Virus record (IMG/VR): IMGVR_UViG_3300036987_000471
Span: 1-42,122 of that record
Reading direction: 5' to 3' (one strand)
DNA from: a virus
Lineage: Duplodnaviria; Caudoviricetes
Length of the DNA stretch: 42,122 bases
Shown: piece after piece, positions 1-42,122 of the stretch
How the letters are laid out: every line of letters starts with the position of its first letter
Position numbering within the stretch: position 1 is the stretch's first letter
Made by a program: the position numbers and the translations under genes
The notes under the pieces: model-generated
What the model saw: only the letters and a program-made list of their open reading frames with translations
Databases searched by the model: none
Told to the model about the DNA's origin: nothing

Positions 1-1
1 C

Positions 2-313
2 CATGCCGTCACGCTGCGCTGGCTGCCACGCGAGGGCATGGCGCGCGTGAGCGTCCAGCTGTCGCTCACGGCCCAGTTCACGCAGATCGTCCAGCAGGCC
101 CAGTTGCCGGGCACCTACGCGGGCTACTCGGCGAGCAATCTGGCGCCCGAGACCACCCACCACTGGCGCCTCATCTGGTTCGACAGGACCGGCCGCTCCT
201 TTGTCACGCCTACCAGCCAATTCACCACCGGGCAGCGGTCGGCCATCATCGGCACCGGGCCCGGCGGCACCGGAGGAGCCCGCCCGTGTCCACCCGGACC
301 AACACCGATCTGA
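2..313 (+). CDS. FN3/Ig-like beta-sandwich protein, 5'-truncated by the window edge
   Basis: Frame is open from base 2 (HAVTLRWLPREG...VQLS...F...NLAPETTHHWRLIW...SQFTT), a pattern typical of FN3-like repeats. It resembles the downstream gene. Confidence 0.55.
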   Translation, partial: HAVTLRWLPREGMARVSVQLSLTAQFTQIVQQAQLPGTYAGYSASNLAPETTHHWRLIWFDRTGRSFVTPTSQFTTGQRSAIIGTGPGGTGGARPCPPGPTPI

Positions 314-450
314 ACCACGTCGCCGGCTGCACCAGCCAAACCCGCAAGGATCGCGCGACACCATCCATCACATCACAACCTGGCGCCGGGCCCTCCCCCA
401 GGCGGGTCCGGCAACCCGAACAACCCACCACGAAGCAAGGAGCACGTGAC

Positions 451-819
451 ATGATCAAAACCGCCGTCGCACACATCCTGGTCCTGGCGCTGGGCGCCGT
501 CGCCCAGGAAGCCCCCGAGCTCATCAGCCCGACCTACGGCCAGCACTTTGTCCAGGCCACGGGCACCCACTTCGCCTGGCTGCCCAAGGCCGGCTACAAC
601 TCCTGGGTCCTGCAGGTGGCCGACAACCAGGGCCTGGCCCATCCCCTGGTCACTGTCCCGCTCACGACGACGAGCTACCGGATCCCCGGATCGCTGCCGG
701 CCGGCACGCACCTCTTCTGGCGCGTGTCCTACATCAACGTGGACGGGCAGGAATTCCATTCCGGCCTGGGCCACTTCTGGACCGCGCCCGTCCGGTGGCG
801 CGCCCAGTTCTTGAACTGA
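451..819 (+). CDS. Secreted FN3-like domain protein (122 aa)
   Basis: AAGGAG RBS before ATG 451. Signal-peptide-like N-terminus (MIKTAVAHILVLALGAVAQ), then PELISP...FAW...VLQVAD...LPAGTHLFWRV. Confidence 0.65.
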   Translation: MIKTAVAHILVLALGAVAQEAPELISPTYGQHFVQATGTHFAWLPKAGYNSWVLQVADNQGLAHPLVTVPLTTTSYRIPGSLPAGTHLFWRVSYINVDGQEFHSGLGHFWTAPVRWRAQFLN

Positions 820-893
820 TGCCGAGCTCGTCAGCGTGGCCGATCACATCACCCAGCCGGCAACGGCCCAGCCCGCCCCCTTGGAGGCCCCCA

Positions 894-1688
894 ATGCCTG
901 TGAACACCAACCAGCCTGTCGGCGGGCCGCATGGCCCGCTGGACGCCCCGCGCCAGTCGGACACCCCGCGCCCGCTGGAGTCCCTGGACGCCATCCCGGA
1001 CGAAACGTGGGAACTGGTCCGCGACATGCTGGCGCCCTACCGCGATGGCTTCCAGAAGGGATGGGAGCTGGAGGCCCGAAGGGGCAACCCAGGCCACTAC
1101 CAGGTCCTGCCGGCCAGCAGGCCGGACAGCCACGCCGCGGCCCACCGCCTGGGCTTCCAGGACGGCATCGGCTGGCGCATGGAGGTGGAGGCCATCGCCC
1201 GCAAACAGCTGGAAGCCGTCATCAAGCGGCTGGACCAAGAAGGCGTCAAGTCGCCCCTGTGCGCCTTCGACGATCCCGAGTACCTGCCCAGCCGGATCGA
1301 AATCCTCCTCAAGGAGCGGGATCCGAAAGCCTGTCCCGCCATCGAGTACGTGCCGCCACCGCCTCCAGGTATCAAAGACGTCGTCTTCAGAGATGATACG
1401 CCCGAGGAGCTCGCCAAGGATCGAGAATGGAAGGCAAGGGCTGCCTTCCACCACATCCCCGTTGAAGACCTTTGCAGGCTCGGCGAGGCCGAACTCATCG
1501 GTCTGATTGAGCGACTGCAATTGAAGGCCGCCCGCCGCCGCTACACCAAAGACGACCTGGCCCGCGTCCTCGGCGTGAGCGTCAACAAGGTCAAGCGTTG
1601 GCTGTGGCCCTGCCCAAACAAACAATCCCTCCCCTACACCACGGAAGACGTCGCCCGCATCTCCGCCTGGCTGCAGCGGATCAGCTGA
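894..1688 (+). CDS. Hypothetical protein with C-terminal helix-turn-helix
   Basis: GGAGG RBS at 883-887 before ATG 894. C-terminal YTKDDLARVLGVSVNKVKRWL is an XRE-like HTH pattern. Confidence 0.65.
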   Translation: MPVNTNQPVGGPHGPLDAPRQSDTPRPLESLDAIPDETWELVRDMLAPYRDGFQKGWELEARRGNPGHYQVLPASRPDSHAAAHRLGFQDGIGWRMEVEAIARKQLEAVIKRLDQEGVKSPLCAFDDPEYLPSRIEILLKERDPKACPAIEYVPPPPPGIKDVVFRDDTPEELAKDREWKARAAFHHIPVEDLCRLGEAELIGLIERLQLKAARRRYTKDDLARVLGVSVNKVKRWLWPCPNKQSLPYTTEDVARISAWLQRIS

Positions 1689-1699
1689 AAGGACCACCC

Positions 1700-2182
1700 A
1701 TGCCCACCACCAAACAACGCGTCGACGCCATGGAAACCCGCATGGCGGAATCAAATGCCCGCCACAAGGCTCTGGAGGTGCGCCTCAAGGCGCTGGACCA
1801 GCGCCTCAACAAGGCCGCGGAAATCGTCCAGGCCACACACAAGCAACAGGAAGCCCTCGGACGCAGAATGGACCAGTTCGCCGGCCGCATGGATCAACTC
1901 GTCCAGGACATCGACCGCCGCCTGGCCGCCATGGAGAAGGCCCTGGCCGTCAAAGGCATGATGTCACATGCCAACGACGTGCTGACGCGCCGCCAGGACG
2001 TGCGGGACCGCCTCCTGTCCCGCGCCGATTACCTGAAGCTGGGCCCGCGCAAGCTCGCCCGCGAACTCGGCCTTTCCTACGGAACCGTCTCAGGCTGGTG
2101 CCGGCATGTGACGTACCCCACCACGACAAGCCACATCGAGCTGATCGAGACGTGGCTTGTGAAATCGATGCCCATGGACTGA
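1700..2182 (+). CDS. Coiled-coil protein with C-terminal XRE-like HTH
   Basis: AAGGA RBS before ATG 1700. Heptad-rich N-terminus; GPRKLARELGLSYGTVSGWCR HTH pattern. Confidence 0.7.
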   Translation: MPTTKQRVDAMETRMAESNARHKALEVRLKALDQRLNKAAEIVQATHKQQEALGRRMDQFAGRMDQLVQDIDRRLAAMEKALAVKGMMSHANDVLTRRQDVRDRLLSRADYLKLGPRKLARELGLSYGTVSGWCRHVTYPTTTSHIELIETWLVKSMPMD

Positions 2183-2236
2183 TGGAAAATCTTGAACAAA
2201 GCTCGATGCGTGTTGACTGGAGTGGCCGAAGAAAAT

Positions 2237-2323
2237 TCCGGCCAAATCCGGCCAATCGGTCAACTGACGGGGTTATGCAGAATGTGGTCAATGGCCGGAA
2301 ATGGCCGGAGAACAATCCGGCCA
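2237..2323. repeat. Five copies of TCCGGCCA (two direct, two inverted, one direct), iteron- or operator-like
   Basis: Copies at 2237, 2247 (+), 2292, 2302 (-) and 2316 (+). Paired copies are 10 bp apart. Confidence 0.7.
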
Positions 2324-2360
2324 GTCAGAAGGTGGAAATCGCCCGTAGCTTTGGCTACTC

Positions 2361-2581
2361 GCCCAATGGCTGCCAAAACCTGTTTTTCCAGGGGTATATC
2401 CCTACCCCTGGCACTCAAACTCTCTGCCCGCGGGACTCTGCCCGCGCTGACGTTTATCTTTTGTTTTTTAAGAATAATATCGTCACTGCGGGCAGGGTCC
2501 ATCGGGCAGTCGCTTTTTCGCTCTTCGCTCAAGCCCCTGGGGATACCCTCCTGGCGAAACAACTTTTGGCAGCCATTGGGC
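2361..2581. repeat. ~220 bp nested imperfect inverted repeat with AT-rich centre
   Basis: Outer arms GCCCAATGGCTGCCAAAA (2361-2378) and TTTTGGCAGCCATTGGGC (2564-2581) are perfectly complementary. Inner arms 2424-2452 and 2481-2509 pair with few mismatches. Confidence 0.85.
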
Positions 2582-2756
2582 CACAACTTGCAATAGGTGA
2601 GAGTTCAGAAGGCCGAAGGCCGTCCCCGCTTTTCCCCAACCGCTGGTCTTCATTCCGCCGCCCGCCACGACGTGCGCCCCGCCCGGCCGCCACGCGGCCA
2701 CTGGCGCCCCACACGCCCCCAGCCGCCAATACCCAGCCCCACGGAAGGATGAACCC

Positions 2757-4130
2757 ATGACGACGCCCCACGCGGCGCCCCTGGCGCCCTGTGACCCTTT
2801 GCTGCCCTTGCTGGACCCCGCCATCCCCGAGGGCTTCCAGGTCCACAACGAGCACTGGTCCTTTTCCCGACTGGACACCTACGCCCGATGCCCCCTCGCC
2901 TACAAGGCCCGCTACCTGGATCCGCAGATCCACGGCGCCGACTACGTAAAACCCATCCCCGACCCGAGCTCCCCCGCCGAGCTCGGCACCCTCTGCCACC
3001 GAGCCCTCGAACTCGTCGGCGCCAGCCTCAGGCAGTCCCGCCACAAGGGACGCCTCTTCAAGCAGCAGAAGCTCCTCCTCGACTGCCTGCGCCAGGCTTT
3101 CGTCGAGCAAGCCTCCACCAACGGCCAGGTCCTGGCCGATGCACAGGCCATCCTCGTCGAGTACCTGCGCACCGGCGACTTCTACAGCGACCAGATCATC
3201 GGCCTGGAATGGCCCTTCGACTTCGTCATCGAGGACCCCTTCGGCGACATCCGCCTCATCGGCTTCATCGACCGCCTGGAGATGACCCCCGAAGGCGTCG
3301 TCCGGATCAAGGACTACAAGACCAATCGCATGCTCTACTCCAAGGACGAGCTCCGGCAGTCTCTGCAGGTCTCCATCTACGAGATCGCCGTCCGCGAATC
3401 GGAGGCCCTGGCCGTCACACCCGAGACCCCCGTGGACTTCGAGTTCGTTCTCTTGCGCCACGGGAAGACCCAGCGCGCCACCCGGTCCGAATCCGACCTG
3501 CAGCTGGCCGTCCACCAGATCACCACTCTCGTCCACCGCTGCGAGGGCAGCCGGCGCTTCGAGCCCCAGCTGAATAAGTACTGTGCCTACTGCGACCACA
3601 AGGTGCGCTGCCCCCTCTGGCGTGAGCTCACCGCCCGCGGCATGCCCCAGACCCATGTCGACCCCTCCGACCTGGCCGCCATCGCCGTCGAGTACGAACG
3701 CATGTCCGACATGGCCAAGGTCTTCTACGCCAGGAAAGAAGAGCTGTCCGACCTCATGAAGATCCACCTCATCGGCAGCGAGCAGATCCAGACACCCACG
3801 CACCTGTTCCGCGCCAGCGCCAACAACGAGACCACCTTCGCCGACGTCCACGAGGTGGCGGCCATCATTGCCCGCTACTACCGCCGCTCTGTGCCGCAGG
3901 TCCTTAGGCGCATCGGCAGGATCAGCAAGACCGAGTTCGACGCCGTGATGGCCGACGCCCAGGACCGCCTCACCACCACGGCCCTGAAGGAGATGCGGGC
4001 CGAGCTGGAGCCTCTGATCGAAACCATGCCCAACCCCAAGCTGCAGCCCTACAAGCGGCCCGTGGAAGCCGAGCGTGAGCCCGTCCGCCGCGTGCCGCGG
4101 GTGAAAGCCAAGAAGCGGCTGAAGGTCTGA
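2757..4130 (+). CDS. PD-(D/E)XK nuclease, RecB/AddB/Cas4-like, probable Fe-S cluster
   Basis: SFSRLDTYARCP, GTLCHRALE, E-x-P-F, GFIDRL, DYKT, Q-x-x-x-Y and CAYCDHKVRCP motifs. Confidence 0.85.
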   Translation: MTTPHAAPLAPCDPLLPLLDPAIPEGFQVHNEHWSFSRLDTYARCPLAYKARYLDPQIHGADYVKPIPDPSSPAELGTLCHRALELVGASLRQSRHKGRLFKQQKLLLDCLRQAFVEQASTNGQVLADAQAILVEYLRTGDFYSDQIIGLEWPFDFVIEDPFGDIRLIGFIDRLEMTPEGVVRIKDYKTNRMLYSKDELRQSLQVSIYEIAVRESEALAVTPETPVDFEFVLLRHGKTQRATRSESDLQLAVHQITTLVHRCEGSRRFEPQLNKYCAYCDHKVRCPLWRELTARGMPQTHVDPSDLAAIAVEYERMSDMAKVFYARKEELSDLMKIHLIGSEQIQTPTHLFRASANNETTFADVHEVAAIIARYYRRSVPQVLRRIGRISKTEFDAVMADAQDRLTTTALKEMRAELEPLIETMPNPKLQPYKRPVEAEREPVRRVPRVKAKKRLKV

Positions 4131-4352
4131 GGATGGGACTGGCGCCGCAGGATGGACATGACAATAGTGGCAGGTTGGTGACATGTGGCAGATGGGGCAA
4201 AGCTCCGAGAGCTCAGATTGGCGAAAAAGTCATGAGGATGGCAAGTCGTTGACTATGAGCGTCGAATGGCGAAAATGGGATACGGAATAGACTAGCATGG
4301 GCGCCCGGCCCCGAAGGGCCTCCAACCACCGATAATCCGAACAGGAGATGAG

Positions 4353-5039
4353 ATGGAGCCAAAGCCAGGGAAGGTGGACACGGGCACGACGGGGAAGGAT
4401 CCCATCGCCGGGCGGCCGCGCTGCGGCGTGGAGCTGCCGGATGGGCGTGTGTGCCGGCAGGTCGTGCGGATGTTGGGCATGCGCTGCCAGCTGCACCAGG
4501 CGAGGCCGGAGGACCTGGTGCCGGGCCCGGAGCTGCCCGCGGGCGTGGCCGTGCCGCAGGTCTTTCGTGATCCGGCCTGGCAGCACGCGCTGGTCGGGTT
4601 CGTGGCGGAGCTCTACCGGGACTACCAGGGCCTCAACACCGGCGCGGATCTGCGCCAGATCCTGGCGGCCGGCGCCACGCACGTCCGCCTGCTCTTCGGG
4701 ACGGAGGGACTGGACCCGAAGGACATCGAGCTGCTGTCCAGGGTGGTGGACAGGCACCTGAGGAATCTGCGGGCGACGCCCAAGGAGCAGGAGGCCAGCA
4801 AGGCGGGGAAGCGCGGGGAGGGCGAGGCGGGCCTGCTGGCCGCCGGCATGGGCGTGGGCGCCTTGCTGGAGCGCGTGCGCGGCGTGCTGACGCCTGGCCA
4901 AATGCGGGCCCTTGCCGGCGGCCGCCGCGCCCAGGGCCTGGGCGCGCCGCCCATCGGCCAGGAGGTGGGCCTGGCGGCGGACGAGGCCGGCCTGGCGGAG
5001 GACGACGAGGACCAGGCGCCGGACCCATTCGGCGATTGA
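4353..5039 (+). CDS. Hypothetical phage protein with Cys3-His motif (HGGxSTG-domain-like); candidate terminase small subunit
   Basis: AGGAG RBS upstream. RCGVELPDGRVCRQVVRMLGMRCQLH motif, helical middle, acidic C-terminal tail. The TerS role is inference. Confidence 0.45.
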   Translation: MEPKPGKVDTGTTGKDPIAGRPRCGVELPDGRVCRQVVRMLGMRCQLHQARPEDLVPGPELPAGVAVPQVFRDPAWQHALVGFVAELYRDYQGLNTGADLRQILAAGATHVRLLFGTEGLDPKDIELLSRVVDRHLRNLRATPKEQEASKAGKRGEGEAGLLAAGMGVGALLERVRGVLTPGQMRALAGGRRAQGLGAPPIGQEVGLAADEAGLAEDDEDQAPDPFGD

Positions 5040-5058
5040 GTGCCGGCGAAAACGCCAG

Positions 5059-5170
5059 AAAAAGGTCCGAGAACATGCCGCGGTCGTGCAGCGGCGTCTT
5101 TGATGGTCAAAGGGATCGCAAGCTGGGCGGGGAGCAAAAGGTCCGGGAATTGCTGTTCTCGGACCTTTTT
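5059..5170. repeat. Perfect 17 bp inverted repeat plus a third internal copy
   Basis: AAAAAGGTCCGAGAACA (5059-5075) and TGTTCTCGGACCTTTTT (5154-5170); AAAAGGTCCGGGAA at 5136-5149. Confidence 0.8.
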
Positions 5171-5424
5171 GCGCTTGGTCGGCGGGGCCGCCGGGGCGCC
5201 CAGGGCTCCTAGGAGCGGCGCGCCGGCGTGGACGGCCACCAGGTCGGCCCAGGCGTCGATCGGCGCCCAGCGGGCGCCTGGGGCCGCAGACGCGAGATTC
5301 TGGCACTTGGTCGCCGGCGGCATGGGTTGGCGCTGGTCTTCTTGCCCCGGGGATGGAGCGCCGCGGGGAAGGGGGGGGGTGGTCTTGCAGAAAGCTGGAC
5401 ACCGCAGGGGGTCGCCGCGGCTGA

Positions 5425-5503
5425 AAGGGGTGTCTCGGCGCGCGGGCGGTTTTTCATAATGCGTGGTTGACTCTGGACACGTGGCGTACTACACTCTTCT
5501 GAG
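5425..5503 (+). repeat. Leader repeat copy 1 (homologous to 8463-8544)
   Basis: Blocks AAGGGGTG..GCGCGCGGGCGGTTTT and TACTACA.T.TTCTGAG are shared with 8463-8544. Confidence 0.7.
5467..5495 (+). promoter_or_regulatory. Sigma70-type promoter reading into the cassette array
   Basis: TTGACT (5467-5472), 17 bp spacer, TACACT (5490-5495). Confidence 0.6.
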
Positions 5504-5628
5504 CACCCGCAGACACAGCGCTGAGCAATGACAAGAGCCATTCAAGTCACTGGGATGATAAGTCCGCCATGGCAAGCGGTCAGTTGAGCTGTTTTATCTG
5601 TTAAGGTGAACGGTTCATTGTGTGAAGA

Positions 5629-5673
5629 GCAAGCGCAGCGCCAGACGCATCGCGGCTGAAGCCAACGTTATAC
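5629..5673 (+). other. Integron attC site, right-half remnant
   Basis: GCAAGCGCAGCGCCAGACGCATCGCGGCTGAAGCCAAC-GTTATAC closely matches the right arm of the intact attC at 7197-7241 and ends in a GTTRRRY-like core. Confidence 0.75.
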
Positions 5674-5714
5674 CGATTCTGGAAAACTCCTCAGCTGCAA
5701 ATGGGAAGTTAAAA

Positions 5715-6326
5715 GTGAATTCTGAAGTTGAAGCGAAAATTCAATCCAGCAAAGTACTGGGTGAAATTGATGGTAGTAGTTATAGGAGTATCCGAATCAC
5801 GAGAATTAAATACAAGGCGAGTCCAGAGACTCACATAGATATTCGGCAGTTCCAGCGAGGCTACGATGATGATGGTGAAGAAGTATATTTCCCTACAAAA
5901 AAGGGGTTTCAGTTTCTCGAGTGGAAGTTCAAAAGATTCGTAGCCAACTACACGATTACGCCAGAATCGTTCATTCATAAGACAATTGCAATCAAATGCT
6001 TCAAGCTCCTGAATTCTGGAGAATATAGCAGCGCAGTTATTGCAGCCTTCAAGCAGATTGAAATCGCAATACGAGAGAAAGTAGACTATGATCCTGAACT
6101 TGTTGGAATAAAACTCATTAGGAAAGCCTTCAATGCGGAAAATGGACCACTAGCAAATAGAGAATTACCTGTGTCGGAGAGAGAATCCTTCTGCAACTAC
6201 TTGGCTGGCGCTTTCGGCTTCTACAAGAACCCATGTTCGCATAGAGATGTCGAATTAGATTTCGAGTCCGCATTTGATCGAATCATTGTAGCTAGTGATC
6301 TTCTAAAAGCTGTCGAGAAGTCATAA
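5715..6326 (+). CDS. Cassette gene: PC4/YdbC-like ssDNA-binding domain fused to TIGR02391 (Ymh, HEPN-like) domain
   Basis: N-terminal half IRITRIKY...HIDIRQF...DGEEVYFPTKKGF is PC4-like. C-terminal half SAVIAAFKQIEIAIRE...GIKLIRKAF...GAFGFYKNPCSH is TIGR02391-like. Start set at in-frame GTG 5715, downstream of the attC core; exact start uncertain. Confidence 0.65.
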   Translation: MNSEVEAKIQSSKVLGEIDGSSYRSIRITRIKYKASPETHIDIRQFQRGYDDDGEEVYFPTKKGFQFLEWKFKRFVANYTITPESFIHKTIAIKCFKLLNSGEYSSAVIAAFKQIEIAIREKVDYDPELVGIKLIRKAFNAENGPLANRELPVSERESFCNYLAGAFGFYKNPCSHRDVELDFESAFDRIIVASDLLKAVEKS

Positions 6327-6330
6327 GTCG

Positions 6331-6407
6331 GTATAGAAATGCTTGCGGCCGCCGCCTGCGCCTGTCACGGCGCTTGCAGTCGGAAGGAATAGGAAACGTC
6401 GGTAGGA
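6331..6407 (+). other. Degenerate attC, left half only
   Basis: TCGGTATAga mirrors the cassette start GTTATACCGA with the AAC mutated. 6342-6407 aligns with 7127-7192. The right arm is missing. Confidence 0.7.
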
Positions 6408-6421
6408 GAAATGAAGAAGAA

Positions 6422-7066
6422 ATGATTTATAAATTATTAGCCATTATTGGCGGCCTCTATTTTTCTTATACGCTTTGCATGTTTGTATTGCGGTCAAGTA
6501 AATTTTTTAGCACTAAAGACTCTAATAGTTTCACGAAGAATGAAATACTGAAATGGAGTCTGATATATTGTGTATTGATTATACTATACTTTTCATTCAT
6601 GGGCATATTCTATGGTCTTGAAAATCTTCCCTTTTGGTTTTTCAAATACACTGAAGTCCTAATATGTACTATAATTCCTTCAATAATAATATTCTCATAT
6701 GCGCATTTACGAGACGACATCAAAAAGAACCCTATTGTTAGATTTTGTTATGTAACAACCATAATAATTGCATTTATCGTCGCAGTGCTAATTATATTTG
6801 GCTACAAGTTTTTTATCATAGTACCAGGAATCGCATTGTTATTCTTGCTGTACGCAATGCTCGGCGAACTGAAATTTTCTAAACTATGGATGGGTCTTGT
6901 TTATTGCTCTTACGGCTCATTATCAGTTTTCGCGATAATAACATTTCATGAAGAATTAGAATCACTTCCAACTGGAAGTATTATGATAATCGGCTTACTA
7001 GTTACGGGGATAGGTAGTATTCTCTATGGTATAGGACTCTTAATTAGCATTTCTAGAAGTGAGTAA
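6422..7066 (+). CDS. Cassette gene: multi-pass membrane protein (~214 aa)
   Basis: AT-rich ORF with about seven hydrophobic segments, followed by the intact attC. Confidence 0.7.
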   Translation: MIYKLLAIIGGLYFSYTLCMFVLRSSKFFSTKDSNSFTKNEILKWSLIYCVLIILYFSFMGIFYGLENLPFWFFKYTEVLICTIIPSIIIFSYAHLRDDIKKNPIVRFCYVTTIIIAFIVAVLIIFGYKFFIIVPGIALLFLLYAMLGELKFSKLWMGLVYCSYGSLSVFAIITFHEELESLPTGSIMIIGLLVTGIGSILYGIGLLISISRSE

Positions 7067-7115
7067 AGCCGGGCTATGTTAAAATTGCTGCATCAGAAAT
7101 TTGTGTTTAAAAGGC

Positions 7116-7241
7116 ACCTAACTACACTTGCGGCCGACGGCTGCGCTTGTCACGGTGCTTGCAGTTGGAAGGGATAGTAAACGTCGGTAGGAAAAGGCAA
7201 GCGTCGCGCCAGGCGCGTCGCGGTTGAAGCCAACGTTAGGC
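7116..7241 (+). other. Intact integron attC site (126 bp)
   Basis: Inverse core ACCTAAC (7116-7122), core GTTAGGC (7235-7241), and internal imperfect palindrome (GCGCTTG/CAGGCGC, GCTTGC/GCAAGC, CGGCCG/CGGTTG). Confidence 0.85.
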
Positions 7242-7259
7242 AATTCACACGGAGTTTCT

Positions 7260-7589
7260 ATGTGGAAGAAAGAAGCTAAGTGGAGTATGGAAGCCTGGAA
7301 ATCTGTCGGTGATTTCGCCAAGCTTTTAATTACACTGAACTCTAGTATTCTAACTGCCATACTAGGAGTTTTGTATTTTGGCACAACAAATAATCGGAAT
7401 GTAGTCTCTTCAGAAGTTTTACTGTTATTGGTCTGCTCATTTGTCTGCGCTTTGATATGTTATGGGCGATCTGTAGATGCAATTAGATCTGAAGTAAATA
7501 GTAAAATTGGCATAATTGCTGCAAACATAAGTGCGATATTATTGGTCTCAACATTGATTATTCTATTTTTCAAATTGGCACAACAATGA
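7260..7589 (+). CDS. Cassette gene: small membrane protein (about 3 TM)
   Basis: GGAG RBS at 7251 and ATG 7260 just after the attC core. Overlaps the next gene by ATGA. Confidence 0.65.
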   Translation: MWKKEAKWSMEAWKSVGDFAKLLITLNSSILTAILGVLYFGTTNNRNVVSSEVLLLLVCSFVCALICYGRSVDAIRSEVNSKIGIIAANISAILLVSTLIILFFKLAQQ

Positions 7590-8233
7590 TATTTGCACTC
7601 TCGGACTTGATTGCTTATACATTCAGCCTTGGTCAATACTCTGCGAAGTCGGTATTTGAACAAAATGGTTTTCTGGCTGAGAAAAAGCTCCTTGATAAAT
7701 TAAAAAATGTTAAGGTCGGGAATCAATTGTTTGTTTATACTAGGTTCTCAATATTAAGCTGGGGAGTTATGTACTATCAAGGAGGTCTTTGGTCTCATGT
7801 AGCAACTTTCGCAGAGAACGGTATTTTGATTGATGCCACTATTGGTGGAGTAATTGAGCACTCAGTAGAAGACTACTTAGACGGCAAGAGTTATATCTTA
7901 ATTATCGATATTAATGCAACAGAATATCAACGTAACAAAATACTAGATGAGATGCGGAAATTTATTGGCTGTGGATTTAACTATTATGGAGTATTTAGAC
8001 TCTGGTTAAGAACTATATTTGGAGTTAATGACAATTGGAAGCTCAAGTTTACACTAGATATCATTTTGTTGTTCATCCTTGCAGCGATGATACTCCCACG
8101 TTTTGAGACAATTTTCAGTCTAATTGGAATCGCTTATATATTACTTGTTGGTGTTGCACTTATAGTTAAAAATATAATAAAAGACGCGAAAAATAAGCTT
8201 AAAAGCGAAGAAGAGGATAAGCTAGATGCCTAA
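7586..8233 (+). CDS. Cassette gene: permuted papain-like (YiiX/YebB, NlpC/P60) N-terminal region with C-terminal TM helices
   Basis: VGNQLF...GGLWSHVA...ILIDAT..GV...FIGCGFNY pattern. No downstream CSE-type cysteine motif is visible. The stop codon lies in GCCTAAC. Confidence 0.55.
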   Translation: MIFALSDLIAYTFSLGQYSAKSVFEQNGFLAEKKLLDKLKNVKVGNQLFVYTRFSILSWGVMYYQGGLWSHVATFAENGILIDATIGGVIEHSVEDYLDGKSYILIIDINATEYQRNKILDEMRKFIGCGFNYYGVFRLWLRTIFGVNDNWKLKFTLDIILLFILAAMILPRFETIFSLIGIAYILLVGVALIVKNIIKDAKNKLKSEEEDKLDA

Positions 8234-8234
8234 C
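8228..8234 (+). other. attC inverse core only (GCCTAAC); rest of the site lost
   Basis: TGCCTAAC is the exact complement of the cassette start GTTAGGCA (7235-7242) and overlaps the stop codon, as is typical of gene cassettes. Confidence 0.6.
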
Positions 8235-8462
8235 ACTTATGATGTCCCCAGAATCAAGTGGGCGTAGAGATCTCTTCCGACTTTTTCGGTTCTTTGGCGT
8301 GAAGGCATAGGGCAGATCCCGACTTTGTTTCATGCGCGGGCGCAGGACGGATCCTGCACAAAACACCTATCGAGGGTCACGGGCCGGCGGTGCGTTAGCG
8401 CAGGAAAGCGCCCTGGAGGGGGTTCAGCGCAAGGCGGCTGGCTCAGCCGAGACTTTGACTGT

Positions 8463-8544
8463 AAGGGGTGCCTTCGCGCGCGGGCGGTTTTCTGCGCTGG
8501 GATCTCTTCGCGTGCTTGGATATGCGCTACTACATTGTTCTGAG
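8463..8544 (+). repeat. Leader repeat copy 2, with probable -10 (TACATT) for the R-M operon
   Basis: Same two blocks as 5425-5503; TACATT at 8531-8536. Confidence 0.65.
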
Positions 8545-8591
8545 TAAGCGTTCTGCAAAGTCCCATCCCACTCGTATTATTCAGGATCGCC

Positions 8592-10085
8592 ATGCCGATT
8601 ACCCTAAGAGAACTTGAATCCCACCTCTGGGAGGCTGCCAACATTCTGCGCGGCAGTCCCGTCGACCGTGCAGATTGGAAGTCTTACATCCTGCCCCTGC
8701 TCTTCTTCAAGCGCATATGCGACGTATGGGACGAGGAGCACGCCGCCATGCTGGCGGAGTATGGCGAGGACTTCCAGGATGAGCACCGCTTCCAGGTCCC
8801 GCCGGGCTGCCACTGGATAGACGTGCGCGCCGCGGTGCGCCATGTGGGCACGGCCCTGGCCAACGCCCTGCGTGGCGTGGAGGCGGCCAACCAGCAGCAT
8901 CTCTACGGCGTCTTCGGTGACGCCCAGTGGACGAACAAGGAGCGCTTGCCTGACGAGCTGCTCAAGGACCTGGTGGAGCATTTCTCCTCGTTGGCCATCG
9001 GCAACACGCAGGTGACCTCCGACCTGATGGGCGATGCCTACGAGTACCTCATCAAGCAGTTCGCCGACGCCACCAACAAGAAGGCCGGGGAATTCTATAC
9101 GCCACGCAGCGTGGTGCGCCTGATGGTGGAGATGTTGGACCCCAAGGAAGGCGAGACCATTTACGATCCGGCCTGCGGCACGGGCGGCATGTTGCTGGCC
9201 GCAGTAGCCCATGTGCGCGAAAGGGGTGGCGACCCCCGCACCTTCTTCGGCAGACTCCACGGGCAGGAGAAGAACCTGACTACCGCCTCCGTGGCGCGGA
9301 TGAATCTCTTCCTCCACGGCATCGAGGATTTCCTCATCGAGCGCGGCGACACCCTGCGCAACCCGATCTTCATGGACCCAGCCACACAGGGCTTGGCTAC
9401 CTTCGATGTGGTCATTGCCAATCCTCCCTTCTCCCTGGAAAACTGGGGACGCGAGCTGTGGGAGAACGACCCTTGGGGTCGCGCCTTTGCCGGCCTGCCC
9501 AGCGACAGCAACGGCGACATGGCCTGGGTGCAGCACATGGTGACCTCCATGGCCGCGCGTACCGGCCGCATGGCCGTGGTGTTGCCCCAGGGCGCGCTCT
9601 TCCGCGGCGGTGTGGAAGGCCAGATCCGTCGGCACTTGCTCCAGGCCGATCTTGTTGAGGCCGTCATCGGATTGGCGCCCAACCTCTTCTACGGCACGGG
9701 CCTGGCGGCCAGCGTGTTGTTGCTGCGGCGCAGTAAACCCGCCGATCGCCGTGCCAAGGTCCTCATCATCGACGCGTCCAGCCTCTTCCGCAAGGGCCGC
9801 GCGCAGAACTTCCTCGATCCATCTCACGCCGCCGAGATTCTGGGATGGGTGCGCGGCTTCCAGTCCGTGGAGGACCGCACGGCCGTGGTCAGCCTGGCGG
9901 ACATCGAGAAGGAAGGCTGGACCCTCAACATCTCGCGCTACGTGTTACCCCCCGTAGGCGCGGACATCCCGCCGCTGCCCGAGGCCATCGCGGCCTTCAA
10001 GGAGGCTCTGGCGCACTGCCGCGAGGCAGAGGATGAGCTTCGCCGCGTGATACATGAAGGCGGCTGGCTGGGGGATCAAACATGA
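8592..10085 (+). CDS. hsdM: Type I R-M methyltransferase subunit 1 (NPPF)
   Basis: LWEAANILRG, GEFYTPRSVV, IYDPACGTGGML, ANPPF. Confidence 0.95.
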   Translation: MPITLRELESHLWEAANILRGSPVDRADWKSYILPLLFFKRICDVWDEEHAAMLAEYGEDFQDEHRFQVPPGCHWIDVRAAVRHVGTALANALRGVEAANQQHLYGVFGDAQWTNKERLPDELLKDLVEHFSSLAIGNTQVTSDLMGDAYEYLIKQFADATNKKAGEFYTPRSVVRLMVEMLDPKEGETIYDPACGTGGMLLAAVAHVRERGGDPRTFFGRLHGQEKNLTTASVARMNLFLHGIEDFLIERGDTLRNPIFMDPATQGLATFDVVIANPPFSLENWGRELWENDPWGRAFAGLPSDSNGDMAWVQHMVTSMAARTGRMAVVLPQGALFRGGVEGQIRRHLLQADLVEAVIGLAPNLFYGTGLAASVLLLRRSKPADRRAKVLIIDASSLFRKGRAQNFLDPSHAAEILGWVRGFQSVEDRTAVVSLADIEKEGWTLNISRYVLPPVGADIPPLPEAIAAFKEALAHCREAEDELRRVIHEGGWLGDQT

Positions 10086-11602
10086 GCCGAATGACCCAGG
10101 CTGAGTTGGAGGCCTACCTCTGGGGCGCCGCCGTTTACCTGCGCGGGCTGGTGGACGCTGGGGACTACAAGCAGTTCATCTTCCCCTTGCTTTTCTACAA
10201 GCGGCTCTCCGATGTCTGGGATGAAGACCACGCTGTCGCGCTGGCCGAGTCCGGCGATGCCGACTATGCCCGCGCCACGGCCAACGACCGCTTCGTCATC
10301 CCGGAGGGCAGCCACTGGCAGGATGTGCGGGCTGCCGCCAAGGACGTGGGCCGCGCCCTGCTGAACGCCCTGCGGGCCATCGAGGCGGCCAACCCAGGAA
10401 AGCTTGATGGCATCTTTGGCGACGCGTCTTGGACCAACAAGGAACGCCTGCCCGACGCCACGCTGAAGAACCTGCTGGAGCACGTCTCCGGCCACACGCT
10501 TTCCTTGGCCGAGGTGCCCGATGACGAGCTGGGCAATGGCTACGAGTTCCTCATCAAGAAATTCGCCGACGACAGCGGCCACACGGCCCAGGAGTTCTAC
10601 ACCAACCGGACTGTCGTGCATCTGATGGTCCAGTTGTTGGCGCCCCAGCCTGGCGAGAGCATCTACGACCCCACCTGCGGCACGGGCGGCATGCTGATCA
10701 ACGCGCTAGCCGAGGTCAAGCGCGTTGGCGGCGAGCACCGCACCCTGCGCCTCTTCGGCCAGGAACGCAACCATATGACCGCCTCCATCGCCCGCATGAA
10801 CCTGGTGCTGCACGGCGTGGAGGACTCCCAGATCGCCCGGGGCGACACCCTGGCTGCTCCGGCATTCACAGAGCGCGACCGCCTGCGCACCTTCGATGTG
10901 GTGCTGGCCAATCCGCCCTATTCCATCAAGCAGTGGAACCGCGAAGCCTGGAGCAGCGACCCCTGGGGCCGCAACTTCCTGGGCACGCCGCCCCAGGGCC
11001 GCGCCGACTACGCCTTCTTACAGCATATCCTCAAGAGCCTGTACCCCAAGAGCGGCCGCTGCGCCATCCTCTTCCCCCACGGCGTGCTCTTCCGCAAGGA
11101 GGAGGCGGAGATGCGCCGCTTCCTAGTGGAGGCAGACTGGGTGGACTGCGTGCTGGGCCTGGGCGCTGGCCTCTTTTACAACTCGCCCATGGAGGCCTGC
11201 GTAGTGATCTGCCGGGCCTGCAAGCCCGCCGAGCGACGCGGCAAGGTGCTGTTCATCGACGCGGTGAACGAGGTAGCGCGGGAACGCTCCACGAGCCTTC
11301 TCCGGCCCGAGCACCTGGAGCACATCGAAGCAGCTTACTCGGCCCACGCGGACCAACCAGGCTTCGCGACCGTGGCGAGCCTTGAGCAAATCGCCGCCCA
11401 GGGCCACAGCCTCTCCATTCCCCTTTACGTCAAGCGAACCTCCAAAGGCGTTGGCGCGAGCTCTGGCGAGGCCGCCACACTGGCGGGAGCCTGGGCCGCC
11501 TGGGAAGCGTCCGGGCGAGAGTTCTGGTTGCAGATGGACAGCGTGGTAGAGTTGCTGGACGGGCTGGTGGATGAGACCGCGACGGAGGCCGGCGATGAGT
11601 GA
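10082..11602 (+). CDS. hsdM: Type I R-M methyltransferase subunit 2 (NPPY)
   Basis: LWGAAVYLRG, AQEFYTNRTVV, IYDPTCGTGGML, ANPPY. Confidence 0.95.
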   Translation: MSRMTQAELEAYLWGAAVYLRGLVDAGDYKQFIFPLLFYKRLSDVWDEDHAVALAESGDADYARATANDRFVIPEGSHWQDVRAAAKDVGRALLNALRAIEAANPGKLDGIFGDASWTNKERLPDATLKNLLEHVSGHTLSLAEVPDDELGNGYEFLIKKFADDSGHTAQEFYTNRTVVHLMVQLLAPQPGESIYDPTCGTGGMLINALAEVKRVGGEHRTLRLFGQERNHMTASIARMNLVLHGVEDSQIARGDTLAAPAFTERDRLRTFDVVLANPPYSIKQWNREAWSSDPWGRNFLGTPPQGRADYAFLQHILKSLYPKSGRCAILFPHGVLFRKEEAEMRRFLVEADWVDCVLGLGAGLFYNSPMEACVVICRACKPAERRGKVLFIDAVNEVARERSTSLLRPEHLEHIEAAYSAHADQPGFATVASLEQIAAQGHSLSIPLYVKRTSKGVGASSGEAATLAGAWAAWEASGREFWLQMDSVVELLDGLVDETATEAGDE

Positions 11603-12764
11603 GTTGAAGCCCGGCTGGACCCGCGTGCGCTTCGGCGACCTAGCCCATCACATTACCGACCGTGTGGACAACCCCTCCGAGGCGGGCGTAGAGCGCTATG
11701 TGGGCTTGGAACACCTCGACTCGGACAGCCTGACCATCCGCCGCTGGGGCACGCCGGACCAGGTGGAATCCACCAAGCTCCGCTTCCAACCCGGCGACAT
11801 CATCTTCGGCAAGCGCCGCGCCTACCAACGCAAATTGGCCGTCGCCGACGTCGAGGGCATCTGCTCGGCTCACGCCATGGTGCTGCGCGCCAAGCCCGGA
11901 GCTGTCCTGCCCGACTTTTTGCCCTTCTTCATGCAAAGCGATGTGTTCATGGAACGGGCGCAGTCGATCTCGGTAGGCTCCTTGTCGCCGACCATCAACT
12001 GGAAGACCCTTGCGTCAGAAGAGTTCGCGTTGCCGCCGCTGACCGAGCAGCAACGGCTACTTCAGCTAATTCAATCGGCTACACAAACCATATATGAGCT
12101 GTACAACTTAAACCAAGTTCTTAAGGTGCTTCGCGGTTCTTTAAGAGTGGAATATTTCGAAGATAAAGCGAGACACATTAGGCTCATTCGCGACTGTGTG
12201 GTTAATAACGGAGTTCAAATCGGACCATTTGGTGCCCAGCTGCATCAGTCTGACTATAGTGAGGAGGGCGTTCCGGTCATCATGCCGCAAAACATGATCG
12301 ATGACAAGGTACTAGTTGACGGCATCGCGCGCGTCCCTTTGGAGATTGCACGAAGATTGAGTGTCCATCAGGTCCAGGTTGGTGATATCCTTCTACCTCG
12401 TCGTGGTGAGCTTGATCGTCGTGCTTTGATTACTAGTGAGAATGATGGTTGGCTATGTGGAACAGGGTCAGTTCGAATCAGACTTGATCCATCAATACCT
12501 TCAGATCTGGCAGTTGAGTCACTTGCATCGCGGAAGTCAATGATGTGGTTGAACGCAAATGCCGTTGGCACGACGATGCAAAACATAAACACTTCAATCG
12601 TAGAGTCCATACCTCTTTCACTCCCATCATCTGAAGCGTGGGCTTATGCATCTCAGTTGTTTGGTTTTGTTAGGAGTGCTCTGTCTGCGGTAGAAGTACG
12701 GCGCGAGATGGCTATCAAACAAATACACAAGGCGGTGAACGGAGAAAACTCTGATGCCCTTTAA
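11595..12764 (+). CDS. hsdS: Type I R-M specificity subunit
   Basis: GWTRVRFGD start, two TRDs, LPPLTEQQR conserved region, GPFGAQL in TRD2. GGAGG RBS before ATG 11595. Confidence 0.92.
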   Translation: MSELKPGWTRVRFGDLAHHITDRVDNPSEAGVERYVGLEHLDSDSLTIRRWGTPDQVESTKLRFQPGDIIFGKRRAYQRKLAVADVEGICSAHAMVLRAKPGAVLPDFLPFFMQSDVFMERAQSISVGSLSPTINWKTLASEEFALPPLTEQQRLLQLIQSATQTIYELYNLNQVLKVLRGSLRVEYFEDKARHIRLIRDCVVNNGVQIGPFGAQLHQSDYSEEGVPVIMPQNMIDDKVLVDGIARVPLEIARRLSVHQVQVGDILLPRRGELDRRALITSENDGWLCGTGSVRIRLDPSIPSDLAVESLASRKSMMWLNANAVGTTMQNINTSIVESIPLSLPSSEAWAYASQLFGFVRSALSAVEVRREMAIKQIHKAVNGENSDAL

Positions 12765-15717
12765 TGAAGCCTCCACCGTCGAGACTCTCATCCGCGACCT
12801 CCTCTGCGGCGGCGTCACCCACCACACGGCCATCGGTCCCGGCTTGGCCCGTCGCGACGGCGCCCTCTCCGGCATGGGCTGGCACTACTTGGCGCTCCAG
12901 CACCTGCCCCGGCGCACCAATGATGTCTTCGTGGAGGCCTGGCTGCGCGAGGCGCTGATCCGGCTGAACCCGGAGATCGCCGCCCAGCCCGAGCGTGCCG
13001 ACGAGGTGCTCTACAAGCTGCGGGCCATTGTGCTGGCCGTGCGCAGCGACGGGCTCATCCGCGCCAACGAGGAACTGACCGCCTGGCTGCGCGGGGATCG
13101 CAGCATGCCCTTTGGCCCCGACCACCAGCACTGCGGCGTGCGCCTGATCGATTTCGAGACCCTGGAGAACAACGAGTACGTTGTCACCACCCAGTTCAGC
13201 TTCCGCGCCGGCCCCGCCGAGCGCCGCGCCGACCTGGTGCTGCTGGTTAACGGGCTGCCGCTGGTCCTGATCGAGGCCAAGACGCCCGTGCGCCAGGCCG
13301 TCAGCTGGCTGGACGGCGCCCTGCAGGTCCACGACGACTATGAGGTCAACGTCCCCGAGCTCTTCGTCGCCAATGTCTTCAGCGTGGCCACCGAGGGCAA
13401 GGAGCTGAAGTACGGCAGTGTACGCATGCCCGTCAACCTCTGGGGTCCCTGGCGCGAGGACGAGGCCGTGCCGGGCACGCTGGCCGGACTCCAGGCGGCG
13501 GTGGGCGGACTGCTGCGGCCCGCCGTGGTGCTGGACATCCTGGCCCACTTCACCCTCTTCGCCACGGACAAGAAGAAGCGCCGCATCAAGGTGGTCTGCC
13601 GCTACCAGCAGTACCAGGCCGCCAACCTCATCGTCCAGCGCGTGCTGGCTGGCCGGCCTCGCAAGGGCCTCATTTGGCACTTCCAGGGATCGGGCAAGAG
13701 CCTGCTGATGGTCTTCGCCGCGCAGAAGCTGCGCCTGCAGCCGGCGCTGGGGAACCCGGCGGTGATCATCGTGGTGGACCGCATCGATCTGGACGCGCAG
13801 ATCAGCAGCACCTTCCACGCCAGCGACGTGCCCAACCTGGTCAAGGCCGAGACCCGCGCCGACCTCCAGCGGCTGCTGCAGCAGGACACGCGCAAGATCA
13901 TCATCGCCACCATCCACAAGTTCGGTGAGGCCGAGGGACTGCTCAACGACAGCGAGCGGCTGGTGGTGCTGGTGGACGAGGCCCACCGCACCCAGGAGGG
14001 CGACCTGGGCATCAAGATGCGCACGGCCCTGCCCAATGCCTTCCTCTTCGGCCTGACCGGCACGCCCATCAATCGCCGCGACCGCAACACCTTCTATGCC
14101 TTCGGCGCCGATGAAGACCGTCACGGCTACCTGAGCCGCTACGGCTTCGAGGAGTCCATCCGCGACGGCGCCACCCTGCCCCTCACCTTTGAGCCGCGCC
14201 TGGTGGAGCTGCACATCGACAAGGCCGCCATCGACGAGGCCTACGCCGCGCTAACGGGCGAGCTAAGCGACTTGGACAAGGACAACTTGGCCAAGACCGC
14301 TAGCCGCATGAGCGTGCTGGTAAAGGCCCCGGAGCGCGTGCAGGCCATTTGCACAGACATCGCCATGCACTTCCAGGAGAAGGTGGCCCCCAATGGCTTC
14401 AAGGGCATGGTGGTGACCTTCGACCAGGAGTGCTGCCTGCTCTACAAGGCGGCGCTGGACCAGCTCCTGCTCCCGGAGGCCAGCGAGGTGGTGATCTCCG
14501 CCACGGGCAGCGACCCGCGCTTCCGACCCTACGACCGCGGCCGCGACGAGGAGGAGCGCCTGCTGGACCGCTTCCGCGATCCCAATGATCCGCTCAAGCT
14601 GCTCATCGTTACGGCCAAGCTTCTGACGGGCTTCGACGCGCCCATCCTGCAGGCCATGTACCTGGACAAGCCCCTGCGCGACCACACGCTGCTGCAGGCG
14701 GTCTGCCGCACCAACCGCACCTACGGTAACCAGAAGAGCCACGGCCTCATTGTGGACTACCTGGGCGTCTTCGACGATATCGCCAAGGCCCTGGAGTTCG
14801 ACGAGCAGGGCTTCCGCAAAGTGATCTCCAACATCGAGGCGCTCAAGGATCAACTCGCAACGGCGGTGCAGAAGTGCATGGCCTACTTCCCCGGCGTGGA
14901 CCGCGCCCAGACGGGCTACGAGGGACTGATGGCGGCCCAGGAGTGCCTGCCCAACAACACGGTGCGCGACGCCTTCGCCGCGGACTTCAGCGTGTTGCAG
15001 CAGCTCTGGGAGGCAATCTCGCCCGACCCCATTCTCACCCGGTTCGAGGTGGACTACAAGTGGCTCTGCCAGGTCTACCAATCCGTCCAGCCCACCTCGG
15101 GCGCGGGCAAGCTGATTTGGCACAGCCTGGGCGCCAAGACCATCGAACTCATCCACCAGAACGTCCACGTGGACGCTGTGCGCGATGATCTGGAAGCCCT
15201 GGTGGTGGATGCTGAGTTGCTTGAAGCCGTGCTGGATACGCCGGACACGGGCAAGAAGGCCAAGGAGTTCGAGCTGAAGCTCACGGCCCGCCTGCGCAAG
15301 CACATGGGCATCCCGCGCTTCAAACGGCTCTCGGAGCGACTGGAGGCGCTGAAGGAGAAGCACGAGCAGGGGCTACTCAACAGCATCGATTTCCTCAAGC
15401 ACCTACTGGAGCTGGCTCAAGAACTCCTGCAGGCCGAGCAAGAAACGCCGCCCCAGGAAGACGAGGACCGCGGCCGTGCCGCCCTGACGGAGCTGTTCCA
15501 GCAGGTGCGAAATGAGCAGACCCCGGTCATCGTGGATCGCGTGGTGGCTGACGTGGACGAGATCGTCAAGCAGGTGCGCTTCGCCGGCTGGCAGCACACC
15601 AGCCAGGGCGAGCGCGAGGTCAAGCAGGCCCTGCGCCGCACGCTGCTGAAGTACCGCCTGCACCAGGACCTGGAGCTGTTCGGGCAGGCTTACGGTTACA
15701 TCCGGCAATACTATTGA
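12754..15717 (+). CDS. hsdR: Type I R-M restriction subunit
   Basis: DLVLLVNGLPLVLIEAK nuclease motif, HFQGSGKS Walker A, DEAH, LTGTP, LLTGFDAP, QAVCRTNR. Confidence 0.95.
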   Translation: MPFNEASTVETLIRDLLCGGVTHHTAIGPGLARRDGALSGMGWHYLALQHLPRRTNDVFVEAWLREALIRLNPEIAAQPERADEVLYKLRAIVLAVRSDGLIRANEELTAWLRGDRSMPFGPDHQHCGVRLIDFETLENNEYVVTTQFSFRAGPAERRADLVLLVNGLPLVLIEAKTPVRQAVSWLDGALQVHDDYEVNVPELFVANVFSVATEGKELKYGSVRMPVNLWGPWREDEAVPGTLAGLQAAVGGLLRPAVVLDILAHFTLFATDKKKRRIKVVCRYQQYQAANLIVQRVLAGRPRKGLIWHFQGSGKSLLMVFAAQKLRLQPALGNPAVIIVVDRIDLDAQISSTFHASDVPNLVKAETRADLQRLLQQDTRKIIIATIHKFGEAEGLLNDSERLVVLVDEAHRTQEGDLGIKMRTALPNAFLFGLTGTPINRRDRNTFYAFGADEDRHGYLSRYGFEESIRDGATLPLTFEPRLVELHIDKAAIDEAYAALTGELSDLDKDNLAKTASRMSVLVKAPERVQAICTDIAMHFQEKVAPNGFKGMVVTFDQECCLLYKAALDQLLLPEASEVVISATGSDPRFRPYDRGRDEEERLLDRFRDPNDPLKLLIVTAKLLTGFDAPILQAMYLDKPLRDHTLLQAVCRTNRTYGNQKSHGLIVDYLGVFDDIAKALEFDEQGFRKVISNIEALKDQLATAVQKCMAYFPGVDRAQTGYEGLMAAQECLPNNTVRDAFAADFSVLQQLWEAISPDPILTRFEVDYKWLCQVYQSVQPTSGAGKLIWHSLGAKTIELIHQNVHVDAVRDDLEALVVDAELLEAVLDTPDTGKKAKEFELKLTARLRKHMGIPRFKRLSERLEALKEKHEQGLLNSIDFLKHLLELAQELLQAEQETPPQEDEDRGRAALTELFQQVRNEQTPVIVDRVVADVDEIVKQVRFAGWQHTSQGEREVKQALRRTLLKYRLHQDLELFGQAYGYIRQYY

Positions 15718-15869
15718 GTGGGCCGTGGACTTCTCGGAAGCGGCTGGTGTAAAATGAGGTATCCCTTCGGTTGCGTGAGTTACCTTACTGATCGCAAACA
15801 GGGTCGTTTTCGGACATCGAGCAATATTCCGAATTATGGTTGCACGGCATTGAGATCAAGAGATTCCTC

Positions 15870-15903
15870 TTGCAAAATCGGTTTCTGGAGTTAACTTATA
15901 AGT
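15870..15903 (+). promoter_or_regulatory. Putative promoter/operator of the TAC operon
   Basis: TTGCAA-N16-TAACTT. A 10 bp palindrome ACTTATAAGT (15894-15903) overlaps the -10 and the start codon. Confidence 0.4.
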
Positions 15904-16420
15904 GAAGACCGTCGTCAAGCTCAACGCGTGGATGGAGAATGATGGCAGATGCGTGTATCACGCACGGCTGGCTGATCATGAGCAATCATTAGCGGGTGAG
16001 CTTGCTCAGACAGTTCGAGGGAACCAGGAGGCCACGGAACAACTGCAAGAGATTCTGACGCAGGTACGCCTGATGTGCATACGGTTCAGATTTCAATTGC
16101 AGTACTTCCGTCACGAGGGACACCGCCATGACAGCCTTTATGCCCTACCTGACAAGCGTGAAGCACATCCCATCATTCGTCTCTACTGCCTTAAACTGAG
16201 CGAAAGCACCTTGATCCTGGGGGGAGGCGGCTACAAGCCGGACGGCCGCCCTTATCAGGAGCACCCTGTGCTCAACTGGCATGCTGAGCTACTCCAGAAG
16301 CTAGAAGCAGCTATCGAAATTGCGCGCTGCAATGGGTCGATAAGATTCTCCAGCGCCGGTCGATTGGAAGGCATGTTTCCACTTCAATTTGAGATTGATC
16401 ATGATCAATATCCTGGATGA
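15902..16420 (+). CDS. Putative RelE/HigB-like toxin of a TAC system
   Basis: FRHEG...LYALP...IRLYCLKL....LILGGGGYK pattern; lies upstream of an XRE antitoxin. Start uncertain. Confidence 0.6.
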   Translation: MKTVVKLNAWMENDGRCVYHARLADHEQSLAGELAQTVRGNQEATEQLQEILTQVRLMCIRFRFQLQYFRHEGHRHDSLYALPDKREAHPIIRLYCLKLSESTLILGGGGYKPDGRPYQEHPVLNWHAELLQKLEAAIEIARCNGSIRFSSAGRLEGMFPLQFEIDHDQYPG

Positions 16421-16766
16421 CCTGCTGAACGGCACCCCCGCCCACCTTTCGAAAAAGGTGGAGCACCTGATGGAGCTGGCTGCATCCATCGTGGAGCGAC
16501 TCGAAGCCAAAGGCCTGAGCAAGGCAGATCTGGCGCGAAGGCTGGACATGGAGCCGCCTCAGCTCACCCGTATTCTTTCAGGTTCTGCCAATGTGACAAT
16601 GGAGACCATTGCCCGTCTGGAAACGGCCCTTGGGGAAAACTTGATCATTATTCCGGTGCCCTCAGAACAACGTATCCCCTTCGAGATCCAAAGTCAAGAA
16701 ACGACTGAAATCTGGGGTGCACAGGCCTTTCTTCCTAAGTATAAAATGGCTGACTGTAGAGGCTAA
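16401..16766 (+). CDS. HigA-like XRE HTH antitoxin with C-terminal extension (ChAD-like)
   Basis: GLSKADLARRLDMEPPQLTRILSGSANVTMETIARLETALG followed by a ~40 aa tail. Confidence 0.8.
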   Translation: MINILDDLLNGTPAHLSKKVEHLMELAASIVERLEAKGLSKADLARRLDMEPPQLTRILSGSANVTMETIARLETALGENLIIIPVPSEQRIPFEIQSQETTEIWGAQAFLPKYKMADCRG

Positions 16767-16768
16767 AC

Positions 16769-17197
16769 ATGGAAACGGAAGAGAGAGTGGTCTCATTTCA
16801 ATTAATGACCGTCTCGATCGAGAGGTTTTCATTTGATGCGACTACCAGTACTGATGGTGAAAAATGGATTGAACAAGGATTAAGGTATGGTTCCAATATT
16901 GAAGAAGAATCTATTATTATCTGGCTCTCTGTAAAATTGATGACAGGCACTACCGAATCACCTAGTTGTTATGCAGACATTGTCTTAACTCTTAAATTTA
17001 GGATTCAGTCTTTCACTGATGTCTTTGATATTGATGATAAATTGGGTGTGAAGATCCCAGATCAGCTTTTACGATCACTAATAGCTATTACGTATTCCAC
17101 TGCTCGTGGGGTTTTGCTCGGAAAAGGGGTTCGTGCTGTATTGCCAGTAATTGATCCTGGATCGCTTCTTGTAGGACAAAGTCGAGTGACTGAATGA
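16769..17197 (+). CDS. SecB-like chaperone
   Basis: FQLMTVSIERFSF...beta strands...LIAITYSTARGVL...VLPVIDP, 142 aa, third gene after a TA pair. Confidence 0.7.
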   Translation: METEERVVSFQLMTVSIERFSFDATTSTDGEKWIEQGLRYGSNIEEESIIIWLSVKLMTGTTESPSCYADIVLTLKFRIQSFTDVFDIDDKLGVKIPDQLLRSLIAITYSTARGVLLGKGVRAVLPVIDPGSLLVGQSRVTE

Positions 17198-17291
17198 TAC
17201 AATTTGCAAGTGATGGCATACTGCATGTCAATTTTAAACTTCACTTAATAGCGGGCCATAGGGCCCGATATTCTGATAGATTAAATTTTAG

Positions 17292-17549
17292 TTAGCCTTG
17301 AGCTTTTGTCGGCGTGAGTGCTTCCAACTTCTCACTGATCTGCTCGACACGTTCCTTCAGCGCCTGCATCCGCCCCATCACCGTGGCCATCTCCGCCTGA
17401 AGCTGCGCATCCTGCCCAAGCTGCAGGAAGGCCTGCTGCAGCTGGACATCCACGCGGCCCAGCCGCTTGCGGGCGCCGCCCAGGGTCTCGCGTCCCAGCG
17501 CCACCTGCCCCGGCACGAAGGCCTTCACGTCCCAGTTCTGCTTTGCCAT
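17292..17549 (-). CDS. Small coiled-coil protein (paralog of 22214-22477)
   Basis: AAGGAG RBS; MAKQNWDVKAFV...LQQAFLQLGQD...VMGR shared with the paralog. Confidence 0.75.
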   Translation of the reverse strand: MAKQNWDVKAFVPGQVALGRETLGGARKRLGRVDVQLQQAFLQLGQDAQLQAEMATVMGRMQALKERVEQISEKLEALTPTKAQG

Positions 17550-17669
17550 TGCTCGTCTCCTTGCTTGGTGCCCAGGTGCTTCTGCACGTGGGTTGTGATC
17601 GGGTGTGTCAGTTTTCAATCGGCGCTGGCACGGCGGTAGCGCGTCTGCCGTCCGCGGCCGTGATAGCGC

Positions 17670-17990
17670 TCATCGCAGGTCGGTTCCCTTGCTGTTGCGA
17701 GTGAGTACCATGCATCGAGGATGATAGCCGGCGGCGGTGACCGTGGCGACGGCAGACCAGAAGCGGCTGACTTTGTCGGTGCGGTTGACGCAGAGGGTTG
17801 GCTTGTGCTGCCAGGCGATCCGGATGCCTTGGGCACCCGGGTTGGCGTCCACCAGCAGGCGCCGGACGTCGTCCAGGGTGGGCCTGGGCGGCGTGGGGCG
17901 TGCGACGTTGGGGAAGGCCTGCCGAGCTGCAGCCTCGCGCGCCAGGAGGGCCTGGGCGAGGTGGCTGGGCATCTGGGTGAAGTCAGGCAT
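17670..17990 (-). CDS. Hypothetical protein (106 aa)
   Basis: AAGGAG RBS; part of the co-oriented array. Confidence 0.65.
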   Translation of the reverse strand: MPDFTQMPSHLAQALLAREAAARQAFPNVARPTPPRPTLDDVRRLLVDANPGAQGIRIAWQHKPTLCVNRTDKVSRFWSAVATVTAAGYHPRCMVLTRNSKGTDLR

Positions 17991-18031
17991 TGTGCTGCTC
18001 CTTGTTTCGCTGGTGGCGGCTGGCTAGAGGG

Positions 18032-18373
18032 TCACGATGTCCTTTGCCCAGAGCGGGGGCGTTGGATTTTCCCAAGGCAGTCGATGTAGGCGTTGGCGCT
18101 GGCGAGGAGGGTGTTCAGCCTGCTCATCGCGCAGTGCTGTCCCCGGCGGGCCTGGATCACGCGGTGCATGAACCATTCCGGGCTTCCGTAGGGCTTGGCG
18201 AGGGCCTTGCGCCGGGTTGCCGTGGGCTCTTGGAGGCATTTCGTGTTGAGGTCCCCCCGGTCGACGTTTGGGAATTCGACGTGGCACAGTGCCCAGTAGT
18301 GGTCGGCGGTGCTTCCTGCGCGGACCATGGCTGCTGCCAAGCGAAGGGTGGTGAGGGCGTTGTGCTTCTTCAT
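18032..18373 (-). CDS. Hypothetical protein (113 aa)
   Basis: AAGGAG RBS; part of the array. Confidence 0.6.
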   Translation of the reverse strand: MKKHNALTTLRLAAAMVRAGSTADHYWALCHVEFPNVDRGDLNTKCLQEPTATRRKALAKPYGSPEWFMHRVIQARRGQHCAMSRLNTLLASANAYIDCLGKIQRPRSGQRTS

Positions 18374-18394
18374 GGGTCTGTCTCCTTGGGTGTT

Positions 18395-18625
18395 TCAGTT
18401 GCGCGCGGGGCCCAGGTAGCTGGCGGCCAGTTTCTCGTTGTCCTCGGGAGTGCTGATGTCGATGCACTCCAGGGCGAAGCTCACCTCTTTGCGCCAGCGG
18501 GCCTTATCCAGCTGATCGAGGCAGCCCAGCTCCAGGCGCATCCAGGCTTCCACCCAGCGGGGCGAAACGTTGGGGCGTCCGCGGCGGGCCAGTTCGGCTT
18601 GGATGGCCTTTTGGTAGTGCGACAT
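18395..18625 (-). CDS. Hypothetical protein (76 aa)
   Basis: AGGAGG RBS; part of the array. Confidence 0.7.
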   Translation of the reverse strand: MSHYQKAIQAELARRGRPNVSPRWVEAWMRLELGCLDQLDKARWRKEVSFALECIDISTPEDNEKLAASYLGPARN

Positions 18626-18639
18626 GGTGTCCTCCTGGG

Positions 18640-18975
18640 TCAGCGGTTGAGCAGCTGGGTGATTTCGGCGGCGGTAGCGTGGCGGAAGCGGATGCCGCCC
18701 TTGGGGCCGACCACCAGTTGGACGATGTGGCCTTCGGCCCGGACGGCGAAGTGGGTCCCGGGCGTGGCGATCACGTCCCTGAATCGTGGCAGGGTCTGTA
18801 GGAGCAGGCGGGCGCGCGGGTCGCTGGCCAAGAGGGCCTTCTGCGTGGCATGGTCCTTGGCTTCGGCCTGGCGGCGGCGTTCGTCCTGCCTGTAGGTCTC
18901 TGCGTGTTCGAGTTGGGCGTCGGCCTCGATCAGGTGGGCGACCGGCGTGGCTTGGTAGAAGTCTCTGCGTGTCAT
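18640..18975 (-). CDS. Hypothetical protein (111 aa)
   Basis: GGAGG RBS; part of the array. Confidence 0.7.
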   Translation of the reverse strand: MTRRDFYQATPVAHLIEADAQLEHAETYRQDERRRQAEAKDHATQKALLASDPRARLLLQTLPRFRDVIATPGTHFAVRAEGHIVQLVVGPKGGIRFRHATAAEITQLLNR

Positions 18976-19041
18976 GGGGGCCTCCAGGTGGTCTGGCCCG
19001 GGCCGGCCTTGGGGGCCGGCACCGGGCGCGTGGGTGGTTAA

Positions 19042-19755
19042 TCAGCAGGCGCTGTTGTGCTGGCTGATGGCGGTCTTGGGCATCGTGTCGGCCCAGCCGA
19101 TGAGCTGGTAGCCGTAGCGGTTCAGGATGGTCTCGTGGCGGCTGGCCTCCCAGCGGCCGTTCTTGGCCCAGAAGTGGATCCGCTGCTCCCAGACCTTGCA
19201 GCCGGGGTTCTTCTGGTAGGCGCCGCAGTGGTCGTCGCTGTAGGCCCGTTCGGGCTGGTTGATGTCGGCCATGGTCTTGATGCCGATGGTGCGGGTTTCC
19301 TTGCCGATGGTGAGGGTGACCTGGGCGCGGCCGCCGGGGGCCATCAGGTGTCCGATTTGCTGCTTGATGTCGCCGACCAGGAGGCGGGCGCCGGTGGCGG
19401 CGGTTAAGGCCAGCTCAGCGGCTTCGCTGCCCCTGGTGTGGCCGTCCAGGGCCTTGCGGGTCTCGGTGGCCTTGGCCTCGGCGACCTTGAGGTGCGCCAG
19501 CAGGGCGGGCAGCAGGGTGTCGGCGTCAACCCGGCTGATCGTCGTCACGGACCCGAGGCGGTGAAAGGTGTCCGGGTCTGCGATGAGGTCGCTGTAATTG
19601 GCCAGGAGGATGCAGGTCTCCTTGACCTTGGCGATGGTTTCGGCGTCGATGGTGTTGCGCATGATGTGAAAAGTCCCGTCGACCAGAGCGGCCAGGACCA
19701 GGGTGGTCTTGCCTGTTTCGTCCGTGTGGCTGATGCTGAAGTGTTGGGTCGTCAT
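19042..19755 (-). CDS. Hypothetical protein (237 aa), first gene of module A
   Basis: ATG 19755 (MTTQHF...) follows the GGGAGAC RBS in repeat A. Confidence 0.7.
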   Translation of the reverse strand: MTTQHFSISHTDETGKTTLVLAALVDGTFHIMRNTIDAETIAKVKETCILLANYSDLIADPDTFHRLGSVTTISRVDADTLLPALLAHLKVAEAKATETRKALDGHTRGSEAAELALTAATGARLLVGDIKQQIGHLMAPGGRAQVTLTIGKETRTIGIKTMADINQPERAYSDDHCGAYQKNPGCKVWEQRIHFWAKNGRWEASRHETILNRYGYQLIGWADTMPKTAISQHNSAC

Positions 19756-19761
19756 TGGTCT

Positions 19762-19862
19762 GTCTCCCTTTGTGTTGGGCATAACTACGCAGAGATAGCT
19801 TGCGAAGTCAAGTAAAAGATCAGAAACATTCGGACATTTATGAATAGTAATAACAGTCAAAG
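19762..19862 (-). repeat. Module repeat A (~101 bp: dyad, promoter-like boxes, RBS)
   Basis: Aligns without gaps to B, C and D. Minus strand TTGACT-N17-GTAGTTA...GGGAGAC. Dyad-like site at 19827-19854. Confidence 0.9.
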
Positions 19863-19885
19863 AGATGCGTTAGGTAGATTAACGG

Positions 19886-19905
19886 AAAACGCCCCTTTCG
19901 GGGCG
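19886..19905 (-). terminator. Intrinsic terminator ending module B
   Basis: Minus strand CGCCCC-GAAA-GGGGCG-TTTT, just downstream of gene 19919-20311. Confidence 0.7.
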
Positions 19906-19918
19906 CTTGGTGTTGGGA

Positions 19919-20311
19919 TCAGGCGGCGGCTTCGGCTTGGGCCGGCTGGGCCGTGGGGCGGGCGCTGGCTGCCGGGGGAATCTCCTCCCAGCCCAGGGCG
20001 GCGCAGACCATGACCTTCTTGATGCCCGGCTTCCGCAGGTCCTGGACCACCAGGATATCGCTGGTGCTCATGCTGGTGTGCCAGAGGCCGGCGGCTTCCA
20101 GGAAGGGGCGGGCCTCGCCGTTCGGGCTCCACCGTTCGCCCTGCAGGGCGGCATAGATGCGCTCCTTGCTGGGCTGGTGGATGGTCAGCAAGTGAACGTG
20201 GGTTGTGGCGAGCTCCTCGGCGGTGGCGGGCAGGTCGCCCAGGGCGGCCCAGTTCAGCTTGGCCAGGCTGGGGAAGGCGGTCAGGTCGGTGATGATCGGG
20301 GAGTGGGACAT
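19919..20311 (-). CDS. YodL-like domain protein
   Basis: ERIYAALQG...HTSMSTSDILVV...MVCAALGWEEI resembles the YodL motif (H-S-[LM]-S-x-x-D-[VI]). AAGGAG RBS. Confidence 0.55.
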   Translation of the reverse strand: MSHSPIITDLTAFPSLAKLNWAALGDLPATAEELATTHVHLLTIHQPSKERIYAALQGERWSPNGEARPFLEAAGLWHTSMSTSDILVVQDLRKPGIKKVMVCAALGWEEIPPAASARPTAQPAQAEAAA

Positions 20312-20344
20312 GGGGGTCTCCTTTCGTGGTGTGCCGGTTGTTTG

Positions 20345-20602
20345 TCATCCCTTGCAGTGGGCAAGGAGCTCCTGCTCGCCGGCCCAGGCGGCGAAGTCGG
20401 TCTGGACGCAGACGAGGATGAGGGAGATGCCGCCGTGGCCCAGGCGGCAGCCTTCGTTGAAGACGATGGACTGCCCGGTCCGGATCTGGTCCATGACCTT
20501 TTCCAGGCGGCCGCTTTGCATGTAGCGGGCGGGCCCGCTGATGTTCTTGGTCTGCGGGTCGTAGGTGAAGCGGCCGACGATGGTGGGGGTGGTGGCGTTC
20601 AT
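20345..20602 (-). CDS. Hypothetical protein (85 aa)
   Basis: GAGGA RBS; part of the array. Confidence 0.6.
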   Translation of the reverse strand: MNATTPTIVGRFTYDPQTKNISGPARYMQSGRLEKVMDQIRTGQSIVFNEGCRLGHGGISLILVCVQTDFAAWAGEQELLAHCKG

Positions 20603-20661
20603 CGGGTCCTCTTTTGGGGAAGGGCCCGGGCGCGCGCGGCGCCCGGGCGCGTGGTGTCGTG

Positions 20662-20964
20662 TCAGCAGATGCAGCTGGTCCAGGCGCTCTTGCGGCCGTA
20701 GCCCAGCTGGCGGCCTTCGACCAGGTAGACCACCTCTTCCTTGGCGGGCTCGGGCTCGCTGGGGAGGTTCTCCGTCGGGAGGCCTTGCTCTTCGCGCCGG
20801 TCGCGCTCGGCCTCCAGATCGGCCTCGTCCATGGCGCTGGTGGTGGTGATGCCCTGGATGTTGTTTTCGAAGGGCCAGCTATGCTGGGTCATCAGGCGGA
20901 CCTCGATGCCGGGGTGGGTTTCGGCCAGCTCTTCGAGTGTGTTGATCAGGTCTTCGATCTTCAT
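20662..20964 (-). CDS. Hypothetical acidic protein (100 aa)
   Basis: GAGGAG RBS; MKIEDLINTLE...EVRLMTQHSWPFE...VVYLVEGRQLGYG. Confidence 0.7.
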   Translation of the reverse strand: MKIEDLINTLEELAETHPGIEVRLMTQHSWPFENNIQGITTTSAMDEADLEAERDRREEQGLPTENLPSEPEPAKEEVVYLVEGRQLGYGRKSAWTSCIC

Positions 20965-20975
20965 GGTTCAGCTCC

Positions 20976-21170
20976 TCAGTAGGTCAGCTTGGAAACGAAC
21001 TCGCCTTCCTCGTCGCGGATCTCGATGGTGCAGCGGCCAGATCCCTTGGGGTCGGGGATGACCGTGTAGGTCCAGCCCTCGTCCTCGCCCTGGGCCAGCT
21101 GGGCGGCCGCATGGTCGGCCTCGGCCTTGTTGGCGAAAACCCGGGTGGGGGCGTTGGTGAGTAGCAACAT
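20976..21170 (-). CDS. Hypothetical protein (64 aa), first gene of module B
   Basis: ATG 21170 follows the GGGAGAC RBS in repeat B. Confidence 0.7.
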   Translation of the reverse strand: MLLLTNAPTRVFANKAEADHAAAQLAQGEDEGWTYTVIPDPKGSGRCTIEIRDEEGEFVSKLTY

Positions 21171-21175
21171 GGTGT

Positions 21176-21276
21176 GTCTCCCGTTTTGTTGGGCACAACT
21201 ACGCAGAGACACCTTGCGAAGTAAAGTAAAAGATCAAAAAGTTTCGGACATTTATAGATGTCCAAAACACTCAAAA
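21176..21276 (-). repeat. Module repeat B
   Basis: Contains a near-perfect 11-6-11 dyad GTTTCGGACAT-TTATAG-ATGTCCAAAAC (21241-21268). The -35-like box is TTTACT here. Confidence 0.9.
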
Positions 21277-21300
21277 GGATGTGATAACCAGATATATGCG

Positions 21301-21321
21301 AAGCGCCCCTTTCGGGGCGCT
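21301..21321 (-). terminator. Terminator-like hairpin ending module C
   Basis: AGCGCCCC-GAAA-GGGGCGCT-T, the same hairpin as at 19890-19905; weak U-tract. Confidence 0.6.
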
Positions 21322-21344
21322 GGTGACGGGGGTTGGGGCTGAAG

Positions 21345-21842
21345 TTAGCCTGCGATTCGCCAACCGCGATCCAGGCCGACCGTCTTGGCGCCGGCGATGG
21401 GTTGCCCGGCATCGAGGCGGACCCTTAACCCAACCTTGGCCCGATAGACGCGGCCCGTGACTAGCATGCCCAGGCCGAACAGGGCTGGATACATCCGTTT
21501 GACCCTTTCGCCGACCTTGGGCACGGGGAGGTTGTCCGTGCCGGGCCAGACGCCGGTCTTTTCCAGGGCTTCCCAGGCTTGGCGTTCCGCTTCTTCCTGG
21601 GCGAAGCGATGCCGGTACTCCCGGCGCAGCAGTTCGGCGTAGAGGGCTGCGATCTCGGCCTTCTCTGGTTCCGTCCTGTCGTTGAGGTAGCCGGAAAAGC
21701 GCTTGTAGGCCCGCTGCAGGGCGGCGTCATCCAGGGCGACCAGATCGGCGCGCGCCTGGGTGTTGTAGGCCCGCATCCAGGTCCTGTCGATGCGCTTGGC
21801 GAGGGCGGTTTCCACGTTCATGATGTTGAAGTTGGTCGCCAT
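21345..21842 (-). CDS. Hypothetical protein (165 aa)
   Basis: GAGGAGAAGGA RBS region; part of the array. Confidence 0.7.
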   Translation of the reverse strand: MATNFNIMNVETALAKRIDRTWMRAYNTQARADLVALDDAALQRAYKRFSGYLNDRTEPEKAEIAALYAELLRREYRHRFAQEEAERQAWEALEKTGVWPGTDNLPVPKVGERVKRMYPALFGLGMLVTGRVYRAKVGLRVRLDAGQPIAGAKTVGLDRGWRIAG

Positions 21843-21855
21843 GGGTCCTTCTCCT

Positions 21856-22032
21856 CTAGTAGTTCAGGGTCGCGGTGGTGAAGGTTTGCAGGTAGGCGCG
21901 GGCGGCGTCCTCGCCTTGCGTGTTGACCAGGGCCAGGGTGTGCTTGTAGATCTTCGTGTTCCAGTCCCGCTTTACGTTGGCCAGGAAGGTGTTGTTGGCG
22001 GCGGTTTGCTTGGTGTTGGTCTTGGTCGTCAT
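21856..22032 (-). CDS. Small protein (58 aa, MTTKTNTKQTAANN...TLNY), first gene of module C; absent from the ORF track
   Basis: Translated by hand. ATG follows the RBS in repeat C, TAG at 21856-21858. N-terminal MTTKTNT is identical to that of 22513-22938. Confidence 0.7.
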   Translation of the reverse strand: MTTKTNTKQTAANNTFLANVKRDWNTKIYKHTLALVNTQGEDAARAYLQTFTTATLNY

Positions 22033-22039
22033 GGTGTCC

Positions 22040-22140
22040 GTCTCCCTTTGTGTTGGGCATAACTACGCAGAGACACCTTGCGAAGTCAAGTAAATGGTGA
22101 GAAATCCTTGGACTATTTTGGATGTTTAAAACGGTCAAAA
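22040..22140 (-). repeat. Module repeat C
   Basis: Aligns without gaps to A, B and D; dyad-like site at 22105-22132. Confidence 0.9.
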
Positions 22141-22163
22141 GGATAGCCAACGCGGATTAAAGG

Positions 22164-22188
22164 AAAAGGCGCCTGGTTGGCGCCTTTT
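22164..22188. terminator. Bidirectional-type intrinsic terminator ending module D
   Basis: AAAAGGCGCC-TGGTT-GGCGCCTTTT. Confidence 0.75.
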
Positions 22189-22213
22189 AGGTCGGTTTGT
22201 GGCCCTGGGCTGT

Positions 22214-22477
22214 CTATCCTTCGTCAGGCGCCGGATGCGGCAGCTTGGCGTCCAGGCTGGCAGCCACGCCGTCCAGGCTGCCCTTCAGCTCCTGCAGGCG
22301 GCCCATGACGGCGCCCATCTGCTGCTGCAGGTCCTGATCCTGCCCCAGCTGCAGGAAGGCCTGCTGCAGGGCGCCCTCCAGGCGGACCACGCGCTTGCGG
22401 GCGCCGTCCAGATTCGTCTTGCCTTCGGCCAGCTGCCCGGCCACGAAAGCCTTCACGTCCCAGTTCTGCTTTGCCAT
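22214..22477 (-). CDS. Small coiled-coil protein (paralog of 17292-17549)
   Basis: AAGGAG RBS; MAKQNWDVKAFV...LQQAFLQLGQD...VMGR. Confidence 0.75.
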   Translation of the reverse strand: MAKQNWDVKAFVAGQLAEGKTNLDGARKRVVRLEGALQQAFLQLGQDQDLQQQMGAVMGRLQELKGSLDGVAASLDAKLPHPAPDEG

Positions 22478-22512
22478 CGGTGAGTCTCCTTGGTGAAAAG
22501 GTGTTGTCCAGG

Positions 22513-22938
22513 TTACTTGCTTGCCCGGCCCAGCTCGAAGGCGGCGCGCAGGGCGGCCTTCAGCTGGTGGACGCTGACCTCGTGGAAGTCCAGGTCGTCC
22601 ATGTTCCGGGTCTCCAGGGTCTCGATGCCCATGTGGACCTGGGCCAGCGCCACCAAGTGGTCGTCCTCGATGTCCAGGTGGGTCTCCTCGGTGGGGGTCT
22701 CCCAGAGCTTGGCGGCGGCGGCAAAGCCGATCCAAGCTCCGTTCTCGTCCAGGCCGCGCTGGGCCAGTTCGTGGCGGGCCATCTGGGTGGCGTCCACCTG
22801 GCCGGTGGCCATGTGGAGGAGCAGGGCGGTCTTGGCGGTCTGAAGGATGTAGGCGTCGTCGCCGAGCTTCTCAACGAGGGCGCCAAAGGTCATGGGGCTG
22901 GTGGCGGCGCCGTTCTGGGTGTTGGTCTTGGTCGTCAT
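22513..22938 (-). CDS. Two-domain small protein with C-terminal DUF6900-like domain; first gene of module D
   Basis: C-terminal IETLETRNMDDLDFHEVSV..LKAALRAAFELG; N-terminal ARHELAQRGLDENGAWIGF. Confidence 0.65.
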   Translation of the reverse strand: MTTKTNTQNGAATSPMTFGALVEKLGDDAYILQTAKTALLLHMATGQVDATQMARHELAQRGLDENGAWIGFAAAAKLWETPTEETHLDIEDDHLVALAQVHMGIETLETRNMDDLDFHEVSVHQLKAALRAAFELGRASK

Positions 22939-22943
22939 GGTTC

Positions 22944-23044
22944 GTCTCCCGTTTTGTTGGGCGTAACTACGCAGAGAAAGCGCCGCAAGTCAAGTTAAAA
23001 GTGAGAAATCTTTGGACATTATAGCATCAATAAAACAGTCAAAG
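22944..23044 (-). repeat. Module repeat D, abutting the recombinase stop codon
   Basis: Aligns without gaps to A-C; dyad-like site at 23009-23036; ends 2 bp from the recombinase stop (23047-23049). Confidence 0.9.
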
Positions 23045-23046
23045 AC

Positions 23047-23895
23047 TTAGCTGCCTGGATTTCTGCGCTTTTCAATGGCCGCCCGCAGCTCCTCGTCCGC
23101 CACATGGGCATAGATGGCCGTGGTCTTGGGACTTTCGTGGTCCAGGGCCACCTGGACGAGACGCAGGTTGCCCGTCTGCCTCAGCAGGCTGGTGGCGAAG
23201 GTGTGGCGGAGGAGGTGCGGGTGGACGGAGCGGTTGATCCCGGCCAGGGCCGCCCACTGGTCCAGCAGGCGCCGAATGTGCCGGTCCCCGATGGGCTTGC
23301 CGCTGGACGACCGGAACAGGGGCGTGTGGGCTCGCTGACGGGCCACCAGGGGTTTCAGCAGGTCCCGGGTCTCCGCCGGCAGGAAGCGCGTCCGCTGCTT
23401 GCCGCCCTTGGTCGTCACGCGTACCAGCTTTTCGCCCAGGTCGACGTCGCCCGCCCTGAGTGCGGCCGCTTCTGCGACACGGATCCCCGTGTCCAGCATC
23501 AGGCAGAAGAGGGCGCGGTCGCGCGGCTGGCTGCGGATGTCCGTCCGGGCCTTCAGGGCTTTGCGCAGGGCTTTCTCCTCGACCTCGGACAGGAAGTCGG
23601 GGGTGGGCGGGAAGGCGCGGGGGAGCCGGATGGCGCCCAGGTCGGCGGCCAGGGGGTGCTTGGCCCAGGCCAGGAACTGGGTGAGGATGGTCAGCCCCCG
23701 CCGGACGGATCCACTTGCCCTTCCCTCTCGCGCGACGTACTGTGTAATCTGCTGCAGGGTCAGACCGTCCAGGGTTTGGCCCTCGTCGGCGAGGTGGCGC
23801 GCGAAGCGCTTCAGCTCGCCCTGGTAGGGCGCCAGGGTCCCTGGCGCCAGGTGCCTGGCCCGGAGGTGTTCCATGAAGTCCTGAATGCGGTGCAT
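23047..23895 (-). CDS. XerC/XerD-like tyrosine recombinase (282 aa)
   Basis: SAM-like N-terminal domain (APGTLAPYQGELKRF). Catalytic set R (TGIRVAE), K (TKGGK), HLLRH, LDH, Y (TTAIYAHV). No arm-binding domain and no IntI-specific insertion. Confidence 0.92.
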   Translation of the reverse strand: MHRIQDFMEHLRARHLAPGTLAPYQGELKRFARHLADEGQTLDGLTLQQITQYVAREGRASGSVRRGLTILTQFLAWAKHPLAADLGAIRLPRAFPPTPDFLSEVEEKALRKALKARTDIRSQPRDRALFCLMLDTGIRVAEAAALRAGDVDLGEKLVRVTTKGGKQRTRFLPAETRDLLKPLVARQRAHTPLFRSSSGKPIGDRHIRRLLDQWAALAGINRSVHPHLLRHTFATSLLRQTGNLRLVQVALDHESPKTTAIYAHVADEELRAAIEKRRNPGS

Positions 23896-24000
23896 GCTGT
23901 CTCCTGATGGTGTGCCTGGCGGGCCGGGTTCCGGGTTCCGCCGGGTCGTTTCCGGACCTAAGCGTGTGGATAAGATGGGGCCAAGTCAAGTCGAAAAGGC

Positions 24001-25605
24001 TTGATGGACAAGGCAATGGCACTCAAGAAGCCCAAAGTGGACCGCCTATCTGCGGACGAGATCTCCCTCGCCCAGATCCTGCTGGATCCGGTGGCCTTTG
24101 CCGCGGCTTTCCTGACGCAGCTGGATGGCGAGACGGGCGGCCAGCCCATGGCCCTCTGGCCCCACCAGCAGGAGGATGTGCGGGACACGGAGCGGCAGAT
24201 CGTCCACCAGGATGGCCGGGGCGTGGGCAAGACCGTGGACATCGTGGTCCAGGTCCTGCACTACGGGGTCACGGCCCGGAACGGCCGCATGCTGGTGACG
24301 GCGCCCAACGACGGCCACTGCAACAAGGTCATCGAGGAGGTGGAGGCCCACCTGCAGAACAGCGAGTTCCTGCTGGGCCTGGTGGCCGTGGACCAGAACG
24401 GCCGGCACCGCATCACGCGCAAACCCTACTACCAGATGCACTGGAAGAACGGCACGATCATCTACATCCGCCCGGCCGGCCCCACGGGCAAGAGCGTGCG
24501 CAGCTTGCACTGCGACCGCGTGCTGGTGGACGAGGCCGCCTGGTACCCGGAGCCCGCCTGGCGGGCCCTGCGCCGCGTGCTCAACCGCGGCGGCCAGATG
24601 CGCGCCTATTCCAACCCGAACGGCCTGCGCAACACGACCTACTACCGCATCACGACGGACAAGAAGAGCGGCTGGAAGGTCTACCACTGGCCCAGCTGGA
24701 TCGTGCCGGGCTGCACGGAGGACCACATCGAGGCGGACGCCCGATTCTTCGGCGGCCGCGACACGGCGGGCTTCCAGCACGAGGTGGCGGGCGTGCACGG
24801 CGCGCCGTCCTATGCGGCCTTCAACATCCGCCAGCTCCAGGCCAGCCTGCGGAAGCTGGAGAAGCTTTACAAGGTGATCCGCCTGGATGGGGAAGAGTTC
24901 GATGGCCTGCAATCCGTGGACGAAGCGACGGATCGCCTGAGCGGGGTGCTCGATGGCTTGGAGGAGAACCGCGGCGTGTACTGGCTGGGCGGCGACCTGG
25001 GCTACACCAACGACCCCAGCGAGCTGACGGTCTGGCTGGACGACGAGCGCGGGCGCCTGGTGCCTGTCCTCCGAGTCCACAACGAGCACCTGCCCTACAC
25101 CTACCAGGCGGCGCTCATCGCCCTCCTTGACGACCACTTCGACTTTGCCGGGCTGGGCCTGGATGCCGGCTCCAACGGGCTGTCCGTGGAGCACATCCTC
25201 ACCACCGAGGACCGCTACACGGATCACCAGTTCGCCCATCGGCTGGAGACCTACGACTTCGGCGGCAGCCTGACCACGGGCTACGATACGCAGGGCCGGC
25301 CCAAGACCCAGCGCGTCAAGGAGTACATGACCAGCCTGATCAATGGGCGCTTGGCGAATCGGACCATTCTCTTCCCCGCGGGCGAGGTGGATCCGGACTG
25401 GGAGGACCAGTTCACCACCCAGACCTACTCGCAGAGCCAGGCGAGCCGGATCGTGTACTCCAAGGGCAATGACCATATCATCGACTCCACCCGCTGCGCC
25501 GTCCTGCGCAAGGAGCGCGAGCTCTTTAAGCAGTTGGTGGACGATGGGTCGATGGGCGAGGCCGAGTTCGTGATGCCGGTCCTGACCGGCGACATCTTCG
25601 TGTAG
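24001..25605 (+). CDS. terL: Terminase large subunit
   Basis: Walker A GRGVGKT, Walker B VLVDEAA, C-motif SNP, RNase H-like GGDLG...D...DHIIDS. Start may be ATG 24004 or 24016. Confidence 0.88.
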   Translation: MMDKAMALKKPKVDRLSADEISLAQILLDPVAFAAAFLTQLDGETGGQPMALWPHQQEDVRDTERQIVHQDGRGVGKTVDIVVQVLHYGVTARNGRMLVTAPNDGHCNKVIEEVEAHLQNSEFLLGLVAVDQNGRHRITRKPYYQMHWKNGTIIYIRPAGPTGKSVRSLHCDRVLVDEAAWYPEPAWRALRRVLNRGGQMRAYSNPNGLRNTTYYRITTDKKSGWKVYHWPSWIVPGCTEDHIEADARFFGGRDTAGFQHEVAGVHGAPSYAAFNIRQLQASLRKLEKLYKVIRLDGEEFDGLQSVDEATDRLSGVLDGLEENRGVYWLGGDLGYTNDPSELTVWLDDERGRLVPVLRVHNEHLPYTYQAALIALLDDHFDFAGLGLDAGSNGLSVEHILTTEDRYTDHQFAHRLETYDFGGSLTTGYDTQGRPKTQRVKEYMTSLINGRLANRTILFPAGEVDPDWEDQFTTQTYSQSQASRIVYSKGNDHIIDSTRCAVLRKERELFKQLVDDGSMGEAEFVMPVLTGDIFV

Positions 25606-25614
25606 GAGGCCATC

Positions 25615-27135
25615 GTGAAGCTGTTCAGCCGCGGGCTCTTTCCCGTCCGCCAAACGGCGGAAGGCGTGGTCGAGGTGGGCGACGAGATGGCGGCCCAGGC
25701 GGCCACGATCGATCCCTTCGCCAGCGAGACTTCCGTGGACGGGATCCCCAAGGAGTGGCACGAACGCGGCGCCAAGGCTTGGGAGTACTTCCAGCAGGAA
25801 CCCATCGTCAACAACTGCATCAACGCCTGGCGGACCCTGGCCGTGGGGGATGACTTCACCCTCCTGGCCAGCACGCCCGAGCTGCAGAAGGACGTGGATG
25901 CCCTGAAGCGACGCTTGAACCTCAAGCGCTGGTTGAAGGACCAGCTGCTGCAGCTCTTGACCAAGGGCGAGGCGGCGGCGTTCAAGGAGTACGGCGGGGA
26001 GGAGAAGGCCAAGAACGAGGAGGGCAAGCCGCTCTATCAGGACTTTGAGCGCATCAAGGTCCTGAACCCCCTGCTGCTGGAGACGACGGTGAAGGATGGG
26101 CAGGTGGTGAAGGTGCGCTCCTTCCTGCAGGACGAGGGTGGCCTGCCCCGGGATCACACGGACGTGTCGCTGGAGCAGTTCCGGCGCTGGATGTGGGACG
26201 CGCCCGACTTCGCCGAGCACGGCACCAGCATGGTGCTGCCGGCCTTCGAGTCCATCGAGCTTCTGCGCGACTACCGGCGCGCCGAGCGCGCCATCGCCAA
26301 GCGCTGGGCCACGCCCATCCGCTTCATCAAGGTGGGTGGCCAGTTCGGCAAGACCGTGGTCATGCCCAAGCCCAGCATGCTGAAGGACATCAAGAAGATC
26401 GTCGATGGCATGAGCGCGCGCCAGGGCGCCGTCGTGCCCTTCTACGTGACCATCGAGACCTACGGCGCCGAGGGCGAGACCCTGAAGACCGAGGAGAAGG
26501 TGAGGGAGGCCAAGAGCGACGTCATCGTCGCCATGGGATTTACACGCGCCCTGGTCTCCGGGGACGGGGCCAACTTTTCCACGGCCAGCCTGGGCTTCGC
26601 CAAGATCCAGCTCATGCTGTCGGACCTAAGGGACATGGCGCGCGACATGCTCCAATGGGTCCTGGACGATTGGCTGGCCATGCGCGGCAAGGAAGGCGAG
26701 AGCCTGCACATCGCCTTCCCGGAGATCGACCTGTCCGCCGGCGCCGACCAGCGCAAGGTCCTGGTGGACCTCTACGACCGTGGGCTCATCAGTGTGCGCA
26801 GCCTGCAGGCCATGATGGGCCTGTCCCCCGACATCGAGCAGGCGCAGATCGGGCGCGAGACCAAGCAGGTGATCGCGCCTCTGTCGCCCGGGGACATCGT
26901 GGGCCTGGCCCAGCAGGAGATGCTGACCCAGGACCAGGTGGCCTTCCTGCTCAACCTGGCGGAGCGGTTGAAGGGGGCGCCCAAGGAGGACCCAGGCGCC
27001 GCGGCGCCGGCGCCCCAGACGGGCGACGTGGCCGGGCTGTATCAGCAGGTGGACCAGCTTATCCGGGCGCGGGCCCGCACGCTTGCAATGGAGCGCGTCC
27101 AGGCCTTGGACGCCGCGGAGCCGCAGGCCGCCTGA
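25615..27135 (+). CDS. Portal protein
   Basis: AGGAGG RBS with GTG. 506 aa between TerL and MuF; HGTSMVLPAF and GDGANFSTA motifs are portal-like. Confidence 0.8.
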   Translation: MKLFSRGLFPVRQTAEGVVEVGDEMAAQAATIDPFASETSVDGIPKEWHERGAKAWEYFQQEPIVNNCINAWRTLAVGDDFTLLASTPELQKDVDALKRRLNLKRWLKDQLLQLLTKGEAAAFKEYGGEEKAKNEEGKPLYQDFERIKVLNPLLLETTVKDGQVVKVRSFLQDEGGLPRDHTDVSLEQFRRWMWDAPDFAEHGTSMVLPAFESIELLRDYRRAERAIAKRWATPIRFIKVGGQFGKTVVMPKPSMLKDIKKIVDGMSARQGAVVPFYVTIETYGAEGETLKTEEKVREAKSDVIVAMGFTRALVSGDGANFSTASLGFAKIQLMLSDLRDMARDMLQWVLDDWLAMRGKEGESLHIAFPEIDLSAGADQRKVLVDLYDRGLISVRSLQAMMGLSPDIEQAQIGRETKQVIAPLSPGDIVGLAQQEMLTQDQVAFLLNLAERLKGAPKEDPGAAAPAPQTGDVAGLYQQVDQLIRARARTLAMERVQALDAAEPQAA

Positions 27136-30100
27136 TGCCAGCCGCCGCCTGCAGGTGTGGCAGCCCGCATCCGCCGCTGCCCCGAGGAGAACTCCACCTG
27201 GAGGTGGAGGCCCTGCTCCTGCCCCTGGGCAGCCGGGCCCTCCTTTCCTACGCCCTCACTCAGCGGCAGGCCATTGAACAGGCCACGGCTCAGAGCCTGG
27301 CCAAGGCCGGCGCCTACTCGGACGAGGTCCTGGCCGGCAGTCTGAAGGCCCTGGACCGGGCGGCCAAGGATGTGAAGGCGCAGATCCTGGCCCTGGGGGA
27401 TCTCTCCCAGTTCGGCCCCGGCGCCCAGCCGGGCAAGTCCGTGCAGCTGGTGCGGCTGAAGGCCCTGGAGAAGCACCTGGCCCAGACGGCGGAGCAGCTG
27501 AAGCAGGATCTCACGCTGGCCTACCAGGGCATGACGGGGGACCTGGCCAAGGCCGGCATCGAAGGCAAACTCGCCCAGCTGGGCGCCCAGAAGCTGGGCG
27601 GTTACCAGGCCCTGGACCAGGCGGGCCGGGAGGCCTTGGCCGAGGCGGCTTTCTCCCTTGTCCCCACTGACGCCTTGGACTTCCTCTCGAACTACCAGCT
27701 GCAGCTCCTGGGCAAGCTCTCAGACGACCTCGTCGCCGGCGTCAAGGGGGTCGCGCAGGTGGGCATCGCCCAGGGCGAGGGCCCGGCCAAGATCGCCCGG
27801 CGCATCGGCGGCATCGTCAAGGACCCGGAGGAGTTCCGCCAGGCGGGCAAGACGGTGTTCAAGTCCGTGCAGCAGCGTGCCGAGCTGATCGCGAGAAGCG
27901 AGACCATGCGGGCTTACAACCAGGGCGCCAAGAAGTTTGAGGCCCAGATCGGGGTCAAGAGCGCGCGCTGGCTGACCGCCGGTGACGAACGGGAGTGCCC
28001 CGAATGTGGATCGCTGGACGGCAGGGAGTTCGATCTCCAGGACCTGCCTAGCCAGCCCCTGCACCCGGCGTGCCGCTGCACGCACGTGCCTGGTGGGTCT
28101 CTATCCCAGATCACGGACCTGGGCACCCTGGAGGCGCAGCTGGCGGACCAGGCGCTGGGGGACGGGGCCGTGCAGGAGGCGCTGAAGAGCGGGGACTACG
28201 GCAAGCTGACCATGGTCCAGCTGCGGGAGGTGGCCAAGGAGAAGGGCGTGTCCATTGCCCGCACCAAGGCGGACCGGCTTGTCATGCTGTCCGAGATGAC
28301 GGGGCACAGCGATTCGTGGCTGGCGGGACACACGCCTGTCGAGCTGGATGCGTGGTTCAAGAAGTACAAGATCGGGGCGCTGAAGACCAAGGACGAGCTG
28401 CTGTCCGCCATTTACAAGGCGGATCACGCCACGGATGCAGCCAAGGCGGCGGCGCTCAAGCAGGCGGAGGAGGCGGCCAAGAAGGCCAAGCAGGCGGCGG
28501 AGGAGGCTGCCAAGAAGACGGCGCTGGCGGACCAGGCTACGGCGGACTTTCATACGACGCTGGTCAAGCTGAAGGACCTGGAGGCGGATCCCGCCCAGTT
28601 CCAGGCCTTCCACCAGCAGTTGGACCAGCTGCTGGTGCATGTCCAGAAGCACCTGGAGATCCTGGGCCCGCAGAAGGCGGCGGATCTGGGAGGCTATCTG
28701 TCGAAGGCCCAGGACGCCTTCACTCTGAAGGTGGAGCTGACGGGCCAGTCGGCGCTGCGCGATGTCTTGAAGGCGGCAAAGGTCAAGAACTTCCAATGGT
28801 TCACGAAGGCCGAGACCGTCACCTACCTGACCCAGAAGCCCCTTCAGTCCAAGATCGCCGAGCAGGTGGCGGCCAAGGTGGCGGCGGCCAAGGAGGCGGC
28901 GAAGCTCAAGAAGGTGGCGCCGCCCGCCAAACCCGCCACGCCCAAACCGGCCGCTCCCAAGCCTGCCCCCAAGGCCACGCCCGCCGTCCAGGCGCGCAGC
29001 GCCGACGAGGCTTGGGAGGCCCTGAAGGCCGAGAATCCCTTCACCTTTCACAGCGACGCCAGCGAGCTGGGCGGCGTCCACACGAAGTACTTCTACACGG
29101 ACAAGGCCGGCGACAAGTGGCTGTTCAAGCCCATCGCCGAGGAGTTCCGTGCCTTTGGCGACGAGGTGGCCTACCTCATCCAGCGCGAGATCGACCCGGA
29201 CGCCATCGAGGTGCGGACCATCCGGCTGAAGGACATGCATGGTCGCATGCGCTCGGGATCGATCCAGAAGATGAAGCAGGGGCTCAAGGACCCCCACAGC
29301 TTCGAGAAGCTGGATCTGGCAGCCATCACGCCAGCCGAACTTGCGCAGATCCAGCGCGAGCAGGTGGTGGACTGGCTGATCTCCAATCACGACGGCCACG
29401 CGGGCCAGTTCCTGCGTGCGCGGGACGGCAAGGTCTATGGCATCGACAAGGGCCAGCTCTTCAAGTTTTTCGGCAAGGACAAGCTCTCCGTCGACTATGC
29501 GCCCAACGCCGGCGGGCGCTTCGACGAGCCCCTCATCAACAAGCTTCTGCGCGCCCACCGGGACGGGAAGATCAAGCTGGACCTGCGGGCCACCCAGGAG
29601 TGGATTAGGCGGGTGGAGGCGATTCCCGACGCCGCCTACCGCGAGATGCTCATGCCCTATGCCGGCCGGCGCTTCGCTGGTCAGCCGGGCGCCCTGGAGG
29701 ACTTCTTGCGGGCTGCCGTGGAGCGCAAGAACGCCCTCCGGGCGGACTTCGAGCGCTTCTATAGCGAGATCGAGTCGGCGCGGCTGGGGCGGAAGGTGTC
29801 CTTCCGCTTCGGCCAGGTGGTCGAGGAGGCGGCGCCGCCGCCGGCAGCTGATGGGGGCACGGCCTGGGCGCGGGGCAGCCGCGTCGACCTGAAGGAGGAG
29901 GTGAAGGTCATCCGTGAGTCCGGCTGGCAGGGGCGATCCCTGGCTGTGGACAAGGGCGACATCGAGGACCAGAACGTGCTGGTGCGCGAGGTATCCCTTT
30001 CGGGGGGCGGGAAGCGGACCACGCTGCAGTTCAAGATGCGACCGGACGCGGATCGAAACCTGGTGGCGTTTTTGGAAGCGAATGCCACGGGCGGGGATCT

Positions 30101-31634
30101 CTTGGTGCGATCGCCTGCTGATCCATACTGGGGCAGGGTTCTTGATGCTGTGAAAACGCTGAATCACCATGCGGCCAGCGATTTGAAGTTCAACGTGTCC
30201 AAGGTGGACTTGGCGCTGGACTTGCGGAAAGAGCTGCTAGCCCTTGGGAAGTCCTCCTCGCCGCTTGAAAGGGCGATGGCCAAGCGGTATCTGGCTATTT
30301 TGGATGATGTCGAGAAGGCAAGGGTCGCGCAGATCCAAGGGCGGGCGGCAACGATCCCGCAGGTCAGGCAGTACAAACCGACAGCCGAAGAGCTGCGGAA
30401 TGCGTCCAAGACCCCGCAGGCGCAAAAGGGCGATGGGATCCAAGTGAGGCGGCGGGAGCGGTGGACGGAGGACAAGACGACGATCCATGGAAAGCACGTG
30501 GAGGTCGTCGAGGACAATGTGCCGCTGACAGAGTTCTATCGTGGCGGGCTGCGAGACAACCTGCGCGAGTTTGAGATCGACTTGGGTGACGGAGTGACGG
30601 CTGTCTACAAGCCGTTTCAGAAGGAGTCCCTGCGGGAGACCTTGGTGCCGCGTCTGTCTGATGAGCGGGCGTTTGCCATGCAGGGCAGGATGACCGTCCG
30701 AATTGACGGCGCAGCAAGCGACACGGGCATTGCCAAGGCCATGGAGCGACTGAAGCGGCTGGGGATTGACGCAACGCCATCGACGGCGCTTGATGAAGAG
30801 CTGATGTACTTGCAGAAGACGGCCTATGCGGCTACGGTCGACAAGACTCCGGCTTTTGTCGCGGCAGCCGATCAGGCAAGAGAGGCAGGCAGCACCGAGG
30901 AGGCGGTCCGAATTTGGCGGGCTGCGTGGAGCAACCATCTTGGAGTGAAGGACGTCACGAAGCTACTGGACTATGACCCTGTCGGGGTGCATCAGATGGC
31001 GACCGCCACGGGGAAATCTGCCGGGGCTGGAACCCGCGTGCAGTACCGGTTTGATGTTGGGAAGGCGGTCATCGAGAAGGAGATGAAGGACTACGTCCTG
31101 ACCCACAAGATATACAGCGGGTCAATCCATGACTTTTTCGAGACCGTGCTGCCCACCAACAGGGCGTTCATTCCTACCGCAGAGCGGTTCAGCGTCGGGG
31201 TTCCCATTGGCGGCATGAGCCCGGGCCGGGACTTGGACACGGGGGGGGCGAGCTATTTTTTCACCAGGATCGCCAAGCGGGCCACCTTGAAGGAAAGCCG
31301 GATCCTGCTCAAGACCGAGATGCTTGGGCGAGCTGACGCCATCAGCTACAACACGGACAATTTCGGGAAAGTGATCGGCGACTTCGTAAGCATGGCCAGG
31401 CACACCACTCCGAAAGGGTGGAAGGCTTGCGTAAGGTCGGCAAGTAATGAGACTATTTTTAAAGGGACAATTCCAATTTTAGATAATCTTGAAGGCGTGT
31501 TTGTAAAGAGTCAGACAGAAAGAAATAGCTTGATTAATCTCTTTAAAAGGCACAACATTGAGGTGCTTCCGGACGGGCGAAAGATTGAGGATGTGATCGT
31601 GACGAATATGGCCAGTTTGAAGAGGACGCCGTGA
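27135..31634 (+). CDS. Large MuF (SPP1 gp7-like) minor head protein with HipA/PI3K-like kinase domain and putative ART-like C-terminal domain (~1499 aa)
   Basis: ATG overlaps the portal stop. MuF motif RAELIARSETMRAYNQG...RWLTAGDERECPECGSLDG...PLHPACRC. Kinase motifs LGG...WLFKP...E...DWLISNHDGHAGQF...GIDKG. Confidence 0.8.
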   Translation: MPAAACRCGSPHPPLPRGELHLEVEALLLPLGSRALLSYALTQRQAIEQATAQSLAKAGAYSDEVLAGSLKALDRAAKDVKAQILALGDLSQFGPGAQPGKSVQLVRLKALEKHLAQTAEQLKQDLTLAYQGMTGDLAKAGIEGKLAQLGAQKLGGYQALDQAGREALAEAAFSLVPTDALDFLSNYQLQLLGKLSDDLVAGVKGVAQVGIAQGEGPAKIARRIGGIVKDPEEFRQAGKTVFKSVQQRAELIARSETMRAYNQGAKKFEAQIGVKSARWLTAGDERECPECGSLDGREFDLQDLPSQPLHPACRCTHVPGGSLSQITDLGTLEAQLADQALGDGAVQEALKSGDYGKLTMVQLREVAKEKGVSIARTKADRLVMLSEMTGHSDSWLAGHTPVELDAWFKKYKIGALKTKDELLSAIYKADHATDAAKAAALKQAEEAAKKAKQAAEEAAKKTALADQATADFHTTLVKLKDLEADPAQFQAFHQQLDQLLVHVQKHLEILGPQKAADLGGYLSKAQDAFTLKVELTGQSALRDVLKAAKVKNFQWFTKAETVTYLTQKPLQSKIAEQVAAKVAAAKEAAKLKKVAPPAKPATPKPAAPKPAPKATPAVQARSADEAWEALKAENPFTFHSDASELGGVHTKYFYTDKAGDKWLFKPIAEEFRAFGDEVAYLIQREIDPDAIEVRTIRLKDMHGRMRSGSIQKMKQGLKDPHSFEKLDLAAITPAELAQIQREQVVDWLISNHDGHAGQFLRARDGKVYGIDKGQLFKFFGKDKLSVDYAPNAGGRFDEPLINKLLRAHRDGKIKLDLRATQEWIRRVEAIPDAAYREMLMPYAGRRFAGQPGALEDFLRAAVERKNALRADFERFYSEIESARLGRKVSFRFGQVVEEAAPPPAADGGTAWARGSRVDLKEEVKVIRESGWQGRSLAVDKGDIEDQNVLVREVSLSGGGKRTTLQFKMRPDADRNLVAFLEANATGGDLLVRSPADPYWGRVLDAVKTLNHHAASDLKFNVSKVDLALDLRKELLALGKSSSPLERAMAKRYLAILDDVEKARVAQIQGRAATIPQVRQYKPTAEELRNASKTPQAQKGDGIQVRRRERWTEDKTTIHGKHVEVVEDNVPLTEFYRGGLRDNLREFEIDLGDGVTAVYKPFQKESLRETLVPRLSDERAFAMQGRMTVRIDGAASDTGIAKAMERLKRLGIDATPSTALDEELMYLQKTAYAATVDKTPAFVAAADQAREAGSTEEAVRIWRAAWSNHLGVKDVTKLLDYDPVGVHQMATATGKSAGAGTRVQYRFDVGKAVIEKEMKDYVLTHKIYSGSIHDFFETVLPTNRAFIPTAERFSVGVPIGGMSPGRDLDTGGASYFFTRIAKRATLKESRILLKTEMLGRADAISYNTDNFGKVIGDFVSMARHTTPKGWKACVRSASNETIFKGTIPILDNLEGVFVKSQTERNSLINLFKRHNIEVLPDGRKIEDVIVTNMASLKRTP

Positions 31635-32137
31635 GCGATATCCGCGAAGAGGCCATTGCAGCATTCCAGCAATATTTGGACGCCCTTGGTGAGCCGTTTG
31701 GCTTCGGAGTGTGTGTGACGCCGCTGCAAGGGGGAGGGCGGATGTTCGGTTTCTATGCCGGGATCCGTGTTCTGTCGGCCACACCCATCTTTAACCGGGC
31801 GACGGGCGATATTGAGCGCTGGCGTCATTGGCTGCTCTTCGCCGAGATGAGCATCCTGGATCGATTCGGGTGCGGCCACCCCGTGCACTTCTTTGAGTGC
31901 GATGTGCAGAAGCAAGAGGGCCATCAGGTCGCGCTTCGTGAGGTGAAAGGAGTCTATTCGATTCTGGTGAACCGCAACGATCCCCACAGCCTGGACGAGC
32001 GGCAAGCGAGCATTTATGCCGCCTGGGATGAGACCGTGATGGAGGCGGGCGGGGTGGGCGCCCTTCGGGAGATTCTTGACCGGGCGGCGGCGGAGGTAAC
32101 CGACGAGCTGATTGCCACGGGGGAGATGAAGCCATGA
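31631..32137 (+). CDS. Hypothetical protein, candidate immunity protein 1 for the MuF toxin
   Basis: GTG overlaps the MuF stop (GTGA); GAGGA RBS; 168 aa. Immunity role inferred from position only. Confidence 0.55.
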   Translation: MSDIREEAIAAFQQYLDALGEPFGFGVCVTPLQGGGRMFGFYAGIRVLSATPIFNRATGDIERWRHWLLFAEMSILDRFGCGHPVHFFECDVQKQEGHQVALREVKGVYSILVNRNDPHSLDERQASIYAAWDETVMEAGGVGALREILDRAAAEVTDELIATGEMKP

Positions 32138-32448
32138 AGGTGCTCTGGTTCTACGTCTTCGACTTCCACCCGGATTCCACGCGCAAGGCGCCCATCGGCG
32201 CCTGGATCACGCAGGACGACCGCCTGGATTACGAGTTCAATGCGGCCTACCCGGATGACGAGGACATCCCCTCCGACCTCATCAACCGCATGCTGGAAGC
32301 CGGCGAGAAGCTGGTCAGCCGGGAGATGCTAGAGTATTGGCAGACCCACGTGGGCTATTATCGCAGTGCCGGTGAGATCCACGAGGAGGACGTGTCGGAC
32401 TACGGTGAGTTCCTGAAGCGCATAAGAGCAGCAATCAACCAGCCCTGA
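32134..32448 (+). CDS. Small acidic protein, candidate immunity protein 2
   Basis: ATGA overlap with the previous gene; 104 aa, acidic. Role inferred from position. Confidence 0.55.
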   Translation: MKVLWFYVFDFHPDSTRKAPIGAWITQDDRLDYEFNAAYPDDEDIPSDLINRMLEAGEKLVSREMLEYWQTHVGYYRSAGEIHEEDVSDYGEFLKRIRAAINQP

Positions 32449-32530
32449 TCCACCACTTATTTCTCAGACCTCTTGACATCTCCTCTCATGGGAGAGATCG
32501 TATCCCGCGACAATCATTCGCGGGACCCAG

Positions 32531-35092
32531 ATGTCTGGTCACACGTCCTTCCTGACGGTCGATGCCGCCCTCTTCCCTGAGCTGACCGCCCAGGGCGCTG
32601 GCGCGCCCACCCATGGTGTCCAGTACATCGGGAACAAGCGCAAGCTGCTGGACTGGATCCGGGAGCAGATCCCCGAGGGCGTCAAGACCGTGGTGGACGC
32701 CTTCGCCGGCGGCGGAAGCGTCAGCTACATGCTGAAGCGCGAAGGGTACCAGGTTCACTCCAACGACAGCCTGCACTGGCCCCATCACATCGCCCGGGCC
32801 GTGGTGGTCAACCAGACCGAGACGGTGACGGACGAGGAGATCGAAGCCCTCTGCCAGCCGAACCCCAAGGCGGGCACCTTCGTCCGGGACAACTACAAGG
32901 ACAAGTTCTGGAAGCCCGAGATCCACGGCGTCATCGACGAGGTGCGCGAGAACGTGGACACCCTGAAGGGCTTCAAGCGCGACATCGCCCTGGCCGCCCT
33001 GGGTGCCACCATGCTCTCGGCCCGCGGCTGGTTCCCGCAGTTCACCACCAGCAAGGTCTCGGAGGACGGCTACAGCCCCGAGCAGTTCCACAAGCGCCTG
33101 GGCGAGGTGATTCGGCGCCTTAACTCCATGGTCCAGGAGGGACCCACCTGCACGGCCCAGCGCCTGGAGGTGCGGGAGTTCCTGCCCAAGGTCAAGGCCG
33201 ACCTGGCCTATTTCGACCCACCCTACGTGACCGAGTTCAGCGCGGCCAACTACAGCGCCAACTACCACGTGGTCGAAGCGGTGATGGTGAAGGGCGAGGG
33301 GCGGAATCCCAAGGCCGACAGCGTGACGAAGATGGAGAAGACCCAGGCCGACCTGACCAAGGCCAACATCCTGGAGTTCTTCCAGGAGGTCTTCGCCGCC
33401 GCCGACCACATCCCGGACTGGCTGCTCTCCTACCGCGACCACAGCTATCCCAGCGAAGCCGAGATGCAGGAGCTCTTCGAGAAGGCCGGGCGCGAGTTCC
33501 GCCTGGAGACGAAGGACTTCTCCTACGCCAGCCTGGCCGGCAAGCGCCGGGACGAGGATCCGGCCAAGGCCAAGGAATACCTGTTCGTGGGTACGGCCAA
33601 AGAGGCCAAGGCGCCCACCGAGCCCAAGGAGGATGACGTGAAGCCCAAGACCCCCGTGGACGCCGCGGCCATCGAGGCCATGCAGGCCGCCGCCGCCCTT
33701 CAGTCCCGCATGACCGCGCGCCTGGAGGTGGGGCGCCTGGTGGCCGTGGCCGAGGAGAAGCCCGAGGGCGAGGAGGACCATGAGATCGCCTTCGTCCTGT
33801 GCCATGCCGGCACCAACCGGAACGGTGACCACTTCACGGTGGAGGAGCTGAAGCAGGCCGCGCCGTCGGCCGCCGGCGTCAAGATCAATCTGAAGCACGG
33901 CCAGAAGGCCCAGGACATCGTGGGCAAGACCGAGTCCGCGGCCTTCGAGGACACGGACGGCGGCCGAGTGGTGTGCGCCGGCAAGCTGTTCACGGGCTCC
34001 GACGAGCTGGCCGCCAAGGCCAGGAAGCTCATCCACGAGGAGCTCATCTCCAAGGTCTCCATGGAGTGCTCCTACGCCAAGGGCGAGTGCTCCATCTGCG
34101 GCCACGCCCACACGGCCGTGGCGGACCGCTGCGATCACCTGAAGAAGCAGAAGGGGCAGCAGGTCGAGGGCAAGGACTGCTTCGAGATCCTGCACGGCGT
34201 GACGTTCACGGGCGCCGGCCTGCTGGAGGGCTACGAGCCCGCCGACCCCAAGGCCGACATCACGTCCATGGGGGATGGCCCGGACGGCCGCCTGCGCGCC
34301 ACGTCCTACGGCTACGGCGAGATGGGCGCGCGCCCCGAGAACGTCAAGCAGGTCCTCATCCAGCAGGAGATCCGGGACGACCTGTGGCGGGCGCAGGACG
34401 CCTTTGGTCAGGTGGTGGCCACGCTCGTGGGGGATCTCACCGCGGGCAAGGCCACGCTGGACGAGACGAGCACGAAGATCCGCCAGGCCGCCACCGACAC
34501 GGCGGATCGCGTGATCCAGATCCTCACGGGCATCAGCAAGGAGACGGACGACATGAAGGACACGAAGGCCCAGGCGGCTACCGACAAGCCGCTGAAGGAC
34601 ATGACGCAGGCCGAGCTCCTGCAGGTCGCGGAGCGGCTGTCGGTCCAGAACGAGGAGCTGGTCGGCAAGATCCAGGCGGCCGAGGAGGAGAAGGCCAAGA
34701 CGGCGGCCCAGCAGGCGGCCGAAGCCCTGGTGGCTCTGATGGAGCAGAAGGGCCGGCCCTTCGCGGACGACGCCGCGCGCCAGGCGGAGGTGGACAAGCT
34801 GGCCGCTCTCTCCGACGAGGCCCGCAAGGCCGTGGAGGACACGTGGAAGGCCCTGCCCGACAAGGACCCTGCTGCGGAGCCCACCGAGGAGGAGAAGGCG
34901 GCTGCCGCCGCGGCTGCGGGTGGCGGCACGGCCAGCGCGTCGGGGCAGGGCACGCTGCGCGCCAACGCCAGCAAGGCGCCGGTCACGGGGAGCGATCCCG
35001 AGCCCAAGTCCCTGACGGACAAGCTCAAGGCCGGCCTGGAGGCCATCTACCAGGACCGCCTGGCCCATGAGCGGGGCGAGTCCGTCGATTGA
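32531..35092 (+). CDS. Fusion protein: D12-class (Dam/FokI-like) DNA adenine methyltransferase + prohead protease + scaffold
   Basis: QYIGNKRKLLDWI, VVDAFAGGGSVS, ND and YFDPPY in the first ~360 aa. Then GTNRNGDHF...INLKH...IVG...KVSMEC..CSICGH...CDH...PADPKADI (prohead-protease-like). Then an acidic, Ala-rich coiled coil. No stop codon between the parts. Confidence 0.8.
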   Translation: MSGHTSFLTVDAALFPELTAQGAGAPTHGVQYIGNKRKLLDWIREQIPEGVKTVVDAFAGGGSVSYMLKREGYQVHSNDSLHWPHHIARAVVVNQTETVTDEEIEALCQPNPKAGTFVRDNYKDKFWKPEIHGVIDEVRENVDTLKGFKRDIALAALGATMLSARGWFPQFTTSKVSEDGYSPEQFHKRLGEVIRRLNSMVQEGPTCTAQRLEVREFLPKVKADLAYFDPPYVTEFSAANYSANYHVVEAVMVKGEGRNPKADSVTKMEKTQADLTKANILEFFQEVFAAADHIPDWLLSYRDHSYPSEAEMQELFEKAGREFRLETKDFSYASLAGKRRDEDPAKAKEYLFVGTAKEAKAPTEPKEDDVKPKTPVDAAAIEAMQAAAALQSRMTARLEVGRLVAVAEEKPEGEEDHEIAFVLCHAGTNRNGDHFTVEELKQAAPSAAGVKINLKHGQKAQDIVGKTESAAFEDTDGGRVVCAGKLFTGSDELAAKARKLIHEELISKVSMECSYAKGECSICGHAHTAVADRCDHLKKQKGQQVEGKDCFEILHGVTFTGAGLLEGYEPADPKADITSMGDGPDGRLRATSYGYGEMGARPENVKQVLIQQEIRDDLWRAQDAFGQVVATLVGDLTAGKATLDETSTKIRQAATDTADRVIQILTGISKETDDMKDTKAQAATDKPLKDMTQAELLQVAERLSVQNEELVGKIQAAEEEKAKTAAQQAAEALVALMEQKGRPFADDAARQAEVDKLAALSDEARKAVEDTWKALPDKDPAAEPTEEEKAAAAAAAGGGTASASGQGTLRANASKAPVTGSDPEPKSLTDKLKAGLEAIYQDRLAHERGESVD

Positions 35093-35148
35093 CCATTCTC
35101 CCACCCGGTGATGCCGGGGCGGTTTTCACCAGCTAGAAGGAGCGCATC

Positions 35149-35550
35149 ATGTACAACAATTCCCACCCCGGCATCGAGTTCGGCGACGGCGTCCTGAAAG
35201 GGCCGGGCACGCCGGGCCAGGTGCTGAGGAGCGTCGGCAACAACGAGTTCTCCGTGGTCGCCGATGCCGCCCACGTCCCCGCCGGCATCCTGAAGCGGGC
35301 GGACAAGGACTGCGCCGCCCAGGGCACCAACGACACCACCCCCTGCGTGGTGGACATGGGGGACTTCGTCTTCCAGACGGACCAGTTCACGGGCACGCCC
35401 GCGGCCGGCACCCTTCTCACCTTCGACGCCACCACGGCCAAGTTGAAGGCGGCCACTGCGGGCACCAAGATCGTGGCCATCGTGCTGTCCCTGGATGGCA
35501 GCGAGCTCACCGCCCGTTGGACGAACCACGGCCAGGTCGTTCCGTCCTGA
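35149..35550 (+). CDS. Probable head decoration/cement protein
   Basis: AAGGAG RBS; 133 aa, Gly/Ala/Thr-rich, between scaffold and capsid genes. Confidence 0.6.
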   Translation: MYNNSHPGIEFGDGVLKGPGTPGQVLRSVGNNEFSVVADAAHVPAGILKRADKDCAAQGTNDTTPCVVDMGDFVFQTDQFTGTPAAGTLLTFDATTAKLKAATAGTKIVAIVLSLDGSELTARWTNHGQVVPS

Positions 35551-35593
35551 CCCGGGGCATGATCGGCAGGCATCAAGCAAGGAGAATTCCGAC

Positions 35594-36457
35594 GTGAAGA
35601 CGAACAGCACCAAGGACCCTGAGTTCCTGGCCGCCATGGGCGCGCTGATGCAGGAGTCCACGCGCACGGACCAGGGCCTTCACGCCCTGGCCGAGTCCGT
35701 GGTCTCGGTGGTCAAGATGGAGATCGACCGCAAGAACATCGTGCCCCTGGTCCTGACCGAGACCCAGCTGAAGGCCGGCGAGGAGTCCAAGCACGCCAAG
35801 CGCCGGGGGCAGCGCGCCCACTACATCGGCGTGGGTGGCCAGCCCCATCGCCAGGAGGTGAACCAGGACGAGATCGTCCACTTCCCGATCTTCCGCCTCC
35901 ACTCCAACCCCTCCATCGACGTCACGGATCTCGACCACGGCAACGTGGGCAAGCTGACTGAGCTGCAGACCGAGGCGGCCAGCGAGATCCGCAACAAGCT
36001 GAACGCCAAGGTGGTGGCGCTCCTGTCCGCCGCCGCGGCCCTTGCGCCCGAAACCAACGTGGCCAGTGCGACGGGCGGCAAGCTCACCGACGTGGCGCTG
36101 GGCACCATCATCAGCCGCATCAACGACAAGGAGCTCAACGCCCGCTGGATCCTCCTGCGCGGCGGCCGCCTCATCGACCTCAAGGACTTCAACCTGGACC
36201 CCGAGTCCCGGCGCGAGTTCATCGAGAAGGGCGTGCTGAACCGCTTCGGCGGGGCGGGCCTCCTCAACACGGCCTCCATGGGCGCCAACGAGGTGATCGT
36301 CCTGCCGGACCACGAGATCGGCAAGTACGACATCCGCACGCCGCTGAAGGTCGATCCCCAGAAGGCCGGCTTCCGCGTGGGCTTCCTGACCTACCACGAG
36401 TGCGCCATGGGCATCACGCGGCCCGACCTGGTCTACAAGATCGTCATCACGGGCTAG
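35594..36457 (+). CDS. Major capsid protein (HK97 fold, 287 aa)
   Basis: AAGGAG RBS with GTG 35594. Position, size and C-terminal GFLTYHECAMGITRPDLVYKI fit a capsid protein. Confidence 0.7.
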   Translation: MKTNSTKDPEFLAAMGALMQESTRTDQGLHALAESVVSVVKMEIDRKNIVPLVLTETQLKAGEESKHAKRRGQRAHYIGVGGQPHRQEVNQDEIVHFPIFRLHSNPSIDVTDLDHGNVGKLTELQTEAASEIRNKLNAKVVALLSAAAALAPETNVASATGGKLTDVALGTIISRINDKELNARWILLRGGRLIDLKDFNLDPESRREFIEKGVLNRFGGAGLLNTASMGANEVIVLPDHEIGKYDIRTPLKVDPQKAGFRVGFLTYHECAMGITRPDLVYKIVITG

Positions 36458-36533
36458 GCCCCGGGGCGAGGACCTGCCGCCGGCCGGGCGTGTGCCTGGC
36501 CGGCATTCGCATCGATTGGATCTGGAGGACCCC

Positions 36534-37085
36534 ATGCCGCGCGTGCGAGCCCGTCACACCATCGTGGTCATCGGCGACCACGTGTTCCATGTCGATCAGG
36601 CCCGGTCCTTCCCGGGGAGCGTGCCGCCCGAGGTGGCGGCGCGCACGGACCTCCTGGAGATCCTGGACGACGACGGCCACCCCTTGCCCATGGGCCTGAC
36701 GGCCGATGGCACTCTCCGACCGGGCGAGGGCGAAGGCCAGGACGAGGGCGAGGGCGAAGGCCAGGGCCCGGCCCAGGACCCATCGGATCCGGATCTGGGC
36801 GACGGATCCGGCACGCCGGGCGCCACGGATGGCACGGACGATGTCACCGATGACACGCTGGATCCGGGCGGCTCGGAGGATGAGGATGACTCGGCCACGA
36901 AGCATGTGACCCTGCTCACGGTGCCCGACGAGGACACCGAGGACGAGGGCGGCGGGGAGGCGGATCCCTTTGGGGATGCGCCGAACGCCGGCGAGCGGGA
37001 GGAGACCGGTCCTGACCATGCTCCGCCCCCGGCTCAAGCCCCGGCTCCGCGGGCTGGGCGGGGCGGCCGCGGCAACCGCCGGTAG
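36534..37085 (+). CDS. Hypothetical protein with long acidic disordered tail
   Basis: GGAGG RBS; D/E/G-rich low-complexity region after the first ~60 aa. Confidence 0.6.
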   Translation: MPRVRARHTIVVIGDHVFHVDQARSFPGSVPPEVAARTDLLEILDDDGHPLPMGLTADGTLRPGEGEGQDEGEGEGQGPAQDPSDPDLGDGSGTPGATDGTDDVTDDTLDPGGSEDEDDSATKHVTLLTVPDEDTEDEGGGEADPFGDAPNAGEREETGPDHAPPPAQAPAPRAGRGGRGNRR

Positions 37086-37092
37086 CTGACCC

Positions 37093-37539
37093 ATGGCCAC
37101 GACGATCACCCAGCTGATCCAGGTGCTGCGCGGCGAGCTGGTCGCGGCCAGCGAGTCCGAGCTGACGACCGAGCAGCTGCGGAATGCCATCCGGCGGGGC
37201 GTGGCCTTGATGAACCGGGACTTCGAACGGGGCTACCAGGTGGGGGCGGATCAGGAAACGATCACGCCGGAGCTGACGGGCCTGGACCTGGAGCTGCTGC
37301 TCCTGGCCGCCACGCCCACCTGCTGCCGGATCGAGATCGCCAAGGCTGCCCGGCGCCCGAGCTTCAAGGCGGGCGCCATCGAGATCGACACGACGCGCGC
37401 CGCTGGCGCTTGGCGCGAACTGCTGGCGCACGCGCAAGGCGAGTACGAGCGCCTGATCGAGATGGAGGAGGGCCAGCGCCAGGCCACCCTCCAGTCCCTG
37501 CTCTTTGAACGTGGATCCACCGCCGTAGCCACCACATGA
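37093..37539 (+). CDS. Probable head-tail adaptor
   Basis: Helical 148 aa protein downstream of the capsid gene; assigned by synteny. Confidence 0.55.
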   Translation: MATTITQLIQVLRGELVAASESELTTEQLRNAIRRGVALMNRDFERGYQVGADQETITPELTGLDLELLLLAATPTCCRIEIAKAARRPSFKAGAIEIDTTRAAGAWRELLAHAQGEYERLIEMEEGQRQATLQSLLFERGSTAVATT

Positions 37540-37910
37540 GCTATCTGACGGCAACCGAGGAGACCCTGGCCTTGGCGGACATGGCCACGCTGCTGACCTC
37601 CACAGGAGACGTGGTCCAATTGCGCCAGCGCCAGCAACCGTCACCCACGGGCTTCGCGGGGGACCCGGGCGAGAGCTTCGGGCCCCCCGTGGCCGTCCCA
37701 GCCGTGCTCACGGCCAAGGCGCCGGAGGACCTGCTGCAGGAGGGGCACGAGCTCCTGGTGATCGTGGGCGCTCAGACGGTCGTGTCCGAGGGGGACGAGT
37801 TCACGCACGGCACCTGGCGCTACCGGGTGGTGGACGTGGTGCCTCGGAACCTCTTCGGCACGGTGACGCATCTGGAACTGGCCGCCAAGAAGCTGCACGG
37901 GGGCGCCTGA
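37536..37910 (+). CDS. Probable head-closure protein
   Basis: 124 aa beta-rich (GDEF...YRVVDV); ATGA overlap; synteny. Confidence 0.55.
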   Translation: MSYLTATEETLALADMATLLTSTGDVVQLRQRQQPSPTGFAGDPGESFGPPVAVPAVLTAKAPEDLLQEGHELLVIVGAQTVVSEGDEFTHGTWRYRVVDVVPRNLFGTVTHLELAAKKLHGGA

Positions 37911-38404
37911 TGCCGGTGGGCGTGACCATGCTGATGGACAAGAAGGCGCTGGAGAAGACCCAGAAGCTCCTGAAGACCTTCCCGTCCCTTCTGGCCAAGA
38001 GCCTGGCCCTGGCCATTCTGGAGATCGCCCAGGTCGTGCAGAGCCAGGCCAAGCAGAGCCTGACGGACGAAGGGGCCATCGATCTGGGGGCGCTTCGGGC
38101 TTCCCTCCACATCGTGGTGCTGGGACCCTTGACCGTCGTGGTGGGCACGCCCAGCGAGTACGCGGCGCCCGTGGAGTACGGCACGGTGGGGCACTTCGTG
38201 AAGGTGGACAACATCCCCGGGATGCGCGAGTGGCTGATCCGGCACAAGGTGCCCCAGGGGGAGACGCGGACCTACTTCTACGTCCACCCGAAGCCCCGGC
38301 CCTTCATGGGGCCGGCCTGGCTGATGGGCGTGGCGATGACGCCCAAGACCGTGGAGGAGGCCGTGAACATGGCGTTTGCAGCGGTGGAGAAGCACCTGTC
38401 ATGA
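37910..38404 (+). CDS. HK97 gp10-like neck/tail-completion protein
   Basis: DLGALRASL...VGTPSEYAAPVEYGT...PRPFMGPA motifs. Confidence 0.8.
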   Translation: MPVGVTMLMDKKALEKTQKLLKTFPSLLAKSLALAILEIAQVVQSQAKQSLTDEGAIDLGALRASLHIVVLGPLTVVVGTPSEYAAPVEYGTVGHFVKVDNIPGMREWLIRHKVPQGETRTYFYVHPKPRPFMGPAWLMGVAMTPKTVEEAVNMAFAAVEKHLS

Positions 38405-38946
38405 TCGTCCAGCGCGCCTTCGCCCAGCACCTGGTCAGCCTGAACCCGGCCCTCCACGCCTTCAAGGACGAGCTGGCGTGGACGCAGGCAGGAGAGCCCT
38501 GGCCGTGTCTGTTGGTGACCAAGCTGGGCGGGCGCCTGGCCGTCAAGGGCACGGGCCGCTACGATCGCCGGGAGCTGGACGCCACCACGGGAAAGTGGGT
38601 CTACGAGAAGCTGTGGACACGCCGGCTGACGCTGCGCCTCACCATCCGCAGCGCGGCGGCCAGCGGCAAGAGCGGCGTCACGATCGTGGACAAGGTGTGC
38701 GAGACGATCCACGCGCTGATCCGGCGCCATGGTACGGGCCTGCCGCTGGATTTGGTGGACGCCGTGACGAGCGAGCCCGTGCATCTGGAGCGGATCCGCC
38801 TGATCGCGGAGAGCGACCAGGGGCCCTTGCTCTCGCGCGTGCCCTTCGAGGCCCAGAGCACGCTGGACGTGGAGCTCCGGGCCACGGTGGCGGACGTGGT
38901 CGAGGAGGCGTCCGCCATGGAGTCCGTGCACATCATCCTGAACTAG
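38401..38946 (+). CDS. Probable tail terminator protein
   Basis: ATGA overlap at 38401 (MIVQRAFAQH...); lies before the sheath gene. Confidence 0.5.
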   Translation: MIVQRAFAQHLVSLNPALHAFKDELAWTQAGEPWPCLLVTKLGGRLAVKGTGRYDRRELDATTGKWVYEKLWTRRLTLRLTIRSAAASGKSGVTIVDKVCETIHALIRRHGTGLPLDLVDAVTSEPVHLERIRLIAESDQGPLLSRVPFEAQSTLDVELRATVADVVEEASAMESVHIILN

Positions 38947-38956
38947 GGAGCCCGAC

Positions 38957-39214
38957 ATGAACAAGGCCAAGGACGACCTGCAGAAGAGCCGCGCGGCGGG
39001 GCCGGAGGACGGCGCCGTGGCCGCGGCCGCGCCCAGTGATGCGGTGAACACCCTTCAGCGGGCGGCCACGGTGCTCCGGCGCTTGAAGGTGCCGGCGCCG
39101 GTGGGCGCCGCCGTCCTGGCGGAGCACGGGCTGACCCGCACGTCCCTGGTGGATCCGGCGCAGTTCGAGGGGAAGGTGGCCGCGTGGCTGGCGGCCCCGG
39201 CCGGCAGCAAGTAA
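38957..39214 (+). CDS. Small hypothetical protein before the sheath gene
   Basis: GGGAG RBS; 85 aa. Confidence 0.55.
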   Translation: MNKAKDDLQKSRAAGPEDGAVAAAAPSDAVNTLQRAATVLRRLKVPAPVGAAVLAEHGLTRTSLVDPAQFEGKVAAWLAAPAGSK

Positions 39215-39223
39215 GGAGGCATC

Positions 39224-40621
39224 GTGGGCAACAAGATCATCAAGGACGTCTACACCGAGTACTACTCGGGCAAGGCGGGCCTGAGCCAGAAGCCGACCGC
39301 CATCGAGCTGGTGGCCGGCGCGGCCGGGGGCGGCGACAAGCTGACCCGCTACATCATCTCGGACAAGCGCAGCGCCATCGACCTTCTGAAGAGCGGGCCC
39401 TTGCTGCAGGCCATCCTGGAGCGCCTGGACGCCGGCTCCACGGTGATCTACGCCCTGCGCCTGGCGGGCAGCGCCCTGGCCACGGCCACCCTGGCCATTC
39501 CCGGCGCCAGCGGCACGGCCTTCACGATCACGGGCTACTACCCGGGGGCTTGGTGGAACGCCGTCGAGATCTCGGTGACGGCGGACGGCGCCAACCGCAC
39601 GGTGGAGATCCTGGATCCCGCCACTGACGCGGTCTACAGCTTCACGGGCACGGCCAACCAGGCGCTGGTGGACGCCATCAACGCCGGGCAGTCGGTGGTG
39701 AAGGCCACCGTCGGCGCCGGCGCCCTGGTGGCGGCCATGGCCGCGGCCCCCCTGGCCGGCGGCAACGACGGCCTGACCTTGGCAAACGGCGATTACATCG
39801 CCGGCATCACGGCCAGCGAAGACTACACGGACGTCAACTGGGTCCACTTCGTGGGTGCGGACAGCCTGACGCTGTGGGCGGCCATTCTGACCAGCTGCAA
39901 CACGATGGTCACGAGCAACCTGGGCGAGCGCTTCGCCTTCCTGGACGTGCCGCGCATGGTGGTGGCTGATCCCGAGCGGCCCACGGCCGGGGAGACGGCC
40001 ACCTACCTGGCCACGATCCAGGCCCTCATCGCCACGGTGGCGGACCAGAACGCGGTGATCCCGGTGGGCGAGGCCCGCTTCCTGGATCCCGACGGCGTGG
40101 TCTACTGGAACCGCATCACCAGTGCGGTGGCCGGCCGCTACGCGGCGCTGAAGGTCCAGGAGAGCCTCCTGGCCAAGTCGGCGCCCAGTGTGTCCGGGCT
40201 CTGCCCCGAGTGGAACGTGGGCCAGCAGACCGTGCTGGTGACCGAGCACCTCATCCACATGCGCCACGAGCCCGGCCTGGGGTTGATTTTCGGCTCCAGC
40301 GACACGCGCTGCCCGGAGGGGAGCGCGTACAACCGGGTGGAGAAGCTGCGCAGCGTCTACGCCTTCGGCAAGGCGGCGCGGGTCGTGGCCCTGCCCCACC
40401 TGGGCAAGCCCAACGACAGCGCCGGCGAGGGTCTGCTGCTCATGGAGGCGGACATCCGCCAGGTGGGCAACCTCATGGTCCAGAAGGGCGAGATCGACTC
40501 CTACGACCTGCAGCTGACCTCCACCGAGGAGATGCGCAGCCTGGGCGAGGCGGAGGTCCGGGCCAGCGTCAACAGCATGAAGGCCTTCGAGATCATCCTG
40601 GAGAAGGTCTACCTGGACTAG
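39224..40621 (+). CDS. Contractile tail sheath protein
   Basis: AAGGAGG RBS with GTG. YPGAWWNAVEISV, LAGGNDG, HLGKPND and C-terminal MKAFEIILEKVY are sheath-like; 465 aa. Confidence 0.85.
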   Translation: MGNKIIKDVYTEYYSGKAGLSQKPTAIELVAGAAGGGDKLTRYIISDKRSAIDLLKSGPLLQAILERLDAGSTVIYALRLAGSALATATLAIPGASGTAFTITGYYPGAWWNAVEISVTADGANRTVEILDPATDAVYSFTGTANQALVDAINAGQSVVKATVGAGALVAAMAAAPLAGGNDGLTLANGDYIAGITASEDYTDVNWVHFVGADSLTLWAAILTSCNTMVTSNLGERFAFLDVPRMVVADPERPTAGETATYLATIQALIATVADQNAVIPVGEARFLDPDGVVYWNRITSAVAGRYAALKVQESLLAKSAPSVSGLCPEWNVGQQTVLVTEHLIHMRHEPGLGLIFGSSDTRCPEGSAYNRVEKLRSVYAFGKAARVVALPHLGKPNDSAGEGLLLMEADIRQVGNLMVQKGEIDSYDLQLTSTEEMRSLGEAEVRASVNSMKAFEIILEKVYLD

Positions 40622-40656
40622 GTCCGGGTGGGTCGTAGCCGACAAGGAGCACCGTC

Positions 40657-41121
40657 ATGAACATCACTCCGGGACTCGCCGACGGCGTCGCGGGCAACAG
40701 CGTCAAGCTGCTGATCAACGGCATGCCCGTCTTCGGGCTCGTCAACTTCAACTGGAAGGTGGCCAAGGACAAGAAGCCCGTCTTCGGCGCCGGCTTCAAG
40801 GGCGCCCACGGCGTCGTCCGCTCCAACCATAAGACCTACGAGATCGACTTCGAGGTCACGGAGATGCTTATCACGTTCGCGGAGCTGAAGGCCGCCCTGG
40901 CGCTGGGCTCCCTGGCCGCGGGAGAGCTCTACGTGGACCCGACCGACATCCGCAACGCCACGATCGTCGTCTTCTACCCGGGGGCCAACTTGGTCATGTC
41001 CAAGACCTTCACGGGCGTGGAGATCACGGGCGCGGACGGGGGCTTCAGCGACAGCGAGGACGCCGAACCCATCAGCGTCAAATGCACGGGCTTCGCCACC
41101 AACATGATCGGCGGCTTCTAA
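40657..41121 (+). CDS. Tail tube protein
   Basis: AAGGAG RBS; 154 aa beta-rich protein directly after the sheath gene. Confidence 0.75.
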   Translation: MNITPGLADGVAGNSVKLLINGMPVFGLVNFNWKVAKDKKPVFGAGFKGAHGVVRSNHKTYEIDFEVTEMLITFAELKAALALGSLAAGELYVDPTDIRNATIVVFYPGANLVMSKTFTGVEITGADGGFSDSEDAEPISVKCTGFATNMIGGF

Positions 41122-41209
41122 TCCATGGGCGTGGGGTCCGGGTGGCGCGGCTGGCACGGGGGCCTGCGCCACCCCTCCCCAGGCCACCCACCCCTTACTG
41201 GAGGACCCC

Positions 41210-41548
41210 ATGACCCCCACGACCGTCACACCCGAGATCATCGAAGGCTTGAGGACCAAGTTCGCCCACCAGAGCCTGTTCCAGCTGGACCTGCCCGACG
41301 GCCGCACCTTCATCGTGCGCGGCTCCAGCTGGGACGAGTTCAGCCGCATGGGCAAGGCCGCCAAGGGCAACGAGCAGCGCCTGGCCCTGGACATCGTCCG
41401 CGCCTTCGTGGTCCATCCCGCCCTGGACCTGCAGGACATCGAGTACAACAAGACCGGCGCCTGGGAACCTGGGCTCATCGCGGCCCTCAGCGAGAAGATC
41501 CAGGAGACCCTGGGCTACTCGAAGGAGATCACGGTAAAAAAGCTCTGA
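41210..41548 (+). CDS. Tail assembly chaperone (gpG-like)
   Basis: GGAGG RBS; lies between tube and tape measure; ends in a slippery sequence. Confidence 0.75.
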   Translation: MTPTTVTPEIIEGLRTKFAHQSLFQLDLPDGRTFIVRGSSWDEFSRMGKAAKGNEQRLALDIVRAFVVHPALDLQDIEYNKTGAWEPGLIAALSEKIQETLGYSKEITVKKL

Positions 41549-41766
41549 GGGCGGCGCGCGCGGAGCTGGAGGGCACCTGGTACCTGCAGGCCCGCGCGGT
41601 GATCGCCCACCGCTTCCCGGCCTACACCTTCGAGGTGCTGGACGACCTACCCTTCGACCGGGTGTTCGACCTGCAGGTGGCGGCCGAGTGGCTGGGGGAG
41701 CAGGAGGCCAAGGCGCAGCGGACCCCCCGGTCCCCCCGGGCGTCCAGGCCCAGACGAGGTCGATGA
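41536..41766 (+). other. -1 programmed frameshift site (A AAA AAG) and gpGT-like extension
   Basis: Heptamer at 41536-41542, in phase with the chaperone codons. The -1 frame is open to 41766 (ALRAARAELEGTWYLQ...LDDLPFDRVFDL). Confidence 0.8.
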
Positions 41767-41779
41767 CAGGAGAGGGACG

Positions 41780-42122
41780 ATGCTGAGCGGCTTCACCAGC
41801 GCCATCACCATCAGCGTCTTCGGCACGTCGAACATGTCGGCCTTCTCCGCCGCGTCCAAGCGCCTGGACAAGTTCGCCGGCGGCTTCGAGAAGGCCTCGG
41901 AGCGCGTCAAGAAGGCCGGCCTGAAGATGGTCCTGGTGGGCGCGGGTCTTGCCGCCAGCCTGGCCATGCCCGCCATCCAAATGGGCAAGTTTGAGACCCA
42001 GGTGGCGCGGGTGGGCGGCATTGCCGACGCCACGGCTGGGCAGGTGGCGGCGATTGGCGACACGGCCATGTACCTGGGCGCCAAGACGAGCTACACGGCC
42101 CAGCAGGTGGCGGAAGGTCAGG
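41780..42122 (+). CDS. Tape measure protein (TP901-type), 3'-truncated by the window edge
   Basis: Translated by hand: MLSGFTSAITISVFG...KFETQVARVGGIADAT...LGAKTSYTAQQVAEG. AGGAG RBS. Confidence 0.85.
   Translation, partial: MLSGFTSAITISVFGTSNMSAFSAASKRLDKFAGGFEKASERVKKAGLKMVLVGAGLAASLAMPAIQMGKFETQVARVGGIADATAGQVAAIGDTAMYLGAKTSYTAQQVAEGQ

Follow-up and report, generated by a model that had tools for sequence, protein, structure and literature searches.

Repeats and Genes of the Array

This phage genome carries a tyrosine recombinase gene beside an array of small genes separated by ~101-bp repeats, which raises the question whether the recombinase captures, excises or shuffles these genes as integron-like modules, as the initial annotation proposed, or whether the repeats are promoters with operators, the alternative that it also named. 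The window analyzed (42,122 bases) is the entire record G000. Four ungapped repeats (A–D) at 19762, 21176, 22040, and 22944 were confirmed, with pairwise identities of 72–83 out of 101 bp, and a profile built from the four detected no further copy anywhere in the window. The TTGACT/TTTACT-N17-GTAGTT pair was found in all four, and the GGGAGAC ribosome binding site (RBS) was located 5–7 nt ahead of ATG. Hairpins resembling terminators were predicted upstream of three of the copies, A, B, and C, with folds of -16.4 to -18.0 kcal/mol (without shuffle control). The proposed module order of promoter, genes and terminator is supported. As described previously, the 101-bp copy D lies 2 bp from the stop codon of the intact recombinase gene, but this adjacency is found only in the window: stop codon and repeat position -50 are 3 nt apart here and 73–662 nt apart in seven relatives. 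An Rfam search of window positions 1–25000 gave no match at E up to 0.1. The array is composed as follows:

22938..23045, minus strand: repeat D, with degenerate dyad 23012-23043, -35 box 22988-22993, core 22956-22973 and RBS; no upstream terminator
22513..22938, minus strand: gene F0 (DUF6900, 141 aa), first or second gene past the first repeat in 8/8 arrays
22214..22477, minus strand: gene F1 (87 aa), without a family and paralogous to the gene at 17292-17549
22164..22188, minus strand: predicted terminator hairpin upstream of repeat C (sequence and fold)
22034..22141, minus strand: repeat C, with dyad 22108-22139, -35 box 22084-22089, core 22052-22069 and RBS
21345..22032, minus strand: block with genes F14 and F13
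21856-22032, minus strand: gene F14 (58 aa)
21345-21842, minus strand: gene F13 (165 aa)
21302..21321, minus strand: predicted terminator hairpin upstream of repeat B (sequence and fold)
21170..21277, minus strand: repeat B, with family dyad 21244-21275, its own 10/11 dyad 21241-21268, -35 box 21220-21225, core 21188-21205 and RBS
19919..21170, minus strand: block with genes F5, F2, F15 and F17, none with a Pfam, PHROG or PADLOC family
20976-21170, minus strand: gene F5
20662-20964, minus strand: gene F2
20345-20602, minus strand: gene F15
19919-20311, minus strand: gene F17
19890..19905, minus strand: predicted terminator hairpin upstream of repeat A (terminator scan and fold)
19756..19863, minus strand: repeat A, with dyad 19830-19861, -35 box 19806-19811, core 19774-19791 and RBS
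17292..19755, minus strand: block with genes F6, F10, F3, a singleton, F20 and a second F1
19042-19755, minus strand: gene F6
18640-18975, minus strand: gene F10
18395-18625, minus strand: gene F3
18032-18373, minus strand: singleton gene
17670-17990, minus strand: gene F20
17292-17549, minus strand: second F1 gene

PADLOC returned nothing convincing for the array genes (one 16-bit coiled-coil match to ZorA), and an Atlas search with F1 gave no match. An MTTKTNT-like start is common to different array gene families. The helix-turn-helix (HTH) gene at 16389-16766 belongs to a three-gene PADLOC PDC-M64 cargo unit that was present in only one of the relatives examined, an array-less one, and it is therefore unlikely to be the regulator of the repeats.

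Conservation of the Repeat in Related Prophages

The same repeat was found behind the same recombinase family in seven related prophage loci from three genomes, giving 23 copies including those of the window. The recurrence check set beforehand was thus positive, with one to four repeats per locus and variable gene order. All 17 repeat matches in the 12 genomes searched were located within ~4 kb downstream of this recombinase family. The sources of the homologues give their name as Candidatus Delongbacteria, an uncultured lineage, and one genome (G010) holds five related prophages. The array sample is small (three genomes and the window), since a metagenome search with the recombinase alignment yielded, among the matches listed, relatives of at most 46% identity. 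Viral contigs scanned for exact patterns of the repeat gave no match, nor did a scan with the DUF6900 gene.

At sequence level, the conservation of the repeat follows a promoter pattern of TTGACT box, 17-nt spacer, core, RBS and start codon. Conservation over the 23 copies was 86% for the -35 region, 70% for the ungapped spacer, 94% for the core, 74% for the RBS and 56% for the upstream dyad region, and all 13 invariant positions were found from the -35 box onward. The spacer between the TTGACT box and the near-invariant core is of fixed length, and the ATG lies 55–57 nt past the -35 start in 19/23 copies and 81–85 nt past it in the remaining four. From the alignment and the ATG positions, an AT-rich stretch precedes the -35 box, and a Shine-Dalgarno sequence and start codon come after it. 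A hairpin of -12.7 kcal/mol or lower (without shuffle control) was present within 130 nt upstream in 20/23 copies. The core has invariant CGT and TT at the expected position of the -10 box; the second box GTAGTT has the T at position 6 and no A at position 2, and a sigma-70 scan called none of the four window repeat promoters. Copies within a locus were barely more alike than copies from different loci (core 0.90 vs. 0.90, dyad region 0.46 vs. 0.40), leaving little sign of repeat homogenization. The best family-wide dyad is a hairpin between the -35 box and the core (11-7-11, mean 6.0/11); it was considered as a single-strand promoter and rejected because changes in its left arm were not compensated.

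Dyads within the Repeats

Each repeat had been described as carrying a 28-bp site of 11-6-11 geometry. The near-perfect dyad of copy B stood (10/11), but it is not shared by the other copies: at that offset D, C, and A scored 5, 4, and 3 of 11, where the window-wide mode is 3, the mean over 23 copies was 3.7/11, and 0/22 copies other than B scored above 7/11. The dyad of copy B is above chance, since shuffles of the four copies reached 10/11 in 0.13% of 1500 trials with a spacer of 6, and in 0.7% when spacers of 6–8 were allowed. In the terminator scan this same dyad was listed as a hairpin with a T run behind it. A weaker 13-6-13 dyad at -50 to -19, 5 bp from the 28-bp site, is kept in 12/23 copies, and at its best offset this degenerate dyad scored a mean of 4.96/11 compared to 2.91 +/- 0.29 (maximum 3.96) in 2000 composition shuffles. 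The conserved 11-6-11 site with matching spacers that would be expected at each border of Xer/pdif modules was not present. Nor did the repeats form a folded attC-type site with an R box at either end: a single GTTRRRY/RYYYAAC box was found per copy, within the core, and it had no partner box in B, C, and D; the DNA fold z of A, C, and D was -1.0 to +0.5, only B folding well.

The Recombinase

The recombinase and its neighbourhood comprise:

23047..23895, minus strand: Xer-like tyrosine recombinase with CB and catalytic domains, lacking an arm-binding domain; the terminase gene is divergent from it
23941..23990 (approximate bounds), minus strand: predicted recombinase promoter, TTGACT-N17-CACGCT followed by GTCC, from 10 aligned loci
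24001..25605, plus strand: terminase large subunit (PHROG 2), at the start of the operon for morphogenesis; its place as divergent neighbour of the recombinase gene is conserved

The annotation of this gene as an intact XerC/D-like recombinase without arm-binding domain proved correct. The 282-aa product contains PF00589 and PF02899, and R139, K163, H227, R230, H253, and Y262 are invariant among 35 family members. It scored 154–179 bits against NCBIfam XerA, XerC, and XerD, all below cut-off, 87.1 bits in two stretches against the integron integrase TIGR02249 (cut-off 265) and 50.9 bits against NF011946 (cut-off 435); its best stretch on IntI4 spans only positions 204–269, and the closest solved structure is XerD. 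The recombinase is Xer-like and not an integron integrase (IntI). In its predicted promoter, TTGACT was found in 10/10 aligned loci and A2 and T6 of the second box in 9/10. A GTCC-like motif also follows the predicted -10 box of this promoter. No conserved dyad that would be a candidate recombinase site was found around the gene in the 10 loci.

Close recombinases were also found without arrays, no repeat being present within 7 kb downstream in L163, L233, L003, and L006. L164 and L233 are apparently one element and were counted once, and close loci with ~2 kb or less of downstream sequence (L004, L005, L007, and L235) were excluded from this count. The terminase of L163 is 98% identical to that of the window, and the recombinases of L163 and L233 form a separate clade; the recombinase closest to that of the window is from L231 (73%). 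That the recombinase lineage and the array travel together is explained by physical linkage, and function would explain it too. No repeated leader was detected by self-comparison downstream of recombinases at 35–39% identity. Each of the three prophages examined to their ends also encodes a separate integrase of ~400 aa that has an arm-binding domain. The present recombinase probably belongs to the core enzymes of the phage, is linked with the terminase end of the genome and would circularize or resolve phage DNA, as P1 Cre does. The adjoining recombinase likely has a job other than shuffling the array genes.

Gene Content and Exchange Points

Gene content and order differed in every one of the eight loci (the window and seven related loci), and the 23 modules showed 19 distinct compositions. 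Of 34 repeat-free gene–gene junctions, 26 were confined to a single locus. F2 comes after a repeat in three loci and after another gene in three, and F5 after a repeat in one locus and after three different genes in three; in L229, F14 and F13 occur in reverse order, each with its own repeat ahead. The recombinase-proximal gene is the most constant one, F0 lying immediately behind the first repeat in 7/8 arrays. Cassettes moving as units with the newest first, as in integrons, were thus not what was found.

Shared blocks were found to start at -96, -52, -30, -8, -6, -4 to -2, and +20; the block ends are blurred because relatives are only ~75–90% identical in shared blocks, and gene calls and array ends follow our own heuristics. 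The start at -30 coincides with that of the right arm of the degenerate dyad. Hairpins go with the upstream gene and RBS variants with the downstream gene, as expected from exchange within the leader. In groundwater contigs, four joints whose depths point to a second strain were all located outside the repeats, and none of 12 joints listed from four runs was repeat-to-repeat, in contigs that drop rare forms. With modules that are not units, scattered exchange points and a dyad that is not conserved, the proposal that the recombinase captures, excises or shuffles modules is not supported, and neither is an integron-like role for an enzyme that is not IntI and is also present without arrays.

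Comparison with Known Systems

In an integron, an IntI tyrosine recombinase acts on attI and attC cassettes in a one-directional array of small variable genes. The present locus resembles this in having a tyrosine recombinase gene beside such an array split by repeats. It differs in the integron-integrase score (87 bits against a cut-off of 265), in a recombinase gene and an array that share one direction of transcription, in a predicted promoter for each module, in three of four repeats that fold no better than shuffles, and in modules that are not units, with the first position the most constant. The system is probably not a phage integron. Xer-type recombinases act on sites of 11-6-11 geometry. 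The recombinase shares with Xer enzymes and P1 Cre the possession of CB and catalytic domains only, and some repeat copies have a dyad with a 6-bp center. However, it falls under every Xer cut-off, and the dyad is degenerate, absent from 11/23 copies and weakest beside a spacer that varies. Xer/dif, pdif modules and simple tyrosine recombinases served as the comparison class (available text of PMC8138268), and phage-borne integrons and attC clusters are on record (available text of PMC9892861).

The repeats are most similar to the promoter-early stem-loop (PeSL) cassettes of the T4-type phages RB49 and phi1, as described in the accessible parts of PMC2839356 and PMC4122927. According to the former, these are ~100-bp composites of stem-loop, AT-rich stretch, -35 and -10 boxes, Shine-Dalgarno sequence and start codon, placed ahead of orphan genes in hypervariable regions, for which gene shuffling by homologous recombination was proposed; promoter activity and mini-circles were shown experimentally, and there are ~50 copies per genome. 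Its authors made the comparison with integron cassettes, and in the parts available they found no dedicated recombinase and left the question open (PMC2839356). The present repeats have the stem-loop in an intergenic cassette (20/23 copies), the AT-rich stretch, -35 box, Shine-Dalgarno sequence and start codon in the same arrangement, and adjoining orphan genes whose presence varies among relatives. In contrast to PeSLs as far as described there, they occur in a temperate phage that is not T4-like, as one to four copies in a single array, with a promoter predicted from sequence that has a good -35 box and departs from the sigma-70 consensus in its -10 box; half of the copies bear a degenerate dyad, and an Xer-like recombinase gene adjoins the array.

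Alternative Explanations and Proposed Mechanism

On balance we consider it probable that the repeats are PeSL-like terminator-promoter-RBS cassettes shuffled by homologous recombination, a reading that builds on the directly observed repeat anatomy, its conservation in 23 copies and the gene-level reshuffling among eight loci. The earlier alternative of repeated promoters with operators fits better than recombinase sites. In an integron-like or Tn916-like manner, the recombinase might recognize the 13-6-13 dyad and excise or insert promoter-gene-terminator modules, tolerating unlike spacers. The geometry of the dyad suits a tyrosine recombinase, its GAC/GTC and TTT/AAA pairs hold in 8–11 of the 12 copies that have the dyad and show one compensatory change, shuffles of the consensus leader produce a 10/13 dyad in 2–4% of cases, a few copies keep the right arm alone, arrays were found only behind this recombinase family, and the GTCC-like motif recurs behind the -10 box of the recombinase gene. 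Against this, the dyad is missing from every copy of L231, whose recombinase is the closest, and of L236, the two pairs adjoining the spacer are kept in only 4/12 and 6/12 copies, and spacers within one locus match at 2–5 of 6 positions and never at all six. Scattered block ends, modules that are not conserved units, the constancy of the gene nearest the recombinase and, weakly, the missing repeat-to-repeat joints also argue against it, and we regard it as improbable. Self-expressing cassettes moved through a 13-6-13 site in the promoters by an Xer-like recombinase, unrelated to IntI/attC and in addition to ordinary recombination, are just as improbable.

Somewhat less improbable, yet still unlikely, are co-regulated promoters that spread by duplication and whose similarity is maintained by selection for a common regulator, without a special role in crossover and with gene turnover through illegitimate recombination at gene edges. 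In favour of this, most novel junctions are without a repeat and there is little sign of homogenization, but several shared blocks begin inside repeats, and hairpins and RBS variants track the upstream and downstream gene, respectively. It is doubtful, too, that the promoters serve a sigma-like protein of the phage instead of the host sigma factor, which would otherwise be compatible with PeSL-like cassettes. Five related prophages encode a ~235-aa protein with a weak Sigma70_r4 match; its fold was predicted with a mean pLDDT of 78.5, and every fold match listed was a sigma factor or a polymerase entry that contains one (best E 1e-3, none passing 0.001). The invariant CGT and TT of the core would suit such a factor, as would the exact two-box pattern, which was not enriched over control outside arrays in five genomes. 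However, its gene is located past the end of the contig that forms the window and is also present in the array-less prophage on G010:C6, where the factor would be without a target, since no core match (three mismatches or fewer) was found elsewhere in the prophage DNA examined.

For the PeSL-like cassettes, we propose composites of hairpin, AT-rich stretch, -35 box, 17-nt spacer, core and RBS ahead of small accessory genes, which likely act as terminator-promoter units. Transcription would start in or just past the core and would probably depend on the main sigma factor of the host, because the promoter of the recombinase itself shares the TTGACT box and spacing. A phage regulator that holds the promoters off in the lysogen probably binds both the over-conserved core and the degenerate upstream dyad, and successive operons are probably insulated from one another by the hairpin between them. 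Genes are likely gained, lost and reordered via homologous or microhomologous recombination and not via the neighbouring recombinase, with crossovers between related prophages probably anywhere in the 60–100 bases of shared leader and also in shared N-terminal coding stretches and shared genes. The array genes may have early host-takeover or counter-defence functions.

A literature search, beyond whose reach most subscription papers lay, found nothing on this phage family or on DUF6900, and by title or abstract nothing on this subject for Delongbacteria and prophage. The phage family is temperate, a myophage, and with the present results self-contained expression cassettes of the PeSL type would be known from temperate phages of an uncultured lineage as well. 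Next to a defence cargo region, this one hotspot yields about 20 small gene families of unknown function, which provide a list for counter-defence screens. The recombinase gene beside the array makes the dedicated-recombinase question, as raised in the available text of PMC2839356, directly testable, and the comparison here points to a negative answer.

The repeats and their recurrence in related loci

The four repeats behind the Xer-like tyrosine recombinase were found to be real: they aligned without gaps, were 72–83% identical to each other, and were the only copies detected by a profile search of the whole window.
19762 (−), repeat A, ~101 bp
21176 (−), repeat B, ~101 bp
22040 (−), repeat C, ~101 bp
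22944 (−), repeat D, ~101 bp
23047..23895 (−), recombinase, 282 aa

The promoter-like boxes, the RBS, the three upstream hairpins and the 2-bp gap to the recombinase stop codon all matched the initial annotation. The 28-bp site of 11-6-11 geometry that it had placed in every copy was not shared, the dyad being present in copy B only (10/11 paired positions compared to 3, 4, and 5 in the other copies). This dyad is improbable by chance (reached in 0.13–0.7% of shuffles); because it is private to copy B and followed by a T run, it may be a second terminator.

Relatives of the recombinase numbered 40 at 50–79% identity plus one at 39%, among 7997 candidates scored, and an alignment of 35 recombinases was used to find close loci in genomes and viral contigs. 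Within the phylum of genome G001, the recombinase family was present in 6 of 12 genomes (14 places) and the repeat in 3 of 12 (17 hits). Nine stretches were retrieved, and the suggestion that the repeat recurs behind homologous recombinases was borne out by seven of them, which carried arrays of 1–4 repeats with varying gene order. Including the window, 23 copies were obtained; a profile of all 23 gave no further match in 255 stored loci.

Repeats in related loci with arrays
L228: 3
L229: 4
L230: 3
L231: 1
L232: 3
L234: 3
L236: 2

Four loci with a close recombinase (L163, L233, L003, and L006) contained no repeat, with 7 kb or more of sequence present downstream. Of 15 distinct close loci, 10 had a terminase gene as the divergent upstream neighbor of the recombinase, as did many relatives at 35–39% identity. 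In L163, terminase and portal were 98–99% identical to those of the window, and a RadC-family gene lay directly behind the recombinase (L163:6185-6622). L234 and L236, which share a recombinase clade, contained no terminase, portal or MuF gene between recombinase and methyltransferase; we propose that they are remnants or satellites.

Conservation and promoter prediction

With the 23 copies anchored on TTGACT (position 0), the alignment was gap-free from the −35 box through the RBS. Agreement with the consensus ranged from 94% in the core (20–38) and 86% in the −35 region through 74% in the RBS and 70% in the 17-nt spacer to 56% from −50 to −18, a profile such as a promoter would be expected to give. 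The region upstream of the recombinase itself carried TTGACT in 10/10 loci, followed after 17 nt by a box of the CAnnCT type, which supports TTGACT as a −35 box in this lineage.

Since the second box of the repeat, GTAGTT, is without the usual A and the conservation of the core extends past any −10 box, either a regulator bound there or a different sigma factor is suggested. A sigma-factor-like protein of ~235 aa was found to head the replication operon in L250 (123-830), L251 (4111-4806), L252, L254, and L248; it has 31 relatives, and its predicted fold is nearest to sigma factors, with weak fold scores. The phage family encodes such a protein, but its gene is also present in an array-less prophage, and the repeat core was found nowhere else in the retrieved phage DNA.

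Gene reshuffling and the role of the recombinase

Gene families clustered from our own ORF calls gave 19 distinct compositions among 23 modules (a repeat with the genes after it), and only F0-F1 (four times) and F0-F2-F1 (twice) recurred. The DUF6900 family, F0, was first in 7 of 8 arrays. Repeat-free gene-gene junctions were mostly confined to a single locus (26 of 34), and gene order did differ, the F14-F13 of the window being F13, repeat, F14 in L229. Blocks of shared DNA began at −96, −52, −30, −8, −6, −4 to −2, and +20. An MTTKTNT-like peptide stands at the start of several unrelated genes, pointing to exchange within coding regions. In contigs from four groundwater runs, four joints had the depth of a second strain (about 7, 39, and 61–71 in X1, X3, and X5); these lay clear of the repeats, within genes or next to hairpins, and none of the 12 joints listed (sides of 21–63 bases; rare forms not visible) was repeat-to-repeat.

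The longer stretches were integrated prophages of roughly 75 kb, with a separate integrase containing an arm-binding domain in all three whose boundary was reached. In the classification of PMC8138268, phage integrases are usually of the arm-binding type, and simple tyrosine recombinases act for the most part in dimer resolution or for particular elements; the array-side recombinase is therefore probably not the prophage integrase.

That this recombinase drives a cassette system, as initially proposed, is in our view quite unlikely. In its favor, arrays were found only behind this recombinase family, the array-less L163 and L233 recombinases form a separate clade, some copies retain the right dyad arm alone, and one shared block begins at that arm; all of these would be explained by linkage and decay, and also by site-specific events. 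Across the family, the strongest 11-6-11 dyad was at −48 to −21, shifted by five bases from the annotated site (−43 to −16). It averaged 4.96/11, compared to 2.91 ± 0.29 in shuffles, a difference inflated by the common ancestry of the copies and the choice of the best of many offsets. A 10/13 dyad was reached in 2–4% of consensus-leader shuffles. A recognisable dyad was carried by 12 of the 23 copies; the two spacer-flanking pairs were intact in only 4 and 6 of those 12, and spacers within one locus agreed at 2–5 of 6 positions. Xer- and Cre-type sites show their greatest symmetry beside the spacer and need matching spacers. An operator ~70 bases upstream of the start would explain the dyad at least as well; a GTCC-like motif is found again where transcription from the recombinase promoter is predicted to begin.

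Organization of the phage and its cargo region

The window, a virus record of 42,122 bases, begins on the (+) strand with a PD-(D/E)XK nuclease region and then cargo that includes a type I restriction-modification system and a PDC-M64 unit, followed on the (−) strand by the array and recombinase; beyond these lie terminase, portal, MuF fusion, DNA methyltransferase and tail-sheath genes. Its stretch was contained in metagenome runs from groundwater and coal, and from the source labels of four recombinase relatives we infer Candidatus Delongbacteria as host lineage. Further elements were observed:
8592-17197, cargo: two tandem hsdM, hsdS, hsdR, and the three-gene PDC-M64 unit, all oriented toward the recombinase; content varies among relatives
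27135-31634, MuF head protein fused to ~1,100 extra residues without a Pfam family, kept across the phage family
5629-5685, 6339-6411, 7116-7240, three attC-like elements separating AT-rich genes of the cargo
2341-2600, inverted repeat with 42-base arms (2361-2402 and 2540-2581) flanking AT-rich sequence, upstream of the nuclease gene

Of the attC-like elements, one is a full copy whose ends bear the attC-type boxes RYYYAAC and GTTRRRY, and two are partial; similar elements were found in L163, L228, and L233. The full copy folded no better than shuffles. Integron cassettes proper were possibly captured in the cargo region. In four prophages, an element of 135–170 bases (79–86% identity) starts with CCTAAC exactly where different cargo genes end; candidates are an attC derivative, an insertion-sequence end or a cargo entry site.

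Locations of the CCTAAC element
Window: 8226-8394
L163: 12574-12741
L228: 7483-7650
L233: 4537-4683 and 12216-12348

The 42-base inverted repeat is conserved without change of orientation in L228, L233, and L248 and had no match in Rfam; it may be an origin, a structured RNA or a site for a recombinase.

Comparison with known systems

No published description of this phage family was found in the literature searched. The array was not filed as an integron or a pdif array because the defining tests of each failed; F0 holds the first position in nearly all arrays, the reverse of what an integron shows there. Most similar is the promoter-early stem-loop (PeSL) cassette of T4-type phages, with the same anatomy and genomic role as described in PMC2839356 and PMC4122927, where promoter, terminator and mini-circles are demonstrated. 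The array was not filed as PeSL because its repeats fail the sigma-70 consensus test. The repeat array is a real feature, akin to but distinct from PeSLs. Five related prophage loci were found in one 4.0-Mb assembly (G010), which would give ample opportunity for recombination between arrays.

Follow-up and report, generated by a model that had tools for sequence, protein, structure and literature searches.

A D12-class adenine methyltransferase fused in frame to a predicted prohead protease and scaffold in a prophage lineage that crosses bacterial phyla

A single 853-codon gene in the head operon

The window, by which we mean the whole stretch of DNA that was analysed (42,122 nucleotides of a virus of the Caudoviricetes; IMG/VR record IMGVR_UViG_3300036987_000471), carries a head gene operon whose gene order is conserved among relatives. 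A sequence-only reading of this DNA had described a methyltransferase (MTase) that runs without a stop into a protease-like domain and a scaffold in the midst of the head genes, and this is indeed what lies at the locus. A single frame of 853 codons, with zero internal stops in its translation, is positioned between the terminase, portal and MuF genes and the gene for the major capsid protein.

24001-25605, + strand: large subunit of the terminase (profile match)
25615-27135, + strand: portal protein (profile match)
27135-31634, + strand: MuF protein of 1499 aa with a long C-terminal cargo that includes a kinase-like domain
32531-35092, + strand: full-length open reading frame, 853 aa (leader, D12 MTase, linker, prohead protease, helical segment, scaffold)
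32531-32611, + strand: N-terminal leader, residues 1-27 (low pLDDT)
32612-33598, + strand: D12-class (Dam-fold) N6-adenine MTase, residues 28-356 (Pfam, fold and motifs)
33626-33640, + strand: likely internal start of a 484-aa protease-scaffold protein without MTase (AAGGAGG, 5 nt, GTG at 33638; V370)
33656-33751, + strand: candidate autoprocessing sites of the type L/M/V-x-A-x-A (suggested by motif enrichment in linkers; register not fixed)
33776-34273, + strand: predicted prohead protease with the T4 gp21/herpes assemblin fold, residues 416-581
34328-34546, + strand: helical segment in the gap between protease and scaffold, residues 600-672 (structure model and alignment)
34538-35092, + strand: likely nested scaffold gene, 179 aa (AAGGAG, then ATG at 34553; M675)
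35149-36457, + strand: conserved 133-aa gene in the position of a decoration protein (no family match), followed by the HK97-fold major capsid protein

The leader is of a kind (F-x-T-D...L-x-F-L-L-E-A) that is common to the fusion family in the alignment of relatives; the helical segment at residues 600-672, on the other hand, is kept in the window clade and a few others and is missing from most relatives. In the structure model, the scaffold consists of a coiled coil and a C-terminal helix, and an LRANA motif is present at residues 809-813. The major capsid protein likely starts at the GTG codon at 35594. For the kinase-like domain of the MuF protein we obtained a weak Pfam match only (HipA_C, E 0.008), and a PDB search with it was without a match. 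No site passed in a sigma-70 promoter scan of positions 31500-36600.

A profile search revealed that PHROG 27806 (798 positions) spans residues 26-577, hence both the MTase and the protease (E 6e-148). This family thus covers the fusion but is labelled 'DNA methyltransferase' only, and databases likewise label the fusion proteins 'DNA adenine methylase', with the protease overlooked.

The fusion is genuine and widely conserved

The region 33590-33640, which was to be checked for a lost stop codon or a misassembly, is crossed without a gap by contigs of three DNA runs (33562-33825 in X1 and X2; 33562-33917 in X9), one of which may be the source sample. Of the 16 indels found in the contig comparison, the 12 that are listed all lie outside the open reading frame. 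A skip of positions 33380-33742 has only 21 letters in its support and was disregarded. Among homologous protein clusters, 111 of 112 were matched by the MTase part as well as by the protease part, and 44 of the 112 contain two DPPY motifs. Since the junction is bridged by independent contigs and the fusion is widespread, a private stop-loss or assembly error at the junction has a negligible probability, and we reject it.

We also searched with the protease alone and inspected 160 loci, comprising the best 80 of 160 and the best 80 of 164 hits. An intact MTase was present in frame at 144 of them (81 single, 63 double), in prophages of many phyla; seven loci were at a contig edge, six carried a partial or broken MTase and three had none. 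A split arrangement, in which an intact MTase gene precedes a protease gene of its own that lacks the MTase, was seen at none of these 160 loci. These scans favour fusions because the best hits were kept and the search patterns were built from fused members. An unbiased library gave a lower share of fusions: of the 33 closest representatives at 50% identity, 19 had the MTase, 13 lacked it and one was a fragment, and among the further 117 representatives listed the MTase occurred in one fragment only. In two loci (L105 and L191) the first MTase is in a separate frame from the second MTase and the protease, and a third (L101) has a break close to where the MTase begins; these cases may represent either decay or errors.

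The closest named homologues of the window gene (88-89%) are found in genomes of Candidatus Delongbacteria, and the runs that hold window DNA are groundwater and coal metagenomes. A relative in the closed chromosome of a Syntrophus strain (L141) is a temperate myovirus: it encodes a sheath and a baseplate together with a LexA-like repressor and a serine recombinase. It aligns over 63 kb, at 90% DNA identity, with a relative from Zixibacteria (L148). The fusion protein itself is 98% identical between Desulfobulbus and Kiritimatiella. Some metagenome bins are possibly misassigned, and the cross-phylum pairs include isolates and closed chromosomes. The fusion-bearing prophage lineage crosses bacterial phyla.

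No cultured phage with the fusion was found: none of 50,697 phage records covers 80% of it. The records do include cultured lysogens, namely Syntrophus buswellii, Desulfosarcina alkanivorans, Desulfosarcina widdelii, Desulfobulbus rhabdoformis and Kiritimatiella glycovorans. A literature search on the Kiritimatiella prophage found no paper.

The methyltransferase domain

That the D12-class MTase is complete, as had been read from the sequence, was borne out by a Pfam match (PF02086) to residues 32-245 (E 1e-20; 74.9 bits against a curated cut-off of 22). Motif I (DAFAGGG at 32696; D56) precedes motif IV (DPPY at 33215; D229) exactly where the sequence-only reading had located them; both are intact, and the domain has the Dam fold. 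Foldseek, run with the model of the whole protein, returned the Dam proteins of E. coli and T4 and DpnM as top PDB matches. Residues D56, F58, G60 and D229-Y232 are invariant across 31 aligned rows, and among 27 representatives no MTase domain has lost motif I or motif IV, which holds for both copies of the tandem forms as well. In three groups of close relatives, dN/dS was 0.035-0.20 for the MTase and 0.04-0.17 for the protease; judged by these ratios, the MTase is under purifying selection comparable to that acting on the protease.

The window MTase falls below Dam proper (TIGR00571, GATC), with a score of 32.3 bits in the NCBIfam dam model against a cut-off of 114.85, and word counts across 19 loci gave no candidate for a target motif. 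Six-bp palindromes are still avoided by these phages (mean observed/expected 0.76 in the 19 loci), so that any protection afforded by the MTase would not be blanket. Considered as part of a type II restriction-modification system, the MTase has no cognate endonuclease beside it, its neighbours being head genes and two small unannotated open reading frames; as these two have no family match, a cryptic nuclease is conceivable.

The predicted prohead protease

When folded alone, the protease domain gave a model with a pLDDT of 92.7, which superimposes on T4 gp21 (5jbl) with a Z score of 11.4 and an rmsd of 2.5 over 126 aligned residues. The varicella-zoster protease (1vzv) follows at Z 10.6, herpesvirus proteases as a group range from 10.6 to 7.6, and the next unrelated fold scores 6.8. 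All top ten Foldseek matches of the domain were herpes proteases or gp21, in weak agreement. Foldseek of the whole-protein model returned MTase matches only. Residues 416-581 have no match in Pfam; the Peptidase_S78 model, absent from the window protein, matches weakly in 11 of 31 relatives, with 3e-4 as the best E value. A PDB sequence search found no relative of the domain, and the assignment of residues 416-581 as a prohead serine protease is accordingly a prediction from the fold search.

Residues H456 (33896), S510 (34058) and D572 (34244) do not vary among 31 fused rows, and their conservation stays at 90% or more when distant rows are added; they form the putative catalytic triad. An insert with C520, C523, C534 and H536 is likely to bind zinc. 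Distant relatives of the protease include gp77 of Rhodococcus phage E3, annotated as a prohead protease, and gp19 of phage G, called a head maturation protease in PMC12484599. No second protease gene was detected when the head-operon proteins were scanned by profile. Together with the Pfam match of the MTase and the helical segments of the scaffold, these models provide the domain check by profile and structure for which the first description had called.

Three likely nested starts

The ATG codon of the full-length window gene is preceded by a weak Shine-Dalgarno sequence (-4.0 kcal/mol), and this start is weak throughout the clade (between -3.0 and -5.7 kcal/mol; 13 of the 14 loci have it). 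The GTG codon at 33638 is served by one of -11.4 kcal/mol. A strong Shine-Dalgarno sequence with a start codon (GTG in 11 cases, ATG in three) is positioned 16-30 codons past the MTase in all 14 clade loci, which represent 12 distinct linkers; as a background, six other genes with 4278 codons in total contain four such sites, and the accepted starts of the portal and sheath genes resemble the clade linker start. Further downstream, the ATG codon at 34553 (M675) has a Shine-Dalgarno sequence of -8.5, and 23 of 27 family representatives have a strong start ahead of the scaffold. Run X14 yielded RNA contigs that touch parts of all three domains and are uninformative on the level of expression or on the starts.

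A weak full-length start combined with two strong internal ones suggests that the scaffold is made in quantity, the protease-scaffold in smaller amounts and the full-length fusion only sparingly. The window clade hence likely makes three nested products of 853, 484 and 179 aa, with the MTase probably riding on a minority of the protease molecules. On this point the sequence-only reading needs amendment: the fusion that it had described has held, is conserved and includes a domain with a protease fold, but the protease of this clade has a strong start of its own, and the cargo is optional. The three likely starts kept by the window clade are new here; the two internal in-frame ones were absent from the earlier account. 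A strong internal start would also make the MTase dispensable for head assembly in the window clade. Outside this clade, a strong linker start was found in just one of 24 representatives, and the protease is therefore probably made there solely as a fusion.

The codon usage is that of a GC-rich gene (AAG in 65 of 66 cases, GAG in 74 of 80), and stretches of K, E and D codons consequently give a string resembling a Shine-Dalgarno sequence by default, so that its conservation is partly confounded. The spacer between the MTase and the internal start provides a separate line of argument. It is open in all 14 clade loci despite seven different lengths, from 16 to 30 codons. If the link between the two parts were idle, a stop codon or frameshift in the spacer would be costless; yet all seven lengths are in frame, which supports linkage.

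A candidate cleavage motif between the domains

The pattern [LMIV]-x-[AST]-x-A is present in 25 of 26 linkers between MTase and protease (mean 10.9 and maximum 18 in 500 shuffles) and in 19 of 27 leaders (shuffles: mean 5.4, maximum 12). Its density is 3.2 per 100 aa in linkers and leaders versus 0.24 inside the MTase. In an unsupervised scan, hydrophobic-x-A-x-A was among the five top-ranking patterns of that spacing in each half of the data, and its count was the highest. Upstream of the window protease, the candidate sites are VDAAA (376-380), MQAAA (384-388) and LVAVA (403-407); LRANA (809-813) in the scaffold is a further one. In 30 further representatives, the motif occurs in 12 of 14 fused segments ahead of the protease and, where a small cargo domain is present, in 10 of 12 segments before it (0 of 1000 shuffles); it also precedes the protease in eight of 13 unfused cases from the same set.

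The L-x-A-x-A motif that flanks the domains may be the cleavage site of the protease. It was picked by eye before these tests, and the second set of representatives overlaps the first; we therefore treat it as a lead only. The N-terminus of the capsid protein contains LRALA, a sequence of the same type that probably lies within a helix and that we do not claim as a cut site.

Relation to known systems

Nested protease and scaffold genes, in which the scaffold has its own internal start in frame, are known from lambda (C/Nu3), Mu (I/Z) and the herpesviruses (UL26/UL26.5). The window gene resembles them in having a protease of the same fold followed by an in-frame scaffold with its own start, and the internal start with a ribosome-binding site that we predict from sequence 5' of the helical scaffold in 23 of 27 representatives conforms to this architecture. 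It differs from them by an assembly-unrelated enzyme in front and by a third start.

That enzymes fused to phage head proteins are packaged has been predicted previously (Iyer 2017, PMC5512222; Iyer 2022, PMC9503650). In these studies, assemblin-like peptidases are described at the C-termini of such head fusions and proposed as their processors, and Nudix domains are reported as fused to the capsid-processing peptidase. These polyvalent proteins resemble the window fusion in placing enzymes on head proteins (PMC5512222, PMC9503650). Their methylase, however, is a gamma-class enzyme combined with an SWI2/SNF2 helicase and LPD36 (PMC5512222), while the window has a Dam-fold D12 enzyme on the operon's own protease-scaffold. 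The window architecture was not found in the main texts of 2017 and 2022 to the extent accessible; the 2017 supplements may list such fusions.

The Dar proteins of P1 are packaged into the head (PMC12810830), and DarB is a predicted adenine methylase that is carried there and guards the phage DNA from restriction, much as is proposed here for the window enzyme (PMC12810830, PMC5512222). DarB is a separate methylase-helicase of ~2000 aa that is loaded via DarA/Hdf and is not fused to a protease. The window enzyme is not of the DarB type: it is a D12 MTase with DPPY and without a helicase domain, versus gamma-class NPPY with LPD36 and SWI2/SNF2.

T4 gp21 shares the fold of the window protease and trims IPI and Alt, core proteins that stay in the head and of which IPI is injected and anti-restriction in function (PMC9958956). 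Unlike the window MTase, this cargo is encoded separately, and it is not an MTase (PMC9958956). Hia5, Hin1523 and Nme1821 of Mu-like prophages are Dam-related DPPY enzymes that methylate non-specifically and stand in place of the protective mom (PMC3299994); compared by description, they are free proteins of ~280 aa, unlike the window fusion. A literature search found no paper on a D12 MTase fused to a protease-scaffold, with most subscription papers beyond its scope. The fusion is real and conserved; head-packaged enzyme cargo as a class had already been predicted.

A proposed role in the procapsid and its alternatives

We favor the view that the full-length product is built into the procapsid, cut free there by the protease, and methylates phage DNA during packaging; we assign this reading a probability of about 0.45. 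The loading of the MTase into the procapsid, taken alone, we consider probable. Its point of departure is observed: one frame, intact motifs of both enzymes and a conserved place in the head operon. The weak start of the 853-aa form and the strong starts of the 484-aa and 179-aa forms would yield few MTase-bearing copies. All three forms share the scaffold C-terminus and would co-assemble with the capsid protein, by analogy with genes of the lambda C/Nu3 type. T4 points the same way (PMC9958956). At maturation, the protease would cut the L-x-A-x-A sites between the domains, leaving a folded MTase of ~40 kDa in the shell. More speculatively, SAM might diffuse in and the trapped MTase might mark the incoming DNA, so that virions would already bear a protective mark when they meet restriction in the following host, which is often unrelated.

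A wider version of this proposal is more tentative, and we regard it as doubtful. The N-terminus of the protease would serve as a programmable cargo bay for zero to two MTases or other domains, dosed by nested starts and released by L-x-A-x-A cuts; methylation would occur only in the capsid or after ejection, and this capsid-confined armour would aid moves across phyla.

Somewhat unlikely, in our judgment, is an ordinary orphan MTase that acts late in the cytoplasm on replicating DNA, either ahead of assembly or independently of it; the fusion would merely borrow timing and dosage, and the copy in the capsid would be idle or digested. Several findings speak for it. Judged from close proteases that lack it, the MTase is an optional cargo: on the protease tree (92 rows, 19 fragments left out) the MTase label changes 13 times, at least six of which are forced by supported branches, and cargo has been lost repeatedly. 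One locus (L257) has an MTase of the same clade as a free gene just upstream of the terminase gene, together with an unfused protease, so that the job of the MTase can apparently be done from the cytoplasm. Furthermore, the MTase or its remnant persists in head-less elements of G012 and G013 (two G012 copies are remnants), and Mu-like prophages are known to have adenine MTases that act late and are protective (PMC3299994). The traceable free copies from the window clade sit in head-less elements or are remnants. Two free MTases of this clade had been considered as split forms. One (P0405) was rejected because its element passes straight from the region ahead of the terminase to the MTase, and 20 kb contained nothing that matched a terminase, a portal or a protease; for the other (P0267) no DNA was found. 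Separate genes for the two parts, which had been named as evidence against the fusion, are hence represented by the free MTase of L257 but not by any split tandem pair in the 160 loci (best 80 of 160 and best 80 of 164 hits). That absence is left unexplained by an orphan MTase, as are the open spacer in all 14 loci that have a separate protease start and the recurring motif at the domain borders.

Alternatively, the MTase might stay in the mature head and be injected in the manner of P1 DarB, to methylate the entering or newly replicated phage DNA or the host DNA. We judge this to be unlikely. Marking after entry would race the host nuclease, which marking in the producer cell would not, and the helicase with which DarB-type MTases are paired is missing from the window enzyme (PMC5512222). 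We rank methylation at the time of packaging above ejection on logic only.

Very improbable is a non-catalytic role, in which the MTase binds DNA in the head, fills the core or holds the protease inactive until it is cut. In its favor, the slot ahead of the protease also hosts small non-enzymatic domains (~85 residues, single or double, whether or not MTases are present), and the N-terminus of T4 gp21 keeps this protease blocked until it cleaves itself (PMC9958956). Against it, motifs I and IV are intact in all MTase domains of the 27 representatives and dN/dS is low. The fused MTases themselves comprise two main subgroups and the window clade, used singly or in tandem.

Implications for the phage lineage

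If methylation in the procapsid is true, it would constitute a DNA modification distinct from that by cytoplasmic orphan MTases and by P1 DarB, with the enzyme delivered by the assembly protease into a closed compartment. The annotation of proteins now filed as plain 'DNA adenine methylase' is also corrected. The tolerant N-terminal slot on the prohead protease could serve for loading proteins into capsids. For the biology of this lineage, pre-marked virions would provide a testable reason for the presence of its near-identical prophages in several phyla.

Apparent exchange and extension of the modules

Relative to the gene of the window, the protease part encoded by loci L164 and L256 and present in the related proteins P0010, P0011 and P0013 is 89% identical, while the MTase part is 61% identical. 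The MTase module of these relatives looks swapped, and it perhaps has a target different from that of the window's MTase. Two types of extra domain were found in front of the protease:

about 85 aa, unnamed, starting with WEET or WDET: P0121, P0130-P0132, P0140, P0147 and the inter-MTase region of P0020
about 130-170 aa, inserted downstream of the internal start and ahead of the protease: linkers of P0008, P0138, L083 and L192

The first of these recurs in one or two copies, and its closest clusters in the Atlas consist of small hypothetical proteins from phages.

Genes upstream of the fusion gene

27135-31634, +: MuF protein, 1499 aa
31631-32137: small ORF following MuF
32134-32448: second small ORF

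MuF contains a kinase-like domain (with a weak HipA_C match), a homologue of which is present in 64 of the 160 loci retrieved with the protease part alone (best 80 of 160 and best 80 of 164 matches), and about 600 further residues without domain assignment. In some relatives MuF comprises about 300 aa, in others 1400-1800 aa. The two small ORFs, for which no family matches were found, could be immunity genes. In the sole intergenic gap in this stretch of the operon (32450-32530), inspection by eye shows the hexamer TTGACA and two inverted repeats, both short; the gap did not pass a promoter scan.

Elsewhere in the phage record, a Type I restriction-modification cluster adjoins a low-GC block (5500-8500):

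8592-15717, +: two hsdM, hsdS, hsdR

Free-standing and two-MTase forms

The free-standing sister MTases P0294, P0296, P0299 and P0300 possess short, very basic N-terminal leaders. Elements L271 (G013:C275), L272 and L273 (G012) are related to 17-23.6 kb of the window and then pass straight to the MTase; matches to terminase, portal and protease are absent from them, and they are head-less derivatives or possibly satellites.

The 1291-aa two-MTase form is 94-100% identical among L128, L129, L133, L136, L138, L141-L144, L148, L152 and L235-L244 (L239: G001:C1:185000-204999). The titles of the records carrying it name Desulfobacterota, Nitrospiraceae, Ozemobacter, Anaerolinea, Phycisphaerae and Zixibacteria; these loci represent a prophage group whose host range apparently crosses phyla.
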